A DNA stretch of 64,000 bases from Lentisphaeria bacterium (GCA_041690595.1 JAWLHB010000003.1:62001-126000); one strand, 5' to 3'. Shown: positions 1-64,000, counted from the first letter of the stretch. Numbers and translations are program-made. The notes: a model not told the origin generated them from the sequence alone.

Positions 1-94
1 CCAGAATTGAGCATCCGAAGGCGCGAGATGCCATGACTTCCCAGAGAAAGCCCAGACGCCGCTGGAGTCAAATTGTCCGGTCTGGAGGTTCTCC

Positions 95-880
95 TTGAGC
101 ACCGCTGATTCTGCAGACGCGTTCCAGCAGGCGTTGATTCGTGTGCTGAGTCTGCTCCGTGACCAAGCACTACCACTGTCCTTGGCGGAGTTGACAGAGC
201 GCCTCATGATTATGAGGGGAAGAGCAAAGCCGCTATTCAACGAGGAGCGCTACGTGTCGCTCAGCGCTTTTCTGATTGACCAGGATTTCATCGACTACCG
301 TGAAGATGAAGATGGCTGCATCGAGATCGTGTATATTGATCGCCAACAGGTACCTTACGAACCGCCGCCATTCCGAGAAAGGAGTTACCGCACCCTCCGT
401 GACCCTGTTATCGAAGCCTTGAAATTCAAGATAGACTGGCATCCCGATCCGCTGCTGAAGCCCAAGGTCATGGTCAGTGTGTGGCATGATGGTCCCTATA
501 ACGGCACAAAACCTACCGGCTTCGAATTCGGCCGGCACCGCTGTTCGGCGGACGATTGGTGCGAGGTACTATACAGGGTTCTGGTAATTGCGGCAGAAGA
601 GGCAGGGGACGCATTCAACGATTTCGAGTTTATCTTCGGTGGCCGGAACAAGCGTTTCTACTTTTCGCGCAATCCGTATTGGGTCAAAGCACAGCGGTCA
701 GACAATCAGGAACGGGTAGTAAAAATACCCGGGACTGATCTGTACATCGACATCAATTTGAGCGCCAACAATGTGGTAGCCCTGTGCGACGCCATATGCG
801 ACTATCACCACAGCCCATATCGTGTCCGACCGCTGACCGTTCCTCAGATCAAAGACCGAACACGCAGATACATATCTTAG
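95..880 (+). CDS. Hypothetical protein; possible N-terminal LOTUS/OST-HTH-like and C-terminal SeqA-C-like domain
   Basis: 261-aa ORF with TTG start after GGAGG. C-terminal GRNKRFYFSRNP...KIPGTDLYIDINLSANN resembles SeqA-like domains. Domain calls are by eye. Confidence 0.6.
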   Translation: MSTADSADAFQQALIRVLSLLRDQALPLSLAELTERLMIMRGRAKPLFNEERYVSLSAFLIDQDFIDYREDEDGCIEIVYIDRQQVPYEPPPFRERSYRTLRDPVIEALKFKIDWHPDPLLKPKVMVSVWHDGPYNGTKPTGFEFGRHRCSADDWCEVLYRVLVIAAEEAGDAFNDFEFIFGGRNKRFYFSRNPYWVKAQRSDNQERVVKIPGTDLYIDINLSANNVVALCDAICDYHHSPYRVRPLTVPQIKDRTRRYIS

Positions 881-962
881 GCAACTACCGGATTGTCCAA
901 AGTGAGGAATGCACGGTCAGTGGCCATTGGCGCTCACCAGCACCACTTTGAGGCTGATTAAG

Positions 963-1038
963 TGGCACCCCGGGTTGGAATTGAACCAACGACCCACGGT
1001 TTAGAAGACCGTTGCTCTATCCACTGAGCTACCGGGGC
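963..1038 (-). tRNA. tRNA-Arg (anticodon UCU)
   Basis: Reverse complement GCCCCGGTAGCTCAGTGGATAGAGCAACGGTCTTCTAAACCGTGGGTCGTTGGTTCAATTCCAACCCGGGGTGCCA: 76-nt cloverleaf, anticodon loop CTTCTAA, TTCAA T-loop, encoded CCA. Confidence 0.97.
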
Positions 1039-1200
1039 ACTTGGGCGAGATGTGGTAAGATAGCGTGTCGACGGGAGAGGGCAAGGGTTGATGTGCGGGG
1101 AATGAGCGAAGTGCGCTGGTATTGGGGGCGAGGGCGAGCACATTAGGCGGTTGTCGTCGATCTTCATAATCGTAGCAGCGCCAGAGAAAGGGGGAATACC

Positions 1201-2280
1201 ATGACGAATCGCGAGTTGTTCAGGGAGATCATGTTCTATGGCACCTTCGACCGGATGCCGGTCGTGCATTGGACGGGGTGGCCGGAGACGATGGAACGGT
1301 GGTATGCGGAAGGGCTCCCGCGGGATGTGAACATTCACGATGTACTTGGCACGAAGCCTCACTGGACGGGAATCGGGGCGAATCTCAGCCTCTTCCCTGC
1401 CTTTGAGGAGGAGGTGCTGAAGGAGACGGACGAATACCGCATCGTGCGGGGCGCCGATGGGGTCGTCATGCAGGATTGGAAGCACAAGAGTTGCATTCCG
1501 CACTACATCGATTTCACCATGAAGGATGCCAGTGGCTGGGCGGACTACAAGAAACGGTTGCAGCCGCATCCCGACCGTTTGCCCGCCAATCTCGACCAGC
1601 GCATCGCCCAGGTCAAGGCCAGTGGACTGCCTGTATCGATCGGTACTGCCTCGATGATGGGATGGATCCGCAACTGGATGGGCGTCGAGAATTTCTCTTA
1701 CCTGATGTACGACGAGCCGGACTGCCTCGGTGATATGGTCGATACGCTGGCGGATCTGACCTGCTGGAGCATCGACGCGCTGGTGCCGGCGATGCAGGCA
1801 CAGGGCCTGACACCGGACATGGGCTTTGGCTGGGAAGACATCTGCGGCAAGTCCGGCCCGCTGGTGAGTCCGTCGATCTTCGAGAAGCATGTGGCGAAAG
1901 GCTACCGCAAGGTGCGGAACAAGCTCGAAAGCTACGGTGTGAAGCTGCTGGGCATCGATTCGGATGGCGATGTGCGCCCCCTGCTCAAGCAATGGCTGGA
2001 CGCCGGCGTCAATGTTCAGTTCCCCATCGAAGTGGGCACCTGGAAGCCGGATGGCATGGCTATTCGCAAGCAGTACGGCAAGGAGCTGCGGATCATCGGC
2101 CACTTCAACAAGATGACGCTGGAGATGAATCAGCAGGCCGTGCTCGACGAGTTCGAGCGGCTCAAACCCTTGATGCGCGATGGCGGCTACATGATGATGC
2201 CCGACCATCTGATCACTCCCGGCGTATCCCTGGAGATGTACAAGTGGTATATCGAGCAGGTGCGCCAGTTGCGCTTCTGA
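1201..2280 (+). CDS. Uroporphyrinogen decarboxylase (URO-D/MtaA-CmuA)-like family protein
   Basis: 359 aa; WEDICGKSGPLVSP, DSDGD, FPIE and GGYMMMPDH motifs typical of URO-D-like TIM barrels. Confidence 0.85.
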   Translation: MTNRELFREIMFYGTFDRMPVVHWTGWPETMERWYAEGLPRDVNIHDVLGTKPHWTGIGANLSLFPAFEEEVLKETDEYRIVRGADGVVMQDWKHKSCIPHYIDFTMKDASGWADYKKRLQPHPDRLPANLDQRIAQVKASGLPVSIGTASMMGWIRNWMGVENFSYLMYDEPDCLGDMVDTLADLTCWSIDALVPAMQAQGLTPDMGFGWEDICGKSGPLVSPSIFEKHVAKGYRKVRNKLESYGVKLLGIDSDGDVRPLLKQWLDAGVNVQFPIEVGTWKPDGMAIRKQYGKELRIIGHFNKMTLEMNQQAVLDEFERLKPLMRDGGYMMMPDHLITPGVSLEMYKWYIEQVRQLRF

Positions 2281-2289
2281 TTGATCCCG

Positions 2290-3507
2290 TCACTTTCTGA
2301 GCCCCACGGCCAGGGAGCTGAGCAGCAGCAGGGTCAGGGCAAAGATGGCGAAGGCAAAGGTGAAGCCATCGCCCCACCCTGCTCGCTGCCCCAGCACGGT
2401 GGCCATGACGCTGGCGCCTGCCGCAGCCGTGACCCCAAAATCGCGACCGATGAAGAGCAGTCCAATCGAGGTCGAGCGGTCGGTCTGCCGCACATGGTCG
2501 CCGACCCAGGCCATCGCCATGGACTGCACGGAGGCAAAGCACCAGCCCAGCCCGAAGCAGCCTCCCCCGATCAGTCCCCACGCCTGCCATGCCGCCACAT
2601 GCGTCATTGCGGCCACCGTCGCCAGCATGGCAAAGCCGGCCGCGCCGACCAGCGTCCCCGTCAGCAGCACAGGCCGCCGCCCGATCCGGTCGCTCAGCGG
2701 TCCAACCAGCAGGCTGGAGAAAGCCATCACCGCGTAGAGCGGCAGTGAAATCGTCCCCAGATGCTCATTGACGGCGGGTATCCGCTCGATCAGCGGCGTA
2801 ACCAGGCTGTAGAAGACGCCATAGCTGATGGCGGCGCCCGCGAGGAGGCCGAAGATACGGCCACCCCCAGCGTGCAGAAGGCGGCGGAAGACCTGCCACG
2901 GATGCACCAGGCTGGGCGCGTGGTCGGCGCGAACCGGCAGCATCCAGGCGACGAGCGTCGCCGCCAACGCAATCGCCACCCAGCCAATCTGCAGCCACGA
3001 AAAGGCGCTCGAGTGATACCGAAGCTCCGCCGGCAGAATCCAATCCACACTGAGCGCGCCAATCACCAGCCCAACGCCGGTAAAGGCGTAGAGGCGCGAG
3101 GCAGCCGTTCCGTGGCGCTCGACCTTCGCCAGGGCAAGCGCCAGCGCGCCGCCGGCAGACCAGAGCAAGGCGCTGCCCAAGCCGATGAGGGCCATACCCG
3201 CGTACAACAGCCACGGTCGCGACACATTGAAGGTCATTCCGACCGCCAGCGCCAGCAGCAGACCGACCACGATCAACGTTCGTCGAGCCTGAAGCCGCTC
3301 CGTCACCGGCCCGGCCATCAGCCGCGAGAGCCCCAGCGTCCCATACAGGAAGCCCAGCGCCCAGGCACCCGCCTGCGCTCCCAGCCCCATCGCCACGCAG
3401 CGCCCGCCGAGGACCAGCTGGAATGGCCCCACAACCAGGTAGTAGAGCAGATAGACGAATCCGAGCAACCAGCCCCCACGCCTTGCCTCTTCGCGCATCT
3501 CCATCAT
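2290..3507 (-). CDS. MFS transporter
   Basis: About 12 hydrophobic segments; MFS motif A GPLSDRIGRRPVL. Confidence 0.9.
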   Translation of the reverse strand: MMEMREEARRGGWLLGFVYLLYYLVVGPFQLVLGGRCVAMGLGAQAGAWALGFLYGTLGLSRLMAGPVTERLQARRTLIVVGLLLALAVGMTFNVSRPWLLYAGMALIGLGSALLWSAGGALALALAKVERHGTAASRLYAFTGVGLVIGALSVDWILPAELRYHSSAFSWLQIGWVAIALAATLVAWMLPVRADHAPSLVHPWQVFRRLLHAGGGRIFGLLAGAAISYGVFYSLVTPLIERIPAVNEHLGTISLPLYAVMAFSSLLVGPLSDRIGRRPVLLTGTLVGAAGFAMLATVAAMTHVAAWQAWGLIGGGCFGLGWCFASVQSMAMAWVGDHVRQTDRSTSIGLLFIGRDFGVTAAAGASVMATVLGQRAGWGDGFTFAFAIFALTLLLLSSLAVGLRK

Positions 3508-3589
3508 CGAACGCCATCTCCTGAATCGTGCTTTAGCCGGAATTCAGGGAATGTGCCCCACGATTGGCTGAATGCAACGGTGGCGAAGC

Positions 3590-4378
3590 TCAGCCAATCG
3601 CCCAGGGCATGCTGTTCTCGAGATAGTGAACCTGAAGCTCGGGGAAGCGGCAGGCGACTTTCTCGGCGAGGCGCTTCATGGCTTCCATCTCGGTGCTGTG
3701 GTGGAAGGCGTCGATCACCGTGCAATCCAGCTCGCGCGCAAAGCGCACGACCCCGTCGATGACGTCGCCGCCCAGGATCACATCCATCCCCAGCGGCAGG
3801 GTGCAGGCGGCGGCATTCCACCACTGGCAGAGCCCGCCCCAGGCCACGCAGACTCGCGAAACCACCCGCTCCGGATCGCCATCGTACCGCACGAAGGGCA
3901 GGCGCAGGCGATCTTTCACCTGCGCGATCAGGTCACGCAGCGGCATCGGCGGCAGCACCACCAGCGGCACCCCTTTCGAAAAATCCGCGGGATAGTCGCC
4001 CCAGCCCAACTGATCGATAACGGCGCGGGGCATGCCCCAGTCGGCCAGATCGAGATTGGAGTGAAAGCGATGAATCGCCATGCCGTGCTCTCCGCACAGA
4101 TCGGCAATGCGCTGGTTGGCAGCCACCTCCCAGGTCGACGGCGGCGTGCCCCAATGATAGTCGAGGCGAGTATCGTAGATGACGCGCTCGTGCGTGAGAC
4201 CGAGCGTGACGCCCCGGCCGGCGAAGGTCGCAATCATCTCGCTGGTGATCCACCAGGCAACGCCAACCGCCTCGACCGCGACGTTGCCATCGCCAAACTC
4301 GAAGATGTTCTCCTTGCCCCAGTCGGGATTGGGCGCAATCTCCCAGACGAAGTCGATGATCTCCTGTGCTCGCGGCAT
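3590..4378 (-). CDS. Nif3-like dinuclear metal-centre protein
   Basis: Start moved to ATG 4378 (MPRAQEII). Motifs LTHE, RFHSNLD, GD and HHSTE..AM. Confidence 0.8.
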   Translation of the reverse strand: MPRAQEIIDFVWEIAPNPDWGKENIFEFGDGNVAVEAVGVAWWITSEMIATFAGRGVTLGLTHERVIYDTRLDYHWGTPPSTWEVAANQRIADLCGEHGMAIHRFHSNLDLADWGMPRAVIDQLGWGDYPADFSKGVPLVVLPPMPLRDLIAQVKDRLRLPFVRYDGDPERVVSRVCVAWGGLCQWWNAAACTLPLGMDVILGGDVIDGVVRFARELDCTVIDAFHHSTEMEAMKRLAEKVACRFPELQVHYLENSMPWAIG

Positions 4379-4389
4379 GGACAACTCCT

Positions 4390-5226
4390 TCAGACGGTGG
4401 CGGTCGTAGTGGCTAAGGCGGGAAAGGTCATCAGCATCTGCTTCCGGCGCGCCGGATCGACACTGCGCGGGCGCACATCCTGATACACGTAGCGCTGTGG
4501 ACGGACTGGATGCGTATCCGGTCCCGCCCAGATTCCGATGACGTTGCGCCGCGGTCGGGGGCTGACATTCGGACCTCCGCCATGGATGATGTTGACATGA
4601 AAAAGCACTGCCGAACCCGCCGGACAACAGACGCTCACCCGCTCCGTATCCGGCAGCCGCTCTTCGGGAATGTCCGTGTCGTCCGCGCGGAATTGATCAT
4701 GCCTGATGCGATGGGTCCCCGGCAGCACCACGGTGGCCCCATTCTCTTCGGTCATGTCATCGAGACAGAGCATCGCCGTGATGAGATCCGGCGTCGAATG
4801 ATTCAGGTACGGGAGATCGCGATGCCAGCAGAAGGTGCTGCTGACCAGCGGCGATTTGACGATGCACTTGTAGTTGTGGAAGTGGAACTCCGTCGTGCCA
4901 AAGAGCGCCTGCAGGACATCGAGCAGGGGATCGAAGTGGATCATCTCGGCGAATACCGGATCGAAAAGGGGCAGCTCCATGATCACGCGGATGGCATCGC
5001 CAAGCTCTTCGGGAGCACGCTGGTTGTACTGGCGATGCGTGCGCACGTAATCCTGCTCGAAGACGATGTGGCGCGCCAGGTGCTCCGGCAAGTCGCGCGG
5101 CTTGCTGGTGATGGCATCGACGCCGTCGCGCAGCCGCGTCAGGGTTTCAGGGTCGACGAGGTCGGGGACAACCAGATAGCCGCTGGCCTCGTAGTCGCGT
5201 TTCCAGCCAATGGGATCGTGATGCAT
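4390..5226 (-). CDS. Phytanoyl-CoA dioxygenase (PhyH) family Fe(II)/2OG oxygenase
   Basis: WHRD (HxD), LDDMTEENG, PGTH and IIHGG motifs. Confidence 0.9.
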   Translation of the reverse strand: MHHDPIGWKRDYEASGYLVVPDLVDPETLTRLRDGVDAITSKPRDLPEHLARHIVFEQDYVRTHRQYNQRAPEELGDAIRVIMELPLFDPVFAEMIHFDPLLDVLQALFGTTEFHFHNYKCIVKSPLVSSTFCWHRDLPYLNHSTPDLITAMLCLDDMTEENGATVVLPGTHRIRHDQFRADDTDIPEERLPDTERVSVCCPAGSAVLFHVNIIHGGGPNVSPRPRRNVIGIWAGPDTHPVRPQRYVYQDVRPRSVDPARRKQMLMTFPALATTTATV

Positions 5227-5247
5227 GATGATCTCCTGATTTGCCGT

Positions 5248-6447
5248 TCAGGCGTAGCTCGGTTCGAAGGGTAAGGGAGCGGGTGGAATAACGACAGGCA
5301 TGCCGGTCTCACTGCTGACGCCGGCTGCCCAGCCGATAGCGGCGCTGTTGCGGGCGCCGATCACGCCGGGACAGCAAGGCTCGCCGCGCTGGACGCGAGC
5401 AATGAACTCGGCCTGGATCTTCGGATCGCTGCCGCCGTGGCCGCCGACACGCTGCTCCGAGTGAATGATGTCGCGCCGCTTGCTGTGGCGGTAGGTGACC
5501 TCAATGCGGAAATCCTGCTCGTTGTTGTAGAAGCCCACGATTCGGCCCCGGTCGCCAATCAAGGTAAAATGGCGATTGTAGTCCGGCGTGAAGTGGCACT
5601 CCACGAAGCTCATGCGGGCACCATTGTCGTAGCGCACCAGAACCATGGTGTTGTCTTCGATATCGACATCCCTGCCCCAGACGCAGAAGTCTTCGCGCTG
5701 GCTGGTCGTCACCCCATAGTCCCACATGAACTCGCGCGGCATATGGAAGGCGCAGGTGCCGGTGCGGTCGCAGTCGCGACAGCGTTTTTCGGGCGACTCG
5801 ATGCCACCGAAGACATCCAGGCCGCCATCCGCGAAGACCCGAACCGGCTGGGCGTCGATCCACCAGTTCATCAGGTCGATCGAGTGTGTCCCCTTCTGCA
5901 GCAGCAGGTTGCCCACGAAGTCCTTGTGGCGCAGGTCGTCATGAAAGAAATACTGCCCGCCGACGGATACGTTGTCGACGGCATAGCCAAGCTTGATCTG
6001 CCCGACATCGCCACGCTTGATGATCGCCATCATGTCTTCGCAGAGCGAGCAGTAGCGCAGCTCCAGGCCGATCATGAAGACCGAGGGGCTCCCCTGCCAG
6101 GCACGGATCATGGCATCGCAGTCATCGAGCGTCTGCGCCATCGGCTTTTCCAGAAAGAGATGTTTGCCCGCCTCCAGCACCTGGATCCCGTTGGCGGCAT
6201 GGGCCTTGTCGTGGGTGGCAACGATGACGGCGTCCACCCGCGGATCCGCGAGCATCGCGGCAAGATCCGTGTAACAGGCCAGCTCCTCCCCCATCTCCAC
6301 CTTCTTGCGGGTCATGGCGAAGCGCTTCTCGTTGCGATCGCAGACCGCGATCAGCTCGGCGCCTTTGAGTTCCTTGAAGGCATAGGCGAGGTAGATGCCG
6401 CGAGAGCCAAGTCCAAGTACTCCGATCCCAACAGGTCGATTCATCAT
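5248..6447 (-). CDS. Gfo/Idh/MocA family NAD(P)-dependent oxidoreductase
   Basis: Start moved to MMNRPVGIGVLGLGSRG. Motifs EKPMA, KGTHSID and GGHGGSD. Confidence 0.9.
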   Translation of the reverse strand: MMNRPVGIGVLGLGSRGIYLAYAFKELKGAELIAVCDRNEKRFAMTRKKVEMGEELACYTDLAAMLADPRVDAVIVATHDKAHAANGIQVLEAGKHLFLEKPMAQTLDDCDAMIRAWQGSPSVFMIGLELRYCSLCEDMMAIIKRGDVGQIKLGYAVDNVSVGGQYFFHDDLRHKDFVGNLLLQKGTHSIDLMNWWIDAQPVRVFADGGLDVFGGIESPEKRCRDCDRTGTCAFHMPREFMWDYGVTTSQREDFCVWGRDVDIEDNTMVLVRYDNGARMSFVECHFTPDYNRHFTLIGDRGRIVGFYNNEQDFRIEVTYRHSKRRDIIHSEQRVGGHGGSDPKIQAEFIARVQRGEPCCPGVIGARNSAAIGWAAGVSSETGMPVVIPPAPLPFEPSYA

Positions 6448-6458
6448 CAACGATTCCG

Positions 6459-7571
6459 TCAGTTTGAAGGTGCAGACGTTACATGAAGATAGTCGGAAGC
6501 AGAGGCGCGAACAAGTGCCTCCAGATTTTCGGGCGGCGTGTCCCCCAGCAGCGAACAGGCACCACCGACGATGTGCCGATAGCCGGCGACCGTCGTCAGG
6601 AGCTTGCGGACCTGTACCTCGATCCGCGCGGGACTCAGCGTCGCCAGATCCTGCAGATTGAGGTTGCCCTTGAAGGCGATCTCCGGCGGCAGTTGCCGGC
6701 GCACCGCGTGCAGCTCCTCGATGTCGCCGAGTGGCGGCGCTTCGAAACCTTCCAGCCAATCCGGCAGGATACGGCCGTAGATGCCTCTCTCCAGCTTGTG
6801 GCGCATGTTGCCGCACTCGTGCAGGTAGTAGATGGCCCCATGCGTGTGGCAGTGTTCACGAAGCTGGATGCAATACGGCTCCATCCACTCCTCCACCATT
6901 TTCGGCGAATACATGTTGCTCCCCAGGCTGCCGGCAAAGAAGCATCGTACGCCGAGTGCGCTGGCCTCGTCGATCATCCGTCGGCGCACCTGGCACATGC
7001 GCTCCGCCACATCCCGCATCTCGCGGCTGTGTTCCAGCGTATAGAAGATCGTCGTCACGTGATCCTGGAAGCTGCCGAAGGGATGGCCCACATTCAGGCA
7101 GACCATGCCCCGTTCCCCCACCCGCCGCACGATCTCGCCCAAGCGCAGGCGAAAGGTCTCCCAGTCGGCGCGGTTCTCCCAGAACCAGGCCATCCGCAGC
7201 GTATCCTCGATGGACGCGATCAACTGGCTCTCGCCGTGCGTGTGATCCCCCAGCTTCGAGAAGACGCAGGTCAGGTCGCCGTCGGCAGTCGCATAGCGGT
7301 GGCGGAGCCGCTGCCGCTCCCCGTCCTCTTCGAGAAGCTCCACTTCCGGCTCGATCAAGCCCAGGCATCCAATCTCGATCTTGATAATCGGCGGAAAACC
7401 GCAGCGTTCTCCGACCGCCAGCTTGGCTTCCAGCATCGCCGGATCGTTCTGCGGCAGGTGCGGCGGCAGCGAACTCCATGCCCGCGGCAGTACCTCGCTG
7501 TACAACGGCGAAACCAGGATCTGCTCGCCTTCTCCACGGTTGAAGCGCAGGAAACGGTCGGTGACGCTCAT
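6459..7571 (-). CDS. URO-D-like family protein
   Basis: LHECG, FEAPPLGD, FKGNL and TPPENLEA motifs; start overlaps the upstream stop (ATGA). Confidence 0.75.
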   Translation of the reverse strand: MSVTDRFLRFNRGEGEQILVSPLYSEVLPRAWSSLPPHLPQNDPAMLEAKLAVGERCGFPPIIKIEIGCLGLIEPEVELLEEDGERQRLRHRYATADGDLTCVFSKLGDHTHGESQLIASIEDTLRMAWFWENRADWETFRLRLGEIVRRVGERGMVCLNVGHPFGSFQDHVTTIFYTLEHSREMRDVAERMCQVRRRMIDEASALGVRCFFAGSLGSNMYSPKMVEEWMEPYCIQLREHCHTHGAIYYLHECGNMRHKLERGIYGRILPDWLEGFEAPPLGDIEELHAVRRQLPPEIAFKGNLNLQDLATLSPARIEVQVRKLLTTVAGYRHIVGGACSLLGDTPPENLEALVRASASDYLHVTSAPSN

Positions 7572-10500
7572 GGTTTCGCCTCCGTTGCCTTGGCTGTCTC
7601 CGCCGCGGCTTCCGCGGCCGTGGCGGCGGCATTCTCGTCTTCGACCGGACTCTCCGGCGATGCCTGGCGGTGCAATTCCTCGCGCGACTCGCGCCAGCCG
7701 GTACCGCTGAAGCTGTAGACAAAAGGATCGGCGTACGTCGGCTCGAAGATGAAGGGCGGACTCTTCACGGCATACTTGCCGGCGAAGTCCATATTTCCAT
7801 CGGCATAGAGCCCTTCATATTCCGCTTTCAGGATCGGTTTCGCCAGGAAGAGGGGATCGGCGATCTTGTGGAAGAACTCCCGGCTTCCGGCGCGGACCAT
7901 CCACTTATCGATCGGCGCGGTGTCGCCATTCTCGAAAGCCTGCTTGCGGTAGCGGAACGGATGAAACCTGCCGACATGTGGGTACTTGCGATCCACCATG
8001 CGCATGAGCATCACGATCCCGCGCCGCATGCTGCCCTGCGTCGGCCCCTCGATGATCACCTGGCGGGCGGCTGTGTCGATGCGCACCTGCTCCTGATCGA
8101 GCATGATCGCTTCCCCGAAGACCAGTTGCCAGCCCGCGAAGCCTCCCGGCTCATCCACGAATTCCGCGTGCTCCATGTTGCCATGGATGCCGTCCTCGCT
8201 GTCGTACTGGTCGAGAAAGTCGTTCCAGAAGTTGGCCGAGCCGAACTCAAAGCCAATATGCGGCTGCCCAAGCACATTCTCCTTGTCATAAGCAAAGCGC
8301 GTCCCCTTGTCGGCAACCAACTGGACGTTGTTGTGCCCATCCTTCAGCAGTTCCACCTGCGCCCACTCCTCGGTCGTGAATGCCAGGGTCGCGGTCCGGT
8401 AGTCGATGACGATGCGGTGCTGCCCCGCCGGAAGATCCAGCGGCTCGTCCGGTATCAGGCTGATCCCTTCGCCATTCAGCTGCAGCTCCGCCATCCGGTA
8501 GATCGGGGCAAAGCTGCTGAGGTCGAGGTAGCCGCTCCCGTCCAAGCGAAGGTCGATCGTCAGCCGCATCTCGATCCCGTCACCGGTCAGCTCCATCGTG
8601 GCGCTGCCGGTTGTATCGTGAAGAAAGCCAACGGCCTGAAAGGCTGCGACGTCGCGTGGATCGATCGCCACGCCTGTTACCGTGCTCTGCTCGGCCGCGA
8701 GCTGCATCCGGCTGCTCCCGCCATGGAAGGGCGCCCACAGCGGTATGCCGTCGAAATAGCGATTATGCACCAGCAGGTCGGTGGTCCGCGCTTCCGGTTG
8801 CCGGTTGCCAACCACAAGCAGCGACTCGAAACCATTGCCGGCCCGCCGCACCCAAAGCCCATCCGCCACCTCGGCTGCATGAATCACCTTGCGCCCGCGA
8901 ACCGTGCTCGCCACCATCACCGGCGCCAGCTCAAGTGCCGCATGCCGCCCGAACATGTAGGAACTCGGATCCAGCGTCACCCCCTGCTCGATACACCACA
9001 GGGTAAGCTGACGGCTGACGTAGCGATAGTAGTCGCGCAGACTCTCGGGCGTGAACTCCTCCGCATTCAGCACGTGCCCGATCCAGTCATCGTTCAAATG
9101 CGTCATCGAGGTAATCGGTTTTTCGCCCAACATGAATCGGGCAGGCCCGAGGTAGCCGCCGCTCCCATGCAGATCCTTGTAAAGCCCAGCCCCCTCGATG
9201 GCCAGCGCCGCGCTGAAGGCGCAGAGCGTATGCGAAAAGGCTCCGCCATCCGAAACAAAGCTCATCCGTGTCCCATTGTCGACAAAAGAGTCGAGCACCT
9301 GGTAGCGCTGCCGCCGCCCCAGCGCCTTGCGAACGAATGGCCCAAGATCCCGTGCCCAGGCACGACCGGGTGTCTGGCCGGCAATCTCGTCGTTGTGCCG
9401 ATAGAGCGACCCCGCGTGGCTCATGTCGTTGATGAAGCCAATGCAGGTTCCCCTCGTCTGCCGGATGAACTCCCGGGTACTGGTGCGGAAATGCGCCCCG
9501 ATCGGCGTGTTGTACTCATTGACGATGTACCAGCCGTAGGTCGGATAGTAGTATTGGCCAAAAGTCAGGGTATCGCTGTTGGGAATGTGCCCCGGCCAGA
9601 GCTGGTTCACGATGTATTCCGGGGTGACATCGGGGCAGGTATGAAAACGCCGCACTGGATACCACTGATCGTAGGACCGAACATGCAGCATGGTGATCGC
9701 CTCCCGCAACTGACCGACCGTCTTCCACAGCCGCTCGACCCGCCTGGTATAGCGCTCGTAGGCACGCTCGCCATACAGCTCCGGATTGTCCCACCAGTCC
9801 GTGCGGCCATACTCGTCTCCCTTGTCGTGCCCCGGCCCGTGGCCCCAGAAGGCTCCCGCATAGCCAAGGCGCTTCATATCCGGATAGGGGTCCGCGTACT
9901 GGTACTGAGTGAGCGGCATGTAACTGTAGATCGAGACATCCGGCCGCAGACGGTAGAGATCCGGGAACTGGTTGTGAAAGGCGTCGATCGCGTCCAGTGT
10001 CTTGAAACTGCCACTGCCCGCCACGATGACAAAGGTGTAGCCATAGCTTTCGCCCGGCGCAAGCGCTACCCGCATCCCCTGGCGGATCTGTCCCTTGCCA
10101 AGGCCCGGCACCCATTCGTTGACGATCTCGCTCAGATCGTTATTCGGGTCGATCCCGACACCGAAATAGCCACCCTCGCTGGCAGCGGCCACAAATGGCA
10201 GGGTTGACATGTATTCGTCATGGCGGCGCGGAACATCAACGAGTTGCCGCGGCTCCACACCATCGAAAAGCTCCACGGGAGGCTCATCCAGCACCACGGG
10301 AAGGCTGAGCAGCGGTTCCAGCCAGGCCTCTTCCGCTCCATGATTGGTCAGGTCGATCCGCCAGTAGAGCACCCCACCCTCATCATGAAGTTCGTGCCGC
10401 GCGACAATCTCCCCCTCGAAGTGCTGCTCACTCCGCAGCCGTCCCCCGCGAACCCGGCCTCCCTTCAATTCCAGGGGCGCCAGCCGCTCCCGCTCCAAGC

Positions 10501-11545
10501 CACGATAAAGCCGCAACCCGTTGATCGCTTCGGCCCCTGCCCGTTCTCCTTCCCCCAATCGCAGCAAGTCCCCCGTCCGTGCATCGAAACTCAGGCTCCA
10601 CGCACCCAGCGTGGCATCGAACCGCTGAACGCCCGTCGGCACTTCCTCGGCCACCAAGAGCGGCACCTCAATCAGATCGTGAGGAAACGGCTGGGCATCG
10701 GGATTGCCCGTGAACGCATAATCCGGACGCTGCCCGTCCCGCCAATTGGGTTCAAAGGTCCCCTGATAACGCACCGAGCGCGAGATGCGCAACTCGTCGA
10801 GAATGATCTCCGACATGCTCAGGTAGCGGACCGGATTGTCGAGCAGTACCAGCCCCAGTTCACCCGCCAGGCTGTGCGTGATCAGCAGGCGCCCATCCAG
10901 ATAAAGATGAAGAGCCCCCTGGTCCCAGGTCATCGCGAAGTGGTGCCAGTCCGTCGGTTCCAGGTAGCGTGCGAATCCCGGAATATCCTTGAAGCCAATC
11001 TCGCCATTCAGGCAATTGCCCTTGACCGTCGGAAAATAGTACTTCACCGCGAACTTGTTCAGCGTCAGGCCGAACCCCAGAAAGTAGTCGTCCCGACCAG
11101 GCGCCATCACCGGACGCGCCAGCTCCGCGTTCAGGAAGTTGCTGCTGAAGAGCAGACGCTTGGCGCCCTCCCCGGCTTCCGCCCGGAACCAGCATTCGAA
11201 GGTTCCCTGCCACGGCTCCACGTTGCCCCGCGCATGAAAGCCCCAGCCGTCGTACCGCGGCGTCACATCGCTGCATGCATTCATGAAGTCGGGTGTGAGG
11301 CCGCGCGAGCGCAGATCGATGGCCTTCCCATAGTACCCATCCTCGATCAGGCGCGCGCCATTGCCGGCAAAACGGCTGATCCCTGTTGCATGGTCCGCCT
11401 GCACCGCCTGCTCATTGAAGTGCGCCAGCAGCAACGTCTCGCTGTCAGCCTCAAACTCAGCCGCGTGCAGAGCGAGTGCGGCGAGCAGCGACAGCATTGT
11501 CATGATTCGGGTCCAGCTCATCGTCGTCTCCTTGGTCGTGTTCAT
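7568..11545 (-). CDS. Large secreted protein with N-terminal LamG-like jellyroll; probable carbohydrate-active enzyme
   Basis: Signal peptide; TLLLAHFNE, GTFECWF, WHHFAMTWD..LYLDG and LDELRISR LamG motifs; 1325 aa. Confidence 0.7.
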   Translation of the reverse strand: MNTTKETTMSWTRIMTMLSLLAALALHAAEFEADSETLLLAHFNEQAVQADHATGISRFAGNGARLIEDGYYGKAIDLRSRGLTPDFMNACSDVTPRYDGWGFHARGNVEPWQGTFECWFRAEAGEGAKRLLFSSNFLNAELARPVMAPGRDDYFLGFGLTLNKFAVKYYFPTVKGNCLNGEIGFKDIPGFARYLEPTDWHHFAMTWDQGALHLYLDGRLLITHSLAGELGLVLLDNPVRYLSMSEIILDELRISRSVRYQGTFEPNWRDGQRPDYAFTGNPDAQPFPHDLIEVPLLVAEEVPTGVQRFDATLGAWSLSFDARTGDLLRLGEGERAGAEAINGLRLYRGLERERLAPLELKGGRVRGGRLRSEQHFEGEIVARHELHDEGGVLYWRIDLTNHGAEEAWLEPLLSLPVVLDEPPVELFDGVEPRQLVDVPRRHDEYMSTLPFVAAASEGGYFGVGIDPNNDLSEIVNEWVPGLGKGQIRQGMRVALAPGESYGYTFVIVAGSGSFKTLDAIDAFHNQFPDLYRLRPDVSIYSYMPLTQYQYADPYPDMKRLGYAGAFWGHGPGHDKGDEYGRTDWWDNPELYGERAYERYTRRVERLWKTVGQLREAITMLHVRSYDQWYPVRRFHTCPDVTPEYIVNQLWPGHIPNSDTLTFGQYYYPTYGWYIVNEYNTPIGAHFRTSTREFIRQTRGTCIGFINDMSHAGSLYRHNDEIAGQTPGRAWARDLGPFVRKALGRRQRYQVLDSFVDNGTRMSFVSDGGAFSHTLCAFSAALAIEGAGLYKDLHGSGGYLGPARFMLGEKPITSMTHLNDDWIGHVLNAEEFTPESLRDYYRYVSRQLTLWCIEQGVTLDPSSYMFGRHAALELAPVMVASTVRGRKVIHAAEVADGLWVRRAGNGFESLLVVGNRQPEARTTDLLVHNRYFDGIPLWAPFHGGSSRMQLAAEQSTVTGVAIDPRDVAAFQAVGFLHDTTGSATMELTGDGIEMRLTIDLRLDGSGYLDLSSFAPIYRMAELQLNGEGISLIPDEPLDLPAGQHRIVIDYRTATLAFTTEEWAQVELLKDGHNNVQLVADKGTRFAYDKENVLGQPHIGFEFGSANFWNDFLDQYDSEDGIHGNMEHAEFVDEPGGFAGWQLVFGEAIMLDQEQVRIDTAARQVIIEGPTQGSMRRGIVMLMRMVDRKYPHVGRFHPFRYRKQAFENGDTAPIDKWMVRAGSREFFHKIADPLFLAKPILKAEYEGLYADGNMDFAGKYAVKSPPFIFEPTYADPFVYSFSGTGWRESREELHRQASPESPVEDENAAATAAEAAAETAKATEAKP

Positions 11546-12855
11546 ATCGCGGGATAGGTAAGATTGTCCGCCAACCAGATCTGCGGCGTGCCACTGCCAT
11601 GATCGGAATTGAAGAGAAGCCGCTCGCCATCCGGTGAGAGACAGGGATGCGGATGGGTGGCTTGGTCGCGCGTGTAGCTGCTGCGCACATCGAAGAGGTA
11701 CCGCGACGCGAGCTGGCCGTCGTCGGTCGCGGGCAGGATGCCGCTGTACATCCGGGTGACGCCGGTACCGTCAACCGCCCGCCAGTCACCCGCAAAACGA
11801 TTTCCCGAAAGGTCCGTAGCCGTGTGCCCGAACAGGGGCAGCGGCAGGTGAGCAGTGAGATTGCGGCGATGACTGGCCGCATTCGCCGAAAGCCGCGGTA
11901 TCTGTTCGTCAGCCACCGCCGCGGGGATCGGAGTTGCCTCGAGAACCGGCCGGCTCTGCACCCCCGCCTCATCCCAGACATCCACCCCCACCAGCACCGA
12001 CGCCATAGCCCCCCGCCACTCCTGATGCCCATGGCACAGCTCATGCCTGTCCGTGCCGCACGGAATGATGCGACGCTCACGGCCGTCGTCGCGGATCACC
12101 TCCAGCGTACACCCCGACGCACAACTCTGCATCTTTCCCATTGCATCCGTTTTGACGGCGATGTTCTTCTGGATGAGCACGTCGTGCAACTGCTCCGGCG
12201 AGCTGCCGCGGCTGTATTGCTGGTGCGGATTGAGGTAGTCCTGCCCCGCTGCCACTATCGTCGTCTCTCCGGTCGCCAGATCCACGGCGAGCACGCCCCA
12301 CGGTGCCCCTTCCGTGACCCCATCGCCCAGGAACGCGCCAAGGCTCAACTCGCCCCCGTCGGACCGGATCGATGCCAGGGGATAAGCCCGACAAGGCGGC
12401 ACCGACGTCCCTGATAGCGGCCGATCCAGCACCACCACCGTCTCGCGGCGAAAGCTCCGCAGGCAGAGGCGATTGATGCGCAGCCCCTCCCGCGACCGCG
12501 GATCGTACGTGTTGACCACGTAGTAGAAATACTGCCCGTCCGGGCTGACGGCCGGCGCCGTCGCATGCTCATCGGGATCCGTCAGCGGCCGGAGCGAACA
12601 GCCATCGGCAAGGTCGCACAGCCAGAACTGCCGCCACCGGTGGGCCATGTAGATGTCCCGCGGGGCCGCCTCCATCCGCTGGTAGACGAAACGATCTCCA
12701 TCCGGCGTAAAGACAGGGCTCTCCATGTAGATATGGCTGTGCGCCCACATGCTGTCGTTCGTCAGCCGCCGCAGCCGAAGACCAGCCGGCGACTCGTCAG
12801 TCAGCATGTCGCGGCACTCCTCCACCTGCCGTACGCAGCCATCGGCGGCCTTCAT
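11542..12855 (-). CDS. Oligogalacturonate-lyase/TolB-like beta-propeller protein
   Basis: Start moved to ATG 12855 (ATGA overlap). HIYMESPVFTPDG and HPHPCLSPDG..LFNSD motifs. Confidence 0.75.
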   Translation of the reverse strand: MKAADGCVRQVEECRDMLTDESPAGLRLRRLTNDSMWAHSHIYMESPVFTPDGDRFVYQRMEAAPRDIYMAHRWRQFWLCDLADGCSLRPLTDPDEHATAPAVSPDGQYFYYVVNTYDPRSREGLRINRLCLRSFRRETVVVLDRPLSGTSVPPCRAYPLASIRSDGGELSLGAFLGDGVTEGAPWGVLAVDLATGETTIVAAGQDYLNPHQQYSRGSSPEQLHDVLIQKNIAVKTDAMGKMQSCASGCTLEVIRDDGRERRIIPCGTDRHELCHGHQEWRGAMASVLVGVDVWDEAGVQSRPVLEATPIPAAVADEQIPRLSANAASHRRNLTAHLPLPLFGHTATDLSGNRFAGDWRAVDGTGVTRMYSGILPATDDGQLASRYLFDVRSSYTRDQATHPHPCLSPDGERLLFNSDHGSGTPQIWLADNLTYPAI

Positions 12856-14156
12856 GACAGCACCTCGCGATCCTCGGGCTGCCGATGACGGCGCCACCAC
12901 CCGGGAATGGGCACCTCCCCGCCACCCTGGCGTATGGAGTTGTTCGCGCAGATGCCGATCAGGCAACTTGCCGCCCCGTCCCGCGAGCCGGCGCTCTGCC
13001 GCAATGGATCGGCGGTTCCCGGTACCAGCAGATGCCGCAGCAGGTTGTGATCGCCACCCCCATGATCCCGCCGATCCACCGGCACGTCGACCTGCTCCAC
13101 CGTCACATCCTCCCGCTTCAGGCCGCGGATGATCTGGATCTGGCTCGACTTGTCCACCGCCTTCATCATCAATCCGCCGAAGCGCTCTCCCGCCTCCAGG
13201 CGCCCCTTGGTGCCCGTCAAGGTCAGCCGATATCCCTCGTACGCCGCATAGGCGCACAGCGAATAGGAAAGCTGCGTCCCTTTTCGATACCGCACCATGG
13301 CGGTCATCGTGTCGTAGATGTCGATCTCCGGATCGAATACACAGGCATCCCGAATATAGCCATCCTCCCCTTCCGCATTGAAATAGAGCTGGCGCATCTT
13401 CGTCGCCGTCGGCTCATCCCATGCCTCCACGTTGGAATAGTGGGGGCACACCTCGGTATGGTCGCAGGTGCGGCACGATGTACCGCGGAAAGGTCCATTC
13501 GCACCATAAACCTGCAGAGACCCCATCGCCGACACCGCCGAGGGTTCATCCTCCAGCAGCCAATTCACCAGATCGAAGTGATGCGTCGACTTGTGCACCA
13601 GCAGCCCCCCCGACAAGGCCAGTCGTCGATGCCACCGGCGGAAATACTCCGGCCCATGCAGCTTGTCCAGATGCCAGTCCAGCGTCGCCATGCGAATCTC
13701 GCCAAGATCCGCCTCCGCCAGCACCTTCTTCACGTGCACCAAGAAACTCGCATAGCGCAGATTGAAGGTCACCCGCACCCGCCGGTCATACTCCTCTTCC
13801 AGCACCAGGATGCGCCGCACGCTTGCTTCATCGATCGCCATCGGCTTCTCCAGCACCACATCGAGTCCCTGCGCGAAGGCCATCTGAACCAGTGCCGCAT
13901 GGGTATGGTCAGGAGTGGTCACGACAAGAACATCCGGCCGCGCTTCCCGCACCATGCGGTCGAAATCCGTATAGTCGGCAACCGGCGGCGTCAGCATCTT
14001 GCAGAAAGCCGCCACCCGCAGCGAATTGGTGTCGTACACCCCCACCAACTCAGCATGATCGCTGAAATCGCGCTGCATCGGCTGACCAAAACAAAGCCCT
14101 CGGACCCCAGCTCCAGCTATCGCGTATCGTTTCATCTTTCTTCCCGGCGTTTTCAT
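12852..14156 (-). CDS. Gfo/Idh/MocA family oxidoreductase (YteT-like)
   Basis: GAGVRG, EKPMA, YFRRWHR..SGGLLVHKSTHHFD and HGGGD motifs; GAGGG RBS before ATG 14156. Confidence 0.9.
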   Translation of the reverse strand: MKTPGRKMKRYAIAGAGVRGLCFGQPMQRDFSDHAELVGVYDTNSLRVAAFCKMLTPPVADYTDFDRMVREARPDVLVVTTPDHTHAALVQMAFAQGLDVVLEKPMAIDEASVRRILVLEEEYDRRVRVTFNLRYASFLVHVKKVLAEADLGEIRMATLDWHLDKLHGPEYFRRWHRRLALSGGLLVHKSTHHFDLVNWLLEDEPSAVSAMGSLQVYGANGPFRGTSCRTCDHTEVCPHYSNVEAWDEPTATKMRQLYFNAEGEDGYIRDACVFDPEIDIYDTMTAMVRYRKGTQLSYSLCAYAAYEGYRLTLTGTKGRLEAGERFGGLMMKAVDKSSQIQIIRGLKREDVTVEQVDVPVDRRDHGGGDHNLLRHLLVPGTADPLRQSAGSRDGAASCLIGICANNSIRQGGGEVPIPGWWRRHRQPEDREVLS

Positions 14157-14170
14157 AGTTACCCTCACGC

Positions 14171-14188
14171 AATGTCAACGTTGACATT
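14171..14188. promoter_or_regulatory. Perfect 18-bp palindromic operator (LacI-family-like)
   Basis: AATGTCAACGTTGACATT with central CG, overlapping the -10 box and predicted start site of the leftward operon. Confidence 0.8.
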
Positions 14189-14214
14189 ATATCCCATCCG
14201 TGCATCCACTGCAA
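14186..14214 (-). promoter_or_regulatory. Sigma70-type promoter of the leftward catabolic operon
   Basis: Minus strand TTGCAG-N17-TATAAT. Confidence 0.75.
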
Positions 14215-14563
14215 CTCCTTCCCCGCAAAAAATCACCGTCATCCCTGAAGACCGGCACGTCCGTCCACCAATATCGGCGCACGAAGAGAGCGGCGCCTCC
14301 TACTGGTATGTCGGTTCATGGGGCAAAGAGGAAAGCGACTTCCGGGCTGGCATGGTCCATGACGGAATGGGGGTTGGACGTTACCGCTGCATTGCCGGGG
14401 GCAGTGCGCGGAAGCGTTTTTTATTTCCCCCCATGACCTTGAAGTTATTCTGTTTGCGACCTATATTTAGCCTTCTGCTTATGGTGTGATTCACGCAGGC
14501 GCCATAAGTGGGTTGGAGGGGAGATGTGTAGCAGACGAAACGGACGCAAGCGGGTGGCACTGC

Positions 14564-14725
14564 GGACCGACATTTCGACCGAGGTTTTGGACCGAGGATT
14601 GGACCGGACAGAGGGTTCAACCGAGGTTTTGGACCGAGGTTTTGAGGGTGGAGCGATGCGCAGGGCGCCACTCAGGCGAGTGGCGTTCCCTGGAAGGGGT
14701 GGACCGACCTTTCGACCGAGGTTTT
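14564..14725. repeat. Degenerate 12-13 bp repeats (GACCGAGGTTTT-like) flanking a REP-like hairpin
   Basis: About 8 units. The 25-mer GGACCGAC(A/C)TTTCGACCGAGGTTTT occurs at 14564 and 14701. Hairpin CGCCACTC-AGGC-GAGTGGCG at 14666-14685. Confidence 0.8.
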
Positions 14726-14730
14726 CGGGG

Positions 14731-16767
14731 TCAGCGAACGATTTCGAGGCAGAGGGGGCCGTGAGTATGGAGTTGGACGTCAAGTCGGTTGGTGGTGGCA
14801 TCATGGGTGAAGGTGGTTTCGATGCCGTCGACGAGAACGTGGAGGGGGCGATCGGCGCAGTGGGCGACGAAGTGGCCGCCGTCGCGGAGGTCGACGAGAT
14901 GAACGTTGCCATGAACACGCTGACGGGTGATGGCGCCGCCGCTGTTGAACTTGTCAACCAGACCGAGGGGGGCGAAGCCTTTGCCGATGGGCATGAGGGT
15001 GTGGATCTCGTAGCCGTTTGGCGGGAGGGTGAAGGGAATGGAGTCGCCGGGCTGGATGATGTCGAGGGTGCCGGCACAGTGGGCGTAGATGGCATGCGGC
15101 ACGGGGGGGAGGCCCGGCACATCGGCGATCGTCAGGGTGCCACGGACGAAAGGCTGTTCGACGGCGTCGGGGATCCAGCGGGCGTTGAAGATGCCGAGGA
15201 GACCGCCATAGGTGTTGAGATTGAAGATCTTGAGGGGGATGTCTTCGGTGCGTGGATCATGGAAGATGCAGTCGGGGGAGGGGCGTCCGGGATGAAGAGC
15301 GCGCAGGGTGGTGCCGTCGCTGAGCACGAGTTTGCGCAGGAGCTGAAGGTCATGACCAGTGGGGGAGTCGGAGACGTAGACGGGGCCGCCGCTGACGGCA
15401 CGGGCGGCTCCGTGGTAGGCGCCCATGGGATGATCGGACTGGAACATATCCCAATCGGGATGAATGAACTCGCCCATCCAGAAGCTGGTCTGGGCATTGG
15501 TGTAGAGGTGGAGACTGTGGGATTCGGGGCGCTTGGGCCAGAAGTCGGTGCTGGTGCGGGTAAGGTTGGAGTTGAGGGTGCTGAAGATCATGTCGTTGGA
15601 GCAGGACATGCAGTTGATGAGGTTGCCGAGGAAGTGGATCTGGGCGGAACCTTCGAGGGCTTCGTGATAGCTGCGCATGAGTTCGACGCGGCCGCCAAGG
15701 TTGGCGCCGAGGCCTTCGAGTTCGCATTGGGAGTCGACTTTGACGCCGTCGACGCCCTGCTCGCGGAGATGGCGATGGAAGTCGTTGAAGAAGTGGCCGA
15801 CGCTGTCGGGATGGACCATGCCAATGGTCTGGCCCCACCAGGCGTCGTTCTGTCCATGCCATTTCCGCTTGAGAGCGGGGGCGAAATCGCGTTTGGCTTC
15901 GACAACCTGGTATTGCGGGAGGGCATTGCCGTCGACGCCGCCCCAGTAACCGACCATGGCGTGCCAGACGTAGAAGAGCTGGATACCGTAGAGGCGTTTG
16001 GCGGTCTGTACGGTGTTGGCAAGATCGCCGGGGAACCGCTCGTTGGCGGAGAAGCCGGCGAGGCGCCTGGTGCCGTTGGCCATGGCAACGCAGTGCCAGC
16101 CGTCATCGAGGATGATGGCGCGAGGGGAGACGCCGCCGTCGGCGAAACTCTTGAGGCCGTCGAGCACCTTGTCATGGGAGACATCCTGATAGAAGGCGTC
16201 CCAGGTGCACCATCCGAAGAGGTCGGCGACGGGGGGGAGGGGTTTGTCGCGGCGGAGTCGTCCGGTCTTCATGTGGGCGGCGACGCTGGCGGCGGCGGCG
16301 GGCATGAGGGTGTACGGGTCGTCGCCGACGGCGATGAAGATGCCAGTGAGTTCCTTGCCGACGGTGTCGGTATCGCCGGTCTGGGCAACGAGGAGCAGTT
16401 CGCCGGCGCGGCTGGGTGCGAGGGAGCAGCGCCACCAGCCATCGATGAGGGGGAGAAAGATGGCGACCTTGCCATTGTCGAGCCTGGCCATGAGGAACTG
16501 GGTCTCTTCGGGGAGTTCTTCGAGGCGTTGGCCGGCCGCTGGGATCATCCAGAAGGGGTCGGTGCGGTGGCAGCAAGTGAAGCGGTCGAGGCCGGCGATG
16601 CGACCGAGGACGAATTCATGGTAATCGGCGGGTTCGGGGGCCTCGGCGGTGAGGAAGACGCCATTGCCCAGAGGGTCCGTGGTGGTGGAGATGACGGTGG
16701 CCATATCGGCCAGGAGGGGGGTCTCGTCGGCGTGCAGAGTGCGATCTTCACCGTGGGCGTAGTTCAT
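14731..16767 (-). CDS. Raffinose synthase/Sip1-type alpha-galactosidase (GH36)
   Basis: FGWCTWDAFY, ILDDGW, YVWHA..GYWGG, GVKVDSQ, PDWDMFQS and SGGPVYVSD motifs. Confidence 0.93.
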   Translation of the reverse strand: MNYAHGEDRTLHADETPLLADMATVISTTTDPLGNGVFLTAEAPEPADYHEFVLGRIAGLDRFTCCHRTDPFWMIPAAGQRLEELPEETQFLMARLDNGKVAIFLPLIDGWWRCSLAPSRAGELLLVAQTGDTDTVGKELTGIFIAVGDDPYTLMPAAAASVAAHMKTGRLRRDKPLPPVADLFGWCTWDAFYQDVSHDKVLDGLKSFADGGVSPRAIILDDGWHCVAMANGTRRLAGFSANERFPGDLANTVQTAKRLYGIQLFYVWHAMVGYWGGVDGNALPQYQVVEAKRDFAPALKRKWHGQNDAWWGQTIGMVHPDSVGHFFNDFHRHLREQGVDGVKVDSQCELEGLGANLGGRVELMRSYHEALEGSAQIHFLGNLINCMSCSNDMIFSTLNSNLTRTSTDFWPKRPESHSLHLYTNAQTSFWMGEFIHPDWDMFQSDHPMGAYHGAARAVSGGPVYVSDSPTGHDLQLLRKLVLSDGTTLRALHPGRPSPDCIFHDPRTEDIPLKIFNLNTYGGLLGIFNARWIPDAVEQPFVRGTLTIADVPGLPPVPHAIYAHCAGTLDIIQPGDSIPFTLPPNGYEIHTLMPIGKGFAPLGLVDKFNSGGAITRQRVHGNVHLVDLRDGGHFVAHCADRPLHVLVDGIETTFTHDATTNRLDVQLHTHGPLCLEIVR

Positions 16768-16876
16768 GGCATGCGGATCCTTGGCAGGTTCGAAAGGAAG
16801 CGGAGAAGCCCGATCCCGCGGGTTGATGGGATACTTACGGAATACATTGAATGGAGCGTCACATCAAATCCGGCGC

Positions 16877-16905
16877 TTGAATTGAGCGGAAAAGCTGGGT
16901 ATTAT
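16877..16905 (+). promoter_or_regulatory. Candidate sigma70 promoter for the rbfA operon
   Basis: TTGAAT-N17-TATTAT. Confidence 0.55.
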
Positions 16906-17066
16906 AGCGGGCTGTACCCGAGCGGTTTCCAATCGCTTGACGCCCCGGGGTATGCTGCAAGCCGGCATCGTGACGCCGTGCGCCGAGGTGACGGCCAACG
17001 CCCGAGTGCCGCGACCAGCGTTTTCCCGTTTTTCTCTTGAATACCGTCGACCCAGTGGTGATGATC

Positions 17067-17429
17067 ATGGATAGAATGCTGCGAGTAAACGAATTGTTGA
17101 AACGCGAGGTCAGCCTGCTCTTCGAGCGCTTGATCTGCAGTCGCGTTCCTTCGTGCCTGGTGACGGTGACGGAGATCCGGACGGCGCCCGACCTGCGGAC
17201 GGCGATCGTATTTGTGAGTGTGTATGGAACGCCGGAGCAGAAGGAAGAGGTGATGGAGCTGGTGCGACACGAGCGGAAGGAGATCCAGCATCAGATCGGG
17301 CGGTCGATCAAGCTGAAGTATACGCCGAAGCTGGACTTCCGGCTGGATGAGCAGTTGGCGAAGGCGGACCAGATGTACCAGTTGCTGGACAAGCTGGAGA
17401 GCGAGGAGAAGAAGTCGGATGACAAGTAA
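17067..17429 (+). CDS. rbfA: Ribosome-binding factor A
   Basis: RMLRVNELLKRE, VTVTEIRTAPDLRTAIVFVS and KYTPKLDF motifs. Confidence 0.95.
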   Translation: MDRMLRVNELLKREVSLLFERLICSRVPSCLVTVTEIRTAPDLRTAIVFVSVYGTPEQKEEVMELVRHERKEIQHQIGRSIKLKYTPKLDFRLDEQLAKADQMYQLLDKLESEEKKSDDK

Positions 17430-18414
17430 GCCGCTGACGGAGCTTGCGGACTCCATCGTTGCGTGGATCGATCGGCTTCAGCCGCTGTTGCTGGTCACGC
17501 ACTTGCGCCCGGATGGGGACGCGATCGGTTCGCTGTTCGGGGCGTATCTGGCGTTGCGGGAGCACGGGATCGCGTGCGATGCGTACATGGGAGACGAGGT
17601 GCCGAGCAACTGGGAGGCGTTCGTGCCGGCGGGCGCGATCATGGGGGGGCCGGTGGAGGCGAGCCGCTACAAAGGGCTGCTCTGCCTGGATTGCGCGAAC
17701 CCGAGCCGCCTGGGCCTGCCGCCGAATCTGGACCATCACGATCTGCCCTTTCCTGCCTGCAATCTGGATCATCACGTGGATAACAAGCGCTATGGCGAGG
17801 TGAATCTGGTGGATGGCACGTATGCGGCCACGGCGGAGCTGCTGGCGGAGTTTTTCGCGGCGACGGATCTGCCGATTTCGCCGCGTTGCGCGACGCTGCT
17901 GCTGATGGGCATCCTGACGGATACGGGCGGTTTCAAGCATGCCAATACGGATGGACGAGTGCTGCGGGTGGCGGCGGATCTGATCGACCGCAAAGGGGAT
18001 TACCAGGATATCGTACGGGCGGCCTTCTACTCGGAGACGCCGGAGCTGGTGAAGCTGAAAGGGTACCTGACGGAGCATCTGCGCTTTGCCCATGACAGGC
18101 GGCTGGTCTATTTCGTACTGACGCCGGAGATGCTGACGGAGTTCGGGGTGGATGAGCGGGATACGGAGGATCTGATCGACGTGGCGCGGACGATGCGCGG
18201 CATAGAGTTGATTTGCCGCATGCAGCTTGTGGAAGACGGGGTACGCTTCTCCTTCCGCTCGCAGAATCCCGACCTGCCGGTGAATGGCATCGCCCACAAA
18301 CTGAATGGTGGCGGCCATGCCATGGCAGCCGGCGCCAAGATGACGGGAATCGATCTCGAGGAAGCGGAAGCACTGCTGCTCGAGTACACGGGAGAACTGC
18401 TCGATGGACAATGA
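17419..18414 (+). CDS. nrnA: DHH/DHHA1 phosphoesterase (NrnA-like)
   Basis: HLRPDGDAIGS, LDHH, TDTGGF, SFRS and GGGH..AAG motifs. Confidence 0.9.
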   Translation: MTSKPLTELADSIVAWIDRLQPLLLVTHLRPDGDAIGSLFGAYLALREHGIACDAYMGDEVPSNWEAFVPAGAIMGGPVEASRYKGLLCLDCANPSRLGLPPNLDHHDLPFPACNLDHHVDNKRYGEVNLVDGTYAATAELLAEFFAATDLPISPRCATLLLMGILTDTGGFKHANTDGRVLRVAADLIDRKGDYQDIVRAAFYSETPELVKLKGYLTEHLRFAHDRRLVYFVLTPEMLTEFGVDERDTEDLIDVARTMRGIELICRMQLVEDGVRFSFRSQNPDLPVNGIAHKLNGGGHAMAAGAKMTGIDLEEAEALLLEYTGELLDGQ

Positions 18415-19126
18415 ACGGATGGTGGAGGAGAGCGGTATCCTGCTGGTCGACAAGCCCATGGACTGGACAAGCCACGATGTGGTGAAGTTCGTGCGTTGTT
18501 TCGGCTTCAAGAAGGTGGGACATTGCGGTACGCTGGATCCGCAGGCAACGGGGGTCCTGGTCCTGGTGCTGGGACGCGCCACGAAGCTGACGGATCGCTT
18601 CACGGGGCATGACAAGGTTTACAACTGCACGATGGAGATCGGCAAGATCACCCATACGGAAGACGCCGCCGGCGATGTGCTGGAGGAGTACGACTGGTCG
18701 GCAGTGACGCCGGAGCGGGTCCGTGAGGTGGCTGCGGGTTTTGTCGGTGAGCAGATGCAGGTGCCGCCGATGGTGTCGGCGAAGAAGCTGGGAGGAAAAC
18801 GGCTGTACAAGCTGGCGCGGCAGGGCATCACCGTCGAGCGCGAGGCAAAGCCGATCACGATCAAGCGTCTGGATATCAGCCGCATCGAGTTGCCGGAGGT
18901 GGATTTCAGCGTGGAATGCACAAAGGGGACCTACGTGCGAACTTTGTGCGCGGACATGGGACAACTGCTGGGTTGCGGCGCCTTTCTGAAGCGGCTGCAA
19001 CGCACCGCAAGCGGGCCCTTCAAGATCGAAGACGCCGTTGATATCGAGACCATAAAGGGATGGGACAGAGCGAAAGTACTGGAGCACTTCATCCCGCTGG
19101 AAAAAGTCCTGACTTATATCGTCTGA
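18404..19126 (+). CDS. truB: tRNA pseudouridine(55) synthase
   Basis: DKP..WTSHDVV, GHCGTLDP.ATG, QVPPMVSAKK and KGTYVRTL motifs. Confidence 0.97.
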   Translation: MDNERMVEESGILLVDKPMDWTSHDVVKFVRCFGFKKVGHCGTLDPQATGVLVLVLGRATKLTDRFTGHDKVYNCTMEIGKITHTEDAAGDVLEEYDWSAVTPERVREVAAGFVGEQMQVPPMVSAKKLGGKRLYKLARQGITVEREAKPITIKRLDISRIELPEVDFSVECTKGTYVRTLCADMGQLLGCGAFLKRLQRTASGPFKIEDAVDIETIKGWDRAKVLEHFIPLEKVLTYIV

Positions 19127-19134
19127 AGGCAAGC

Positions 19135-20118
19135 ATGGATCAAGTACGGTCGCTGAAGGAATTGGCGGAGAAGGGGATCGAGCGGGTCGCGCTGACCTGC
19201 GGGGTCTTTGACGGTCTGCACCGGGGGCACCAGGAGCTTGTGGCGCGGATGAAGGCGGAGGCAGAGCGGAGTGGAGCACTGCCGGTGCTCTTCACCTTCG
19301 ACCCGCATCCGGCGCAGGTGCTGTCGCCGGAATCCGCGCCGAGGCTGCTCATGTCGCTGCGTCACAAGCAGGTGCTGCTGGAGGAGATGGGCGTGAAGGC
19401 GATGGTCCTGATGCCGTTCAATGACGCGATCGCGGGCATCGAGCCGGAGGCGTTCGTGCAGCAGGTGCTGCTGGAGTCGGGGCTGGAGGTGACGGCAGTG
19501 GTGGTGGGCGAGAAGTGGCGCTTCGGGCACCTGGCGCGTGGAGATCTGAGGCTGATGCAGGCGGTGGGTGAGCCGCGGGGAATACGGATCATCGGGCTGC
19601 CGGAGTTGCACGACGATCACGCGCCCATCAGCAGCACGCGGATCCGGCAGGCCATTGCCGGCGGGGAGTTGGGTATCGCGGAACGACTCCTTGGACGTCC
19701 CTTCTCGATCCTCGGGGAGATCTACCATGGCAAGGGAATCGGCGGCAGCGAGCTGCATTATCCAACCGCCAACGTACGGGCCGGAAATGAGCTCTTCCCG
19801 CCCTCCGGCATCTATGCAGCCACTGCCAGGCTGCGCCATGATGGTTCTGTTCGCGCATATCGCGGCATCCTGTATCTTGGTTATTCGCCGACGTTTGTCG
19901 ATCTGCCGCCAAAGACGCCATTCGTGGAAATGCACATTTTCGACTTTCACGATGACATCTATGGCCGAGAGCTGGAAGTGTGCTTTGATGCGTACATTCG
20001 GCCGGACGCCCGCTTTCCCGATGCGAACGCGCTTTGCGCTCAGATTGCGCTGGATATCGAGCAGGCGAAGCGAATACACATGCGTCTGGAGGGAGACGCT
20101 CGGTGGTCGCTGCCTTGA
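19135..20118 (+). CDS. ribF: Bifunctional riboflavin kinase/FAD synthetase
   Basis: GVFDGLHRGH, TFDPHP, ISSTRIR and YPTAN motifs; start moved to ATG 19135. Confidence 0.95.
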   Translation: MDQVRSLKELAEKGIERVALTCGVFDGLHRGHQELVARMKAEAERSGALPVLFTFDPHPAQVLSPESAPRLLMSLRHKQVLLEEMGVKAMVLMPFNDAIAGIEPEAFVQQVLLESGLEVTAVVVGEKWRFGHLARGDLRLMQAVGEPRGIRIIGLPELHDDHAPISSTRIRQAIAGGELGIAERLLGRPFSILGEIYHGKGIGGSELHYPTANVRAGNELFPPSGIYAATARLRHDGSVRAYRGILYLGYSPTFVDLPPKTPFVEMHIFDFHDDIYGRELEVCFDAYIRPDARFPDANALCAQIALDIEQAKRIHMRLEGDARWSLP

Positions 20119-20148
20119 AAGTTGTTTCGTTGCATCTGGGCAGCCATC

Positions 20149-20177
20149 TTGACATCGGTATTGAATCTGTATAGGTT
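20149..20177 (+). promoter_or_regulatory. Candidate sigma70 promoter upstream of the small lipoprotein
   Basis: TTGACA-N17-TAGGTT. Confidence 0.45.
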
Positions 20178-20338
20178 GATGAAGCAGCACAAGTGCCGAC
20201 CGTCCACGTTAAGCTGCACCTTTTCAAGCGTTACGATAGTACACATCAACCTTTGGAAGACGGTCTGCAACAGAATGTCCGAAAGATGGCGGCAAGTTAA
20301 ATCGCCACGAACCCAAAATGAGGAAAGAGGATTCCCCA

Positions 20339-20515
20339 ATGTCCAAACTGAAAACGTTGCTCATGGCTCTGATGATGGTATTTGCATTGACCACGTTCAC
20401 CGGTTGCGAACGGGATGCCGGCGACGCCACTGAAGATGCAGTGGAAGATGTCGGCGATTCCATGGAAGATATCGGTGACAACGTACGCGACGGCATCGAC
20501 GACGCGACGGACTGA
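20339..20515 (+). CDS. Small acidic lipoprotein (58 aa)
   Basis: MSKLK, hydrophobic core, lipobox FTGC, then D/E-rich amphipathic repeats; GAGG RBS. Confidence 0.8.
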   Translation: MSKLKTLLMALMMVFALTTFTGCERDAGDATEDAVEDVGDSMEDIGDNVRDGIDDATD

Positions 20516-20532
20516 TCTTCTGTGATATCGAC

Positions 20533-20575
20533 GAAGGCGCCCGCGGTTTTCCCCGGCGAGAACTCGGGCGCCTTC
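20533..20575 (+). terminator. GC-rich hairpin downstream of the small lipoprotein
   Basis: 11-bp inverted repeat GAAGGCGCCCG/CGGGCGCCTTC; no strong U-tract. Confidence 0.5.
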
Positions 20576-20636
20576 ACGCGCAGAGGCTGAGCGGCATCTG
20601 CATTATGGGATCACCTATCTGGCGTGGAGTCTGTGA

Positions 20637-21620
20637 ATGGTCTGGAAGAGTTGCGTTCTGATCATCGTCCTGAGCGTGATCAGTGGTTGCCGTACCCGCC
20701 CTGATTCGAGTACAGATGCCCTGACACCCGATGCTCACCTGGCCGTGGCGGCGCGTGCACGAGCCTTGGTGGACGCGCATCGTGAGACGACTACGCCGGC
20801 TCGGGAATTCGTCAACCGGCTGCGAGACAAGAAGTACCAGACATGGCTGAAGTGGCTGAGTGGTGAAGAGCCGGGGCCAAGTGGTGAGCTGTCCTGGATC
20901 GCCAAGGACGTCGCGCGGGTATGCGACACGATCGAAACCGCGCTCGCGTGGCCGGAAATGCCGCGTGCCAGCGTCCCCTATACGCCGACACCGCCAAAGA
21001 TCGATGGCAAGCTTGACGATGAGGTGTGGCTGCGCGCCTGGACACAAAGCGGGGTTTATCCTTTCAATCAGAAAAGCCCGGGTGGCCCCGCCACCAGCTA
21101 TCGCATGCTGTGGGACGAGGAAGCACTTTACCTGGCCTTCGACTGCGTGGATGTGGACCTGCAGGCGAAGGATCTTGCGCGCGACGAAGCAGTCTGGAAC
21201 GACGACTGCGTGGAACTCTTCCTTCTGCCGCAGTTCGGATTCCGAACCTACTGGGAGCTGATCGTGAGCGCCAGCGGCAGCATCTATGACGCGGTGCAGT
21301 GCAAAGATCTGGAGCACTGGGGGGCGAATCTGGGTCCCGGCCAGACTATCGAAGGGCTGCGGGCCGGGATCGTGCTGCGCGGCACGCTGAACAATCCACA
21401 GGATCGGGATGATGGGTACAGCGTGGAGATCGTGCTACCCTGGAAGGCGGTACAGCCGTACGCTTACACGGCACCGGAGGCGGGACATACCCTGCACTTC
21501 ATGCTGGTACGCCTGGACCGCAACGCCCCGAAGGAGGGAATCGATCCCTATGCGTTTCAGCCGCTGGTCGGCTGGGGGCACAACATCTGGAACCACGCCG
21601 TGATGGAATTGCAGCGCTGA
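20637..21620 (+). CDS. Lipoprotein with CBM9-like sugar-binding domain
   Basis: Lipobox ISGC; PKIDGKLDDEVW, MLWDEEALYLAF, DCVELF and YSVEIVLPW motifs. Confidence 0.8.
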   Translation: MVWKSCVLIIVLSVISGCRTRPDSSTDALTPDAHLAVAARARALVDAHRETTTPAREFVNRLRDKKYQTWLKWLSGEEPGPSGELSWIAKDVARVCDTIETALAWPEMPRASVPYTPTPPKIDGKLDDEVWLRAWTQSGVYPFNQKSPGGPATSYRMLWDEEALYLAFDCVDVDLQAKDLARDEAVWNDDCVELFLLPQFGFRTYWELIVSASGSIYDAVQCKDLEHWGANLGPGQTIEGLRAGIVLRGTLNNPQDRDDGYSVEIVLPWKAVQPYAYTAPEAGHTLHFMLVRLDRNAPKEGIDPYAFQPLVGWGHNIWNHAVMELQR

Positions 21621-21629
21621 GCCGGCGGA

Positions 21630-23543
21630 TCATTCCGCGGCAGGAAGGGTGAGAAAGAAGGTGCTGCCGGTGCTGCCGTCGGACTCGACCCAGACGCGCC
21701 CGCCATGGCGTTCGACAATGGTGCGAACGCTGGAGAGACCAATGCCTTCACCTTCGCTGCTTCGCGGTTGAAGGCGGTGGTAGAGATCGAAGATTCGTTC
21801 ATGATAGCTGGGATCGATCCCCGAGCCGTTGTCCTGGACCAGATAGCATACCTTGTCCTGCTTGATGCTGCCGGAGATCCGTACCAACAGGGCTCGCTCG
21901 GCGCTGCGATAGTTGATGGCATTGGCGATCAGGTTGCTGAAAACCTGCTCGATCTGAGCATGGTCCCCCATGCATGGGGGAAGCGGCGTAACCTGCACGG
22001 CGCCACCCGTCTCACGCAGCCGCAGCTCGTACTCGTCGCGGCAGGTGTCGAGCAATTGGTTCATGTTCAGCCTGGCAAGCTTGATGTCGGCACGGCCGAT
22101 GCGAGAGATCTCCAGCAAGCCCTTGAGGAGGCGATCCATCTTGCCGGCATTGCCGCGGATATAGCGGAGTGACTCGTCGACATCGTCCGTGAAAATAGCA
22201 TCGATCTGGTGCCGAGCCTCGGGCATCAGGGGCTGGTCCATCAGCAACTGGCGCAGATCGTTACAGGCATTGGCCAGCTCCGTGCTGAAGCCATGAATGC
22301 TGACCAAAGGCGATCGCAGGTCATGAGAGACGGCATACAGAACCTGCTCCATTTCCTTGCCCTTGCGCTCGAGCTCGTGGTTGAGCCGCTCCTGTTCGTG
22401 CTGGGCCTCCTTGCGGTGGGAGATATCCTGGATCTGGACGATGAAATGCAGCGGCAGGCCCTTGGCATCACGCACCAGGGATCCACTCAACAAGCCCCAG
22501 ATGACGTGCCCGTCCTTGTGATAGTACCGCTTTTCCATGTGATAGGCAGGAACGACGCCGTCGAGCAAGTCCTTCACATGGGCGAGGTGCGCCTCGAGAT
22601 CGTCAGGGTGGCTGATCTCCTTGAAGGTGAGCCGCACCAGCTCCTCCTGCGCGTAACCGGTAATGCGGCAAAGACTTGGGTTGACCTGCAGAAAGGTCCC
22701 ATCGATGCTCACCAGCGCCATGCCGATGGCGGCATGCTGGAAAGCGCTCAGAAAGTGATCGTGCGAGCAGCGCAGTTCTTCGGCTTGCTCTTTCGCGGCG
22801 GTGATATCGGAAGCAATGCCGCATACCGCCGTCAGCCTGCCGGTCTCATCGACATGGGGAAAGGCGCGGTCGCGGATCCAGCGCATGGTGCCATCATCGT
22901 GCAGGAGCCGATACTCCATCTCCCATGGCGGCTTCGGATGGGCGCCATGGCTCTTCAACAGACGCTCCCGGTCCTCGGGAACTATCGGTTCCATGAAGGC
23001 TTCGGGAGACGCATTGAGATGCGCGCGCGAACGCCCCCAGAGACGTTCATAGCCGGGACTCACATACAGGATGCGATCCAGCTTGGGTGTGCCGATCCAG
23101 ACCACGTCTTCGATGGCATCGGCGAGCATATCGAAGCGGCTTTTGCTCTCATGCAGCTCATCCTGGAGCTTCTGCCGACTGGTGATATCGGAGCCATGCA
23201 CGATCAGCTTCCAGGGCCGCCCGTCCTGATCCTCCAGCCTCCAGACAGTGAACTCGTAGGTGGCCAGGCGATCGCCCCACTGCCGCAGCGGCAGGACGAA
23301 ATGGCCCACCTTGCCTTCGACTGCCGCGGCCAAGCGGCGCTTCAGCTCTTCGGCATGCCCCCCTTCCGGCCACCAGTCCCCTTCCCAGACTGGATGCCCA
23401 AGCAGTGCTTCCCTCGTTCTGGTCGAAGCGGTGGTGGCGACATCGTTAAGGTCGAGCACGATGCCATCAAGATCGAGCAGGGCCAGAAAGCGGCCGGACT
23501 GCCGAAAAACGGCTTCGTAGGGGTTGAGGGCAGCCTCATCCAT
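21630..23543 (-). CDS. Cytoplasmic multi-PAS sensor histidine kinase
   Basis: Three PAS/PAC units; H-box SHDLRSPL, N-box NLIANAINY, DNGSGI and GIGLS. Confidence 0.93.
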   Translation of the reverse strand: MDEAALNPYEAVFRQSGRFLALLDLDGIVLDLNDVATTASTRTREALLGHPVWEGDWWPEGGHAEELKRRLAAAVEGKVGHFVLPLRQWGDRLATYEFTVWRLEDQDGRPWKLIVHGSDITSRQKLQDELHESKSRFDMLADAIEDVVWIGTPKLDRILYVSPGYERLWGRSRAHLNASPEAFMEPIVPEDRERLLKSHGAHPKPPWEMEYRLLHDDGTMRWIRDRAFPHVDETGRLTAVCGIASDITAAKEQAEELRCSHDHFLSAFQHAAIGMALVSIDGTFLQVNPSLCRITGYAQEELVRLTFKEISHPDDLEAHLAHVKDLLDGVVPAYHMEKRYYHKDGHVIWGLLSGSLVRDAKGLPLHFIVQIQDISHRKEAQHEQERLNHELERKGKEMEQVLYAVSHDLRSPLVSIHGFSTELANACNDLRQLLMDQPLMPEARHQIDAIFTDDVDESLRYIRGNAGKMDRLLKGLLEISRIGRADIKLARLNMNQLLDTCRDEYELRLRETGGAVQVTPLPPCMGDHAQIEQVFSNLIANAINYRSAERALLVRISGSIKQDKVCYLVQDNGSGIDPSYHERIFDLYHRLQPRSSEGEGIGLSSVRTIVERHGGRVWVESDGSTGSTFFLTLPAAE

Positions 23544-24690
23544 AGCGTTCCGCCCACCAGTCATCGAGACGCCGGTGAAGGTCGCGGATCATGGGCCGGT
23601 GGCGCTTGCGCCAGTGCATGCCAGTGTAGCTGAAGCAGAGTCGCGGATGATCCCAATAACGCTCCAGATCCGCGCGAATGAAGGCCTCTTCCGTGCCGAC
23701 AGGCAGTTCCTGCCCGATGTGCAGAGCGATTGGCCGGTCACCGATGATCGACAAGGCTTCCTCCACCGATATGGCGCCGGCCGCTGTCTTCGCAATGTAA
23801 CCGGCTTCCGTGCCGATCACGTTCGGCAGCGAGGCCAGAGTGGCCTTGAAGACATGCGGGCCGCTGCATGGATGGATGTGGACGCCTTCGTGTGCCGCCA
23901 CGATCCGCGCATCGTGCGCCAGAACATGCTGGCGATACATGGCCGGCGAGACCATGTTCACCGAGCATTCCGCGATCCGCGCATAGCGGGCAGCCTCCGG
24001 CGTCATGCGCTCCGGGCCGATCCACTCGACCAGTTGCCGGCGCACCGCGAGCCACAGATCCGTCACCCGGGTCATGATGGCGGCGAAGTCGTCAGGCGTT
24101 TCGATCATGGCGACCATGGCTTCGCTGCCAAGCATGGAAGCGACCAGATTGAAGGGGCCCTGCATGTCCGGCAGCGCGATCTTGAAAGCGTCAGGGGTGA
24201 GCGCCTTGTAAAGCTCGATCTCCTCGCGCAGTTGAGGCATCATGCCGCCGTGCAGTGGGTCGGGCGCTGGCTGATCCAGCAACTGACGCATGGTGACCGT
24301 GTGCGCGGGGGTATCCTGCGCTTCGGGGTTGAGCGGAATGCCGAACCAGGTGATCAGCGTCCCCGTACCGCGACCGAGGCCGAAAGCGGTGGTGACCGGG
24401 TTGAGCATCTTGAGCGGCTCGAGCATGCCGATCATGCGCCGCGCCACCACCTGCTCCGCCGGATCGCCCACCTTCACGCGGGGCAGTTCGAGCTCATTGG
24501 TCGGAACCCACGTATCTTCCGGATCAGCCAGGTGGTTGATGCCCATGACCGGCCATCGGCGACGCTTCCCTTGCAGGATCGCCTGCTGCATGGCCAGGGC
24601 ATCACGTTCGGGGTGCGCCTGCATCGTGGCGCGGACAAAGTCGATAGTGTCGGCAAGCGAGTCGAGCGTCAAGGCGGCATTGGGAGACAT
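23536..24690 (-). CDS. URO-D-like family protein
   Basis: DMQGPFNL, ECSVNMVSPAMY and HIHPCSG motifs. Confidence 0.65.
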   Translation of the reverse strand: MSPNAALTLDSLADTIDFVRATMQAHPERDALAMQQAILQGKRRRWPVMGINHLADPEDTWVPTNELELPRVKVGDPAEQVVARRMIGMLEPLKMLNPVTTAFGLGRGTGTLITWFGIPLNPEAQDTPAHTVTMRQLLDQPAPDPLHGGMMPQLREEIELYKALTPDAFKIALPDMQGPFNLVASMLGSEAMVAMIETPDDFAAIMTRVTDLWLAVRRQLVEWIGPERMTPEAARYARIAECSVNMVSPAMYRQHVLAHDARIVAAHEGVHIHPCSGPHVFKATLASLPNVIGTEAGYIAKTAAGAISVEEALSIIGDRPIALHIGQELPVGTEEAFIRADLERYWDHPRLCFSYTGMHWRKRHRPMIRDLHRRLDDWWAERYG

Positions 24691-24700
24691 GAGAAGAGCC

Positions 24701-25666
24701 TCAGGCGGCGGGGTCTGGAGTTGTGGGTTCGGTCAGGCGGGTTGCCAGGTAATCGCCCGCAGTCACCAGCTCGAACTCCCTGGCGATCTGCGCGACCGTA
24801 AGCTGCGGCGAACGCGATTCGAGCATGAAACGTACGTTCTCCTGGTCAAAGGTCAACCATACATCCTTGCCATGGCGACGCAGTATCGGCTCGATCTGCT
24901 GCTGGTTGTAGTCGAAGTGAAAGACCGCCGAGTCGAAGTTGATATCCGCCACACAAATGGGCACACCAAAGCCGAAGCGGAGCGTTTCATGGCGGTAGCC
25001 ACCCGCCGCGACCTCTCGCCCGAGAGGGTTGATGATGCGGCTCCAGGCAGGATAGGCAAGGGCAATCGGTACCTGGAAAGTGGCGGCGAAGTAATTGAGC
25101 TGATCACCTCCCGGAAAGAGCGACGGGCAGAGGAGCAGTTGCGCTCCTGCCTCGATCTGCCGCGCGAAAGCTTGCGGAAAATTCATGTCGAAGCAGATGG
25201 CGCCGCCAACGTGAATGTCCTCCCACAGCATGACCGGATCCTGCCGCGGCTTGACCCCAGCCTTCAGCTCGCCGTCAGTCGGGAATTGCTTGGTATAGCG
25301 CCCGACCGGGGTGCCGTCACGCCCGACCAGATGGAAGACATTGTACAGGTCGTCCCCTTCCCGCTCCATGATCGGAACGGTGACGGCGATGTTGTGTGCG
25401 GCGGCGCATTCGAGCAGTTGCGCGCAGTCGCTCTGCCAGTCATCGAGGGCAATATCCGCCAGGCTGAGCGCCCGCGGGTTATCCGGTCCATCTCCGGCAT
25501 ACTCGTTCATGGTTTCCGGAAGGACTGCCAGATCGCACCCCATCCTGGCCGCCAGGGAAACCCAGCGGCAAGCCTCCGCCAGTTTCTCATCGAGGTCGGT
25601 GAAGTCGCGATTTGACAGGGATATGGCAGCTATTCGTTTTATCTTCATGCAGGCGCGGTACTCCAT
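24701..25666 (-). CDS. Carbon-nitrogen hydrolase (nitrilase superfamily)
   Basis: E-K-C triad motifs LPE, YTK and ICFD. Confidence 0.85.
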   Translation of the reverse strand: MEYRACMKIKRIAAISLSNRDFTDLDEKLAEACRWVSLAARMGCDLAVLPETMNEYAGDGPDNPRALSLADIALDDWQSDCAQLLECAAAHNIAVTVPIMEREGDDLYNVFHLVGRDGTPVGRYTKQFPTDGELKAGVKPRQDPVMLWEDIHVGGAICFDMNFPQAFARQIEAGAQLLLCPSLFPGGDQLNYFAATFQVPIALAYPAWSRIINPLGREVAAGGYRHETLRFGFGVPICVADINFDSAVFHFDYNQQQIEPILRRHGKDVWLTFDQENVRFMLESRSPQLTVAQIAREFELVTAGDYLATRLTEPTTPDPAA

Positions 25667-25765
25667 GTTTGCATCTTCTTGGACGATGACAAAAGATGGC
25701 CGCCCCCTCATGCATTACCATCGCAATCCAGCTTTATCTTCGGTCTTTTTCTCGTATAGTGCAAG

Positions 25766-26884
25766 ATGAAGATCCTTGCCATGGAAGCATACTACGGCGG
25801 TAGCCACCAGGCTTTTCTCGATGGCTGGCGCCAACACAGCCGCCATGATTTCACCCTCCTGACGCTTCCCCCCTACAAGTGGAAATGGCGGATGCGCCAC
25901 GCCGCCATTACCTTCGCCGACGAGGCGAGGCGCCTCCATGACTCGGGCGTCTCCTTCGACATCCTCTGGTGCTCGGACATGCTCAACCTGGCATCCTTTC
26001 TTGGCTTGGCACCGGCGGCCTGGCGCCCTCTGCCAAGCGTCTGCTACTTCCACGAAAACCAACTGACCTACCCGGTACGCCACAAGGATGATCGCGACTA
26101 TCACTTCGCCTTCACCAATATCACCAGCGCCCTGGCCGCCACGGAAATCTGGTTCAACTCCGCCTTCCACCGCGGTGAGTTCCAGGAGGCACTGGCCGTC
26201 TTCTGCGGGAAGATGCCGGATCATGCGCCGACCGAGGCTGGCGGCACCATCGAAGCGCGCTCGCGCATCTTGCCGCCGGGCATTCAACCACCCGACCACA
26301 TCCACCAGTACCAGCCGGGAGCGCCGCTGCACCTGCTCTGGGCAGCACGCTGGGAATACGACAAGGCACCCGAACAGTTCTTTGCGGCCATCGATCGCCT
26401 CGCCGAGAGCGGCTGCGACTTCCGCCTGAGCGTCCTCGGCGAAAGCTTCAAGAATCGACCCGAAATCTTCGACAAGGCCCGGGTACGACACCGGGAACGG
26501 ATCGTCAACTGGGGCTATCAGGAGACCTCGGAGGGCTATGCGCGTGCCCTCGCAGCCGCGGATGTGGCGATCTCCACCGCGCGACATGAGTTCTTCGGTA
26601 TCGGCCTGGTTGAAGCCATGGCCGCCGGACTCTATCCCCTGGCGCCGAGGCGGCTGGCCTATCCCGAGGTGCTCGACGCCGATCGCCATCCTGAGTTCCT
26701 CTACGATGGAGACGTTGACAGCCTCGTCCATGCGCTGCAGCTCTTGATCGAGCGCCACGCCACCGGTGATCTTTGGCAGGGAGACGCCGCGCGCGGACGC
26801 AGGCAGGCGGAACACTACTGGTGGTCCGCGCTCGCGCCTGCTATGGATGACCGGGTCGAGCAGCTTGCCGACGGCGCCCTTTGA
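25766..26884 (+). CDS. DUF3524-containing GT-B glycosyltransferase, GTDC1/QTMAN homologue
   Basis: YYGGSH, WKWRMR, YFHENQLTYP, RWEYDK.PE and STARHEFFG motifs. Confidence 0.88.
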   Translation: MKILAMEAYYGGSHQAFLDGWRQHSRHDFTLLTLPPYKWKWRMRHAAITFADEARRLHDSGVSFDILWCSDMLNLASFLGLAPAAWRPLPSVCYFHENQLTYPVRHKDDRDYHFAFTNITSALAATEIWFNSAFHRGEFQEALAVFCGKMPDHAPTEAGGTIEARSRILPPGIQPPDHIHQYQPGAPLHLLWAARWEYDKAPEQFFAAIDRLAESGCDFRLSVLGESFKNRPEIFDKARVRHRERIVNWGYQETSEGYARALAAADVAISTARHEFFGIGLVEAMAAGLYPLAPRRLAYPEVLDADRHPEFLYDGDVDSLVHALQLLIERHATGDLWQGDAARGRRQAEHYWWSALAPAMDDRVEQLADGAL

Positions 26885-26980
26885 GCATTGGAGTTGCAGC
26901 AGGGCCTCTCAGCCATTAAGTTACCAGTCAACCGGGAGCGCCCGGCAAGTCAAGAAAACACAATGAACAGGGTTCAGTTT

Positions 26981-27568
26981 ATGAAACGTACACTACAGGT
27001 ATGCCTGATGCTGGCCATGGTCGCCGGTCTGATCGGCAATGCCGCCAACGCCCAGGAGAAGGAGAAGCCAGTGGTAACAGTCAAGACAAGCATGGGATCG
27101 TTCGAGGTGGAGCTTTATGCCGACAAGGCACCCATCTCCGTAGAGAATTTCCTTACCTACGTGAAGGGTGGAGCCTATGACGGCACCATCTTCCACCGCG
27201 TCATCAAGGGTTTTATGATCCAGGGCGGCGGATTTACCCCCGACATGAAACAGAAGAAGTCTGGCGCCCAGATCAAGAATGAAGCCAAGAACGGCCTGAA
27301 GAATGAAATCGGCACCCTCGCCATGGCACGTACCAACGTCGTTGACAGTGCCACCAACCAGTTCTTCATCAACACCAAAGACAACGACTTCCTCAATTAC
27401 CGCAACGACGCCAACTATGGCTATGCGGTCTTTGGCAAGGTCACCGATGGCATGGATGTGGTTCGGAAGATCGAAAGCGTCTCCACCACCACCAAGGGAG
27501 GCCATGCGGATGTCCCGGCTACGCCAGTGATCATCGAGTCCATCACCGTCAACGAGGCGGCTGAATAG
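26981..27568 (+). CDS. ppiA: Exported cyclophilin-type peptidyl-prolyl isomerase
   Basis: Signal peptide; FHRVIKGFMIQGGG, AMART, QFFIN and GYAVFGKV motifs. Confidence 0.95.
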   Translation: MKRTLQVCLMLAMVAGLIGNAANAQEKEKPVVTVKTSMGSFEVELYADKAPISVENFLTYVKGGAYDGTIFHRVIKGFMIQGGGFTPDMKQKKSGAQIKNEAKNGLKNEIGTLAMARTNVVDSATNQFFINTKDNDFLNYRNDANYGYAVFGKVTDGMDVVRKIESVSTTTKGGHADVPATPVIIESITVNEAAE

Positions 27569-27606
27569 ACCCGATGCTCCATTCCCCCGCGGAGGACGGA
27601 AGCCCG

Positions 27607-28695
27607 ATGCCTCTCTATCGGCCGACGCTCCGTCCGCCGCGGGTGGAACCGCGTCTCGATGCCGCCACCCTCCCCTGGCGCCGCGGCTTGCTTGTGCGCG
27701 CCACCAACTGGCTCGGTGACGTCGTCATGACCTTGCCGGCCATCTGGCAACTCCGCCAGCTCCTCCCCCCCGGCAAGCGCCTGATCGTCCTCACCCCTGC
27801 CAAGCTCCAGCGCCTCTGGGAAAGCGTACCATGGGCCGACGAAGTCATCACTTTCGGCAGTCAGCGCCTCACTGGCGACGAGCGACAAAAGCTCAAGGCG
27901 GCAGACGCCGGTGCGGCCGTCATCCTGCCGAACTCCTTTGGTTCCGCGCTGGATATCTGGCGTGCGCGCGTGCCCCATCGCGTCGGCCGGGCCGGAGGCG
28001 GTCGATCCCTCCTGCTGGATCACGTCCTGCCCGCATGGGATCGGCACCCGGGCCAGGATCGTTGGCATCAGGTCAGCGAATATCTGGATGTGGCAGCCGC
28101 CTTTGGTGCCGCGACCGACGAGTTGACCTGTCCCCCACTCGCCCCGCTGCTCACAGACGATGAAGCAGCAGCCGCTCGTCAATGGGAAGCTTGGCCGGAA
28201 CCTTGGCTGGTTCTGGCACCCGGCGCCGCATTTGGCCCTGCCAAGCAATGGCCCGCCCCCTCTTTCGCCCAAGTCGGCAAACGCTGGCAAGCCACCACCG
28301 GCGGAACCGTCATTGCCGTCGGAGCACCAGGCGAAGAAGCCGCCGCCGCCGCCGCCCTGCAAGATATCCCCTTCAGTCAGAATCTGGCAGGCCGCACATC
28401 CCTCACTCAGGTCATGCATCTCCTCGCCAGGAGCGCCTGCATCGTCGCCAACGACAGCGGCACCATGCACCTGGGCGCCGCCCTCCAGCGACGCGGAGTC
28501 GCCATCTTCGGTTCCACCGATCCCATCGCGACCGGTCCCATCGGCGGCGACTGGATCATACTCCGACACCCCCTGCCCTGCTCCCCCTGCCTGCAGCGAA
28601 CCTGTGCCCGCACCGACTTCCCCTACGAATGCCTGCAAGCCGTCACCCCCGATCTCGTCTGGACCGGCATTCAGCAGCTGACGTCCGCCACCTGA
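27607..28695 (+). CDS. waaF: Lipopolysaccharide heptosyltransferase II (GT9)
   Basis: NWLGDVVM, LPNSF.SA, PGAAFGPAKQW and NDSGTMHL motifs. Confidence 0.9.
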   Translation: MPLYRPTLRPPRVEPRLDAATLPWRRGLLVRATNWLGDVVMTLPAIWQLRQLLPPGKRLIVLTPAKLQRLWESVPWADEVITFGSQRLTGDERQKLKAADAGAAVILPNSFGSALDIWRARVPHRVGRAGGGRSLLLDHVLPAWDRHPGQDRWHQVSEYLDVAAAFGAATDELTCPPLAPLLTDDEAAAARQWEAWPEPWLVLAPGAAFGPAKQWPAPSFAQVGKRWQATTGGTVIAVGAPGEEAAAAAALQDIPFSQNLAGRTSLTQVMHLLARSACIVANDSGTMHLGAALQRRGVAIFGSTDPIATGPIGGDWIILRHPLPCSPCLQRTCARTDFPYECLQAVTPDLVWTGIQQLTSAT

Positions 28696-28842
28696 GCCGT
28701 GCCCGCCTGATTTTCCTCACAGCGGCGAGATATGCAGCGTCACTCTGGCCCCATACCTCGGCTTTCACCTCCCGGGTAGAGCGAACAAGCCTGATCGTCT
28801 CCTCATCGCCCCATTCACGCCCCTCACTGCGCATCGTTCCCA

Positions 28843-31329
28843 TCACTCATTTCCTTGTGGCACAACTTGCCGATAGATGAAGGGCCGCCGGAAGAGTCCA
28901 CCATTATGGTGCGTGTTATGAATCCGAATAGTCAGCTCATTCCGCCCGGGTCGAACCACTCGCGAAAGGTCCACATCCCACTCGAAGCGATAGTCATTAT
29001 GCCACCACATGTGATGCTGCGGACGGTGCGCCACCAGATAGCCGTTGACGTACAGCCATGCTTCGCTGAAGATTCCCGGAAAGCGCACGTGCAATGCGCC
29101 ATTTGCCTCTCTCGCATCCAACTCCGCCTCCGCCTTGTACCACATGAAGCCCGTGAAGCTCTGCCAGTCGGGATGAAGCACCCCCTGCGCCTGCGGGTAC
29201 AGATCGCTGCGCACCCTCTCCCACTGCGTGATGGGGTAATCCTTTCGCGCTTCCGGCGTCGCATAACGCTCACGATTCGCTTCCCAGTAGCTCAGATCCG
29301 GCGTCTGGCGCGAATAGTCTCTGGCCAGGCCAGTATCGTGTGGATCTCGCCGAAATGCCCACTCCAGCGGCAGCCGCGCGACCAACTGCCCGCGCTTGCC
29401 GTCCGTCAATTCCAGCAGCTCACGGTACTGCTTCACCTCCCCCGGAAACCAGGCGTACCCCGACTCCATCCGCGTGGAGGTGAAGATGCCATTCATGGCA
29501 GTCAACGCCGCGCGCGCAGCCAGCGCCTCCTCGCCAGCCTGGATAGCGGTGGCATAATCCCCATCCGTCGCGGCGGCACGCACCATGGCCGTATACTTGT
29601 CAATGATGACAAATCCATGCTCCGTGAAGGTCATTCGCTCAAGATAGAGCCCTTCATTGCGTGACAACGCGCCGCCAGGACGGGCACGCAGCTCCGCCAC
29701 CGCCGCCTTGGCCTCACCCAACGCGGCGCGCAGTTCTTCCACCAGTGGTGCCGTATAGATCGCCGGAATTGTGTAGAACTCGTGCTCCGTGACAATCGTC
29801 TCCTCCCATGCCCGGTAGATCGCGCTCCAGTAGCGCCGCATGGGCTCGGCTGCAGGCCCGTAGAACGCGGGATAGAACGCGTCCAGCAGCGCCTCCACAT
29901 CCGCATCCGGATCCCACATCAACTGACTGCGCAGGTAGAGATTGAGAAAGATGGTGGCGAACGCCCCCCGGCTCTCTGTGTGCAGCCCCAGAATCCCGGC
30001 ATCGCGATAGTGCTTCACATCCTCCCGGAAGGCCATGTGCGATGGGTTAGGAATGTCCCGCCAGACCAGCATCCCCTGGTCGTAGTCGTAGATCACCACC
30101 CGCCCCTCCATCACCTCCGACCACCGATAAAGAATGGATTTGTACTCCTGCCGCGGCGGCGAGCGCGGGTCGTCCATCCCGTGATTCGGATCGATGTCGA
30201 TCGGCGCCAGGTACGCCACCAGCGGACTCTCCGCGATCATCTGCCGTTGCGGCGGAATCGTCATGTTCACGTAGGCAAAGAAGCCGATGCGCGCCTCGCT
30301 CTCCGGGTACTTCGCAAGCAACAGCCGGCAGACCTGGTTGTACAGCGTCATGAAGTTGTCCGCCAGCGCCTGACCCTGAAAGTACTTGTCTGCAAGATTT
30401 GCCGCCAGCTCCGCGTCGATCTTGGAGTCGGAGCTGTAGGCGCCATCGTTCATGCCAAGCGAGAAACTCGTTCCGGCCGCAAAATCGGCCTCGGCCTTGG
30501 CTGCAACATGTGCGGCTGTTGTCGGCTCCGCAATCGGCACATTAAAGACATTCTTGCCTTCCGGCACCAGCTCTTCCACATACTTGCCCAACGAATGACC
30601 GCAGGGAACGCTCAATTCATTCATGAAGTTGCGACGCTGGAACTCCACCTTGCCGGTATTGTCACCCAGCCAGGCAAAACCGGCAGCGGCGTTGCGCACC
30701 TCAAATGGGGGCGCATAGGCATGCTCGAGCCTGCCAATGGCGAGCCGCCCATGGTTCGGAATGCACTCGCCGAAGTCGGTCGACGTATACCAGCGGCACC
30801 CCCATTCGCGCAGCAACCAGGCCACCGCATAGTAGTGGCTCTCTTCGTTCGTGCCGGCAATATAGACCCGATTCCCCTCCCGCTGCACCGCAATGGCATC
30901 CGCACGCAGCTCCGGATTTCGCTTTGCCACCCGGGCCAACGCCTCCTCCAACTGCCCGCGCCGAGCCGCCAGCGCCTCCTCACCTACCAGCAGCACCGGT
31001 GCCGCCCCGTCCAGCGCGGCTGCGATCTCCTCCCGAGTCGCCGCAATCGCAGGTCTGGCACCCGTCATCAATGCCACGTAATGCGCCAGATCATCAGCCG
31101 CCTGCCGCTCCCAACGGCGTACCACCCGCTTCTTCGCCTGCCGTCCTTCACCTTCCATCGCCGTCACCCCAGCTTCAGGCGAAACCACAATGATGGCATC
31201 CGTCTCCCCGGCCTCCGCCACGACCAGCTCATCCAACCCCACCTGCCCCGCCACCGGACCGCCCGCCACAATCCAATCACCACACATCAGGAACACGATG
31301 GCCATAACGCCCATGCTTTTTGCGATCAT
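28843..31329 (-). CDS. Secreted DUF4838-like protein with C-terminal sugar-binding module
   Basis: Signal peptide; LLREWGCRWY, YAPPFEVR, FFAY and AWLYVNG motifs. Confidence 0.75.
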   Translation of the reverse strand: MIAKSMGVMAIVFLMCGDWIVAGGPVAGQVGLDELVVAEAGETDAIIVVSPEAGVTAMEGEGRQAKKRVVRRWERQAADDLAHYVALMTGARPAIAATREEIAAALDGAAPVLLVGEEALAARRGQLEEALARVAKRNPELRADAIAVQREGNRVYIAGTNEESHYYAVAWLLREWGCRWYTSTDFGECIPNHGRLAIGRLEHAYAPPFEVRNAAAGFAWLGDNTGKVEFQRRNFMNELSVPCGHSLGKYVEELVPEGKNVFNVPIAEPTTAAHVAAKAEADFAAGTSFSLGMNDGAYSSDSKIDAELAANLADKYFQGQALADNFMTLYNQVCRLLLAKYPESEARIGFFAYVNMTIPPQRQMIAESPLVAYLAPIDIDPNHGMDDPRSPPRQEYKSILYRWSEVMEGRVVIYDYDQGMLVWRDIPNPSHMAFREDVKHYRDAGILGLHTESRGAFATIFLNLYLRSQLMWDPDADVEALLDAFYPAFYGPAAEPMRRYWSAIYRAWEETIVTEHEFYTIPAIYTAPLVEELRAALGEAKAAVAELRARPGGALSRNEGLYLERMTFTEHGFVIIDKYTAMVRAAATDGDYATAIQAGEEALAARAALTAMNGIFTSTRMESGYAWFPGEVKQYRELLELTDGKRGQLVARLPLEWAFRRDPHDTGLARDYSRQTPDLSYWEANRERYATPEARKDYPITQWERVRSDLYPQAQGVLHPDWQSFTGFMWYKAEAELDAREANGALHVRFPGIFSEAWLYVNGYLVAHRPQHHMWWHNDYRFEWDVDLSRVVRPGRNELTIRIHNTHHNGGLFRRPFIYRQVVPQGNE

Positions 31330-31347
31330 CTGCTGCTCTGCCCCAGA

Positions 31348-31476
31348 TTATTCGTAGAAGTCGATGCCATCGTTGTGCGGATCGGGATTGGTCCCTTTGA
31401 TAGTCATGGGCATCATCCCTGCGTGCGTGTCGGCAAACACCATCTGCGTCTTGTTGTTGCGGTCGTTTTCCCTCAC
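31348..31476 (-). pseudogene. Possible 3' remnant of a prepilin-type H-X9-DG-CTERM gene
   Basis: Reads VRENDRNNKTQMVFADTHAGMMPMTIKGTNPDPHNDGIDFYE*. MVFADTHA resembles the N-x-x-F-x-DGH motif. Confidence 0.35.
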
Positions 31477-31491
31477 TCGCTTATTTCAGGT

Positions 31492-32484
31492 CTAATCAAA
31501 TGGAATGGATATCTCCACTTTCCGAGCATCGTGAACACGTCCAATTACTTGATACCGCAGTATCTTAACCACGTTGGACAACGGTAGCTGGAACCCATAA
31601 AGGGTAAACTGACGCGCAATGCGCGGCGAAACATAGTATAGCTGATCGTGTTCCGTTCCCGCCAAATAGTGCTCGTCCGAGCGAGCCAATCGGATTCTGC
31701 TTCGTGGTCTTTCCATCGTGTCAAGTACAAAACATTCTGCATCTCCACTCATATCTATTTTGGCGATAACAAGATTTCGCCAGTTGTCTTCGTCTGTTTC
31801 TTTAAGATAGGCCAGGGCAATCGAATCCTGCTTTACAACAAGTTCAGAGACAAATTCCCGATCCTTATAGTGGCTACCGGGTAGTCTGACAAAAAACAGC
31901 AGGCTGCCGTCCTTGGTAGAGAAGCCAGCAACATAAATACTCCAGAATACAGATATCGACTTCGTTCGTTCGACTTCCGTCGCCCCGTATCCACAAATGT
32001 ATAGAGTCGCATCAGCAACCTGAATATCCAACGGATCAGCTATTACATTTCCACTCCAATTCAGAAAACCATGTTCGGCTCTTTTGGCATCCTCTCTTGA
32101 CCTGAAGGCCTGAGGAATACCATCCTCACATCTGATCCATAACTTTCCACCAAACTCAACTACTGGCTCAGCATCAGGTTCATCAAAGTCAAACTCCATG
32201 AAAATCGTAGTCACAGTAACCGGATCCAAAGCCGCTTGTTCGAAACTCTCATGAACCCTCAATTCATTATCCACCTTAACTCGCATGGTCTTCACGACTG
32301 ACCGTATCTTTGCATCATTCAAAGTCGTGGGACTTTTGACAGAATACTCAACAAAAAAGCCACCCTCGTAAGCAGATAGTGATTTCAGCCAGTAACCGAA
32401 TCGTTCATCAATATCAGCCAAACAGCTGGTCATTGAAAACGAGAACATGCACAGAACCAGACATTGTCGCATCATCATGATCAT
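31492..32484 (-). CDS. Low-GC orphan exported protein
   Basis: Open for 330 codons; N-terminal signal-like segment; AT-rich (24/60 GC at 32041-32100). Confidence 0.65.
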   Translation of the reverse strand: MIMMMRQCLVLCMFSFSMTSCLADIDERFGYWLKSLSAYEGGFFVEYSVKSPTTLNDAKIRSVVKTMRVKVDNELRVHESFEQAALDPVTVTTIFMEFDFDEPDAEPVVEFGGKLWIRCEDGIPQAFRSREDAKRAEHGFLNWSGNVIADPLDIQVADATLYICGYGATEVERTKSISVFWSIYVAGFSTKDGSLLFFVRLPGSHYKDREFVSELVVKQDSIALAYLKETDEDNWRNLVIAKIDMSGDAECFVLDTMERPRSRIRLARSDEHYLAGTEHDQLYYVSPRIARQFTLYGFQLPLSNVVKILRYQVIGRVHDARKVEISIPFD

Positions 32485-33161
32485 CCTGGAATCACCTTTT
32501 GCAGGCGCATACGCCACGCACACACCGGTTCCTGATCCGCGGCACTATACGTGCCGTCGTGTAACGTGCTGCCGGCGCATCACATCTTCCCTACGCAATG
32601 TTGTTTGACAATATGCTCAGCCGCTTTGCCCATTGTCAAGTAGCTGCAGTTGATCCGCTCGACTCTTCTGTCCACCAGGCAACCATCCTGTTAGTCCTGT
32701 GTGCCTGTCAGAATAGCCAAATCTACTCACCGCATGGACAGGCACCTCGATTCCGACTTTCGTGCCCATCCTGCTCTTCATGTGCCAACCAGCCCATGCT
32801 CGGACCGGGAGCATGTCCCACGTGAGAGGCTTGAGGCGCAAATCCGTCACGCACGTCCCAAAACCATGACACGAACCGGAAATCCCTCCGCTTCCAACTA
32901 CTCAAGGACACGCTGAATGGGCAAGTAGTCCGGCGTATGCGCAGCGCCAGCGACTCACCCGACGGCAACCGCTCTAACGGGATGCAACTGTCGGCGACCC
33001 ACTCGGCGCGCACCCCATCGGTAACGCCTTTTCGGGTCACCCGGTGGACTTGGGAAACTGGCTGCCAATCTCGGTCTCCTCGGGACTCATTGCCACATCT
33101 GCCTGCTATCCCCGGAAACTGCAGGAACACCCCCGGGGGAAAAAATACATTCTTAGACGAG

Positions 33162-33190
33162 TTGTGTTTGCGGATTGGAATGACTATATT
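33162..33190 (+). promoter_or_regulatory. Candidate sigma70 promoter for DUF485-actP
   Basis: TTGTGT-N17-TATATT, about 240 nt upstream of ATG 33429. Confidence 0.45.
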
Positions 33191-33428
33191 GCGCACAATT
33201 CTGGGAAATAGGCTCACCCGCATCGCATGGAACACGTGTAGAATTGCTGGTTGCTCTACTCAGAACAGCCGCTTGGGGAACTTGCGGCGCAGCGGGCGAC
33301 AAGGCAGTGGACCGGGGATCTGGCGGCCGAAAGCCCAAACTACTACGTAGCGACAGAACTCTCTTTGCGGCTCGTTGAAGCATCGGTCCCCGCCCCTGCC
33401 CGAACGAGCATAATTCAAAGGATCCATC

Positions 33429-33701
33429 ATGGGAAGTCTCGACTTCAAAGCCCCGCTCGAACGGGAAAAAGAAGACGCTGACGTTGTTGCCTACAACACG
33501 CGGCGCGGCATGCAGATGTTCATCGTCTACGTACTCTTCTATGGCGGCTTCATGGCGGTCAGCTCATTCTGGCCGCAGGTCATGAGCCTGCCGGTGATCG
33601 GCGGGGTCAACCTCGCCATCGTGAGCGGCTTTGCCCTCATCGTGCTGGCCCTGATACTCGCCCTCATGTATATGAAAATCTGCCGCAAATCCGCCAAGTA
33701 G
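33429..33701 (+). CDS. DUF485 (YjcH-like) small membrane protein
   Basis: 90 aa, two TM helices, directly upstream of a solute symporter. Confidence 0.85.
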   Translation: MGSLDFKAPLEREKEDADVVAYNTRRGMQMFIVYVLFYGGFMAVSSFWPQVMSLPVIGGVNLAIVSGFALIVLALILALMYMKICRKSAK

Positions 33702-33712
33702 GAATACTTACC

Positions 33713-35641
33713 ATGATTCATGATACTTCGTTCATGGCCGTGATGATCTTCCTCTTCTTTGCAGGCACGGTCCTGGGCATCAGCTTCTTTCTAGGGCGCA
33801 AAGCCAAATCGGCTTCCGGCTACTTTGCCGCGGGCGGCGGCATCCACTGGGCGGTCAACGGCATCGCCTTCGCGGGGGACTACCTTTCAGCCGCATCCTT
33901 CCTCGGCATCTGCGGCATGATCGCCTTCTACGGCTATGATGGCTTCCTCTACTCCATCGGCTACCTGGCCGGATGGATCGTCGCGCTCTTCATCATCGCC
34001 GAACCGCTCAAACGCCTCGGACGCTTCACCTTTGCCGACGCGCTCGACAACAAGTACAACTCCCGTGGTATCAAGCTTGCCGCTGCCATCAGCACGCTGG
34101 TGGTCAGCTGCTTCTACCTGATTCCTCAGATGGTGGGCGCCGGAGCTCTGGTTCAGCCATTGCTGGGCTTCCCGCACTATGTCGGCGTGATCGTCGTCGG
34201 CTGCATCGTTACCTTCATCGTCACCACCGCCGGCATGGTCTCCACCACCTGGGTGCAGTTCATCAAGGGCAGCCTGCTCGTCATCCTCTGCACCATCCTG
34301 ACCATCCTGCTCCTCGCCCGCGGTGTCACCACTCAGCCAACAACACCCGATGGCGAGCCACGCTACATCGCCGCCCGGGATGTCACCGAAGCACAACTTC
34401 CCGGTACCATCCTGCCCCAGGAAGGCGACTGGGTCGGAACGCCATTTGTGCAGGTCAGGAGTGAAGAGGGCATCGTCACCGTTTGGCGCCTGGAAGCCGA
34501 TGGCACCTACACCGAAACGCAGTCACTAACCGTCATGCCGGATGGATCCAAGATGGTCAATGGACTGCCCCGCGGCAAGGGCGAAGGCGAAGCCGACCTC
34601 TATCCCGTCGGCTATGCCTCCGAACTCCCTGGCGGTGTCGAGGAGACCGGCCCCGTCAGTCCATGGGAATTCCTCCGCACCATGCAGGACAGCGAGGTCA
34701 TTCTCTGGCGCACCCAGAAGCTTACCGCTGGTGAGGTCACCACCACCGTCTACTATCAGAAGCCCACCTCGGGCGATGATTTCATGGCACCAGGATCCAG
34801 CCCCACCTTCTCCAAGGTCCGCAGTCCAAAGCTCTTCGACAAACTGGACTTCCTCTCCCTCATGCTGGCTCTCTTCTGCGGAACCGCCTCGCTGCCCCAC
34901 ATCCTGATCCGCTATTATACGGTCAAGGATCAGGTCAGCGCGCGTAAGAGCACCGTGGTGGGCATCGCCGCCATCGGCTTTTTCTATGTCCTGACCCTCT
35001 ATCTCGGTCTCGGCGCCATGACCAGTGGTGCTCTCGACGTCACCGACTCCAACATGAGCGCACCACTCCTGGCGCGAAGCTTCGGCGAGCTGCTCTTCGC
35101 GGTGATTTCCGCTATCGCCTTCACCACCGTACTCGGCACCGTCAGCGGCCTCATCATGGCTGCCAGCGGCGCGGTCGCTCATGACCTGATGACCAACGTC
35201 ATGAAGTTCAAGCTCGATGAATTCCAGAAGGTCCGCGCCGCCAAGGGCGCCGCCGTCGCCGTGGGAGCCATCGCCATTGTCCTCGGCATCCTCTTTGCCA
35301 AGATGAACGTCAATTTCCTGGTCGGATGGGCCTTCAACATTGCCGCGTCGGCCAACCTGCCGGCACTCGTCATGTTGCTTTTCTGGAAACGCACCACCAA
35401 GCAGGGCATCACCACGGCTATCATCGTCGGCATGGTCTCCTCCCTGGGCTGGATTCTCCTCAGTGCTCAGGCCTTCAAGGACGTCTATGGACTGGATCCG
35501 GCGAATGCGATCGTTCCATTCAGCCAGCCGGCCATTGTCACCATCCCCCTTGGCTTCCTGGTCCTGATCGTTGTCTCACTGCTAACGCCCAAGCCCATCG
35601 CGCTCACCACCGAGGAACGCGCGGCGGCCGATGCCATGTAA
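33713..35641 (+). CDS. actP: Cation/acetate symporter ActP-like (SSS family)
   Basis: NGIAFAGDYLSAASFLG, YLIPQMVGAG, TTWVQFIKG, GTASLPHIL.RYYTV and AASANLP motifs. Confidence 0.9.
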   Translation: MIHDTSFMAVMIFLFFAGTVLGISFFLGRKAKSASGYFAAGGGIHWAVNGIAFAGDYLSAASFLGICGMIAFYGYDGFLYSIGYLAGWIVALFIIAEPLKRLGRFTFADALDNKYNSRGIKLAAAISTLVVSCFYLIPQMVGAGALVQPLLGFPHYVGVIVVGCIVTFIVTTAGMVSTTWVQFIKGSLLVILCTILTILLLARGVTTQPTTPDGEPRYIAARDVTEAQLPGTILPQEGDWVGTPFVQVRSEEGIVTVWRLEADGTYTETQSLTVMPDGSKMVNGLPRGKGEGEADLYPVGYASELPGGVEETGPVSPWEFLRTMQDSEVILWRTQKLTAGEVTTTVYYQKPTSGDDFMAPGSSPTFSKVRSPKLFDKLDFLSLMLALFCGTASLPHILIRYYTVKDQVSARKSTVVGIAAIGFFYVLTLYLGLGAMTSGALDVTDSNMSAPLLARSFGELLFAVISAIAFTTVLGTVSGLIMAASGAVAHDLMTNVMKFKLDEFQKVRAAKGAAVAVGAIAIVLGILFAKMNVNFLVGWAFNIAASANLPALVMLLFWKRTTKQGITTAIIVGMVSSLGWILLSAQAFKDVYGLDPANAIVPFSQPAIVTIPLGFLVLIVVSLLTPKPIALTTEERAAADAM

Positions 35642-35650
35642 TGGAGACGA

Positions 35651-36430
35651 TCATACGCTCGGATCGACCGGACAGCGGAGGAGTCTACCTTCGGCGGTAT
35701 CCCACAAGGTCAACATGTGGCCGGGCGTTCCCAGATCGTCGCTGACCGCTTGGAAGTGCACACCCGCTATCGTCACCGCGTGATAGCGATGAAAGTGGCC
35801 GAACACCCAGGCTTTGGGCCGGTATGACAAACCGTCCCAGAGCCTGGCAAGTTCGCTCTCCCCGCAGTCATCCGGCGGCCCCGAATCGAATCCGGCCCCG
35901 TCGACATGAAGTGCCACCCCGGGTGCATGCTCCGTCGACGCAGTCATCCCGATACCCAGTCGGCTCGGGCAGGAATGCGTCACCAGCAGCTCCGGACGGC
36001 TCCGGTTGAACGCCGCTATCGCCGCTTCGCGCTGCCGCCGCGTTATATAGTTCGGACTGTGCCGAAGCAGCGCGTGATGCTGCGGCCGATCGACATTCAG
36101 CGCGCCCCCGAGAAATCCCACCCTGCTGCCGCCGATTGTCACTACCGAACCGCGCGGCTGGTAGAAAAGGTTCGCGGTCGCTTGCCAAGTCGCCGTCAGC
36201 CCCGCTCTGTACATCTTGCCCAGCCAGATATGATCCTCATGATTGCCGTCGATTACGTAAAGCGGTACCGGGTAACGCAACTCCGCGCCGCGCGCCATCG
36301 TCTGCGGATAAAAGCCGAAGTCCCCTACCTGAATCGCAGCCTCGATCCGATAATCCACCTGCACCTGCCGGAGGAGGGCGACCAGCGCATCGTGCCGCCC
36401 ATGCACATCCCCCACAATCAACACGCGCAT
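35651..36430 (-). CDS. Calcineurin-like metallophosphoesterase
   Basis: GDVHG, VGDFG, GNHED, VTHSCP and FGHFH motifs; GGGAG RBS; 15 bp after the DUF294 stop. Confidence 0.9.
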   Translation of the reverse strand: MRVLIVGDVHGRHDALVALLRQVQVDYRIEAAIQVGDFGFYPQTMARGAELRYPVPLYVIDGNHEDHIWLGKMYRAGLTATWQATANLFYQPRGSVVTIGGSRVGFLGGALNVDRPQHHALLRHSPNYITRRQREAAIAAFNRSRPELLVTHSCPSRLGIGMTASTEHAPGVALHVDGAGFDSGPPDDCGESELARLWDGLSYRPKAWVFGHFHRYHAVTIAGVHFQAVSDDLGTPGHMLTLWDTAEGRLLRCPVDPSV

Positions 36431-36445
36431 GATAGCTCCCTTGAA

Positions 36446-38932
36446 TCAGGTGGTCCGGGCAAAATCGGTTCGCAGGCGAGCCTGAAAGACAGTGATATCC
36501 GCGAAGACCTTCTTCAGCATCGAACGCTCCAGCTGGGTCAACTCATCCAGGCGCAGATAATTGTCGGCAGCTTCACCTCGAGCCACCTGCTCCGACTGAT
36601 GCGTCAGTCGCATCTGCATCAGCACGCTGTAGGCCTGGCTCAGTTCGTCATGACTGGATGGAATCAGTACACCAAGATCGCGCAGCCGACCCAGCCGCTC
36701 CAGCGTATTCGTCTCCACAAGATGATGCTGCAGGGCATAGATCCGCGCAAAGTTCACCAGCGGTATGACCGCGCTCTTGATGTTGAACGCATCCGCGTGT
36801 TCCCCGCCGCTCTCCAGCTGAATGCTTCCAAAAAAACCACGCGGAGGGCGAAACTGCAGCGTACTCTGCGCCAGATGAAAAAGAAAAACTGGACGATCCG
36901 GCGCCAGCAACGCCTGCCAGTGTTGCCGCAGATCGTTCACATGCGTCGCATCACCATGCACGCAACGCAGATCGAAGAAAATGTTCACGTCCAGCAGCTC
37001 CTGTGGCTCCGCCGCCAACACGCATTCCGTGAAATACTCACGCCAGCGCGACAGCGGCTGACACCACTTCGGGTTGCTCGCCATCGTTTCGCCTTGGCAG
37101 CGACGATAGCCCACACGCTCCAGACCACTGCAGACCGCCTCCCCAAGGCGAAGAAAATAGCCCTGCACCGCCTCTGCATCCTCCGCCGGCACATCCGCGT
37201 AAACCAAGGCATTGTCCTGGTCGGTGGCCAGTGTCTGCTCTCCCCGTGCCTCGCTGCCCAGCGCGAGAAAGGAGTACACTGCCGGCGGCTGCCCAAGTTC
37301 AGCCTCGGCCATCGCCAGCAGTCGCACCGTGATTGCGTCCGCCACACTGCTCATGATCCGGGTCACGTGTTCTATCCGTGTCCCGCTGTCAAGCAGCGTC
37401 TTCACCAGCAGGGGCAGCTTGCCCCGGCAGGCACGCAACTCCTCGACGCTCTTCCCATGCTCGATCTCATTCAGGAGCAGACCGATCGCATGACTCTGCG
37501 CATGCAGAATCTCTGTGCCCGAAAGCAACCCCTGCGCCGTCCCCCGCTCATCCGTCACCACCAGGTGCTGTACACCCCGCTCCTGCATCAGCCGGGCCGC
37601 CTCGAACAGCAGCGCATGCTCCGCGATCCGCACCAGCGGCGCGCTCATGATCCCCGCCACCGCCTCCCCTGCATCACGGCCGACCGACAGCACCCGATTC
37701 CGCAGATCGCTGTCCGTGACGATTCCTATCGGCTGACCATCAGGCCCCTTGACCAGAATGGCGCTCGCCTTCGCCCGCGCCATCGCCGCGGCAGCCTGCC
37801 GTATCGGCGTATGCAGCTCGCAGCTCACCGTGGAAAGCGGCGAGGCCTTGACTGGCCGGGTCGTCAGCGGCAGGGTCGTCTGCAGTTCAGCCAGCAGTCG
37901 CGCCACCGTCTCCTCGCTCTGCCGATGGGCAGTGACATCCTTCAGGGAGAGAACCTGCCCCGTGCGCTCCCCGATCCGCACCGGTGCCGAGGCAAGCTGC
38001 ACCTCGCTCGTCGTGCCATTCTTGGCAATCAGCAGCGCATGCTCCTCCGAGAGTGGCTCCAGAATCCTGTCCATCGTCAGATCCGCCAACTCCTCCTCCG
38101 TGTATCCGAGTCGACTCAGCAACGTCTGATTCGCATAGACCGGCCGCTCCTGCAGCACCATCAGCACCCCCTCCGTCGTCCCCTGCACCAGCAGGCGATA
38201 CTTCTCCTCCGACTCCCGCAGCGCCGCCACCGCCAGCGCCCGGCGCCGGTCCAGCTCGAAGCCATGACGGACCACGTATGCCAGCAATCCCGCCATCACC
38301 ACCAGAATCCCCATCGCGATCTGCATCACCTGCCGAGTGATCTCCCGAATCTGCCCCCGCACATCCTCCACGTAGATTCCCGTCCCGATCAGCCAGTCCC
38401 ACGGCTCGAACCGCTTCACATACGAAAGCTTCGGCACCACCCGCTCTTCATCATCCTGCCACTGCCACAGGTAATCGACATACCCCTCGCCCCTGATCGC
38501 CGACACCTCCACAAACTTCACGAAGAGCCGCTTCCCCGCTGGATCCGCATAGTCCCGAAGATCCTGCCCCTCCATCTCTGGACGATACGGATGCATGATC
38601 ATCCGCGGAGTCTCATCGAAGAGCCAGAAGTAATCCTTGCGCTCATCCCCATAGCGCAGCTCGCGGATACGGCTGATCGCCGCCTGCTGCGCCTCGGCGC
38701 GAGTCAGGCTCCCTGCCACTTCCTGCGCATGCAGAGCCGCAAGATCGCTCCACGCCGTCTGCGTCAGCTCACGCAGCGTCTCCTTCTTAAGCTCCATCAT
38801 ATGACGCTTCATCGTCGGCAGGATGACCACAAAGATCAGCCCCAGAAACAGCCCCAGCGTCAGCACTGGAGGTAGCACAAACGCCAGGTAACGCCCCCTC
38901 ATCCGCGCGGTTGGCGGCACCTCCTCCTTCAT
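36446..38932 (-). CDS. Membrane protein TM-sCache_2-TM-PAS-CBS pair-DUF294 nucleotidyltransferase-DUF294_C
   Basis: Cache: YFW..MIMHP..GYVDYLW..KLSYV..WDWLIGTGIY. CBS: GIVTDSDLR. NTase: LGSEARGEQTLATDQDN and FFDLR. RBS GGAGAGGAG before ATG 38932. Confidence 0.9.
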   Translation of the reverse strand: MKEEVPPTARMRGRYLAFVLPPVLTLGLFLGLIFVVILPTMKRHMMELKKETLRELTQTAWSDLAALHAQEVAGSLTRAEAQQAAISRIRELRYGDERKDYFWLFDETPRMIMHPYRPEMEGQDLRDYADPAGKRLFVKFVEVSAIRGEGYVDYLWQWQDDEERVVPKLSYVKRFEPWDWLIGTGIYVEDVRGQIREITRQVMQIAMGILVVMAGLLAYVVRHGFELDRRRALAVAALRESEEKYRLLVQGTTEGVLMVLQERPVYANQTLLSRLGYTEEELADLTMDRILEPLSEEHALLIAKNGTTSEVQLASAPVRIGERTGQVLSLKDVTAHRQSEETVARLLAELQTTLPLTTRPVKASPLSTVSCELHTPIRQAAAAMARAKASAILVKGPDGQPIGIVTDSDLRNRVLSVGRDAGEAVAGIMSAPLVRIAEHALLFEAARLMQERGVQHLVVTDERGTAQGLLSGTEILHAQSHAIGLLLNEIEHGKSVEELRACRGKLPLLVKTLLDSGTRIEHVTRIMSSVADAITVRLLAMAEAELGQPPAVYSFLALGSEARGEQTLATDQDNALVYADVPAEDAEAVQGYFLRLGEAVCSGLERVGYRRCQGETMASNPKWCQPLSRWREYFTECVLAAEPQELLDVNIFFDLRCVHGDATHVNDLRQHWQALLAPDRPVFLFHLAQSTLQFRPPRGFFGSIQLESGGEHADAFNIKSAVIPLVNFARIYALQHHLVETNTLERLGRLRDLGVLIPSSHDELSQAYSVLMQMRLTHQSEQVARGEAADNYLRLDELTQLERSMLKKVFADITVFQARLRTDFARTT

Positions 38933-39278
38933 TCTCCTCTCCCTTGGCTGAAGCAGCGCTGTCATCCTCCAAGATGCCCTCCCGATCCCCAATCGTCAAG
39001 GTGAGCACAACCCTGCTTTCCCAAAGCCCCTCTCCGAGCCGCGGCCGATGTCCCCAAGATCCCTGTCATCCTGCCCACTGACCTCAATTTCGCCAGCGTC
39101 AACCGGCCCGCCAACTGGAGCCGCTCTCCGAGCCACGCAGCCTCAATGTGGCAATCCCCACCCGGCCGTTGCCCGGGTATTTCTCTCTTCATAAGTCCAA
39201 ATCCAATGCCATACCCCCGCGCGAGCTCAATTCCACAGTAACCGGCGTCTCCTTTTGCCACGGGGCTACGTCCCATAG

Positions 39279-39307
39279 CCCAGGGTTGCCCATCGGGCTA
39301 CCCTGGG
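39279..39307. repeat. REP-like palindrome
   Basis: CCCAGGGTTGCCC-ATC-GGGCTACCCTGGG, a 13-bp stem with one T-T mismatch. Confidence 0.7.
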
Positions 39308-39415
39308 TATACTGCCCGCCCACGCAGTTGCGTCCACGCCGTCGCCCCCTCTCCGTTTGAGCTCGGTTTCATTAAGGCCGTCGCCTCAAACGTCGCTGCC
39401 CTTGCGCCTCGCACG

Positions 39416-39542
39416 TTCTTTGCGCTCTCTGCGCTCTTTGCGGTTAATCCTCTGCCTGCTTCCAGTCCTATCCGTCCTATGCTCCTGTCCTGCTGCGCAC
39501 CGTGTGCGTCCGTGTGCGTCCGTGTGCGTCCGTGTGCGTCCG
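39416..39542. repeat. Short tandem repeats (9-bp and 10-bp units)
   Basis: TTCTTTGCG-CTCTCTGCG-CTCTTTGCG at 39416-39442; GTCCTATCC-GTCCTATGC at 39465-39482; four exact copies of CGTGTGCGTC at 39501-39540. Confidence 0.9.
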
Positions 39543-39565
39543 CAAGATCCGCAAATCGCGTCCGA

Positions 39566-42331
39566 TCAGTCGCTCGCGTCGACCATCTGCAGGCCGATGG
39601 GGAGCGAGTCGCCGAGGATCTGGGCCCCTTCCTCACGGCTCTCGTGAATGCGATGAACCAGCCGCTCCTGCCATTGGGAGGGCGCCTGGTGATCCGCCAG
39701 GAAACTCTGGCATTCGTGCTGGAGATCCGGGGGAAGATCGAGCGACCGTTCCCCCGTCTGGGCGCCGATCATGGAGATGGCAAAGAGACGCATGCGAGCC
39801 GCCTGAGCCGGCGGTGTCGTATCGAGCAGCGGGCGAAGCCACTGGGCAGCGGCATCCGCCGGAAGAACATAATTCAGGGGCGCGTGAAAGAGATGACGAG
39901 CACCCAATCGTGCCAGCACCCAATATTCGTAGGGCTCGAGCCGGGGAAGTCGCTCCACCAGCAAGGTGCCGATGCGACGCTTGCGCTTGGACGGCAACTG
40001 CTCCAGTGAACCAAGGCACCGCCACATCTCCTGCTTGGCCTGATCCCCTTCACGGATCTTGCCCCGATAGTTCCCCTTCGGAATGAGGATCTTTTCGAGC
40101 ATGTCGTCAATCGCAATCTGGTGACCCGATTTCAGCCCCGACGCAACCCGCCGCCAGAAGACCCACCATTCCGCGATGACCTGCGGTTGCCGGTCGTGCT
40201 GCACACCCTCGAACCAGAGCTTCCAGAGTTCACGCATCCGCAGCGAGTCCGCGGCATCGCCAAAGCCGGGTCGCATGCAGAAGCCGGTCAGATTCAGCCA
40301 CCGAGCTTCGTGCTGAGGTGTCCGAGCCCGCTCCCCGGTAAGCTCAAGGCAGCTGTCCGCCAGCTCGCGCAGGATCGAGATGGACCACTCGTCGCGCGTG
40401 AGATCAAGCGTCTGCTCGAGGCTGTTGACGAGCTTGGGAAGGCGCTCGATCTCCTTCAGGAAGATGGCGTGCAGGCTCTCGCGCGCTGCCGCGGTGCTGG
40501 CGGCATCGACGACAATCTGCGCCGGAGCATCGGCTGCGGCATCTCCAGCGGAGGGGCGAAGGTCGAAATGCAGCGGCCACCGATGCTCCGTCTGCAACGA
40601 CTCCAGAACGACTTCCAGCGTGCCGATCTCCGTCAGTTGGGTCGCGACTCTCACGTCGATTGCGCGTTTCTCCCCCTTACCGAAGCGCAGCACGGAGACC
40701 AGCGGCGCAACTTGCGAGAGGTCGTCCTGTGCCTCTTCGCTCAGCAGTTCCCCCGGCGCATCATGCAGACGAGTCGCGCTGCTGTGAAGCTCGAACAGCA
40801 CCTTCTCATTGGTCTGCAGGCGATAGTTGCCCGGAACTTCGACCCGGGTGCTCTCATCCGTGTCGCGTGCCATGACGCAGACAAAGCGGCTCGCGGCATC
40901 CGGTGCCGCCACCTTGATAAAGTAGGCGCGGGAGATGCCGCCGCGCACCTTGACCCCGGTGCCGCGGCGAACCCGCCCATAGTAGGCAGCGCCGATGGCG
41001 ACAGCGAGGGAATAATCTTCGCCAGCCAGTTCGTCAGGCGCGGGTTGCCCAGGAAACCAGCTCTCCAGCGCCGCGAGCACCCGAAGCCGGGCAATCCTCG
41101 ACTTCATGCTGCCGCCATTGAAAAGTATCTTGTGGGGATAGAGCAACTCACTGCCCGGGAGCCCGTCCCCCCCCTTGGCGACATGGCTGGCATACCGCAG
41201 GAACTGCAGCAGATGAACCGTCACCGCGGGCTCCTGCGCATACGGCAGCCCCATCTGTCGGATTCCCGTCGCGCCTCGCCGGGGCGGCGGTGCATCGGCC
41301 GGCACAAGCGGATAAAAACCACTCTCCAGCAGCTCGTTGACCTGCTCGCGGGTGAGCTTGGCCTTGCGCACATTCTGCAGCACCGAGCTTCCCTTGGAGA
41401 GCAGCGTAATGTCCACCGCCCCCTCCCCGCCTTCCAGGATCTGCTCCTTCGCGGCACGCGCCCGCTGGCAGAGCATCGCCCACTCGCCCGTGGGAAGCTT
41501 CGTCTTCCACTCCTGTTCAAGACCTCGGGCGATGGCAATGTCGATGTTGTCGCCGCCCAGCAGCAGGTGATCGCCAACCGCAAAGCGATGCAGCCCCCCC
41601 TGCTCATCCATCTCGATGAACGAAAAGTCCGTCGTCCCTCCACCGACATCCACCACGAGAACCCGCTCACCCGGCGCAAGCTTCTCCCGCCAGCTCTCCT
41701 CGTGACGGTTGAGCCACGCGTAAAAGGCCGCAAGCGGCTCCTCCAGCAGCGTCAGCTCCTTTAGCCCCGCGCGGCGCGCAGCGTCAAGGGTTAGCTCCCG
41801 AGCGGTCTCGTCAAAGCTGGCCGGAATCGTCACCACCGTCTGCTGTTCGGCCATGATGCAGGGTGAGCCGTCCCGATCGCGGACGCTCCCAAATCGCTGA
41901 TCCCAGGCCGATCGCAGATGGCGAAGAAAGGTGGCGGTGACCTCGATTGGCGACACCATGCGTGGCCCGAGGTCGCTGCCCCACGGCAGAATCGGCTTGG
42001 ACCGGTCGATGCCCGCGTGCGCCAGCCAGGACTTGGCGGAAACTATCTGCCGCGACGGACTCGATGCCCCGTGATCGCGGGCAAAGACACCGACCGTCAA
42101 TTCGGGCGCCTCGTCCCAGGGAAGCCGAAGCGCCCCCTCTGGAAGCTCTTCGCGAGCCGGCAGATAACAGAAGGACGGTAGAAGATCTCGTTCGGCAAGC
42201 TCACCCACCGCCACGATCTGCGGGATCGGAAACTTGTGGATCGTCAGATCCGGCGAATACGTATCGACATAGAAGGCCGCAATGTTGGTCGTCCCAAGGT
42301 CGATGCCGATGATGTAACGGGAATCATGCAT
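39566..42331 (-). CDS. Atypical Hsp70-family protein with C-terminal DUF3731-like extension
   Basis: Start moved to MHDSRY. IGIDLGTTN, TIPASFD, EEPLAA, DVGGGTTD and LGGDNID motifs; C-terminal WLNLTGFCMRPGFG..WWVFWRRVASGL. Confidence 0.88.
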   Translation of the reverse strand: MHDSRYIIGIDLGTTNIAAFYVDTYSPDLTIHKFPIPQIVAVGELAERDLLPSFCYLPAREELPEGALRLPWDEAPELTVGVFARDHGASSPSRQIVSAKSWLAHAGIDRSKPILPWGSDLGPRMVSPIEVTATFLRHLRSAWDQRFGSVRDRDGSPCIMAEQQTVVTIPASFDETARELTLDAARRAGLKELTLLEEPLAAFYAWLNRHEESWREKLAPGERVLVVDVGGGTTDFSFIEMDEQGGLHRFAVGDHLLLGGDNIDIAIARGLEQEWKTKLPTGEWAMLCQRARAAKEQILEGGEGAVDITLLSKGSSVLQNVRKAKLTREQVNELLESGFYPLVPADAPPPRRGATGIRQMGLPYAQEPAVTVHLLQFLRYASHVAKGGDGLPGSELLYPHKILFNGGSMKSRIARLRVLAALESWFPGQPAPDELAGEDYSLAVAIGAAYYGRVRRGTGVKVRGGISRAYFIKVAAPDAASRFVCVMARDTDESTRVEVPGNYRLQTNEKVLFELHSSATRLHDAPGELLSEEAQDDLSQVAPLVSVLRFGKGEKRAIDVRVATQLTEIGTLEVVLESLQTEHRWPLHFDLRPSAGDAAADAPAQIVVDAASTAAARESLHAIFLKEIERLPKLVNSLEQTLDLTRDEWSISILRELADSCLELTGERARTPQHEARWLNLTGFCMRPGFGDAADSLRMRELWKLWFEGVQHDRQPQVIAEWWVFWRRVASGLKSGHQIAIDDMLEKILIPKGNYRGKIREGDQAKQEMWRCLGSLEQLPSKRKRRIGTLLVERLPRLEPYEYWVLARLGARHLFHAPLNYVLPADAAAQWLRPLLDTTPPAQAARMRLFAISMIGAQTGERSLDLPPDLQHECQSFLADHQAPSQWQERLVHRIHESREEGAQILGDSLPIGLQMVDASD

Positions 42332-42335
42332 GCAA

Positions 42336-44207
42336 TCACGCTCCGGCACTGCCGCCGGGCTCCTGCTCGGCGTGGGCGGTGAGCGTGTCGCCAGGGCCGC
42401 TTGCGCCGATCGCCCGCAGCTCGTACTCCAGCTTCCAGCGGCGGTCGCCACCATCTTCGAGGCACCAGAGCTGAAGCGTCCCGATCTCCGAGAGCACGGC
42501 TTTCAACGTCACCGGAACCAGCGTCCCCGGCGGCGTGCGCTCGTCGTCAACCGACAGGCTCGCCGAAAGCGCGGGCAGTTCGTGAAGCTCCTCGTTGCCG
42601 GCATCCGGCAGGATGTCGCCGATGCGATCATCCTTGCGGATCGTCGACGCAAAGAACTGGAACTCAGTCGTCTCCCCAACCACCAGGCCAAGGCCAGTGA
42701 AGGGGATATGCTCGTCCGTCCCTTCTTCCATGGCGAAGGCAACGACGCACAACGCCTCCATCGGCGGTGAAAAACCAGGGACGGCAGGCATCGAAGGCTC
42801 GATCCCCACATAATACGAGTGAGGACTCCCCGCCTTGATCCGGATCGAGTTGCCCCGCCGCACATTTCCGTACCAGCAGGCGCCAAGTGCAACCGCAAGG
42901 TCCGGTTTCGTGCCCGCCATGACCGTGGCTTCGCCGCCCGTGCTCCAGTTCCGCATCACCTCGATAATCCGCTCCTGCAGCACCGTCGCCTTGGTCACGC
43001 CACCATTGAAAAGGATCGCCGACGGCAGCCGCCTCTCGCCATCGGCCCCCGCCGCGCAGTGGCGCGAGAGAAAAGCGGCAAGGTGGCGGGTGACCGCCGG
43101 ATCGGACGCATAGTCGAGGCCAAACGCCCGCAGTCCCCCGCGGCGCCCTTCCTCCGGATGCTCGTCCAGCCCCACAACCGGAAAGAATCCATCGACAAGT
43201 ATCTGCTGGAGCTCCGCAAACGAGAGTTCCGTGGTGATGGCGCCGCCAATGACGCTGCTGCCGCGACCAAGCACCGTCAGTTTCTGGGGAGGCGCATCCG
43301 GCGAGGCACAGAGAAGCTCCTTCGCTTCCCGGCAGGCATGGGTGAGCCCCGCAATCTGGTAGTTGTCGAGGCGCAGGTTGCGCTCGCGCTGAAGCTTCGC
43401 CGCAACCGCATACGCGAGGGTGAGATCCATGTTGTCGCCGCCAAGGAGAATATGATCCCCTACCGCAACACGCTGCAGTGCGAGATTGCCCTCCTCGTCG
43501 ATGACCTCGATCAGACTGAAGTCGGTCGTCCCGCCGCCAAGATCGCAGACCAGCACGAGATCTCCCGCATCGACCTCATCACGCCAACCTTCCCCCCGAT
43601 CCTGCAGCCACGCATAGAACGCGGCCTGCGGCTCCTCCAATAGCGTGACGTGAAGATTGGCCCGCTGCGCAGCCTTCACCGTCAGTTCCCGCGCGACCGC
43701 ATCGAAGGAAGCGGGAACGGTGAGGACAATCTCCTGCTGCTCGAAGGCCAGCTCGGGATCCGCCCCGGCAAACTGATGGTTCCAGCCATCGCGAATGTGC
43801 TCGATTAGCCGCTGCGCCGCATCCACCGGCGAGAGCTGCCGGTCTGGATTGTTTCGGTTCCACGGCAGGATGCGAGCAAGTCGATCGACATTCGCGGCGC
43901 ACAGCCACGACTTGGCGGAGCTGATGGTCTTGCCGGGAAGCGTGGCTGCCTGCTTGCGCGCAAAGGCGCCGACGGCAAAGTTGCGGCCGGTCGCCCAGGG
44001 CAGGTCGAGTGCCCCTTCCGCCACCTCCTGTTCATCCGGAAGATAGAGAAAAGAAGGAAGCGTCTCGCGGGCCTGTCGCTCGCCGGCCTGGGTGATCTGC
44101 GGCACGGCAAAGACCTTCGGATCCGCCCCCTCGACCGATGAATCGAGATAGGCGACGGCGGTATTCGTGGTGCCAAGGTCGATACCGATGATGTACCTGG
44201 ATGCCAT
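42336..44207 (-). CDS. Atypical Hsp70-family protein
   Basis: IGIDLGTTN, TVPASFD, EEPQAA, DLGGGTTD, LGGDNMD and LFNGG motifs; lacks a DnaK-type substrate-binding tail. Confidence 0.9.
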   Translation of the reverse strand: MASRYIIGIDLGTTNTAVAYLDSSVEGADPKVFAVPQITQAGERQARETLPSFLYLPDEQEVAEGALDLPWATGRNFAVGAFARKQAATLPGKTISSAKSWLCAANVDRLARILPWNRNNPDRQLSPVDAAQRLIEHIRDGWNHQFAGADPELAFEQQEIVLTVPASFDAVARELTVKAAQRANLHVTLLEEPQAAFYAWLQDRGEGWRDEVDAGDLVLVCDLGGGTTDFSLIEVIDEEGNLALQRVAVGDHILLGGDNMDLTLAYAVAAKLQRERNLRLDNYQIAGLTHACREAKELLCASPDAPPQKLTVLGRGSSVIGGAITTELSFAELQQILVDGFFPVVGLDEHPEEGRRGGLRAFGLDYASDPAVTRHLAAFLSRHCAAGADGERRLPSAILFNGGVTKATVLQERIIEVMRNWSTGGEATVMAGTKPDLAVALGACWYGNVRRGNSIRIKAGSPHSYYVGIEPSMPAVPGFSPPMEALCVVAFAMEEGTDEHIPFTGLGLVVGETTEFQFFASTIRKDDRIGDILPDAGNEELHELPALSASLSVDDERTPPGTLVPVTLKAVLSEIGTLQLWCLEDGGDRRWKLEYELRAIGASGPGDTLTAHAEQEPGGSAGA

Positions 44208-44231
44208 GGATCAAGCTCCTGTAAACGCGCG

Positions 44232-44753
44232 TCAGATTTCGACTTCGGCCGGCTGAATGATCGCCTCGTTGATCTTGCCGGTGCGCTCGGGGAGATTGAG
44301 CCTGGCCGCCTTCCAGCCCTGGTGACGCACGGCCCCTCTGTAAGGCGCCTCGTCCGGCACGTTGCCGCTCAGCTTGTAGAGTGTCGGATCGAGCGGCGCA
44401 GGCACCTGCACGCTCTCCCCTTCAGCCGTATCCACCACCCGCTGGATGCCGAAATACTCGCTCAGTGCCTTGGCGCAGTCCTTGTGTATCTGCCGCACCG
44501 CCGCGCCGATCTGATCGTCGGCATAGCCATCCAGATTCTCCTGAAGGAAGTCTACAAGACGCCCCTCGCGCTGAAGAAGCAGGAGCGCGTAGACTGCCCC
44601 CTCGTGAAAACGGTCGGGTCGTGGCTCCGGCTTAGGAGCGGCGCTGAGCCGTGCGATCCTGTCGCGCAGCTCGTTCACCTGCTCGCCCGGCACCAGCTCG
44701 CCACCGCGCAAAACCTGCCAGAACGCCTTGAACGCGTCAATGATTCTTGCCAT
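44232..44753 (-). CDS. DUF2760-like protein with GrpE-like C-terminus
   Basis: LLLLQREGRLVDFLQE, DQIGAAVRQIH and HQGW...IIQPAEVEI motifs. Confidence 0.8.
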   Translation of the reverse strand: MARIIDAFKAFWQVLRGGELVPGEQVNELRDRIARLSAAPKPEPRPDRFHEGAVYALLLLQREGRLVDFLQENLDGYADDQIGAAVRQIHKDCAKALSEYFGIQRVVDTAEGESVQVPAPLDPTLYKLSGNVPDEAPYRGAVRHQGWKAARLNLPERTGKINEAIIQPAEVEI

Positions 44754-44891
44754 TATGTGTAGATCCGATTGTGCAAGAGGTTAAGATGAGTCGGCAATGG
44801 GAACAGATACCCTATAGATTTCGCCTGCTTTTTCAAGGCGTTTGCCAAAGTTGAGCTTGCAATTCCGCCCCCAATCGCGCCTATTCGCGTC

Positions 44892-46319
44892 ATGAAAGAT
44901 GTGACTGCCGCCATTCTCATACATAGCGACCGGCTCCTCATCGCTCGCCGGCGCCCCGATACTCGCCATGGAAATGACTGGGAATTCCCGGGCGGCAAGG
45001 TCGAAGCGGGTGAGAGCCCCCAGGACTGCCTCTGCCGGGAGATGCTCGAAGAATTCGGCGTCACCGTCGAAGTCGGCGACTTCTTCGCCACCAGCGAATA
45101 TCGGTACGATCATGGTTGCATACGGCTGCTCGCCTATCGCACCCGTTGGATTGCCGGTGCCTTCCAGCTGCGCGTTCACGACGAGCTGCGCTGGATCGCC
45201 CTCGATGAATTGGACGCTTTCGTCTTCCTGCCGGCGGATCGACCGCTGGTGACACTATTGAAATCCATCTTGAGGAATGAGAAGATGCCACAGACAGAAG
45301 ATCGCTTGTCCCCGTCGGCCAACCACCATTACCTGATGAATAACCAGACGCCTCGCCTGACCTTCACCGGCGGTGACGTCCGCGAATGGCAGCAGGCACT
45401 GCGTCCCGCCGTCGCCCAGTGCCTCGGCATGGGCAACATGCCCACCACACGCGTTGACCTGGCGCCACGCTCCATCTGGAAGCGCCGGCATGAATTCGGC
45501 ACCATCGAAAAGATCATCTTCACCAGCGAAGCTTTCGCCGATGTCCCGGCCTATCTCTGCCTGCCGAAGGATGTCGCCCCGCCCTACCCCACCTTCATCT
45601 GCCTACAGGGCCATTCCACCGGCGCCCACGTCTCGATCGCCGTTCAGCGGGATGATGAAACGCTCCCATTGGAGGTGGCGGGTGACCGCGACTTCGGCAT
45701 CGGCTGCATGAAGCGCGGCATGGCGGCACTCTGTATCGAGCAGCGCTCGTTCGGCGCTCGCCGCGAGCTGCGCCTTGACGACTCCAACTGCGCGGGCTGT
45801 CACCAGGCAACCGTGCATGCACTGATGCTCGGCCGCACCCTGATCGGCGAACGCGTCTACGATGTCGACCGCGGCATCGACTACCTCGAGAGCCGAGGGG
45901 ACATCGACATGACCTCTCTGGGTGTCATGGGCAACTCCGGCGGCGGGACCATCAGCCTCTTCGCCGCTGCCCTCCTGCCCCGCCTGCGGGCCGCCATGCC
46001 TTCCTGCTACTTCTGCACCTTTGCCGACTCCGTCATGTCCATCTATCACTGCCTGGACAACTACGCCCCCGGCCTCCTGCTGGTCGCCGAAATGGCGGAT
46101 GTCCTCGGCTGCTTCGCCCCCAGACCCGTGACCATCGTTGCCGGTGTCGAAGACGCCATCTTCCCCATCGCCGGCGTCCGCAAGGCCTTTGCCCAGCTCC
46201 AGAAGATCTACGCCGCCGCCGGTGCTCCCGAGAACTGCCGTCTCGTCGTCGGACCGGAAGGTCACCGCTTCTATGCCGAGCAGGGATGGTCCGCCATGCT
46301 CCCCATGCTGGGGCGCTGA
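44892..46319 (+). CDS. MutT-like Nudix domain fused in frame to an alpha/beta hydrolase
   Basis: Nudix box GGKVEAGESPQDCLCREMLEEFG; esterase GNSGGG plus Asp and His (EGHRF); internal ATG at 45285. Confidence 0.8.
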   Translation: MKDVTAAILIHSDRLLIARRRPDTRHGNDWEFPGGKVEAGESPQDCLCREMLEEFGVTVEVGDFFATSEYRYDHGCIRLLAYRTRWIAGAFQLRVHDELRWIALDELDAFVFLPADRPLVTLLKSILRNEKMPQTEDRLSPSANHHYLMNNQTPRLTFTGGDVREWQQALRPAVAQCLGMGNMPTTRVDLAPRSIWKRRHEFGTIEKIIFTSEAFADVPAYLCLPKDVAPPYPTFICLQGHSTGAHVSIAVQRDDETLPLEVAGDRDFGIGCMKRGMAALCIEQRSFGARRELRLDDSNCAGCHQATVHALMLGRTLIGERVYDVDRGIDYLESRGDIDMTSLGVMGNSGGGTISLFAAALLPRLRAAMPSCYFCTFADSVMSIYHCLDNYAPGLLLVAEMADVLGCFAPRPVTIVAGVEDAIFPIAGVRKAFAQLQKIYAAAGAPENCRLVVGPEGHRFYAEQGWSAMLPMLGR

Positions 46320-46321
46320 TC

Positions 46322-49300
46322 CTATTCCGCGCGGGACAGGTGAAGCTGACGCCAGCGGTTGGGCAGGATCTGCACCTCCACCTTGCCGTAGTCGATCTGC
46401 ATCTGCTGACTCAGCACCGTATCGACCAGGCGAACGGGCATGTTCTCCATCCCGAGGGCCGCAAGCTCAAGCGTGATGCTTGCGGTCACCGGCTCCTCCG
46501 TGGGATTGACAATGGTGATCATGGCGGCCGTGCCAGGAACGCGGTGCAGCGCAATCAGCAGGTCGCTGTTGCTGCTCTTCACGTACTCGCCGCTCTTCCA
46601 CCAAGGGCTCCAGAGACTGCCGCTCCAGGGGAAGGTACGCCAGGCGCCCCACAGCGCCCCAACCACGATCGCCGATTCGTCATCATACGTCGCCCGCTTG
46701 ACGGCCGGATAAAGATCGCTCAGGAGATGCTCCGGCGCGGCCTGGAAGCGGGCATCCAGCAGAAGTGCCGGTCCCCAGCTTGAAAGCCTGCTGCTCGGTT
46801 GGTCAAAGGCGTTGTTGTTGAAGGCCACCACCGGCACCCCGAAAGCATGACCATAGTACCGGCTGATCAACTGGTCGCGATCCTGCTGCAGCAACTCCTG
46901 CCAACGCACGTACTGACCCGCAACATGCACATCGACAAAACTCTCGATCGTCGGGAAGATATAGGGCATGCTGTCCGCCATCACCAGCCCCTGCTTGTCA
47001 GGACCCGAATGCAGCAGAAGCCACAGCCGCTGCTGGAGCCGCCGCTGGCTGAAAATCGGGTACTTGCCCCGCAGGCGACCCTCTTCATCATACCAACCCG
47101 CCCCCGTGGAAAGATTGGTGGAAAGCCGGGGCATCACCGCATTCTTCTGGAAGATCCCATTGACGCCGGTGCTGTCGATCGTCTGCTGCAGGCGCGACAG
47201 GTACCAATCCTGAAACGGCGGCGTCGGATCATGGCGGAAACGGGTGCCGCTCCCCCGCTCCGGATCGATCACCATCTCCCGCCAGTGGTCATCCAACTCC
47301 GCCCAGTCCACCGGCACAATCGCGAACATCTGAAACACGTTCCATCGCAGCCCCTGCCGCTGGCGCATCTTGACGGCCTCGGCCATACCCAGGGAGCGCC
47401 ACGAGGTCGTCGTGTCACCGGGGTTGAAACCGGGAAGACTGTGCCCAGTCGGCCAGACGACGGTGGATTTCGGCGAGTCCGAGGGCGTCTCGTCAACTGT
47501 CAGGTGGGCGGTGGCGCCATTACCCGCAAGCGCCCTGGCCAGACTGCCTACATCCGTGGCATCGACCCGGCGCGACATGCGATTCACCACCGTGTCGCCA
47601 GTAGTCAGGCGCACATCGTGTGCATAGGTACTGCTCATCGGCTTCGCGGGCGTCACCAGCATCCCCCACTCGAAAGAAACTGGCTGGGTGACCGTCTTGA
47701 CCCGGCTGCGCGGGCCGGATGTGTCGCGCCGCACCATGTGGACACGAACAATGGCAACCTCCTTGTCGAAACGCACCGTCACCGCGTCCGGCTGATCCAG
47801 CGGAAACCAGTCTCGGTCCCACTCGAAGGTCAGGTCGATTCCCGCGTCGGCATTACCCAACCACAGATTGCTCACGAACGGCAGCGTCAGTCCAGCCTCG
47901 GGCACGCGTCCTGCAGCCCAGTACGCGGGATTGGCATCCGCAAGCGTGCCGGCGGGGCCAACATGGTAGAACTCCACGATTGAGCGCCGCAGAGGAATCT
48001 CCAGCACCAGACCCGCGATCTGCAGCGGCCGCTGACCCACCGGACTCAAGGCCAGCGTGTGCCTGCTGAAGCCGTCGAACTCCGTATCGACGGTGAGCCT
48101 GCCGCGGAGGCTGCCGCCAAGGCTGCTGATCTCTGTCTGGCGAACCACACGCCATGGGTCGCGCTGCAGATTGGCGGCTCCGTAGACAAGCTCCTGCGCG
48201 ACATCCAGCTGCAGCGTCACGGGCGCCGCCAGCAGTTCCACGCCCGCATTCGCATGGATGATTGACGTCGGCATGAGGCGATTGTTGTAGGTCAGGGTGC
48301 GCCCCCACATGTCCAGAGTCGTGGTTGTTGCCCGCAGCGGAGTCCAGGGCAGGGGCACCTGCCGCATCGCTTCCACTTTGCCCAGATTGTTTCCCCACCA
48401 GGCCGGCGTCTCCGGGATTCGCACACTCCGCTCTACGCTCGCCAGTACCTTGCCGCCCCCCTCGAGCAACTGAGTCTCCAGCGTATACTGCCCCGGCCGC
48501 ACCCCGGTAATGGGAAACTGCAAGCGCACGTCCCGCCGATCCGCGCTGAGCGCGAGGGTACTCTCCGCCACGCTGCCGCCAGTGGCATTCAGCAACCGCG
48601 CCTTGAGGTTGCTTCCAGGGCCAGGCGAAGTGGATATCCCATTGTAATCGGCCAGAACCACCAGGTGCTGTCCCAGCAGGGGATAAACATGCGCCCGTAC
48701 CTCCAACTCCGCGTGTCGTCGAACTCCCCAAGTCCCTGCCGAAAGCAGCTTGCCTTCATTGTCGAAGACGCGCATATGCATCAGGTACCGGCCAGGTGGG
48801 ACGTCGGCACTGAACTCCGTACGCGCGCCGCCTGCAACCTTGCCACTCCACCTGTCGATGAAGCGGTAATGGCGCAATGCCTCCTGCCCCACAAGTGTTG
48901 GCGACACGCTCTTCCCAAGACGATCGGATTCCGCATCGAGCCCCGCCAGACTCTTGATGATAGAGTAGTATTCCGTTCGATCGTTTGGCTGCTGGAAAAG
49001 CGCAGCATGGACGACCACCCCCTGCCGAGCACCCTCGGCCAGTTGCACTGCCGCTCCAAGTGTCCGTTCGCGTGGCGGTGACATGGCGACCAGCTGCACC
49101 GGCGGCGTGTCGACATCACCGAAACGAAGATAACCATAGTCCTTGAGCGGGGTGGCATTATCGACGACACTGTAGACGCCTTGTTGAACGGTTGGCGTCG
49201 CGCGATGATTGATCACCTGCAACTCCCACAGATCATCCTGCCGCGGCGTGCGGCGCTCGAAGAAGGTGAACGGCAGAAAGAGTTCACCCTCATAGCCCGA

Positions 49301-49837
49301 CTCGATGAGGCGCGCCTGCGCACTCCACTCACGTGCTTCATCCGGACTCAGGTCATGATTGCCGGTCAGGCGGGTTCCCCGATTACCATAGGCATCGATC
49401 AAGGCGCCAACCCCATACTGCTGCCCAAACTTATCCCGCAGATAAAAGCCCATGTAATCGCCGCGATCATTCTCCATCGGCTTCGGACGCGGCGCGTAGT
49501 CGGGCCGCTTCACGCGGAAAGCCAGGTAAAGCCCCTGCTCCGAATACGCTATCCAGAAAAATGCCTGATCCTGGATCCCCCCACCGGTGATTCGGTCGAT
49601 CAGCGGCATGGATTGCGAGGCCCCACTCCACTCGCTCGCCTCCACCTCGCCGTCGATCCGCGGCACCGATCCGGAAAGCAGCGGCGCCGTAATCAGTGGA
49701 TAACGAAAGCAGACATCAGGCAGATCGTCGATTCCGTAAGGCTTGCGTACCCCGCCAAACGCCGCACCCGTCATCACCAATATGGCCAGCGCGGCAGCAC
49801 CAAGCCTGCCTGCCGGACGAAGTATTCCCATTCTCAT
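46322..49837 (-). CDS. Large secreted CBM9-like plus DUF6067/GH123-like protein
   Basis: Signal peptide after RBS AGGAG; PRIDGEVEASEW, EFDG, LWLGN and VTPAKPM motifs. Confidence 0.65.
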   Translation of the reverse strand: MRMGILRPAGRLGAAALAILVMTGAAFGGVRKPYGIDDLPDVCFRYPLITAPLLSGSVPRIDGEVEASEWSGASQSMPLIDRITGGGIQDQAFFWIAYSEQGLYLAFRVKRPDYAPRPKPMENDRGDYMGFYLRDKFGQQYGVGALIDAYGNRGTRLTGNHDLSPDEAREWSAQARLIESGYEGELFLPFTFFERRTPRQDDLWELQVINHRATPTVQQGVYSVVDNATPLKDYGYLRFGDVDTPPVQLVAMSPPRERTLGAAVQLAEGARQGVVVHAALFQQPNDRTEYYSIIKSLAGLDAESDRLGKSVSPTLVGQEALRHYRFIDRWSGKVAGGARTEFSADVPPGRYLMHMRVFDNEGKLLSAGTWGVRRHAELEVRAHVYPLLGQHLVVLADYNGISTSPGPGSNLKARLLNATGGSVAESTLALSADRRDVRLQFPITGVRPGQYTLETQLLEGGGKVLASVERSVRIPETPAWWGNNLGKVEAMRQVPLPWTPLRATTTTLDMWGRTLTYNNRLMPTSIIHANAGVELLAAPVTLQLDVAQELVYGAANLQRDPWRVVRQTEISSLGGSLRGRLTVDTEFDGFSRHTLALSPVGQRPLQIAGLVLEIPLRRSIVEFYHVGPAGTLADANPAYWAAGRVPEAGLTLPFVSNLWLGNADAGIDLTFEWDRDWFPLDQPDAVTVRFDKEVAIVRVHMVRRDTSGPRSRVKTVTQPVSFEWGMLVTPAKPMSSTYAHDVRLTTGDTVVNRMSRRVDATDVGSLARALAGNGATAHLTVDETPSDSPKSTVVWPTGHSLPGFNPGDTTTSWRSLGMAEAVKMRQRQGLRWNVFQMFAIVPVDWAELDDHWREMVIDPERGSGTRFRHDPTPPFQDWYLSRLQQTIDSTGVNGIFQKNAVMPRLSTNLSTGAGWYDEEGRLRGKYPIFSQRRLQQRLWLLLHSGPDKQGLVMADSMPYIFPTIESFVDVHVAGQYVRWQELLQQDRDQLISRYYGHAFGVPVVAFNNNAFDQPSSRLSSWGPALLLDARFQAAPEHLLSDLYPAVKRATYDDESAIVVGALWGAWRTFPWSGSLWSPWWKSGEYVKSSNSDLLIALHRVPGTAAMITIVNPTEEPVTASITLELAALGMENMPVRLVDTVLSQQMQIDYGKVEVQILPNRWRQLHLSRAE

Positions 49838-50060
49838 CCCACTTCTCCTGGTCAATCGGCGGCAGGTCGGCATCTGTTCACCAGGAACAGGCGCAGCCGT
49901 GCCACATCCCGCGGTTATGTACCCGAAAGTCACGCCCGCATTGTATCATCGCCACGCCATGGAATCAAGGTCTCCGCCACCATGGTACAAGGATAACTTG
50001 CTTTCCTGAGCGGCTGGTGTACGAGTAAATTTTCACCTGACACGACCATTTGTTGCCGAT

Positions 50061-51113
50061 ATGAAAACTGCTATCCTGGTCTCCGGCGGCGTCGATAGTT
50101 CCACAGCCCTCGCCTTGCTCGCCCGCGAGCCGGGACGACAATTGACTGCATTTTACCTCAAGATCTGGCTCGAGGAAGAGCTCCACTTCCTCGGCGATTG
50201 CCCTTGGGAAGAGGATCTCGCCTTCGTGCGGGCCATCTGCCGGCAGTACCAGGTTCCCTTGAAGATCGTCCCTCTCCAGAGCGAATACCGCGAGCGGGTC
50301 GTCGAACATGCCCTCGCGGAGCTGCGGGCAGGTCGAACTCCCAGCCCCGACATCTGGTGCAACCAGTTCATAAAGTTCGGCGAATTCTTCCGCGTCATCG
50401 GCGACGAATTCGACCAGGTGGCCACCGGCCACTACGCCCGCATCGAGCAGCGCGACGGCCTCTACTGGCTGCGTCGGGCGCCCGACCCGGTCAAGGATCA
50501 ATCCTACTTCCTCGCCCGCCTGGATCAACGCCAGCTTTCACGCCTCATCTTCCCCATCGGCGGCTATCAGAAGTTCGACGTGAGGCGCCTCGCCCGTGAA
50601 CTGGACGTTCCCAGCAAGGATCGCCGCGACAGCCAGGGGATCTGCTTCCTCGGCAAGATCCAGTATCGCGATTTCGTCAAGTTTCACCTGGGAGAACGGC
50701 CCGGCCCCATCGTTGAGCTGGAAAACGGCCGCGAACTTGGGCGGCATCAGGGCGTCTGGTTCTACACCATCGGGCAGCGCCAGGGGCTGGGGCTAAGCGG
50801 CGGCCCATGGTATGTCGTTCGACGCGACATGGCGGAAAACATCGTCTACGTTTCCCACTCCACCCATTATCTGGAGCAGGCTCGTGGCACATTTGTTGCG
50901 GAAGACGTACGCTGGATAGCCGCCCCGCCGGCTCACCACGACCTGCAACTGAAGCTGCGCCACGGCCCACAACTGATCGACTGCCAGATCGAGCCGTTGG
51001 GCACCGACAGGTACAGCGTCGTGATGGATCGCGAGGACCCCGGCGTCGCACCCGGTCAGTGGTCCATCTTCTATGACGGTGACTATTGCCTCGGTGCCGG
51101 CATCATCGCCTGA
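50061..51113 (+). CDS. mnmA: tRNA 2-thiouridine(34) synthase
   Basis: SGGVDSS, GRTPSPDIWCN, ATGHYA, KDQSYFL, DSQGICF, YTIGQR and PGQ motifs. Confidence 0.97.
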   Translation: MKTAILVSGGVDSSTALALLAREPGRQLTAFYLKIWLEEELHFLGDCPWEEDLAFVRAICRQYQVPLKIVPLQSEYRERVVEHALAELRAGRTPSPDIWCNQFIKFGEFFRVIGDEFDQVATGHYARIEQRDGLYWLRRAPDPVKDQSYFLARLDQRQLSRLIFPIGGYQKFDVRRLARELDVPSKDRRDSQGICFLGKIQYRDFVKFHLGERPGPIVELENGRELGRHQGVWFYTIGQRQGLGLSGGPWYVVRRDMAENIVYVSHSTHYLEQARGTFVAEDVRWIAAPPAHHDLQLKLRHGPQLIDCQIEPLGTDRYSVVMDREDPGVAPGQWSIFYDGDYCLGAGIIA

Positions 51114-51236
51114 ACTCCAATCACCGCAACAGCCTCACAAGAAAGCCCGAAACCCTGCCAGTTCACCCTGGCTTTCTCCCCTCTTTGGCGTATAGTAAAC
51201 TGTCGATATTCACCGCCAATTGAGACTCTCCACAGC

Positions 51237-52058
51237 ATGAATTCAGACATCGCCGACATCCTCGACGAATGGCCCTTCGACCCCAACAGCAATGTCCGCC
51301 AGATCCGCGCCAGCGACGGCCGCGAAAAGATTCAGGTGCGCATTGAGCAGGGGCCCTTCCGCGGCATCCTCCAAATGGACCTGGAAGGACGACCCGATGG
51401 CGTCCGACCCCACGGGTGGGATTTCGCGCTCGACTACTACACCTTCCTCCGCGATTCCGCCCACAACGAGGGAAACCCCGATTTTTCCCTTGACCGGACC
51501 ATGTGCAAGGAACTCTTTGCCGAGAGCAAGTGCATCTACGAACGCTACGCCTTCCTGCTGCAACTCGCCGATTTCAAGCGCGTTGTCCGCGATGCGGAAC
51601 GCAACATGCGCCTCTTCCGCTTCGTCCATGAACATGCCGAGCACCCTGACGACCGCGACAATCTCGAGCGCTGGTGGCCATACCTACTCCGCATCCATGG
51701 CACCGCCCGCGCCATGATCGCCCTGGCCGAGAAGACGCCCAAGCGCGCCATCGCCATCGTCGAGGAAGCGCGACGCCAGCTCAACGCCCTCAAGCCCATC
51801 GATGCGGTTGAGTTTCGCATTGAACTGGAACGCTCCCTCGAAGCCCTTGATGAACTCGAGGCGGAGCTGAACGGTCACGTCGAACCTTCGATGCTCGAAC
51901 GGCTCGAAACTGAACTGCAAGAGGCTGTCGACAAGGAAGATTTTGAAGTCGCCGCCATCCTGCGCGACCGCATCTTCGCCATCAACAACGGCGACCAAGC
52001 CAACGATGACGATGACGATGACGACGACGCGCAGCAGGAAGCCGCGGCTGACGCCTGA
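51237..52058 (+). CDS. Conserved protein with C-terminal UvrB/UvrC (UVR) motif
   Basis: GILQMDLEGRPDG.RP; LQEAVDKEDFEVAAILRDRI; acidic tail. Confidence 0.8.
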   Translation: MNSDIADILDEWPFDPNSNVRQIRASDGREKIQVRIEQGPFRGILQMDLEGRPDGVRPHGWDFALDYYTFLRDSAHNEGNPDFSLDRTMCKELFAESKCIYERYAFLLQLADFKRVVRDAERNMRLFRFVHEHAEHPDDRDNLERWWPYLLRIHGTARAMIALAEKTPKRAIAIVEEARRQLNALKPIDAVEFRIELERSLEALDELEAELNGHVEPSMLERLETELQEAVDKEDFEVAAILRDRIFAINNGDQANDDDDDDDDAQQEAAADA

Positions 52059-52073
52059 GCGCAAAGCCCCAGA

Positions 52074-52685
52074 TCACCTCCAGAGCGGCAACTCGCGCAA
52101 CTCCCCCAGTCGGGCGATCAGGAAGTCCGGCTTGCATCCGGGATCGCCAACTCCACCGTTGGTCAGGAAGACGGTCAGAGCGCCTGCCCCCGCGCCGGCC
52201 TCGATGTCGAAGCGGTAATCCCCGACCATCAGCAACGCTTCCGGCGATACCCCCATGCGCTCGGCAGCAAGCAGCACCCCCTCCGGGCTCGGCTTGTGTG
52301 CCACCGGATCGTCACGCGAGATCATCGCGGCAAAGTCCGCGTGCGTCACCCTGTCGAAATTCCCTAACGCGACATCCACCGCATCCTGCGAGTTGCGGGT
52401 CAGCACACCAAGGAGAATTCCGCGCCCCCGACACCAGTGGATAATCGCTTCCGCATCCAGATTCGGTTGGCTCCGCCGCGCCGCCGCCAGCTCCGCTTCG
52501 TGCAGTCGCCGATGCGCGTCTTCGCGCTCAGCCAGATCTTCCAACGCCGCCAGAAACTCCAGGATCGGCTGCCCCGTGGGGCATCCCGTTACCTGCCGCA
52601 ACAGGCCAAAGTCGATTCCCGCAGGCTCCGTCAGCGTGCCGTCGAAATCGAAAAGCACCCCTTTCACCTCTCGTCCTGTTACCAC
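52074..52685 (-). CDS. HAD-superfamily hydrolase
   Basis: FDFDGTL, LTRN, KPSP and VGDYRFD motifs; GTG start after GGGAGG. Confidence 0.9.
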   Translation of the reverse strand: MVTGREVKGVLFDFDGTLTEPAGIDFGLLRQVTGCPTGQPILEFLAALEDLAEREDAHRRLHEAELAAARRSQPNLDAEAIIHWCRGRGILLGVLTRNSQDAVDVALGNFDRVTHADFAAMISRDDPVAHKPSPEGVLLAAERMGVSPEALLMVGDYRFDIEAGAGAGALTVFLTNGGVGDPGCKPDFLIARLGELRELPLWR

Positions 52686-52827
52686 CTCGTTCCTCCCTTG
52701 CGACCCGCGCGTTGTTATTGGTAGACCCCAGAGAAGAGGCACAATGACCATTGCCATTCTCCTTTCCACGCAGTATCTTGTGGGTATTGCTTTTTCAAGA
52801 CGACATCCACCACAAGGGAGAATTTAT

Positions 52828-53286
52828 ATGGGGAACGAGTCCACAACATGGAGACTGGCGGATCTGCCCTTCTTCGCAGGACTCGATGAGGAATTTATCG
52901 AGCTGTTCGCCGATTGCGCACACACGGAGACCACTTCCTTCGGCCACTACCTCTTCTTCGAAGGCGAACCCGCGGAGCGCTTCTACATCATCCGCACCGG
53001 CAAAGTCGCCTTGCAGACCAGCGCCGGCAGCCTCGGCTTCTTCACGATAGAGACTCTGGGCGACAATGACACCATCGGCTGGTCCTGGATCTTCCCACCC
53101 TACAAGTGGAGCCTCACGGCCCGCTCCCTCTCGCCCTGCGATTTGATCGTCTTCGACGCGCGCTGCCTGCGCGCCAAATGCGAAGCGAATACTGACTTCA
53201 CGTACGAATTGATGAAGCGCACCTCCGCGGTCAGCGCCGAGAGGCTCCGCGCCGCCCGCTTCGCTCTGCTCAACCAACTCGCCTGA
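52828..53286 (+). CDS. Stand-alone cyclic-nucleotide-binding (Crp-like) domain protein
   Basis: LPFFAGL, FFEGEPAERFYIIRTGKV and IGWSW motifs; no HTH. Confidence 0.85.
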   Translation: MGNESTTWRLADLPFFAGLDEEFIELFADCAHTETTSFGHYLFFEGEPAERFYIIRTGKVALQTSAGSLGFFTIETLGDNDTIGWSWIFPPYKWSLTARSLSPCDLIVFDARCLRAKCEANTDFTYELMKRTSAVSAERLRAARFALLNQLA

Positions 53287-53304
53287 GCCTACAGGAACCT
53301 CGCC

Positions 53305-53766
53305 ATGCCCGAGCAGGATCAACTCTTCCTCTTCCTCCGAAAGAATACCTTCTTCGATGACTTGTCCGACGAACACCTGCGTGAATTGCTCGACCTCGCC
53401 CGACTCCAGAGCATCCCCGCCGGTGAGCATTTCATGCGAATTGGCGATCCCGCCACCTATCTCGCCGTCCTGCGGCAGGGCGTCGCCAATCTCGGCGTGA
53501 TGAGCGAAGGCGGGCGAGTCGTTGTGGTCGACAAGCTGGAACGCCACGCCGTGATCGGCTGGTCAGCCATCGTTCCGCCACACGAATGGAGCTACGACGC
53601 CGTTGCCCTCTCCGAGCTCGACTTTGTCCTCTTCGATGCGGTTAGACTTCGCGAGAAGTGCGAACGCGAGCACAAATTCGGCGTTCAGATGATGACCTGT
53701 ATCGCCAGAACCATCACCCGCCGTCTCACCGCGACGCGCATGTCCCTCCTCAACAACGCCCTCTAG
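53305..53766 (+). CDS. Stand-alone cNMP-binding domain protein (paralogue)
   Basis: FFDDL, GDPATYLAVLRQG, IGWSA and LREKCE motifs. Confidence 0.85.
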   Translation: MPEQDQLFLFLRKNTFFDDLSDEHLRELLDLARLQSIPAGEHFMRIGDPATYLAVLRQGVANLGVMSEGGRVVVVDKLERHAVIGWSAIVPPHEWSYDAVALSELDFVLFDAVRLREKCEREHKFGVQMMTCIARTITRRLTATRMSLLNNAL

Positions 53767-56624
53767 TCGCCGTCGTGAACCTCGCGATAGGCGTGCGAAA
53801 CCGGGTCGAACCACTGCCCTTCAAAAGCGCGGATCAGACTCGTGTATACCCGCACCTCCAGCTGATTCGCCCCCTTCCGGATCCAGGCGCAGGGAACCGT
53901 GGCCGCCCGCGGCGACCATGGCAGCGGCACCCACTCATGCCCATTGAGCCGGATCTCGCAAGCGTCCTCGAAGGAGTCCGGCAGCTCCACCCAAAGCAGC
54001 GCCGACTCACTGTCAGGCACTGCCGCCACCGTCGCCTCACATCCATACTCCACCACCCCCGCGTAGTAGGGCAGCCCATTTGCCCGATAATGCTCGAAAG
54101 CACCCTCCAACCGCGGCTCCTCCAGGCTGCACCGCTCCAGATCGACCGCGAAAGCTCCGGCCAGATAGAGCGCATTGCGCAGACCGCCATCCAGACGATC
54201 GGTTTCCAGCTCAACCGTCAGCGCATTCTCCCCCGCCCTCAGCCAACGGCTGATATCCACGGCCAGACTCCCGCGCACGTGTGCCTCCGTGGGCGAAAAG
54301 TCGCCGCTGCCGAACCATTCACCGTCATTCACTCGCGCCCGCCAGGCACCCAGCAGGGAGCCCGGCTCCATCACCAGCTCGACAGGTCCATCCCAGGCGC
54401 AATCAAAGGAGGTGCGGTAGCTCAGCTTCAGGCGCGGCAGCGACATCAGCGGCATCTGGCCGAAACTCTGCTTCCACACCGGTGCGATCGCCATGCCGCT
54501 CATCTGGAGCTGGTTGGCCAGCGGTACCGACGCCACCCGACAGAAGGGCGCCTTCCCATCGACGCACATCTCCCATTCGTACAAGCGCAGCAGATTTGCC
54601 TGGAGCGGCCGCACGGTAGCCCGCTGCCCTGCTTTCACCTGTACGCGAAGCTCCGGCAAACGCTCGCGTCTCGAAACGCTTTCACCTTCTTCCACCAATA
54701 CGGTCTCGAACGGCGCGATTCGGCGTCGCCCATCCCCATCCAGCAAGGGCGGCAATCGTGGATCGATCGGCTCTTCGCGCAGCCTCCCGCCGCTGCATAG
54801 CCGCACCGACATTGCCTCCCGCGACGAGTTCAACAGCATCCAGCGCCGCTGCTTTCCGTCGCTCCGCGTCACCACCTGCAGCCCCTCAAGCGCCCCTTCC
54901 ACCCGCAGCGAAGGTGGCGCAATCCTCATCAACTCCTCGATGGCACTCTCCAGCTGCGATGCATCACGCACCTCGACCACCTGACCGCCTTCCGCGCGAA
55001 AAGCATCCAGCCACGCCGACGCGGCACCTTCCATGAGCTGCATCGGCGGCACCAGAACCACCCTCGGTGACATCCCGCGCAAATGCACCCGCCCATCGGC
55101 CACCCGGCCAGCCTGAAGTATGTCCACGTCCACCATGTGATAGTCCAGACGATGCGCCACCAACACCTCCAGCAGCCGCTGATAGACCTTTGTCTGCTCT
55201 GCCGATGGCAGCCCGCCGTTCGGGTCGAGCACCAGAATGCTGGCCTCGATCCACGTACCTTCCAACCACTCGAAAAGACGCTGAAGACGCTCCTGGAGCA
55301 GCCCAAAGATCGGCCAGTACGGCATCTGCACATGAAACGATGGCGGCGCATCGTGCTTTGTTAGGCTGTGTGTTGTGTAGAAGCAGCCATGCGGCACAAG
55401 GTAGCGAATCCCCTGTTGCACCAGGCCCTCCGCCATCACCCGCGCATCCTGCATGGTTCCGCTCCAGCCCAGGCTGTGAAAGCATTCGCAGAGACTCCCC
55501 TCCTTTTCGTAGAACCAGGCCGCCGAAGCCGTCGCCCGCGCATTTCCACGCACCCGCGTGGAATGATAATCGGGACGCCGGCCCGCCTTTGTATGTCCCG
55601 GCTCACACCCCGGAACATCCATGTATTTCAGTTGCGACAGGCGCAGGTTGTTCTTCTCGCCCGCATACCGGATACCGTGCTGCCGGCACCAGCTTCGCAC
55701 CGGCGTCTCGAACGATTCCACGAAGAGCTCCAGAAGCAGATCCCGATACTGCTGCTTCACCTCCAGATGGCGCGGATGATCCTGCCGGCAAAGGGCCGGC
55801 AGAAGGGGCGGCAGCGCTTCACCATAACGCGCTTCATACGCCCCAGGCACCAGCGCCGACCAGCCCGGCGTCGTTTCATCCACGAAAATGCTCCCGAAAA
55901 TCTTGCCGAAAGCATCGCCATAGCGCGCGGCATAGCGCGCGTGCGTCAGTTCCAGCCAGCGAGCGACCGCCGCGGGATTCATCACATCCGCATAGTAGCC
56001 CCAGTACTTGTGATCCGTCACCAGCACCTGAAGCGATGACACCAGGAGATGGGGTGCCGGCGGCAACTGCACCTCCAGCACCGGCACCGGATCGCTGGCA
56101 AAAAAACGCTTGCGATTGTAGTCGGTCAGCCCCATCTCCACATAGGAGTCATGGCGCATCGACAAGCCGACGAAGCTGCGCAGGTCGCGTCCTTCTCCCC
56201 ACTGCACCTCGCCCCCGGCAGACAGCGGAAACGCCTGACAATCGAGCACCCGCCCAGCCGGCAACTCGACCTCCGTCTCCCCCCCCGAAAGCTCCAGCAC
56301 CTTCTGCACCAGCCGTGTCCCCATGTATTGCGGATCCCCCAGCACCATCTCGCCGCCTGCCACGCCACTGGGGTACGGATACTCGTCATAGAGCTGCGGC
56401 AAAAGGCCATGCTCCGCCGCCGCTTCAACCGCCACATCCACCATCCGCAGAAAACTCTCCGACATGTACGGCTGCCGCAACCCCTGGCGCGAATGGAGAT
56501 AGAAGCCGCGAAAGCCTTTCGCCGCCATCTCCGCTATCTGGCGCCGCACCTCCCCCTCCTCCAGACGGCCATTCCAGAACCAGAAAGGGTAAAGCCCGGC
56601 GGGCAGCGGTGCGTTGTCCGGCAT
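53763..56624 (-). CDS. Glycoside hydrolase, GH106/GH2-like (alpha-L-rhamnosidase-like)
   Basis: PFWFWNG, HSRQGL, LYDEYPYPSG, FVDE and HDAPPS motifs. Confidence 0.8.
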   Translation of the reverse strand: MPDNAPLPAGLYPFWFWNGRLEEGEVRRQIAEMAAKGFRGFYLHSRQGLRQPYMSESFLRMVDVAVEAAAEHGLLPQLYDEYPYPSGVAGGEMVLGDPQYMGTRLVQKVLELSGGETEVELPAGRVLDCQAFPLSAGGEVQWGEGRDLRSFVGLSMRHDSYVEMGLTDYNRKRFFASDPVPVLEVQLPPAPHLLVSSLQVLVTDHKYWGYYADVMNPAAVARWLELTHARYAARYGDAFGKIFGSIFVDETTPGWSALVPGAYEARYGEALPPLLPALCRQDHPRHLEVKQQYRDLLLELFVESFETPVRSWCRQHGIRYAGEKNNLRLSQLKYMDVPGCEPGHTKAGRRPDYHSTRVRGNARATASAAWFYEKEGSLCECFHSLGWSGTMQDARVMAEGLVQQGIRYLVPHGCFYTTHSLTKHDAPPSFHVQMPYWPIFGLLQERLQRLFEWLEGTWIEASILVLDPNGGLPSAEQTKVYQRLLEVLVAHRLDYHMVDVDILQAGRVADGRVHLRGMSPRVVLVPPMQLMEGAASAWLDAFRAEGGQVVEVRDASQLESAIEELMRIAPPSLRVEGALEGLQVVTRSDGKQRRWMLLNSSREAMSVRLCSGGRLREEPIDPRLPPLLDGDGRRRIAPFETVLVEEGESVSRRERLPELRVQVKAGQRATVRPLQANLLRLYEWEMCVDGKAPFCRVASVPLANQLQMSGMAIAPVWKQSFGQMPLMSLPRLKLSYRTSFDCAWDGPVELVMEPGSLLGAWRARVNDGEWFGSGDFSPTEAHVRGSLAVDISRWLRAGENALTVELETDRLDGGLRNALYLAGAFAVDLERCSLEEPRLEGAFEHYRANGLPYYAGVVEYGCEATVAAVPDSESALLWVELPDSFEDACEIRLNGHEWVPLPWSPRAATVPCAWIRKGANQLEVRVYTSLIRAFEGQWFDPVSHAYREVHDGD

Positions 56625-56756
56625 GCTCTTTCACTCCTCGATAACGTTGTTCTTCAAGTTCCGCATCAATGTACCGGTCTTCTGTTCCTTGACAAATCGC
56701 CCCGCTGACACACTGTTTGCAAAGCCATCCACATCCTTTCTGGAATCATCCCGCGC

Positions 56757-59700
56757 ATGTACCGACTGCTCTCCCTCCTCATCCTCTTTAGCGTCGCCCT
56801 CGCCCGCGCCGCCGACACCGATCAGCCCGTGCTCCGTCCCCTCGCCGTCCTGCCCAGACTCGCGCGGCCCCCCGCCATCGATGGTATCATCACCAGCGCC
56901 GAATGGCCCACTCTCCAGGTACATCGCTTTGTCGCCAGGCGCGCCGGCGGCCGGGATCTCCTGCAACCCCGCGACGGCGAATTCTACGTCGCTTCCGATG
57001 GCAAGCGGCTCTACGTCGCTGTCCGTAGCGCCCTCCATCCCCGCGCCGGCGCCATCGCCACATCCCGCCCCGATGGCAATCGCGACATCCCCGGCGTCAG
57101 TCGCGACGACACCATCGAATTGTGGATCGATGCCGATCCAGCCGGCCCTGCAGGCCGCCTCCACCACCTCATTATCAATCCACTTACCGCCTGGTTCGAT
57201 CAGGTCACCAACCGCACGACCGGCGTCACCGATCCATGGTGGCGATCCTCCAGCCTCCGTCAGGCCCACAACGTCGCCAACGGCTTCTGGTCCGCCGAGC
57301 TTTCCATCGAGTTGGCCGAAGTAGGCATTGCCGATCCCACCCGGCCCTTCGGCTTGCACATCTGCCGCAACTACCGTCATCCGTGGGATCTTTCCGGGTG
57401 GGCGCCCCGGGTCAACGCTTTCGACGAGCCTGGCACCATGCCGCTCGTCAGCCTCGCTGACCATGCACCCGCCGTCCAGGAAAAGGCCTTTCAGGACGAG
57501 CAGGGAATCGCCGTCGCCGTCGACATCGTCAATCCCAGTCAGTCGCCGCTACCGCTCAAGGTCCGGCTAGGCGGAAATGCGGAAGGCCAACTCCGCGAAT
57601 ACCAGGAGTGGGAGGTCAACCTCGCTCCTCAACAGCGCCGTTCGTTCCTCTATCGCCGGCCAGTTGCCGCCGGCAGCGCCATGCTTGCCGAGATCCTCGT
57701 CAGCTCTCCCGACGGCAGCCTCATCTTCCATCATCGCGATGTGAAGTGGCAGACTCCGTCCACCACCACCTGGGAACTCAACGTCGCTAATCCCCTCGTC
57801 GACGCCACCGAATTCGACATCGAGTGGCACCCTACCCAGAAGATCCTCCGCTGGCGGGTTGCACTGCCCCCCACCCTCAACCAGATCTCTCGTTTTCGAC
57901 TCCAGATCAGCGATGCCGGCACCGGCAATGTCCTTCACACCCTCATGCAGCAATCCGGCGCGGTTCCCGCAAACGATCACCAGACCCACCTCGCCGACCT
58001 GCCGGACGGACGCTACGTCGCCGCTCTCTTTCTCGATGCCCCCACCCCCGCCGCGCAGCCCGCACTCCGACGCGTCTTTGAACATGCCAGCGATTTCCCC
58101 TGGCTGCGTCAGCAACTCGGCGTCTCCAATCAGGTCATTCCTCCCTTCACGCCCCTGAAGGTCACCGGCATTCTCTGGGAAACCCGCCGTGTGCATGCCA
58201 TCGGCCGCGAGCACCTTATCGCCAACAACGGACTCTGGAGCCAGGTCATCGCCAATGGCGGTGAACTCCTCACCGACCCCATGCAGCTCCGCCTCCATCG
58301 CAACGGCGCCGAAAGTACCGCCAACGGACAACTCCGTTTCCTGGAAAAGGCCGACCACCGCGTCATCCTCACCAGCGCCTGGATCGCCGACGATTATTCC
58401 GGTACCCTCACCTCCGAATTCGACTACGACGGCTGCATGAAAGTCACCATCGACCTCCCTCCAAGCGGTGGTGTCACCATCGACGCCCTCGACCTCGTCC
58501 TCCCCCTGCGCGACGACATGGCACAGCTCATGTATTCCTGCATCGACAAGCCACGCGACTCGATCTCCGACCGCGTCCCCGCCGGTGATGGCATAGTCTG
58601 GAGCAGCGGCACCGGTCGTGACGACCGCGCGGTGCCCTACCTTTGGCTCGGCAATGAAGCACGCGGCATCTGCTGGTTTGCCGCCGATGACCGCGATTGG
58701 GTTCTGGACGAGACCGGCGCCACGCCCGCCCTTCAGCTCCAGCGATCCCAGGGATCCCTCCAGTTGCGAGTCCGCTTCATTCAGCAACCCACCATTCTCC
58801 GTCGCCATCGCCGCATCGTCTTTGGTTTGCAGGCCACTCCCGTCAAACCCATGCCCGACAGCCCCCCCTGGAAGCAGGTCGGCTTCTACCGCGGAGCACC
58901 CGTTAACCTCGTTTTCTATGACCTCATCTCCGCCTGGGGCGGCAGACCCTATTCCGTCTACCCGAGCAGGCGCGACTTCACCATCATCGAGAAGCTTGCC
59001 GATGCACGGCGCGGCACCCCCGACCTCCCATGGTTCAGCGACTACATCGCTCAGCATCCCCAAAGCAAGGCGGAAATCAACTGGGCTCTGCGCCAGACCG
59101 GCGATCACGGCATTGCCTACACCAACCTCCGCGGCGCCGTCACCGCCAGCCGCGAATGGCGCGTCTACCAGGACGAATGGCGCAACGGCAATTTCCTCCC
59201 CCGCGAAACGCGCGATGACATTCGCGACGGTCACGTCGACGAAACCGTCCTCCCCGTTCCCAGTCGGATCGACTTCCTCCTCTACAACTATCGCGAGATG
59301 TTGCGCCGCGGAATGGACGGCATCTACTGGGATCACGCCAGCCTCTATCCCAACATGAACCACGTTCAGAGCAACGGCTATTTCCGCCCGGACGGAAGCT
59401 ATCGCACTTCCACCGATCTCTGGCAGCTTCGCGAACTGGCCAAACGCACCGCCGTGCTTGCTCACCAGATCGGAAAGCCCAACCTCAACATGATCAACAC
59501 CACCGATGCATGCCTCGTCCCCGTCGCCGCCTGGACGGGCGCCATCATCGGCTGGCACGGCCAGCGCGGTAGCCGCGACTTCCAGGACCGCTTCACCCGC
59601 GAACACATCCGCGCCGTCAACCTCGGCCACCAGACGGGCAACCTTCCCTGTGTCCGTCATGGCAACACGTACGAAATTCAGGATCCGGATCGCCGTCGCT

Positions 59701-60095
59701 TCGTGGAACGCACCCGTGCCGGTGTCGCCCTTGTCCATGAACTCATTCTTCACAATCCGGACCCCTTCTACATTCAGCTTCACCAGTATCTCGCCCGCCG
59801 CGCCGCCATCGACACCCATCGCTATTGGGACTCAAACCCCGTGCTGGCAATACGCGGCCTCGACGCCGCATGGATCGTCCATTCCTCATCCCAGGACGTC
59901 ATCGTCATCCTCGTCGACTACGGAAAAGGCGGCGATGGTCAGATCGCGCTGGACACCGCCCGCCTCGGCATCTCGCCCACCGCCACCGCCACCGATTTCG
60001 AAGCCATCGACAAGCGCTATCCCATGCAGGACGGCGTCCTCACCCTCCCCCATTTCACCCCCCATGACGTGCACGTCCTGCGCCTGCCCAAATAG
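56757..60095 (+). CDS. Large secreted CBM9-like plus DUF6067/GH123-like protein
   Basis: Signal peptide; PAIDGIITSAEW, DYDG, YLWLGN, QATPVKPMP and DGIYWD motifs. Confidence 0.7.
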   Translation: MYRLLSLLILFSVALARAADTDQPVLRPLAVLPRLARPPAIDGIITSAEWPTLQVHRFVARRAGGRDLLQPRDGEFYVASDGKRLYVAVRSALHPRAGAIATSRPDGNRDIPGVSRDDTIELWIDADPAGPAGRLHHLIINPLTAWFDQVTNRTTGVTDPWWRSSSLRQAHNVANGFWSAELSIELAEVGIADPTRPFGLHICRNYRHPWDLSGWAPRVNAFDEPGTMPLVSLADHAPAVQEKAFQDEQGIAVAVDIVNPSQSPLPLKVRLGGNAEGQLREYQEWEVNLAPQQRRSFLYRRPVAAGSAMLAEILVSSPDGSLIFHHRDVKWQTPSTTTWELNVANPLVDATEFDIEWHPTQKILRWRVALPPTLNQISRFRLQISDAGTGNVLHTLMQQSGAVPANDHQTHLADLPDGRYVAALFLDAPTPAAQPALRRVFEHASDFPWLRQQLGVSNQVIPPFTPLKVTGILWETRRVHAIGREHLIANNGLWSQVIANGGELLTDPMQLRLHRNGAESTANGQLRFLEKADHRVILTSAWIADDYSGTLTSEFDYDGCMKVTIDLPPSGGVTIDALDLVLPLRDDMAQLMYSCIDKPRDSISDRVPAGDGIVWSSGTGRDDRAVPYLWLGNEARGICWFAADDRDWVLDETGATPALQLQRSQGSLQLRVRFIQQPTILRRHRRIVFGLQATPVKPMPDSPPWKQVGFYRGAPVNLVFYDLISAWGGRPYSVYPSRRDFTIIEKLADARRGTPDLPWFSDYIAQHPQSKAEINWALRQTGDHGIAYTNLRGAVTASREWRVYQDEWRNGNFLPRETRDDIRDGHVDETVLPVPSRIDFLLYNYREMLRRGMDGIYWDHASLYPNMNHVQSNGYFRPDGSYRTSTDLWQLRELAKRTAVLAHQIGKPNLNMINTTDACLVPVAAWTGAIIGWHGQRGSRDFQDRFTREHIRAVNLGHQTGNLPCVRHGNTYEIQDPDRRRFVERTRAGVALVHELILHNPDPFYIQLHQYLARRAAIDTHRYWDSNPVLAIRGLDAAWIVHSSSQDVIVILVDYGKGGDGQIALDTARLGISPTATATDFEAIDKRYPMQDGVLTLPHFTPHDVHVLRLPK

Positions 60096-60243
60096 TCTCA
60101 CTGCCGGCACCGGGAGATGCGGCTCTTCGCGAGCGCCAGTTGACGTCGTTGCGGCAGGTTTCATTTCCTGCATGACGTGGTATATTCTGCCGGTTGGTAT
60201 CTCTCTGGCATCTTGACGCTTAACGCGAATCAGGCGGACGTAT

Positions 60244-60837
60244 ATGGACACAATCCGGATGTTTCTGGTCGACTACGGGGAGTTCTGGCAGGAGAACGCG
60301 GGGATCATGATCATGGTCCTGATCGGAGCAGCCGTGGTGATCGGCTCCGGCTGCCTCGCCGGCTCCATCGCCGAGCTTCGCAACCGTTCGCGCCTTCTGC
60401 ATACGCTCATCGGCTTTGCCATACCGCTGGTTTACCCCGGCATCATCCTCTTTTCCCTCTCCTACCGGGAGTCCGGGCGAAGCAACCGGATGAAGGCCGA
60501 GAAACAGGAGAAAATCGTCAAGGTGGAAGGCGCCCCCCCTGCCGATGCACCCCCCGTCCTCAACGAAAACGATGCCCCCCCCGTCGTCAACGAGGAACTC
60601 CTCGGCCAGTCCAAGCTCGTTTACGACCAAATCTATTTCAAACAAGTCATGTACGACGAGAAGGGCAACTATCGCGGCCCGTTCCACTTCGTGGTCAATG
60701 GCGACGAATTCAAGGTGGAGCGTGTGGTCACCGCCCTTGACAATGTCGTCGTCATCGAAAATATCAGCTCGGACGGCAAGACCCAGCACCTGCGCATCCC
60801 CTATGCGCGCATCGAGTCCTGCACCGAACAAGAGTAA
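60244..60837 (+). CDS. Hypothetical membrane protein (2 TM)
   Basis: 197 aa, two hydrophobic helices, host-like codon usage. Confidence 0.7.
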   Translation: MDTIRMFLVDYGEFWQENAGIMIMVLIGAAVVIGSGCLAGSIAELRNRSRLLHTLIGFAIPLVYPGIILFSLSYRESGRSNRMKAEKQEKIVKVEGAPPADAPPVLNENDAPPVVNEELLGQSKLVYDQIYFKQVMYDEKGNYRGPFHFVVNGDEFKVERVVTALDNVVVIENISSDGKTQHLRIPYARIESCTEQE

Positions 60838-60909
60838 CCCGCACCACCCGCCGCAACCGAAGTCACGGGCAGGATGGCGCTCATGCCGTGTGAAGAAGGT
60901 CAGTATTCC

Positions 60910-63900
60910 ATGTTTGAGAAAGTAGATTCACAAGTAGATTTTCCAGCCGTCGAGCGAGACATCGTCACCTTCTGGCGAGAGCAGCAGATCTTTCAGAAGT
61001 CTCTCGCCCAGCGCGAAGGGGCACCCGAATTCGTCTTCTACGATGGCCCCCCATTCGCCACCGGCCTTCCCCATTACGGCCATCTCCTGGCCGGCACCAT
61101 CAAGGATGTCGTGCCGCGCTACCAGACCATGCGCGGCAACCATGTCGCCCGTACCTTTGGCTGGGACTGCCACGGACTTCCCGTCGAAAATGAGATGGAG
61201 AAGGAACTCGGGATCAACAGCAAGCACGAGATCGAAGAGTACGGCGTGGACAAGTTCAACGAAGCCTGCCGCTCCATCGTCCTCCGCTACACCGGCGAAT
61301 GGCGCAACATCGTGGAGCGCACCGGGCGCTGGGTCGACTTCGAGCACGGCTATCGAACCATGGATCTGGACTACATGGAGTCCATCTGGTGGGTCTTCAA
61401 GCAGCTGTGGGACAAGAAGCTCGTCTACGAAGGTCACAAGATCATGTGGTACTGCCCGCGCTGTGCCACCCCCCTCAGCAATTTCGAGGTCAATCAGGGC
61501 TATATCGAAGTCGTCGATCCGGCCATCACCATTCGCTTCGCCGATCTCGAGCGCGAGAACACCTTCTATCTGGCCTGGACCACGACCCCTTGGACGCTGC
61601 CTGCGAATCTCGCCCTGACCGTGGGTCCCGACATCGACTACGTCGAAGTCGAAGATGACGGCAACCGCTATCTCCTCGCGGCAGCATTGCTCAAGGTCTA
61701 TTGGCCAAAGAGCGACCCGCCGGTCGTGGCGCGCTACAAGGGCAGTGACCTTGTCGGTCGCCAGTACAAACCCCTCTTTCCCTATTTCGCTTCCCTGCGT
61801 GAGGAAGGCGCCTTCCGCATCATCGCCGCCAGCTTTGTCAGCACAGAGGAAGGCACCGGCATCGTCCACACCGCGCCAGGTTTCGGTGAAGACGATAATG
61901 CCGCAGCCCAGGCGAACAAGGTCCCCGTCGTCTGCCCCATCGATGATGAAGGCAAGTATACAGCCGACGTATGCGATTACCAGGGCCGCTTTGTCAAGGA
62001 GTGCGACGCGGACATCATGCGCCGCCTCAAGGACGAGCACAAGCTCATCCACAAGAGCACCACCCGACACAACTATCCCCACTGCTGGCGTTGTGATGCC
62101 CCCCTGCTCAACCGTGCCGTCGCCACCTGGTTTGTCAACGTCGAGCAGCTCAAGGAAAAGATGCTGGCAGCCAACAGCCAGATCCGCTGGGTGCCCGGTC
62201 ATATCAAGGAAGGCCGTTTCGGCAAGTGGCTGGCCAACGCCCGCGACTGGGCCATCTCGCGCAATCGTTACTGGGGATGCCCCCTGCCTATCTGGCGCAA
62301 TGCCGACACCGGCGAAATCCGTTGCGTCGGCTCCGTCCATGAACTCGAGGAACTCACCGGCGCCAGCGTTCACGATCTTCACAAGCACTTCGTCGACAAG
62401 CTGGAGATCCCCGGCGCTAGTGGCGGCACCTTGAAACGCGTCCCTGAAGTACTCGACTGCTGGTTCGAAAGCGGCTCCATGCCCTATGCCCAGCACCATT
62501 ACCCCTTCCAGGACAAGAACTGGGTCGAATCCCATTTCCCCGCCGACTTCATCGCCGAAGGACAGGACCAGACTCGCGGCTGGTTCTACACGCTCATCGT
62601 CATCGGCGCCGCCCTCTTCGACAAGCCCCCTTTCAAGAACGTCATCGTCAATGGCCTGGTCCTGGCCGAAGATGGCTTCAAGATGTCCAAGCGGCTCAAG
62701 AACTATCCCGACCCCATGTACATCATGGACACCTACGGCGCCGATGCCATGCGCCTGTACCTGCTCTCCAGCGCCGTCGTCCGCGGCGAGGATATGCGCT
62801 TCAGCGAAGAGCAGGGCGTGAAGATTATCGACGGCAAGGAGGTGCAGACCCCACCCGGCGTCCGCGACACCATGCGCAGCGTCCTTCTGCCCCTCTGGAA
62901 CGCCTACAGCTTCTTTGTCACCTACGCCTTGGTCGACAAGTGGCAGCCTTCCGAAGATGCACTGCCCGACAAGCTCGCCAACCCGCTCGACCAGTGGATC
63001 GTTTCCCGCCTCGAAGGGATGGTCGAGGATGTGCGCGCCAGCATGGATGCGTATGAACTGCAGCCCGCCGCCACCCGTTTCACCGAGTTCATCGACCAGC
63101 TCACCAACTGGTACATCCGTCGCAGCCGCCGGCGCTTCTGGAAGAGCCTCAATGACGGCGACAAGGCGCAGGCCTACGCTACCCTCTACCACGTCCTCAT
63201 CACCTTCGCCAGGACTGCCGCTCCCTTCATCCCCTTCATCACTGAGTCCATCTACCGCAACCTGCGCACCCCCAATATGCCGGAATCGGTCCACCTCTGC
63301 GACTTCCCGGAGGCACTCGTCAAATACCGCAACGAGCAACTGGATCGTCGTATGGCACGCGCCATGACCGCCGTCTCGCTCGGTCGTTACCTGCGCAGCC
63401 AGGCTCAACTGCGCACGCGTCAACCCTTGCGCGCCGTCTACCTCGTTTCGCTCAACGAGCAGGCCCGCCAGGATCTCGCCGTCATGCAGGATGTCATCAG
63501 CGAAGAACTCAATGTCCGCCAGGTCATCATCCAGGCAGACGAAGAGGAACTGGTCCACCTGAGCGCCAAAGCCAACTACAAGAAGCTCGGCCGTCAGCTC
63601 GGCAAGCAGATGAAGGCAGCTGCCGGCGCCATCGAAAAACTTGACGATAAGAGCATCCACCTTCTCCGTGAAGGCGGCTCCTGCACGATCGAGCTTGACG
63701 ACGCCCAGACCGTTGATATCACCATCGAGGACATCGATATCCGGCGCGAGGAGAAGGCCGGCCTCGCCGTTGCCAACGAAGGCGACATCACGGTGGCCCT
63801 TGACACCGCCCTCGACCCGCAACTGGAGCGCGAAGGGCTTGCCCGCGAAGTCGTCCACGTCATTCAGCAATTGCGCAAGGATGCCGATTTCGATGTCTCA

Positions 63901-64000
63901 GACCGCATTGTTGTCCATTATCATGCTCCCCTGCAAGTTGGGGAGGCAATCGAGCAGTTCAAGGAGTATATTGCAGGCGAAACCCTGGCGCGTGATGTTA
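60910..64000 (+). CDS. ileS: Isoleucyl-tRNA synthetase type 2 (runs off the window end)
   Basis: MFEKV..DGPPFATGLPHYGH, GWDCHGLP, WTTTPWTLP and KMSKR motifs; absent from the ORF track because it has no stop in the window. Confidence 0.96.
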   Translation, partial: MFEKVDSQVDFPAVERDIVTFWREQQIFQKSLAQREGAPEFVFYDGPPFATGLPHYGHLLAGTIKDVVPRYQTMRGNHVARTFGWDCHGLPVENEMEKELGINSKHEIEEYGVDKFNEACRSIVLRYTGEWRNIVERTGRWVDFEHGYRTMDLDYMESIWWVFKQLWDKKLVYEGHKIMWYCPRCATPLSNFEVNQGYIEVVDPAITIRFADLERENTFYLAWTTTPWTLPANLALTVGPDIDYVEVEDDGNRYLLAAALLKVYWPKSDPPVVARYKGSDLVGRQYKPLFPYFASLREEGAFRIIAASFVSTEEGTGIVHTAPGFGEDDNAAAQANKVPVVCPIDDEGKYTADVCDYQGRFVKECDADIMRRLKDEHKLIHKSTTRHNYPHCWRCDAPLLNRAVATWFVNVEQLKEKMLAANSQIRWVPGHIKEGRFGKWLANARDWAISRNRYWGCPLPIWRNADTGEIRCVGSVHELEELTGASVHDLHKHFVDKLEIPGASGGTLKRVPEVLDCWFESGSMPYAQHHYPFQDKNWVESHFPADFIAEGQDQTRGWFYTLIVIGAALFDKPPFKNVIVNGLVLAEDGFKMSKRLKNYPDPMYIMDTYGADAMRLYLLSSAVVRGEDMRFSEEQGVKIIDGKEVQTPPGVRDTMRSVLLPLWNAYSFFVTYALVDKWQPSEDALPDKLANPLDQWIVSRLEGMVEDVRASMDAYELQPAATRFTEFIDQLTNWYIRRSRRRFWKSLNDGDKAQAYATLYHVLITFARTAAPFIPFITESIYRNLRTPNMPESVHLCDFPEALVKYRNEQLDRRMARAMTAVSLGRYLRSQAQLRTRQPLRAVYLVSLNEQARQDLAVMQDVISEELNVRQVIIQADEEELVHLSAKANYKKLGRQLGKQMKAAAGAIEKLDDKSIHLLREGGSCTIELDDAQTVDITIEDIDIRREEKAGLAVANEGDITVALDTALDPQLEREGLAREVVHVIQQLRKDADFDVSDRIVVHYHAPLQVGEAIEQFKEYIAGETLARDV

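Follow-up and report, generated by a model that had tools for sequence, protein, structure and literature searches.

A candidate acetate-sensing receptor nucleotidyltransferase with a metallophosphoesterase partner beside an ActP-like transporter in a Lentisphaeria bacterium

The closest described relatives of the locus analyzed here are PP_0354 and PP_0353 of Pseudomonas putida KT2440 (PA3233 and PA3232 in P. aeruginosa), where a protein with a CBS pair and a DUF294 and DUF294_C output is encoded next to a phosphoesterase gene and in linkage to actP, acs, or DUF4212-SSF genes. According to the accessible portion of a genetic study of P. putida (PMC9927547), growth on pyruvate suffers from deletion of PP_0353 (the RNase_T gene), as it does from deletion of actP-I, and deletion of PP_0354, the nucleotidyltransferase gene, is described there as causing no defect on succinate or acetate. 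This pattern would be that expected from loss of an eraser and not of a writer. The phenotypes described in that portion are mild and were seen with pyruvate and propionate, not with acetate. COG2905 genes are also reported to be cofit with a DUF4212 symporter (bioRxiv 10.1101/072470, in the part available). The first-pass annotation of the present locus had stated that no characterization was known; a literature search indeed returned no biochemical data for any DUF294 protein, but the cNMP/RNase_T version is already known from Pseudomonas genetics. The acetate response of the MxtR/ErdR (CrbS/CrbR) system similarly acts on the uptake and activation genes acs and actP, as outlined in the same portion of PMC9927547. 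That system is a histidine kinase and response regulator exerting transcription control, and no homology to the system described below was found beyond a general signaling role.

Precedents also exist for the individual parts of such a system. The sCache_2 domains of PscD, McpP, and Adeh_3718 are connected to methyl-accepting chemotaxis signaling modules. GlnE and GlnD follow a writer-plus-remover logic, the remover of GlnD being an HD domain, and GlnD, GlnK, and AmtB together provide a case of transporter control. DrrA (SidM) of Legionella, a Rab AMPylase, is a writer with a separate eraser, SidD, of a different fold; it is secreted and acts as an effector on host GTPases, without sensor domains and in a context unrelated to that of the receptor considered here.

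The window, a stretch of 64,000 nucleotides from a Lentisphaeria bacterium (GCA_041690595.1, JAWLHB010000003.1:62001-126000), contains the following features.

33429..33701, plus strand: DUF485 (YjcH-like) small membrane protein, 90 aa (PF04341, E 5.5e-12)
33713..35641, plus strand: SSF/ActP-MctC-like sodium:solute symporter, 642 aa (PF00474, E 1e-67)
34322..34837, plus strand: ActP insert of about 170 residues (204-375) in the TM6-TM7 loop, predicted periplasmic (from the split SSF match and a positive-inside count)
35642..35650, no strand: 9-bp spacer between the convergent actP and MPE stop codons (ORF ends)
35651..36430, minus strand: calcineurin-like metallophosphoesterase (MPE), 259 aa, proposed eraser (PF00149, E 1.5e-12)
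36431..36445, minus strand: 15-bp receptor-MPE intergenic gap containing GGGAG (ORF ends)
36446..38932, minus strand: receptor nucleotidyltransferase, 828 aa, TM1-sCache_2-TM2-PAS-CBS pair-DUF294-DUF294_C (ORF and domain profiles)
36461..36889, minus strand: DUF294_C helical domain, residues 682-824 (PF10335, E 4e-44)
37004..37417, minus strand: DUF294 Pol-beta-type nucleotidyltransferase core, residues 506-643 (PF03445, E 8.5e-47)
37214-37258, minus strand: G559-S560...D571-x-D573 motif (family alignment)
37490..37831, minus strand: CBS pair, residues about 368-481 (PF00571, two stretches, E 4e-16; PDB CBS proteins also match)
38024..38218, minus strand: PAS domain, residues 239-303 (TIGR00229, 39.9 bits, cut-off 22.9)
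38330..38800, minus strand: predicted periplasmic sCache_2 domain, residues 45-201 (PF17200, E 4e-40; PDB 4k08, 5g4y)

The last base of the actP stop codon is 35641 and the MPE stop occupies 35651-35653, leaving 9 bp between the two stops, and the receptor stop (36446-36448) is separated from the MPE ATG (36430) by 15 bp. This gap contains GGGAG and implies a single predicted operon for the receptor and the MPE. In the window this operon converges on actP and is not co-transcribed with it; the DUF485 gene lies directly upstream of the ActP-like gene with an 11-bp gap. The receptor start was placed at the ATG at 38932, which is preceded by GGAGAGGAGA and agrees with the N-termini of homologues; an alternative TTG at 38992 would give a protein of 848 aa. 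The coordinates and gaps reproduce the four-gene layout of the first-pass annotation (DUF485-actP, MPE, and an 828-aa receptor, with gaps of 15 and 9 bp), and the architecture that it had read from the sequence, a TM-flanked sCache_2 domain, a PAS domain, a CBS pair, and an intact Pol-beta/GlnD-GlnE-like motif, was recovered in full. The same receptor architecture is found in at least 120 protein clusters (58-71% identity) and is therefore more than a chance arrangement. A search of sequencing runs returned no RNA run for the locus and four DNA runs with 6-9% of words.

The Cache domain is flanked by hydrophobic segments at residues 19-37 and 202-220, both predicted to span the membrane, and its PDB matches are 4k08 (acetate-bound Adeh_3718, E 9e-35) and 5g4y/5g4z (propionate-bound PscD, E 3e-32). 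The likeness to PscD, McpP, and Adeh_3718 extends over the whole sCache_2 domain (E 3e-32 to 9e-35); the output differs, being a nucleotidyltransferase in the window. The ligand contacts of PscD are Y90, W92, H103, F126, Y143, W145, and K156, as given in the available part of PMC5062169. Aligned to 5g4y, the counterparts in the window are Y101, W103, H114, F137, Y154, W156, and K168, identical in 7/7 positions, and the same seven residues are found in all 29 of the 29 Cache-DUF294 receptors compared. The earlier guess of carboxylate sensing is strengthened by these seven pocket residues identical to those of PscD, and acetate or propionate is confidently predicted to be the external trigger of the Cache-type members.

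On the cytoplasmic side, the PAS domain was assigned by TIGR00229 and scores under the cut-offs of the Pfam PAS models, and the CBS pair sits directly before the nucleotidyltransferase. Both output domains match far above their thresholds (PF03445, 158.9 bits, cut-off 21; PF10335, 150.4 bits, cut-off 22.5), and the catalytic motif GSEARGEQTLATDQD is present in the receptor. In a family alignment of 74 sequences, G559, S560, R563, D571, and the third aspartate, D654, are invariant, and D573 is conserved in at least 90%. The cNMP-binding domain (PF00027) has no match in the window receptor, where sCache_2 and PAS occupy the corresponding position; it was found in 49/50 scanned N-terminal parts of ORFs without a PHP or Cache N-terminus, the exception being a short ORF (L043). 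The window receptor differs from the soluble Pseudomonas COG2905 protein, with its cNMP input and DEDDh (RNase_T) partner, in being membrane-bound, in its Cache-PAS input, and in its Metallophos partner.

A structure model of the output module (pLDDT 92.1) was compared with solved structures using Foldseek. Only four matches were obtained at E <= 0.001, namely the GlnE N-terminal domain (1v4a), DrrA (6yx5), and two chains of the GlnE C-terminal domain (3k7d), with E 1e-8 to 5e-8, TM 0.66-0.70, and 354-374 aligned columns that include DUF294_C. GlnE is the best of these (1v4a and 3k7d, E about 1e-8, TM 0.66-0.70), and DrrA is close to it (6yx5_B, E 2.8e-8, TM 0.67). The next matches, aminoglycoside nucleotidyltransferases, fall to E about 1e-2 and TM about 0.3. 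At the sequence level, none of the Pfam GlnE and GlnD families matches the receptor at E <= 0.01; the DUF294_C and GlnD/GlnE helical domains are placed in one common Pfam clan in the part of PMC3710099 at hand. Among solved structures, the protein AMPylases GlnE and DrrA are thus the only ones that the modeled output module resembles. The window system differs from GlnE and GlnD in its input, a predicted extracellular ligand sensor, and in its putative remover, which is a separate MPE (its counterpart in relatives is of PHP or DEDDh type).

The MPE scores 48.8 bits against PF00149 (cut-off 21.5). Its metal motifs D-x-H, G-D, G-N-H-E, H, and G-H-x-H are all there, as previously annotated, and D8, H10, D37, N63, H64, H152, H212, and H214 are invariant across 69 homologues. 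A fold comparison of the model (pLDDT 83.8) placed Dbr1 first (Z 18.5, rmsd 3.2, 221 aligned), only about 1 Z ahead of aq_1956 (17.5), followed by TT1561 (16.9) and GpdQ (16.7). The 259-aa model covers residues 7-264 of the Dbr1 chain of about 350 residues, the remainder of which has no counterpart. In a comparison of the MPE sequence with the PDB, nothing fell under E 0.1, and Dbr1 reached E 0.27. Divergence is alike in the MPE and receptor families (56-73% and 58-71% identity, respectively), and many members of the two are found on the same contigs. A search for longer MPE proteins as evidence of an MPE-DUF294 fusion, a weak form of evidence, gave three, none with DUF294.

The genomic context was surveyed in 80 DUF294 loci out of 252 confirmed relatives, with partner counts based on 74 evaluable loci and a Cache-type subset of 24. 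A phosphoesterase is adjacent or fused in 64/74 loci, with partner folds RNase_T (38), PHP (13), Metallophos (12), and DHH (1), and 13/13 PHP partners are fused N-terminally in one reading frame with the nucleotidyltransferase. Among Cache-type receptors, a phosphoesterase is present in 22/24, and none was seen adjacent in the other two loci (L012 and L014). The MPE gene lies directly downstream in 10/11 close loci, from genomes labeled as six phyla; in L002, L004, and L006 it was missed by the GC3-weighted gene caller, and its presence is taken from tblastn. Eight further genomes of the phylum have a directly downstream MPE (3/8), a fused PHP (3/8), or no adjacent phosphoesterase that could be seen (G092 and G089). 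L046 and L071 each have a Metallophos gene that converges on the RNase_T gene; being only 17-18% identical to the window MPE, it was not counted as a partner.

In the nucleotidyltransferase tree, the Cache/PAS-type enzymes, including the window type, form one starred clade apart from the Pseudomonas cNMP type, and partner type follows subclade within it. One clade (99/96) comprises the PHP rows, and another (100/99) the downstream-MPE rows together with L012, which is without an MPE. The earlier proposal that Cache replaces cNMP and a calcineurin-like enzyme replaces the exonuclease agrees with the separate clade and its subclade-specific partners. The first-pass annotation had named as refuting an outcome in which the phosphoesterase and actP were not conserved neighbors of Cache-DUF294 homologues; the survey did not refute it, and its computationally testable parts were all upheld. 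For the MPE, conservation extends to most close loci and to some of the further genomes of the phylum; for the transporter, an SSF gene is nearby in 20/24 Cache-type loci and in 8/8 further genomes of the phylum, with no SSF gene seen in the DNA examined around the other 4/24.

The SSF proteins encoded next to close homologues of the receptor share 77-81% identity with the window ActP, and DUF485 homologues, of which the window protein has two TM segments predicted from hydropathy, lie beside an ActP gene in 18/80 loci. The ActP-like protein itself scores under all NCBIfam equivalog cut-offs (MctC, 413 bits, cut-off 670; PRK09395, 393, cut-off 750; TIGR02711, 321, cut-off 1099), with matches split by the insert. 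The insert matches no known family, and its best feature scores against a protein atlas (0.75-0.79) are under the useful level. It was found in 17 ActPs beside Cache-DUF294 genes (17/24 Cache-type loci) and, with the insert of the window ActP as query, was not found in SSF genes beside cNMP-type DUF294. In a sample of 201 genomes the insert was matched in nine; Cache-DUF294 is also present in seven of these nine, compared with 9/201 genomes overall. A complex prediction for Cache residues 40-205 and ActP insert residues 200-382 gave a score of 0.00, which is evidence neither way.

On balance, we give even credence to a model in which an acetate-gated receptor writer and an MPE eraser form a pair that tunes monocarboxylate uptake by DUF485-ActP. 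The receptor would be a transmembrane one-component protein whose sCache_2 domain, on the periplasmic side, binds a C2/C3 carboxylate (acetate or another) and signals through TM2 and the PAS domain to the cytoplasmic DUF294 nucleotidyltransferase, with the CBS pair probably providing an adenine-nucleotide (energy) input. The DUF294 enzyme would most likely move AMP or UMP from an NTP to a protein hydroxyl, as GlnE and DrrA do, and the co-transcribed MPE would hydrolyze the resulting phosphodiester again. Together they could switch monocarboxylate uptake via the adjacent DUF485-ActP rapidly and reversibly, in a logic that resembles GlnD/PII control of AmtB; a PII-like gene was not seen in the locus. 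Among the conceivable chemistries, nucleotidylation of a protein ranks as most likely, with a small nucleotide signal as its main rival. Against the preferred explanation, the RNase_T, PHP, and MPE partners are enzymes of nucleic acid type, and by these relations a protein-NMP adduct is no better a fit as substrate than a nucleotide or an RNA.

In the first alternative, possible although we lean against it, DUF294 would make a diffusible nucleotide upon acetate sensing, by joining nucleotides or by joining an NMP to a cofactor, and the phosphoesterase would degrade this signal, much like the cyclase and phosphodiesterase pairs of other second messengers. Enzymes that cleave nucleotide phosphodiesters are found in the families of all four partner folds: the fused PHP matches TrpH/RNase AM-like phosphoesterases, including the 5'-3' exoribonuclease 7ug9 (E 1e-18 to 4e-24), the nearest relatives of the RNase_T partner are PolC/DnaQ proofreading exonucleases, the single DHH partner has matches among dinucleotide phosphodiesterases and to NrnA, and the MPE is nearest to Dbr1 by its slim lead over aq_1956. 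The broader notion that all partners belong to nanoRNase/pAp-phosphatase families was dropped, given the PolC/DnaQ proximity of RNase_T and the single locus with DHH. The 13 PHP fusions would moreover place synthase and hydrolase in one protein, and synthase-hydrolase fusions are common among second-messenger enzymes. However, no CD-NTase, OAS, poly(A), or CCA-adding enzyme matches the nucleotidyltransferase model closely in Foldseek, the strong structural relatives being confined to enzymes that modify proteins, and a receptor or effector for such a signal was not found in the loci.

An unlikely second alternative is remodeling of RNA ends, in which the nucleotidyltransferase adds untemplated 3' nucleotides to the transporter mRNA, a small RNA, or a tRNA and the nuclease trims them, so that transporter expression is set post-transcriptionally. 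In the parts of their texts available, Price et al. raise the speculation that the symporter requires COG2905 for its expression (bioRxiv 10.1101/072470) and Henriquez et al. speculate about mRNA degradation by PP_0353 (PMC9927547). The partners resemble DnaQ, RNase AM, and Dbr1, all of which act on RNA or DNA, and nothing terminator-like was found between the convergent stops, 9 bp apart, in a promoter and terminator scan whose site numbers equaled chance expectation. Against this, RNA-specific nucleotidyltransferases lack fold similarity to the model, an Rfam scan of 32500-39700 returned no family (a single match at E 0.49, far under the gathering score), and an RNA target leaves the conserved tie to a particular ActP subfamily across phyla unexplained. 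A chance or loose neighborhood, with the MPE as an unrelated housekeeping phosphatase and the receptor regulating something other than the transporter, is very improbable and close to refuted by the survey: the receptor genes do converge on actP without a common operon, and one or other neighbor is missing in some loci, but the downstream MPE under six phylum labels, the in-frame fusions in 13 loci, the tracking of partner type with the tree, and the enrichment of Cache-DUF294 in insert-bearing genomes all oppose it.

Returning to the writer and eraser model, a wider formulation may be offered tentatively, and we think it rather doubtful: DUF294 proteins would be synthases of an undiscovered nucleotide signal or new protein-NMP writers acting on a transporter complex, with extracellular acetate as the trigger of the Cache type, erasers of four unrelated folds, the insert-bearing ActP as a co-sensor with Cache, and the locus as a carbon-side counterpart of GlnD/GlnK/AmtB.

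DUF294/COG2905 is widespread, with many phyla represented among the 80 loci examined, and in Pseudomonas few genes depend more strongly than these on the acetate regulator MxtR/ErdR. The Cache-type members offer what the cNMP type is without, a predicted cheap external trigger and a compact writer/eraser operon beside the transporter that is likely controlled, and DUF294 function is therefore directly testable. If the proposed model is true, nucleotidyl transfer would become one of the few output chemistries known for bacterial transmembrane receptors, and short-chain fatty-acid uptake would be under post-translational control. A Cache receptor with an AMPylase-like enzyme in place of a kinase, encoded next to its own phosphodiesterase and a transporter of acetate type, points to an unstudied route of transmembrane signaling.

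The four genes under study were recovered from the ORFs at the positions claimed by the first-pass annotation:

33429-33701, + strand, DUF485 protein (ORF call)
33713-35641, + strand, ActP-like symporter of the sodium:solute symporter family (SSF; ORF call)
35651-36430, - strand, calcineurin-like metallophosphoesterase (MPE; ORF call)
36446-38932, - strand, receptor (828 aa, ATG at 38932)

The distances given there, 9 bp between the convergent actP and MPE stops and 15 bp from the receptor stop to the MPE start, were measured as claimed, and the latter gap contains GGGAG. The receptor gene is the one DUF294 gene in the whole genome (8.1 Mb, 99 contigs). Two repeats lie in the gap of ~630 bp upstream of it, a perfect tandem one with a 10-bp unit (CCGTGTGCGT, 4.3 copies, 39500-39542) and another with a 9-bp unit (2.9 copies, 39417-39442). 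Elsewhere in the window, three consecutive genes at 39566-44753 (- strand) code for two HSP70-like proteins, one of 962 aa with DUF3731 ('DNA-K related') and one of 623 aa, and for a DUF2760 protein, and 44892-46319 (+ strand) encodes a 475-aa protein with an N-terminal NUDIX domain and an alpha/beta-hydrolase part (Abhydrolase_7, Peptidase_S9, and AXE1 matches). Another 828-aa ORF (28843-31329, - strand), which matches DUF4838 and, weakly, Glyco_hydro_2_N, is unrelated to the receptor, the equal length being coincidental.

The proposed receptor architecture, a TM-flanked sCache_2 followed by PAS, a CBS pair, and DUF294, was borne out: Pfam matched sCache_2, both CBS domains, DUF294, and DUF294_C far over the cut-offs, the PAS domain passed only the NCBIfam sensory_box model, and hydropathy placed one TM segment on each side of the Cache domain. 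The quoted Pol-beta-type nucleotidyltransferase (NTase) motif is present, with G559, S560, R563, D571, and D654 invariant among 74 aligned family members and D573 conserved in at least 90% of them. The MPE has its full set of metal motifs, as had been noticed, and D8, H10, D37, N63, H64, H152, H212, and H214 are invariant among 69 homologues.

The Cache domain matched the solved chemoreceptor sensor domains 4k08 (E 9e-35) and 5g4y (E 3e-32). Brewster et al. (PMC5062169) report acetate in 4k08 and propionate in 5g4z, list glycolate, acetate, propionate, and pyruvate as PscD ligands, and describe seven contact residues (Y90, W92, H103, F126, Y143, W145, and K156 of PscD) that are identical in PscD, McpP, and Adeh_3718. 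By alignment these correspond to Y101, W103, H114, F137, Y154, W156, and K168 of the window's receptor. They are invariant in a 13-sequence alignment (A1) and the same in 29/29 Cache-DUF294 receptors compared (the window's own, 23 from loci, and 5 from genome regions, omitting L083, L086, L089, and L007, whose N-terminus lies beyond its contig). Because of this identity, a C2/C3 carboxylate is strongly predicted as the ligand.

Receptor residues 490-828 were modelled with AlphaFold2 from an alignment of 74 sequences (pLDDT 92.1, pTM 0.90) and searched against the PDB with Foldseek. Four matches had E<=0.001, namely 1v4a (GlnE N-terminal domain), 6yx5_B (DrrA), and two chains of 3k7d (GlnE C-terminal domain), with E-values of 1e-8 to 5e-8 and TM-scores of 0.66-0.70; aminoglycoside nucleotidyltransferases came next (E ~1e-2, TM ~0.3). 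As the top matches are all GlnE or DrrA, the output module is predicted by fold to be a GlnE/DrrA-type enzyme. A Pfam search did not place the receptor in the GlnE or GlnD families; Anantharaman et al. (PMC3710099) group DUF294_C with the GlnD/GlnE helical domains. The MPE model showed a standard calcineurin-like fold (pLDDT 83.8) that ranked Dbr1 first (Foldseek E 1e-9; VIA Z 18.5, rmsd 3.2, 221 aligned). Since aq_1956 (VIA Z 17.5), TT1561 (16.9), and GpdQ (16.7) follow closely, this fold points to no specific substrate.

Partner enzymes were surveyed with a pattern scan that covered a single genome from each species and gave 252 confirmed relatives; the best 80 were examined. Six loci were left out: one frameshifted (L025), one broken (L038), one partial (L065), two cut by the contig end (L031 and L072), and one with an unscanned upstream ORF (L023). 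Among the remaining 74, the partner was an RNase_T exonuclease in 38 (immediately downstream in 35, and in 3 forming the C-terminal domain of a long protein encoded upstream), a PHP domain joined in frame to the NTase protein's N-terminus in 13, a Metallophos protein in 12 (10 downstream and homologous to the window's MPE; 2 upstream, L013 and L037, with just 14-20% identity to it), and an upstream DHH-DHHA1-CBS protein in 1; no partner was seen in 10. The fused PHP domains are closest to TrpH/RNase AM-like phosphoesterases (2yb1, 7ug9, and 3e0f; E 1e-18 to 4e-24) and one typical RNase_T partner to PolC/DnaQ proofreading domains. The DHH-DHHA1-CBS gene (L022, 6533-7831), a possible fourth partner fold, occupies the place of an RNase_T protein in the sister locus L032. 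The upstream proteins of L017, L020, and L032 that end in an RNase_T domain are 595-782 aa long, and Pfam matched nothing in their N-terminal parts. At two Desulfobacteraceae-type loci, cNMP-DUF294, the usual form with cNMP-binding input, is immediately followed by a spore-photoproduct-lyase-like gene (L017, 7419-8519; L065, 10675-11775). Paired DUF294 paralogues, tandem or nearby, occur at L040, L047, L052, L064, and L068; where scanned, the second copy is followed by a single RNase_T gene.

The survey upheld the phosphoesterase as a conserved neighbour of Cache-DUF294, with one present in 22 of 24 evaluable Cache-type loci and absent at L012 and L014. The upstream genes at the latter, a Bacteroidales locus (5743-8968), include an SSF gene, a DUF4212-containing ORF, and one coding for a TPR protein. 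When the 74 NTase modules were placed in a maximum-likelihood tree, all Cache/PAS-type enzymes fell inside one 28-member clade (99/98), within which the 13 PHP fusions form a single clade (99/96), the downstream-MPE members a single clade of 12 (100/99) that includes L012, and L013, L037, and L014 a third (99/92). Each partner type was thus retained inside its own clade, over genomes labelled as several phyla, and the partner fold was replaced only a few times. Such persistence of a phosphodiesterase beside the NTase, despite replacement of its fold, marks the two as a functional couple, and the 13 in-frame fusions agree. This comparative picture is stronger evidence than the MPE fold matches.

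The transporter link, likewise anticipated, was found in 20 of the 24 loci as an SSF-family gene; none was in the fetched DNA of L010, L012, L018, or L026, whose contig lacks upstream DNA. In the window's ActP, the TM6-TM7 loop contains an insert of ~170 residues that splits the family matches and is predicted to be periplasmic by positive-inside counting. As a query, the insert matched 17 ActPs adjoining Cache-DUF294 genes and none of the SSF genes beside cNMP-type DUF294 at the loci examined. In an even set of 201 genomes from the same phylum as the window, a DUF294 gene was found in 22 (Cache type in 9) and the insert in 9. Insert and Cache-type receptor occurred together in 7, the receptor without insert in G065 and G026, and the insert without receptor in G169 and G153; because these genomes are related, no statistic is attached. 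An SSF gene adjoins the receptor in 8/8 other Cache-type genomes, with an MPE in 3, a PHP fusion in 3, and no phosphoesterase seen in G092 and G089. Three genomes have porin-like outer-membrane genes (BBP2_2, Porin_O_P, and OprD matches) within or beside the receptor/ActP locus:

L002, 14575-15915, porin-like gene
L011, 7670-8863, porin-like gene
L087, 10311-11504, porin-like gene

In two genomes of one genus (L087, 7634-10243; L088, 7794-10403), the Cache-DUF294 protein has no CBS match, and its longest ORF adds ~185 N-terminal residues without a family match, which may only reflect an over-long start call.

Our literature search on DUF294/COG2905 and Cache-nucleotidyltransferases found no biochemical study and no account of Cache-type receptors. 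Henriquez et al. (PMC9927547) describe Pseudomonas putida PP_0354 (CBS protein) and PP_0353 (RNase_T) as an operon under MxtR/ErdR, and report that deletion of either leaves growth on acetate unaffected and that deletion of PP_0353, like that of actP-I, causes a growth defect on pyruvate. A 2026 preprint (10.64898/2026.09.07.749794) finds PP_0354/PP_0353-type genes most dependent on MxtR/ErdR and suggests protein modification. Price et al. (bioRxiv 10.1101/072470) report COG2905 genes cofit with DUF4212 symporter subunits; as they label COG2905 'RNAse T domain protein', either the NTase or the RNase_T gene may be meant.

In the mechanism we propose, external acetate would set the activity of the receptor's GlnE/DrrA-like transferase, the partner phosphodiesterase would undo its product, and the output would bear on monocarboxylate uptake. 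What is described in Pseudomonas agrees with such a writer/eraser pair whose product, if not erased, inhibits uptake: strains without the putative eraser behave like those without ActP-I, and no effect is reported for strains without the writer; this interpretation is ours, not the authors'. The fold relations of the modelled NTase favour a protein acceptor, and within the general model we give protein nucleotidylation an even chance. The nucleic-acid character of the partner enzymes favours a nucleotide or RNA acceptor; a small nucleotide signal as the product is possible but rather unlikely. RNA-end remodelling seems improbable. RNA-specific and oligonucleotide-forming NTases appeared only at low probability, far down the Foldseek list. 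The Cache/DUF294/phosphoesterase/ActP system itself is real and conserved. Compared with the DUF294/exonuclease module, which is known but not understood, what is new here is the membrane receptor input and the putative MPE or PHP eraser.
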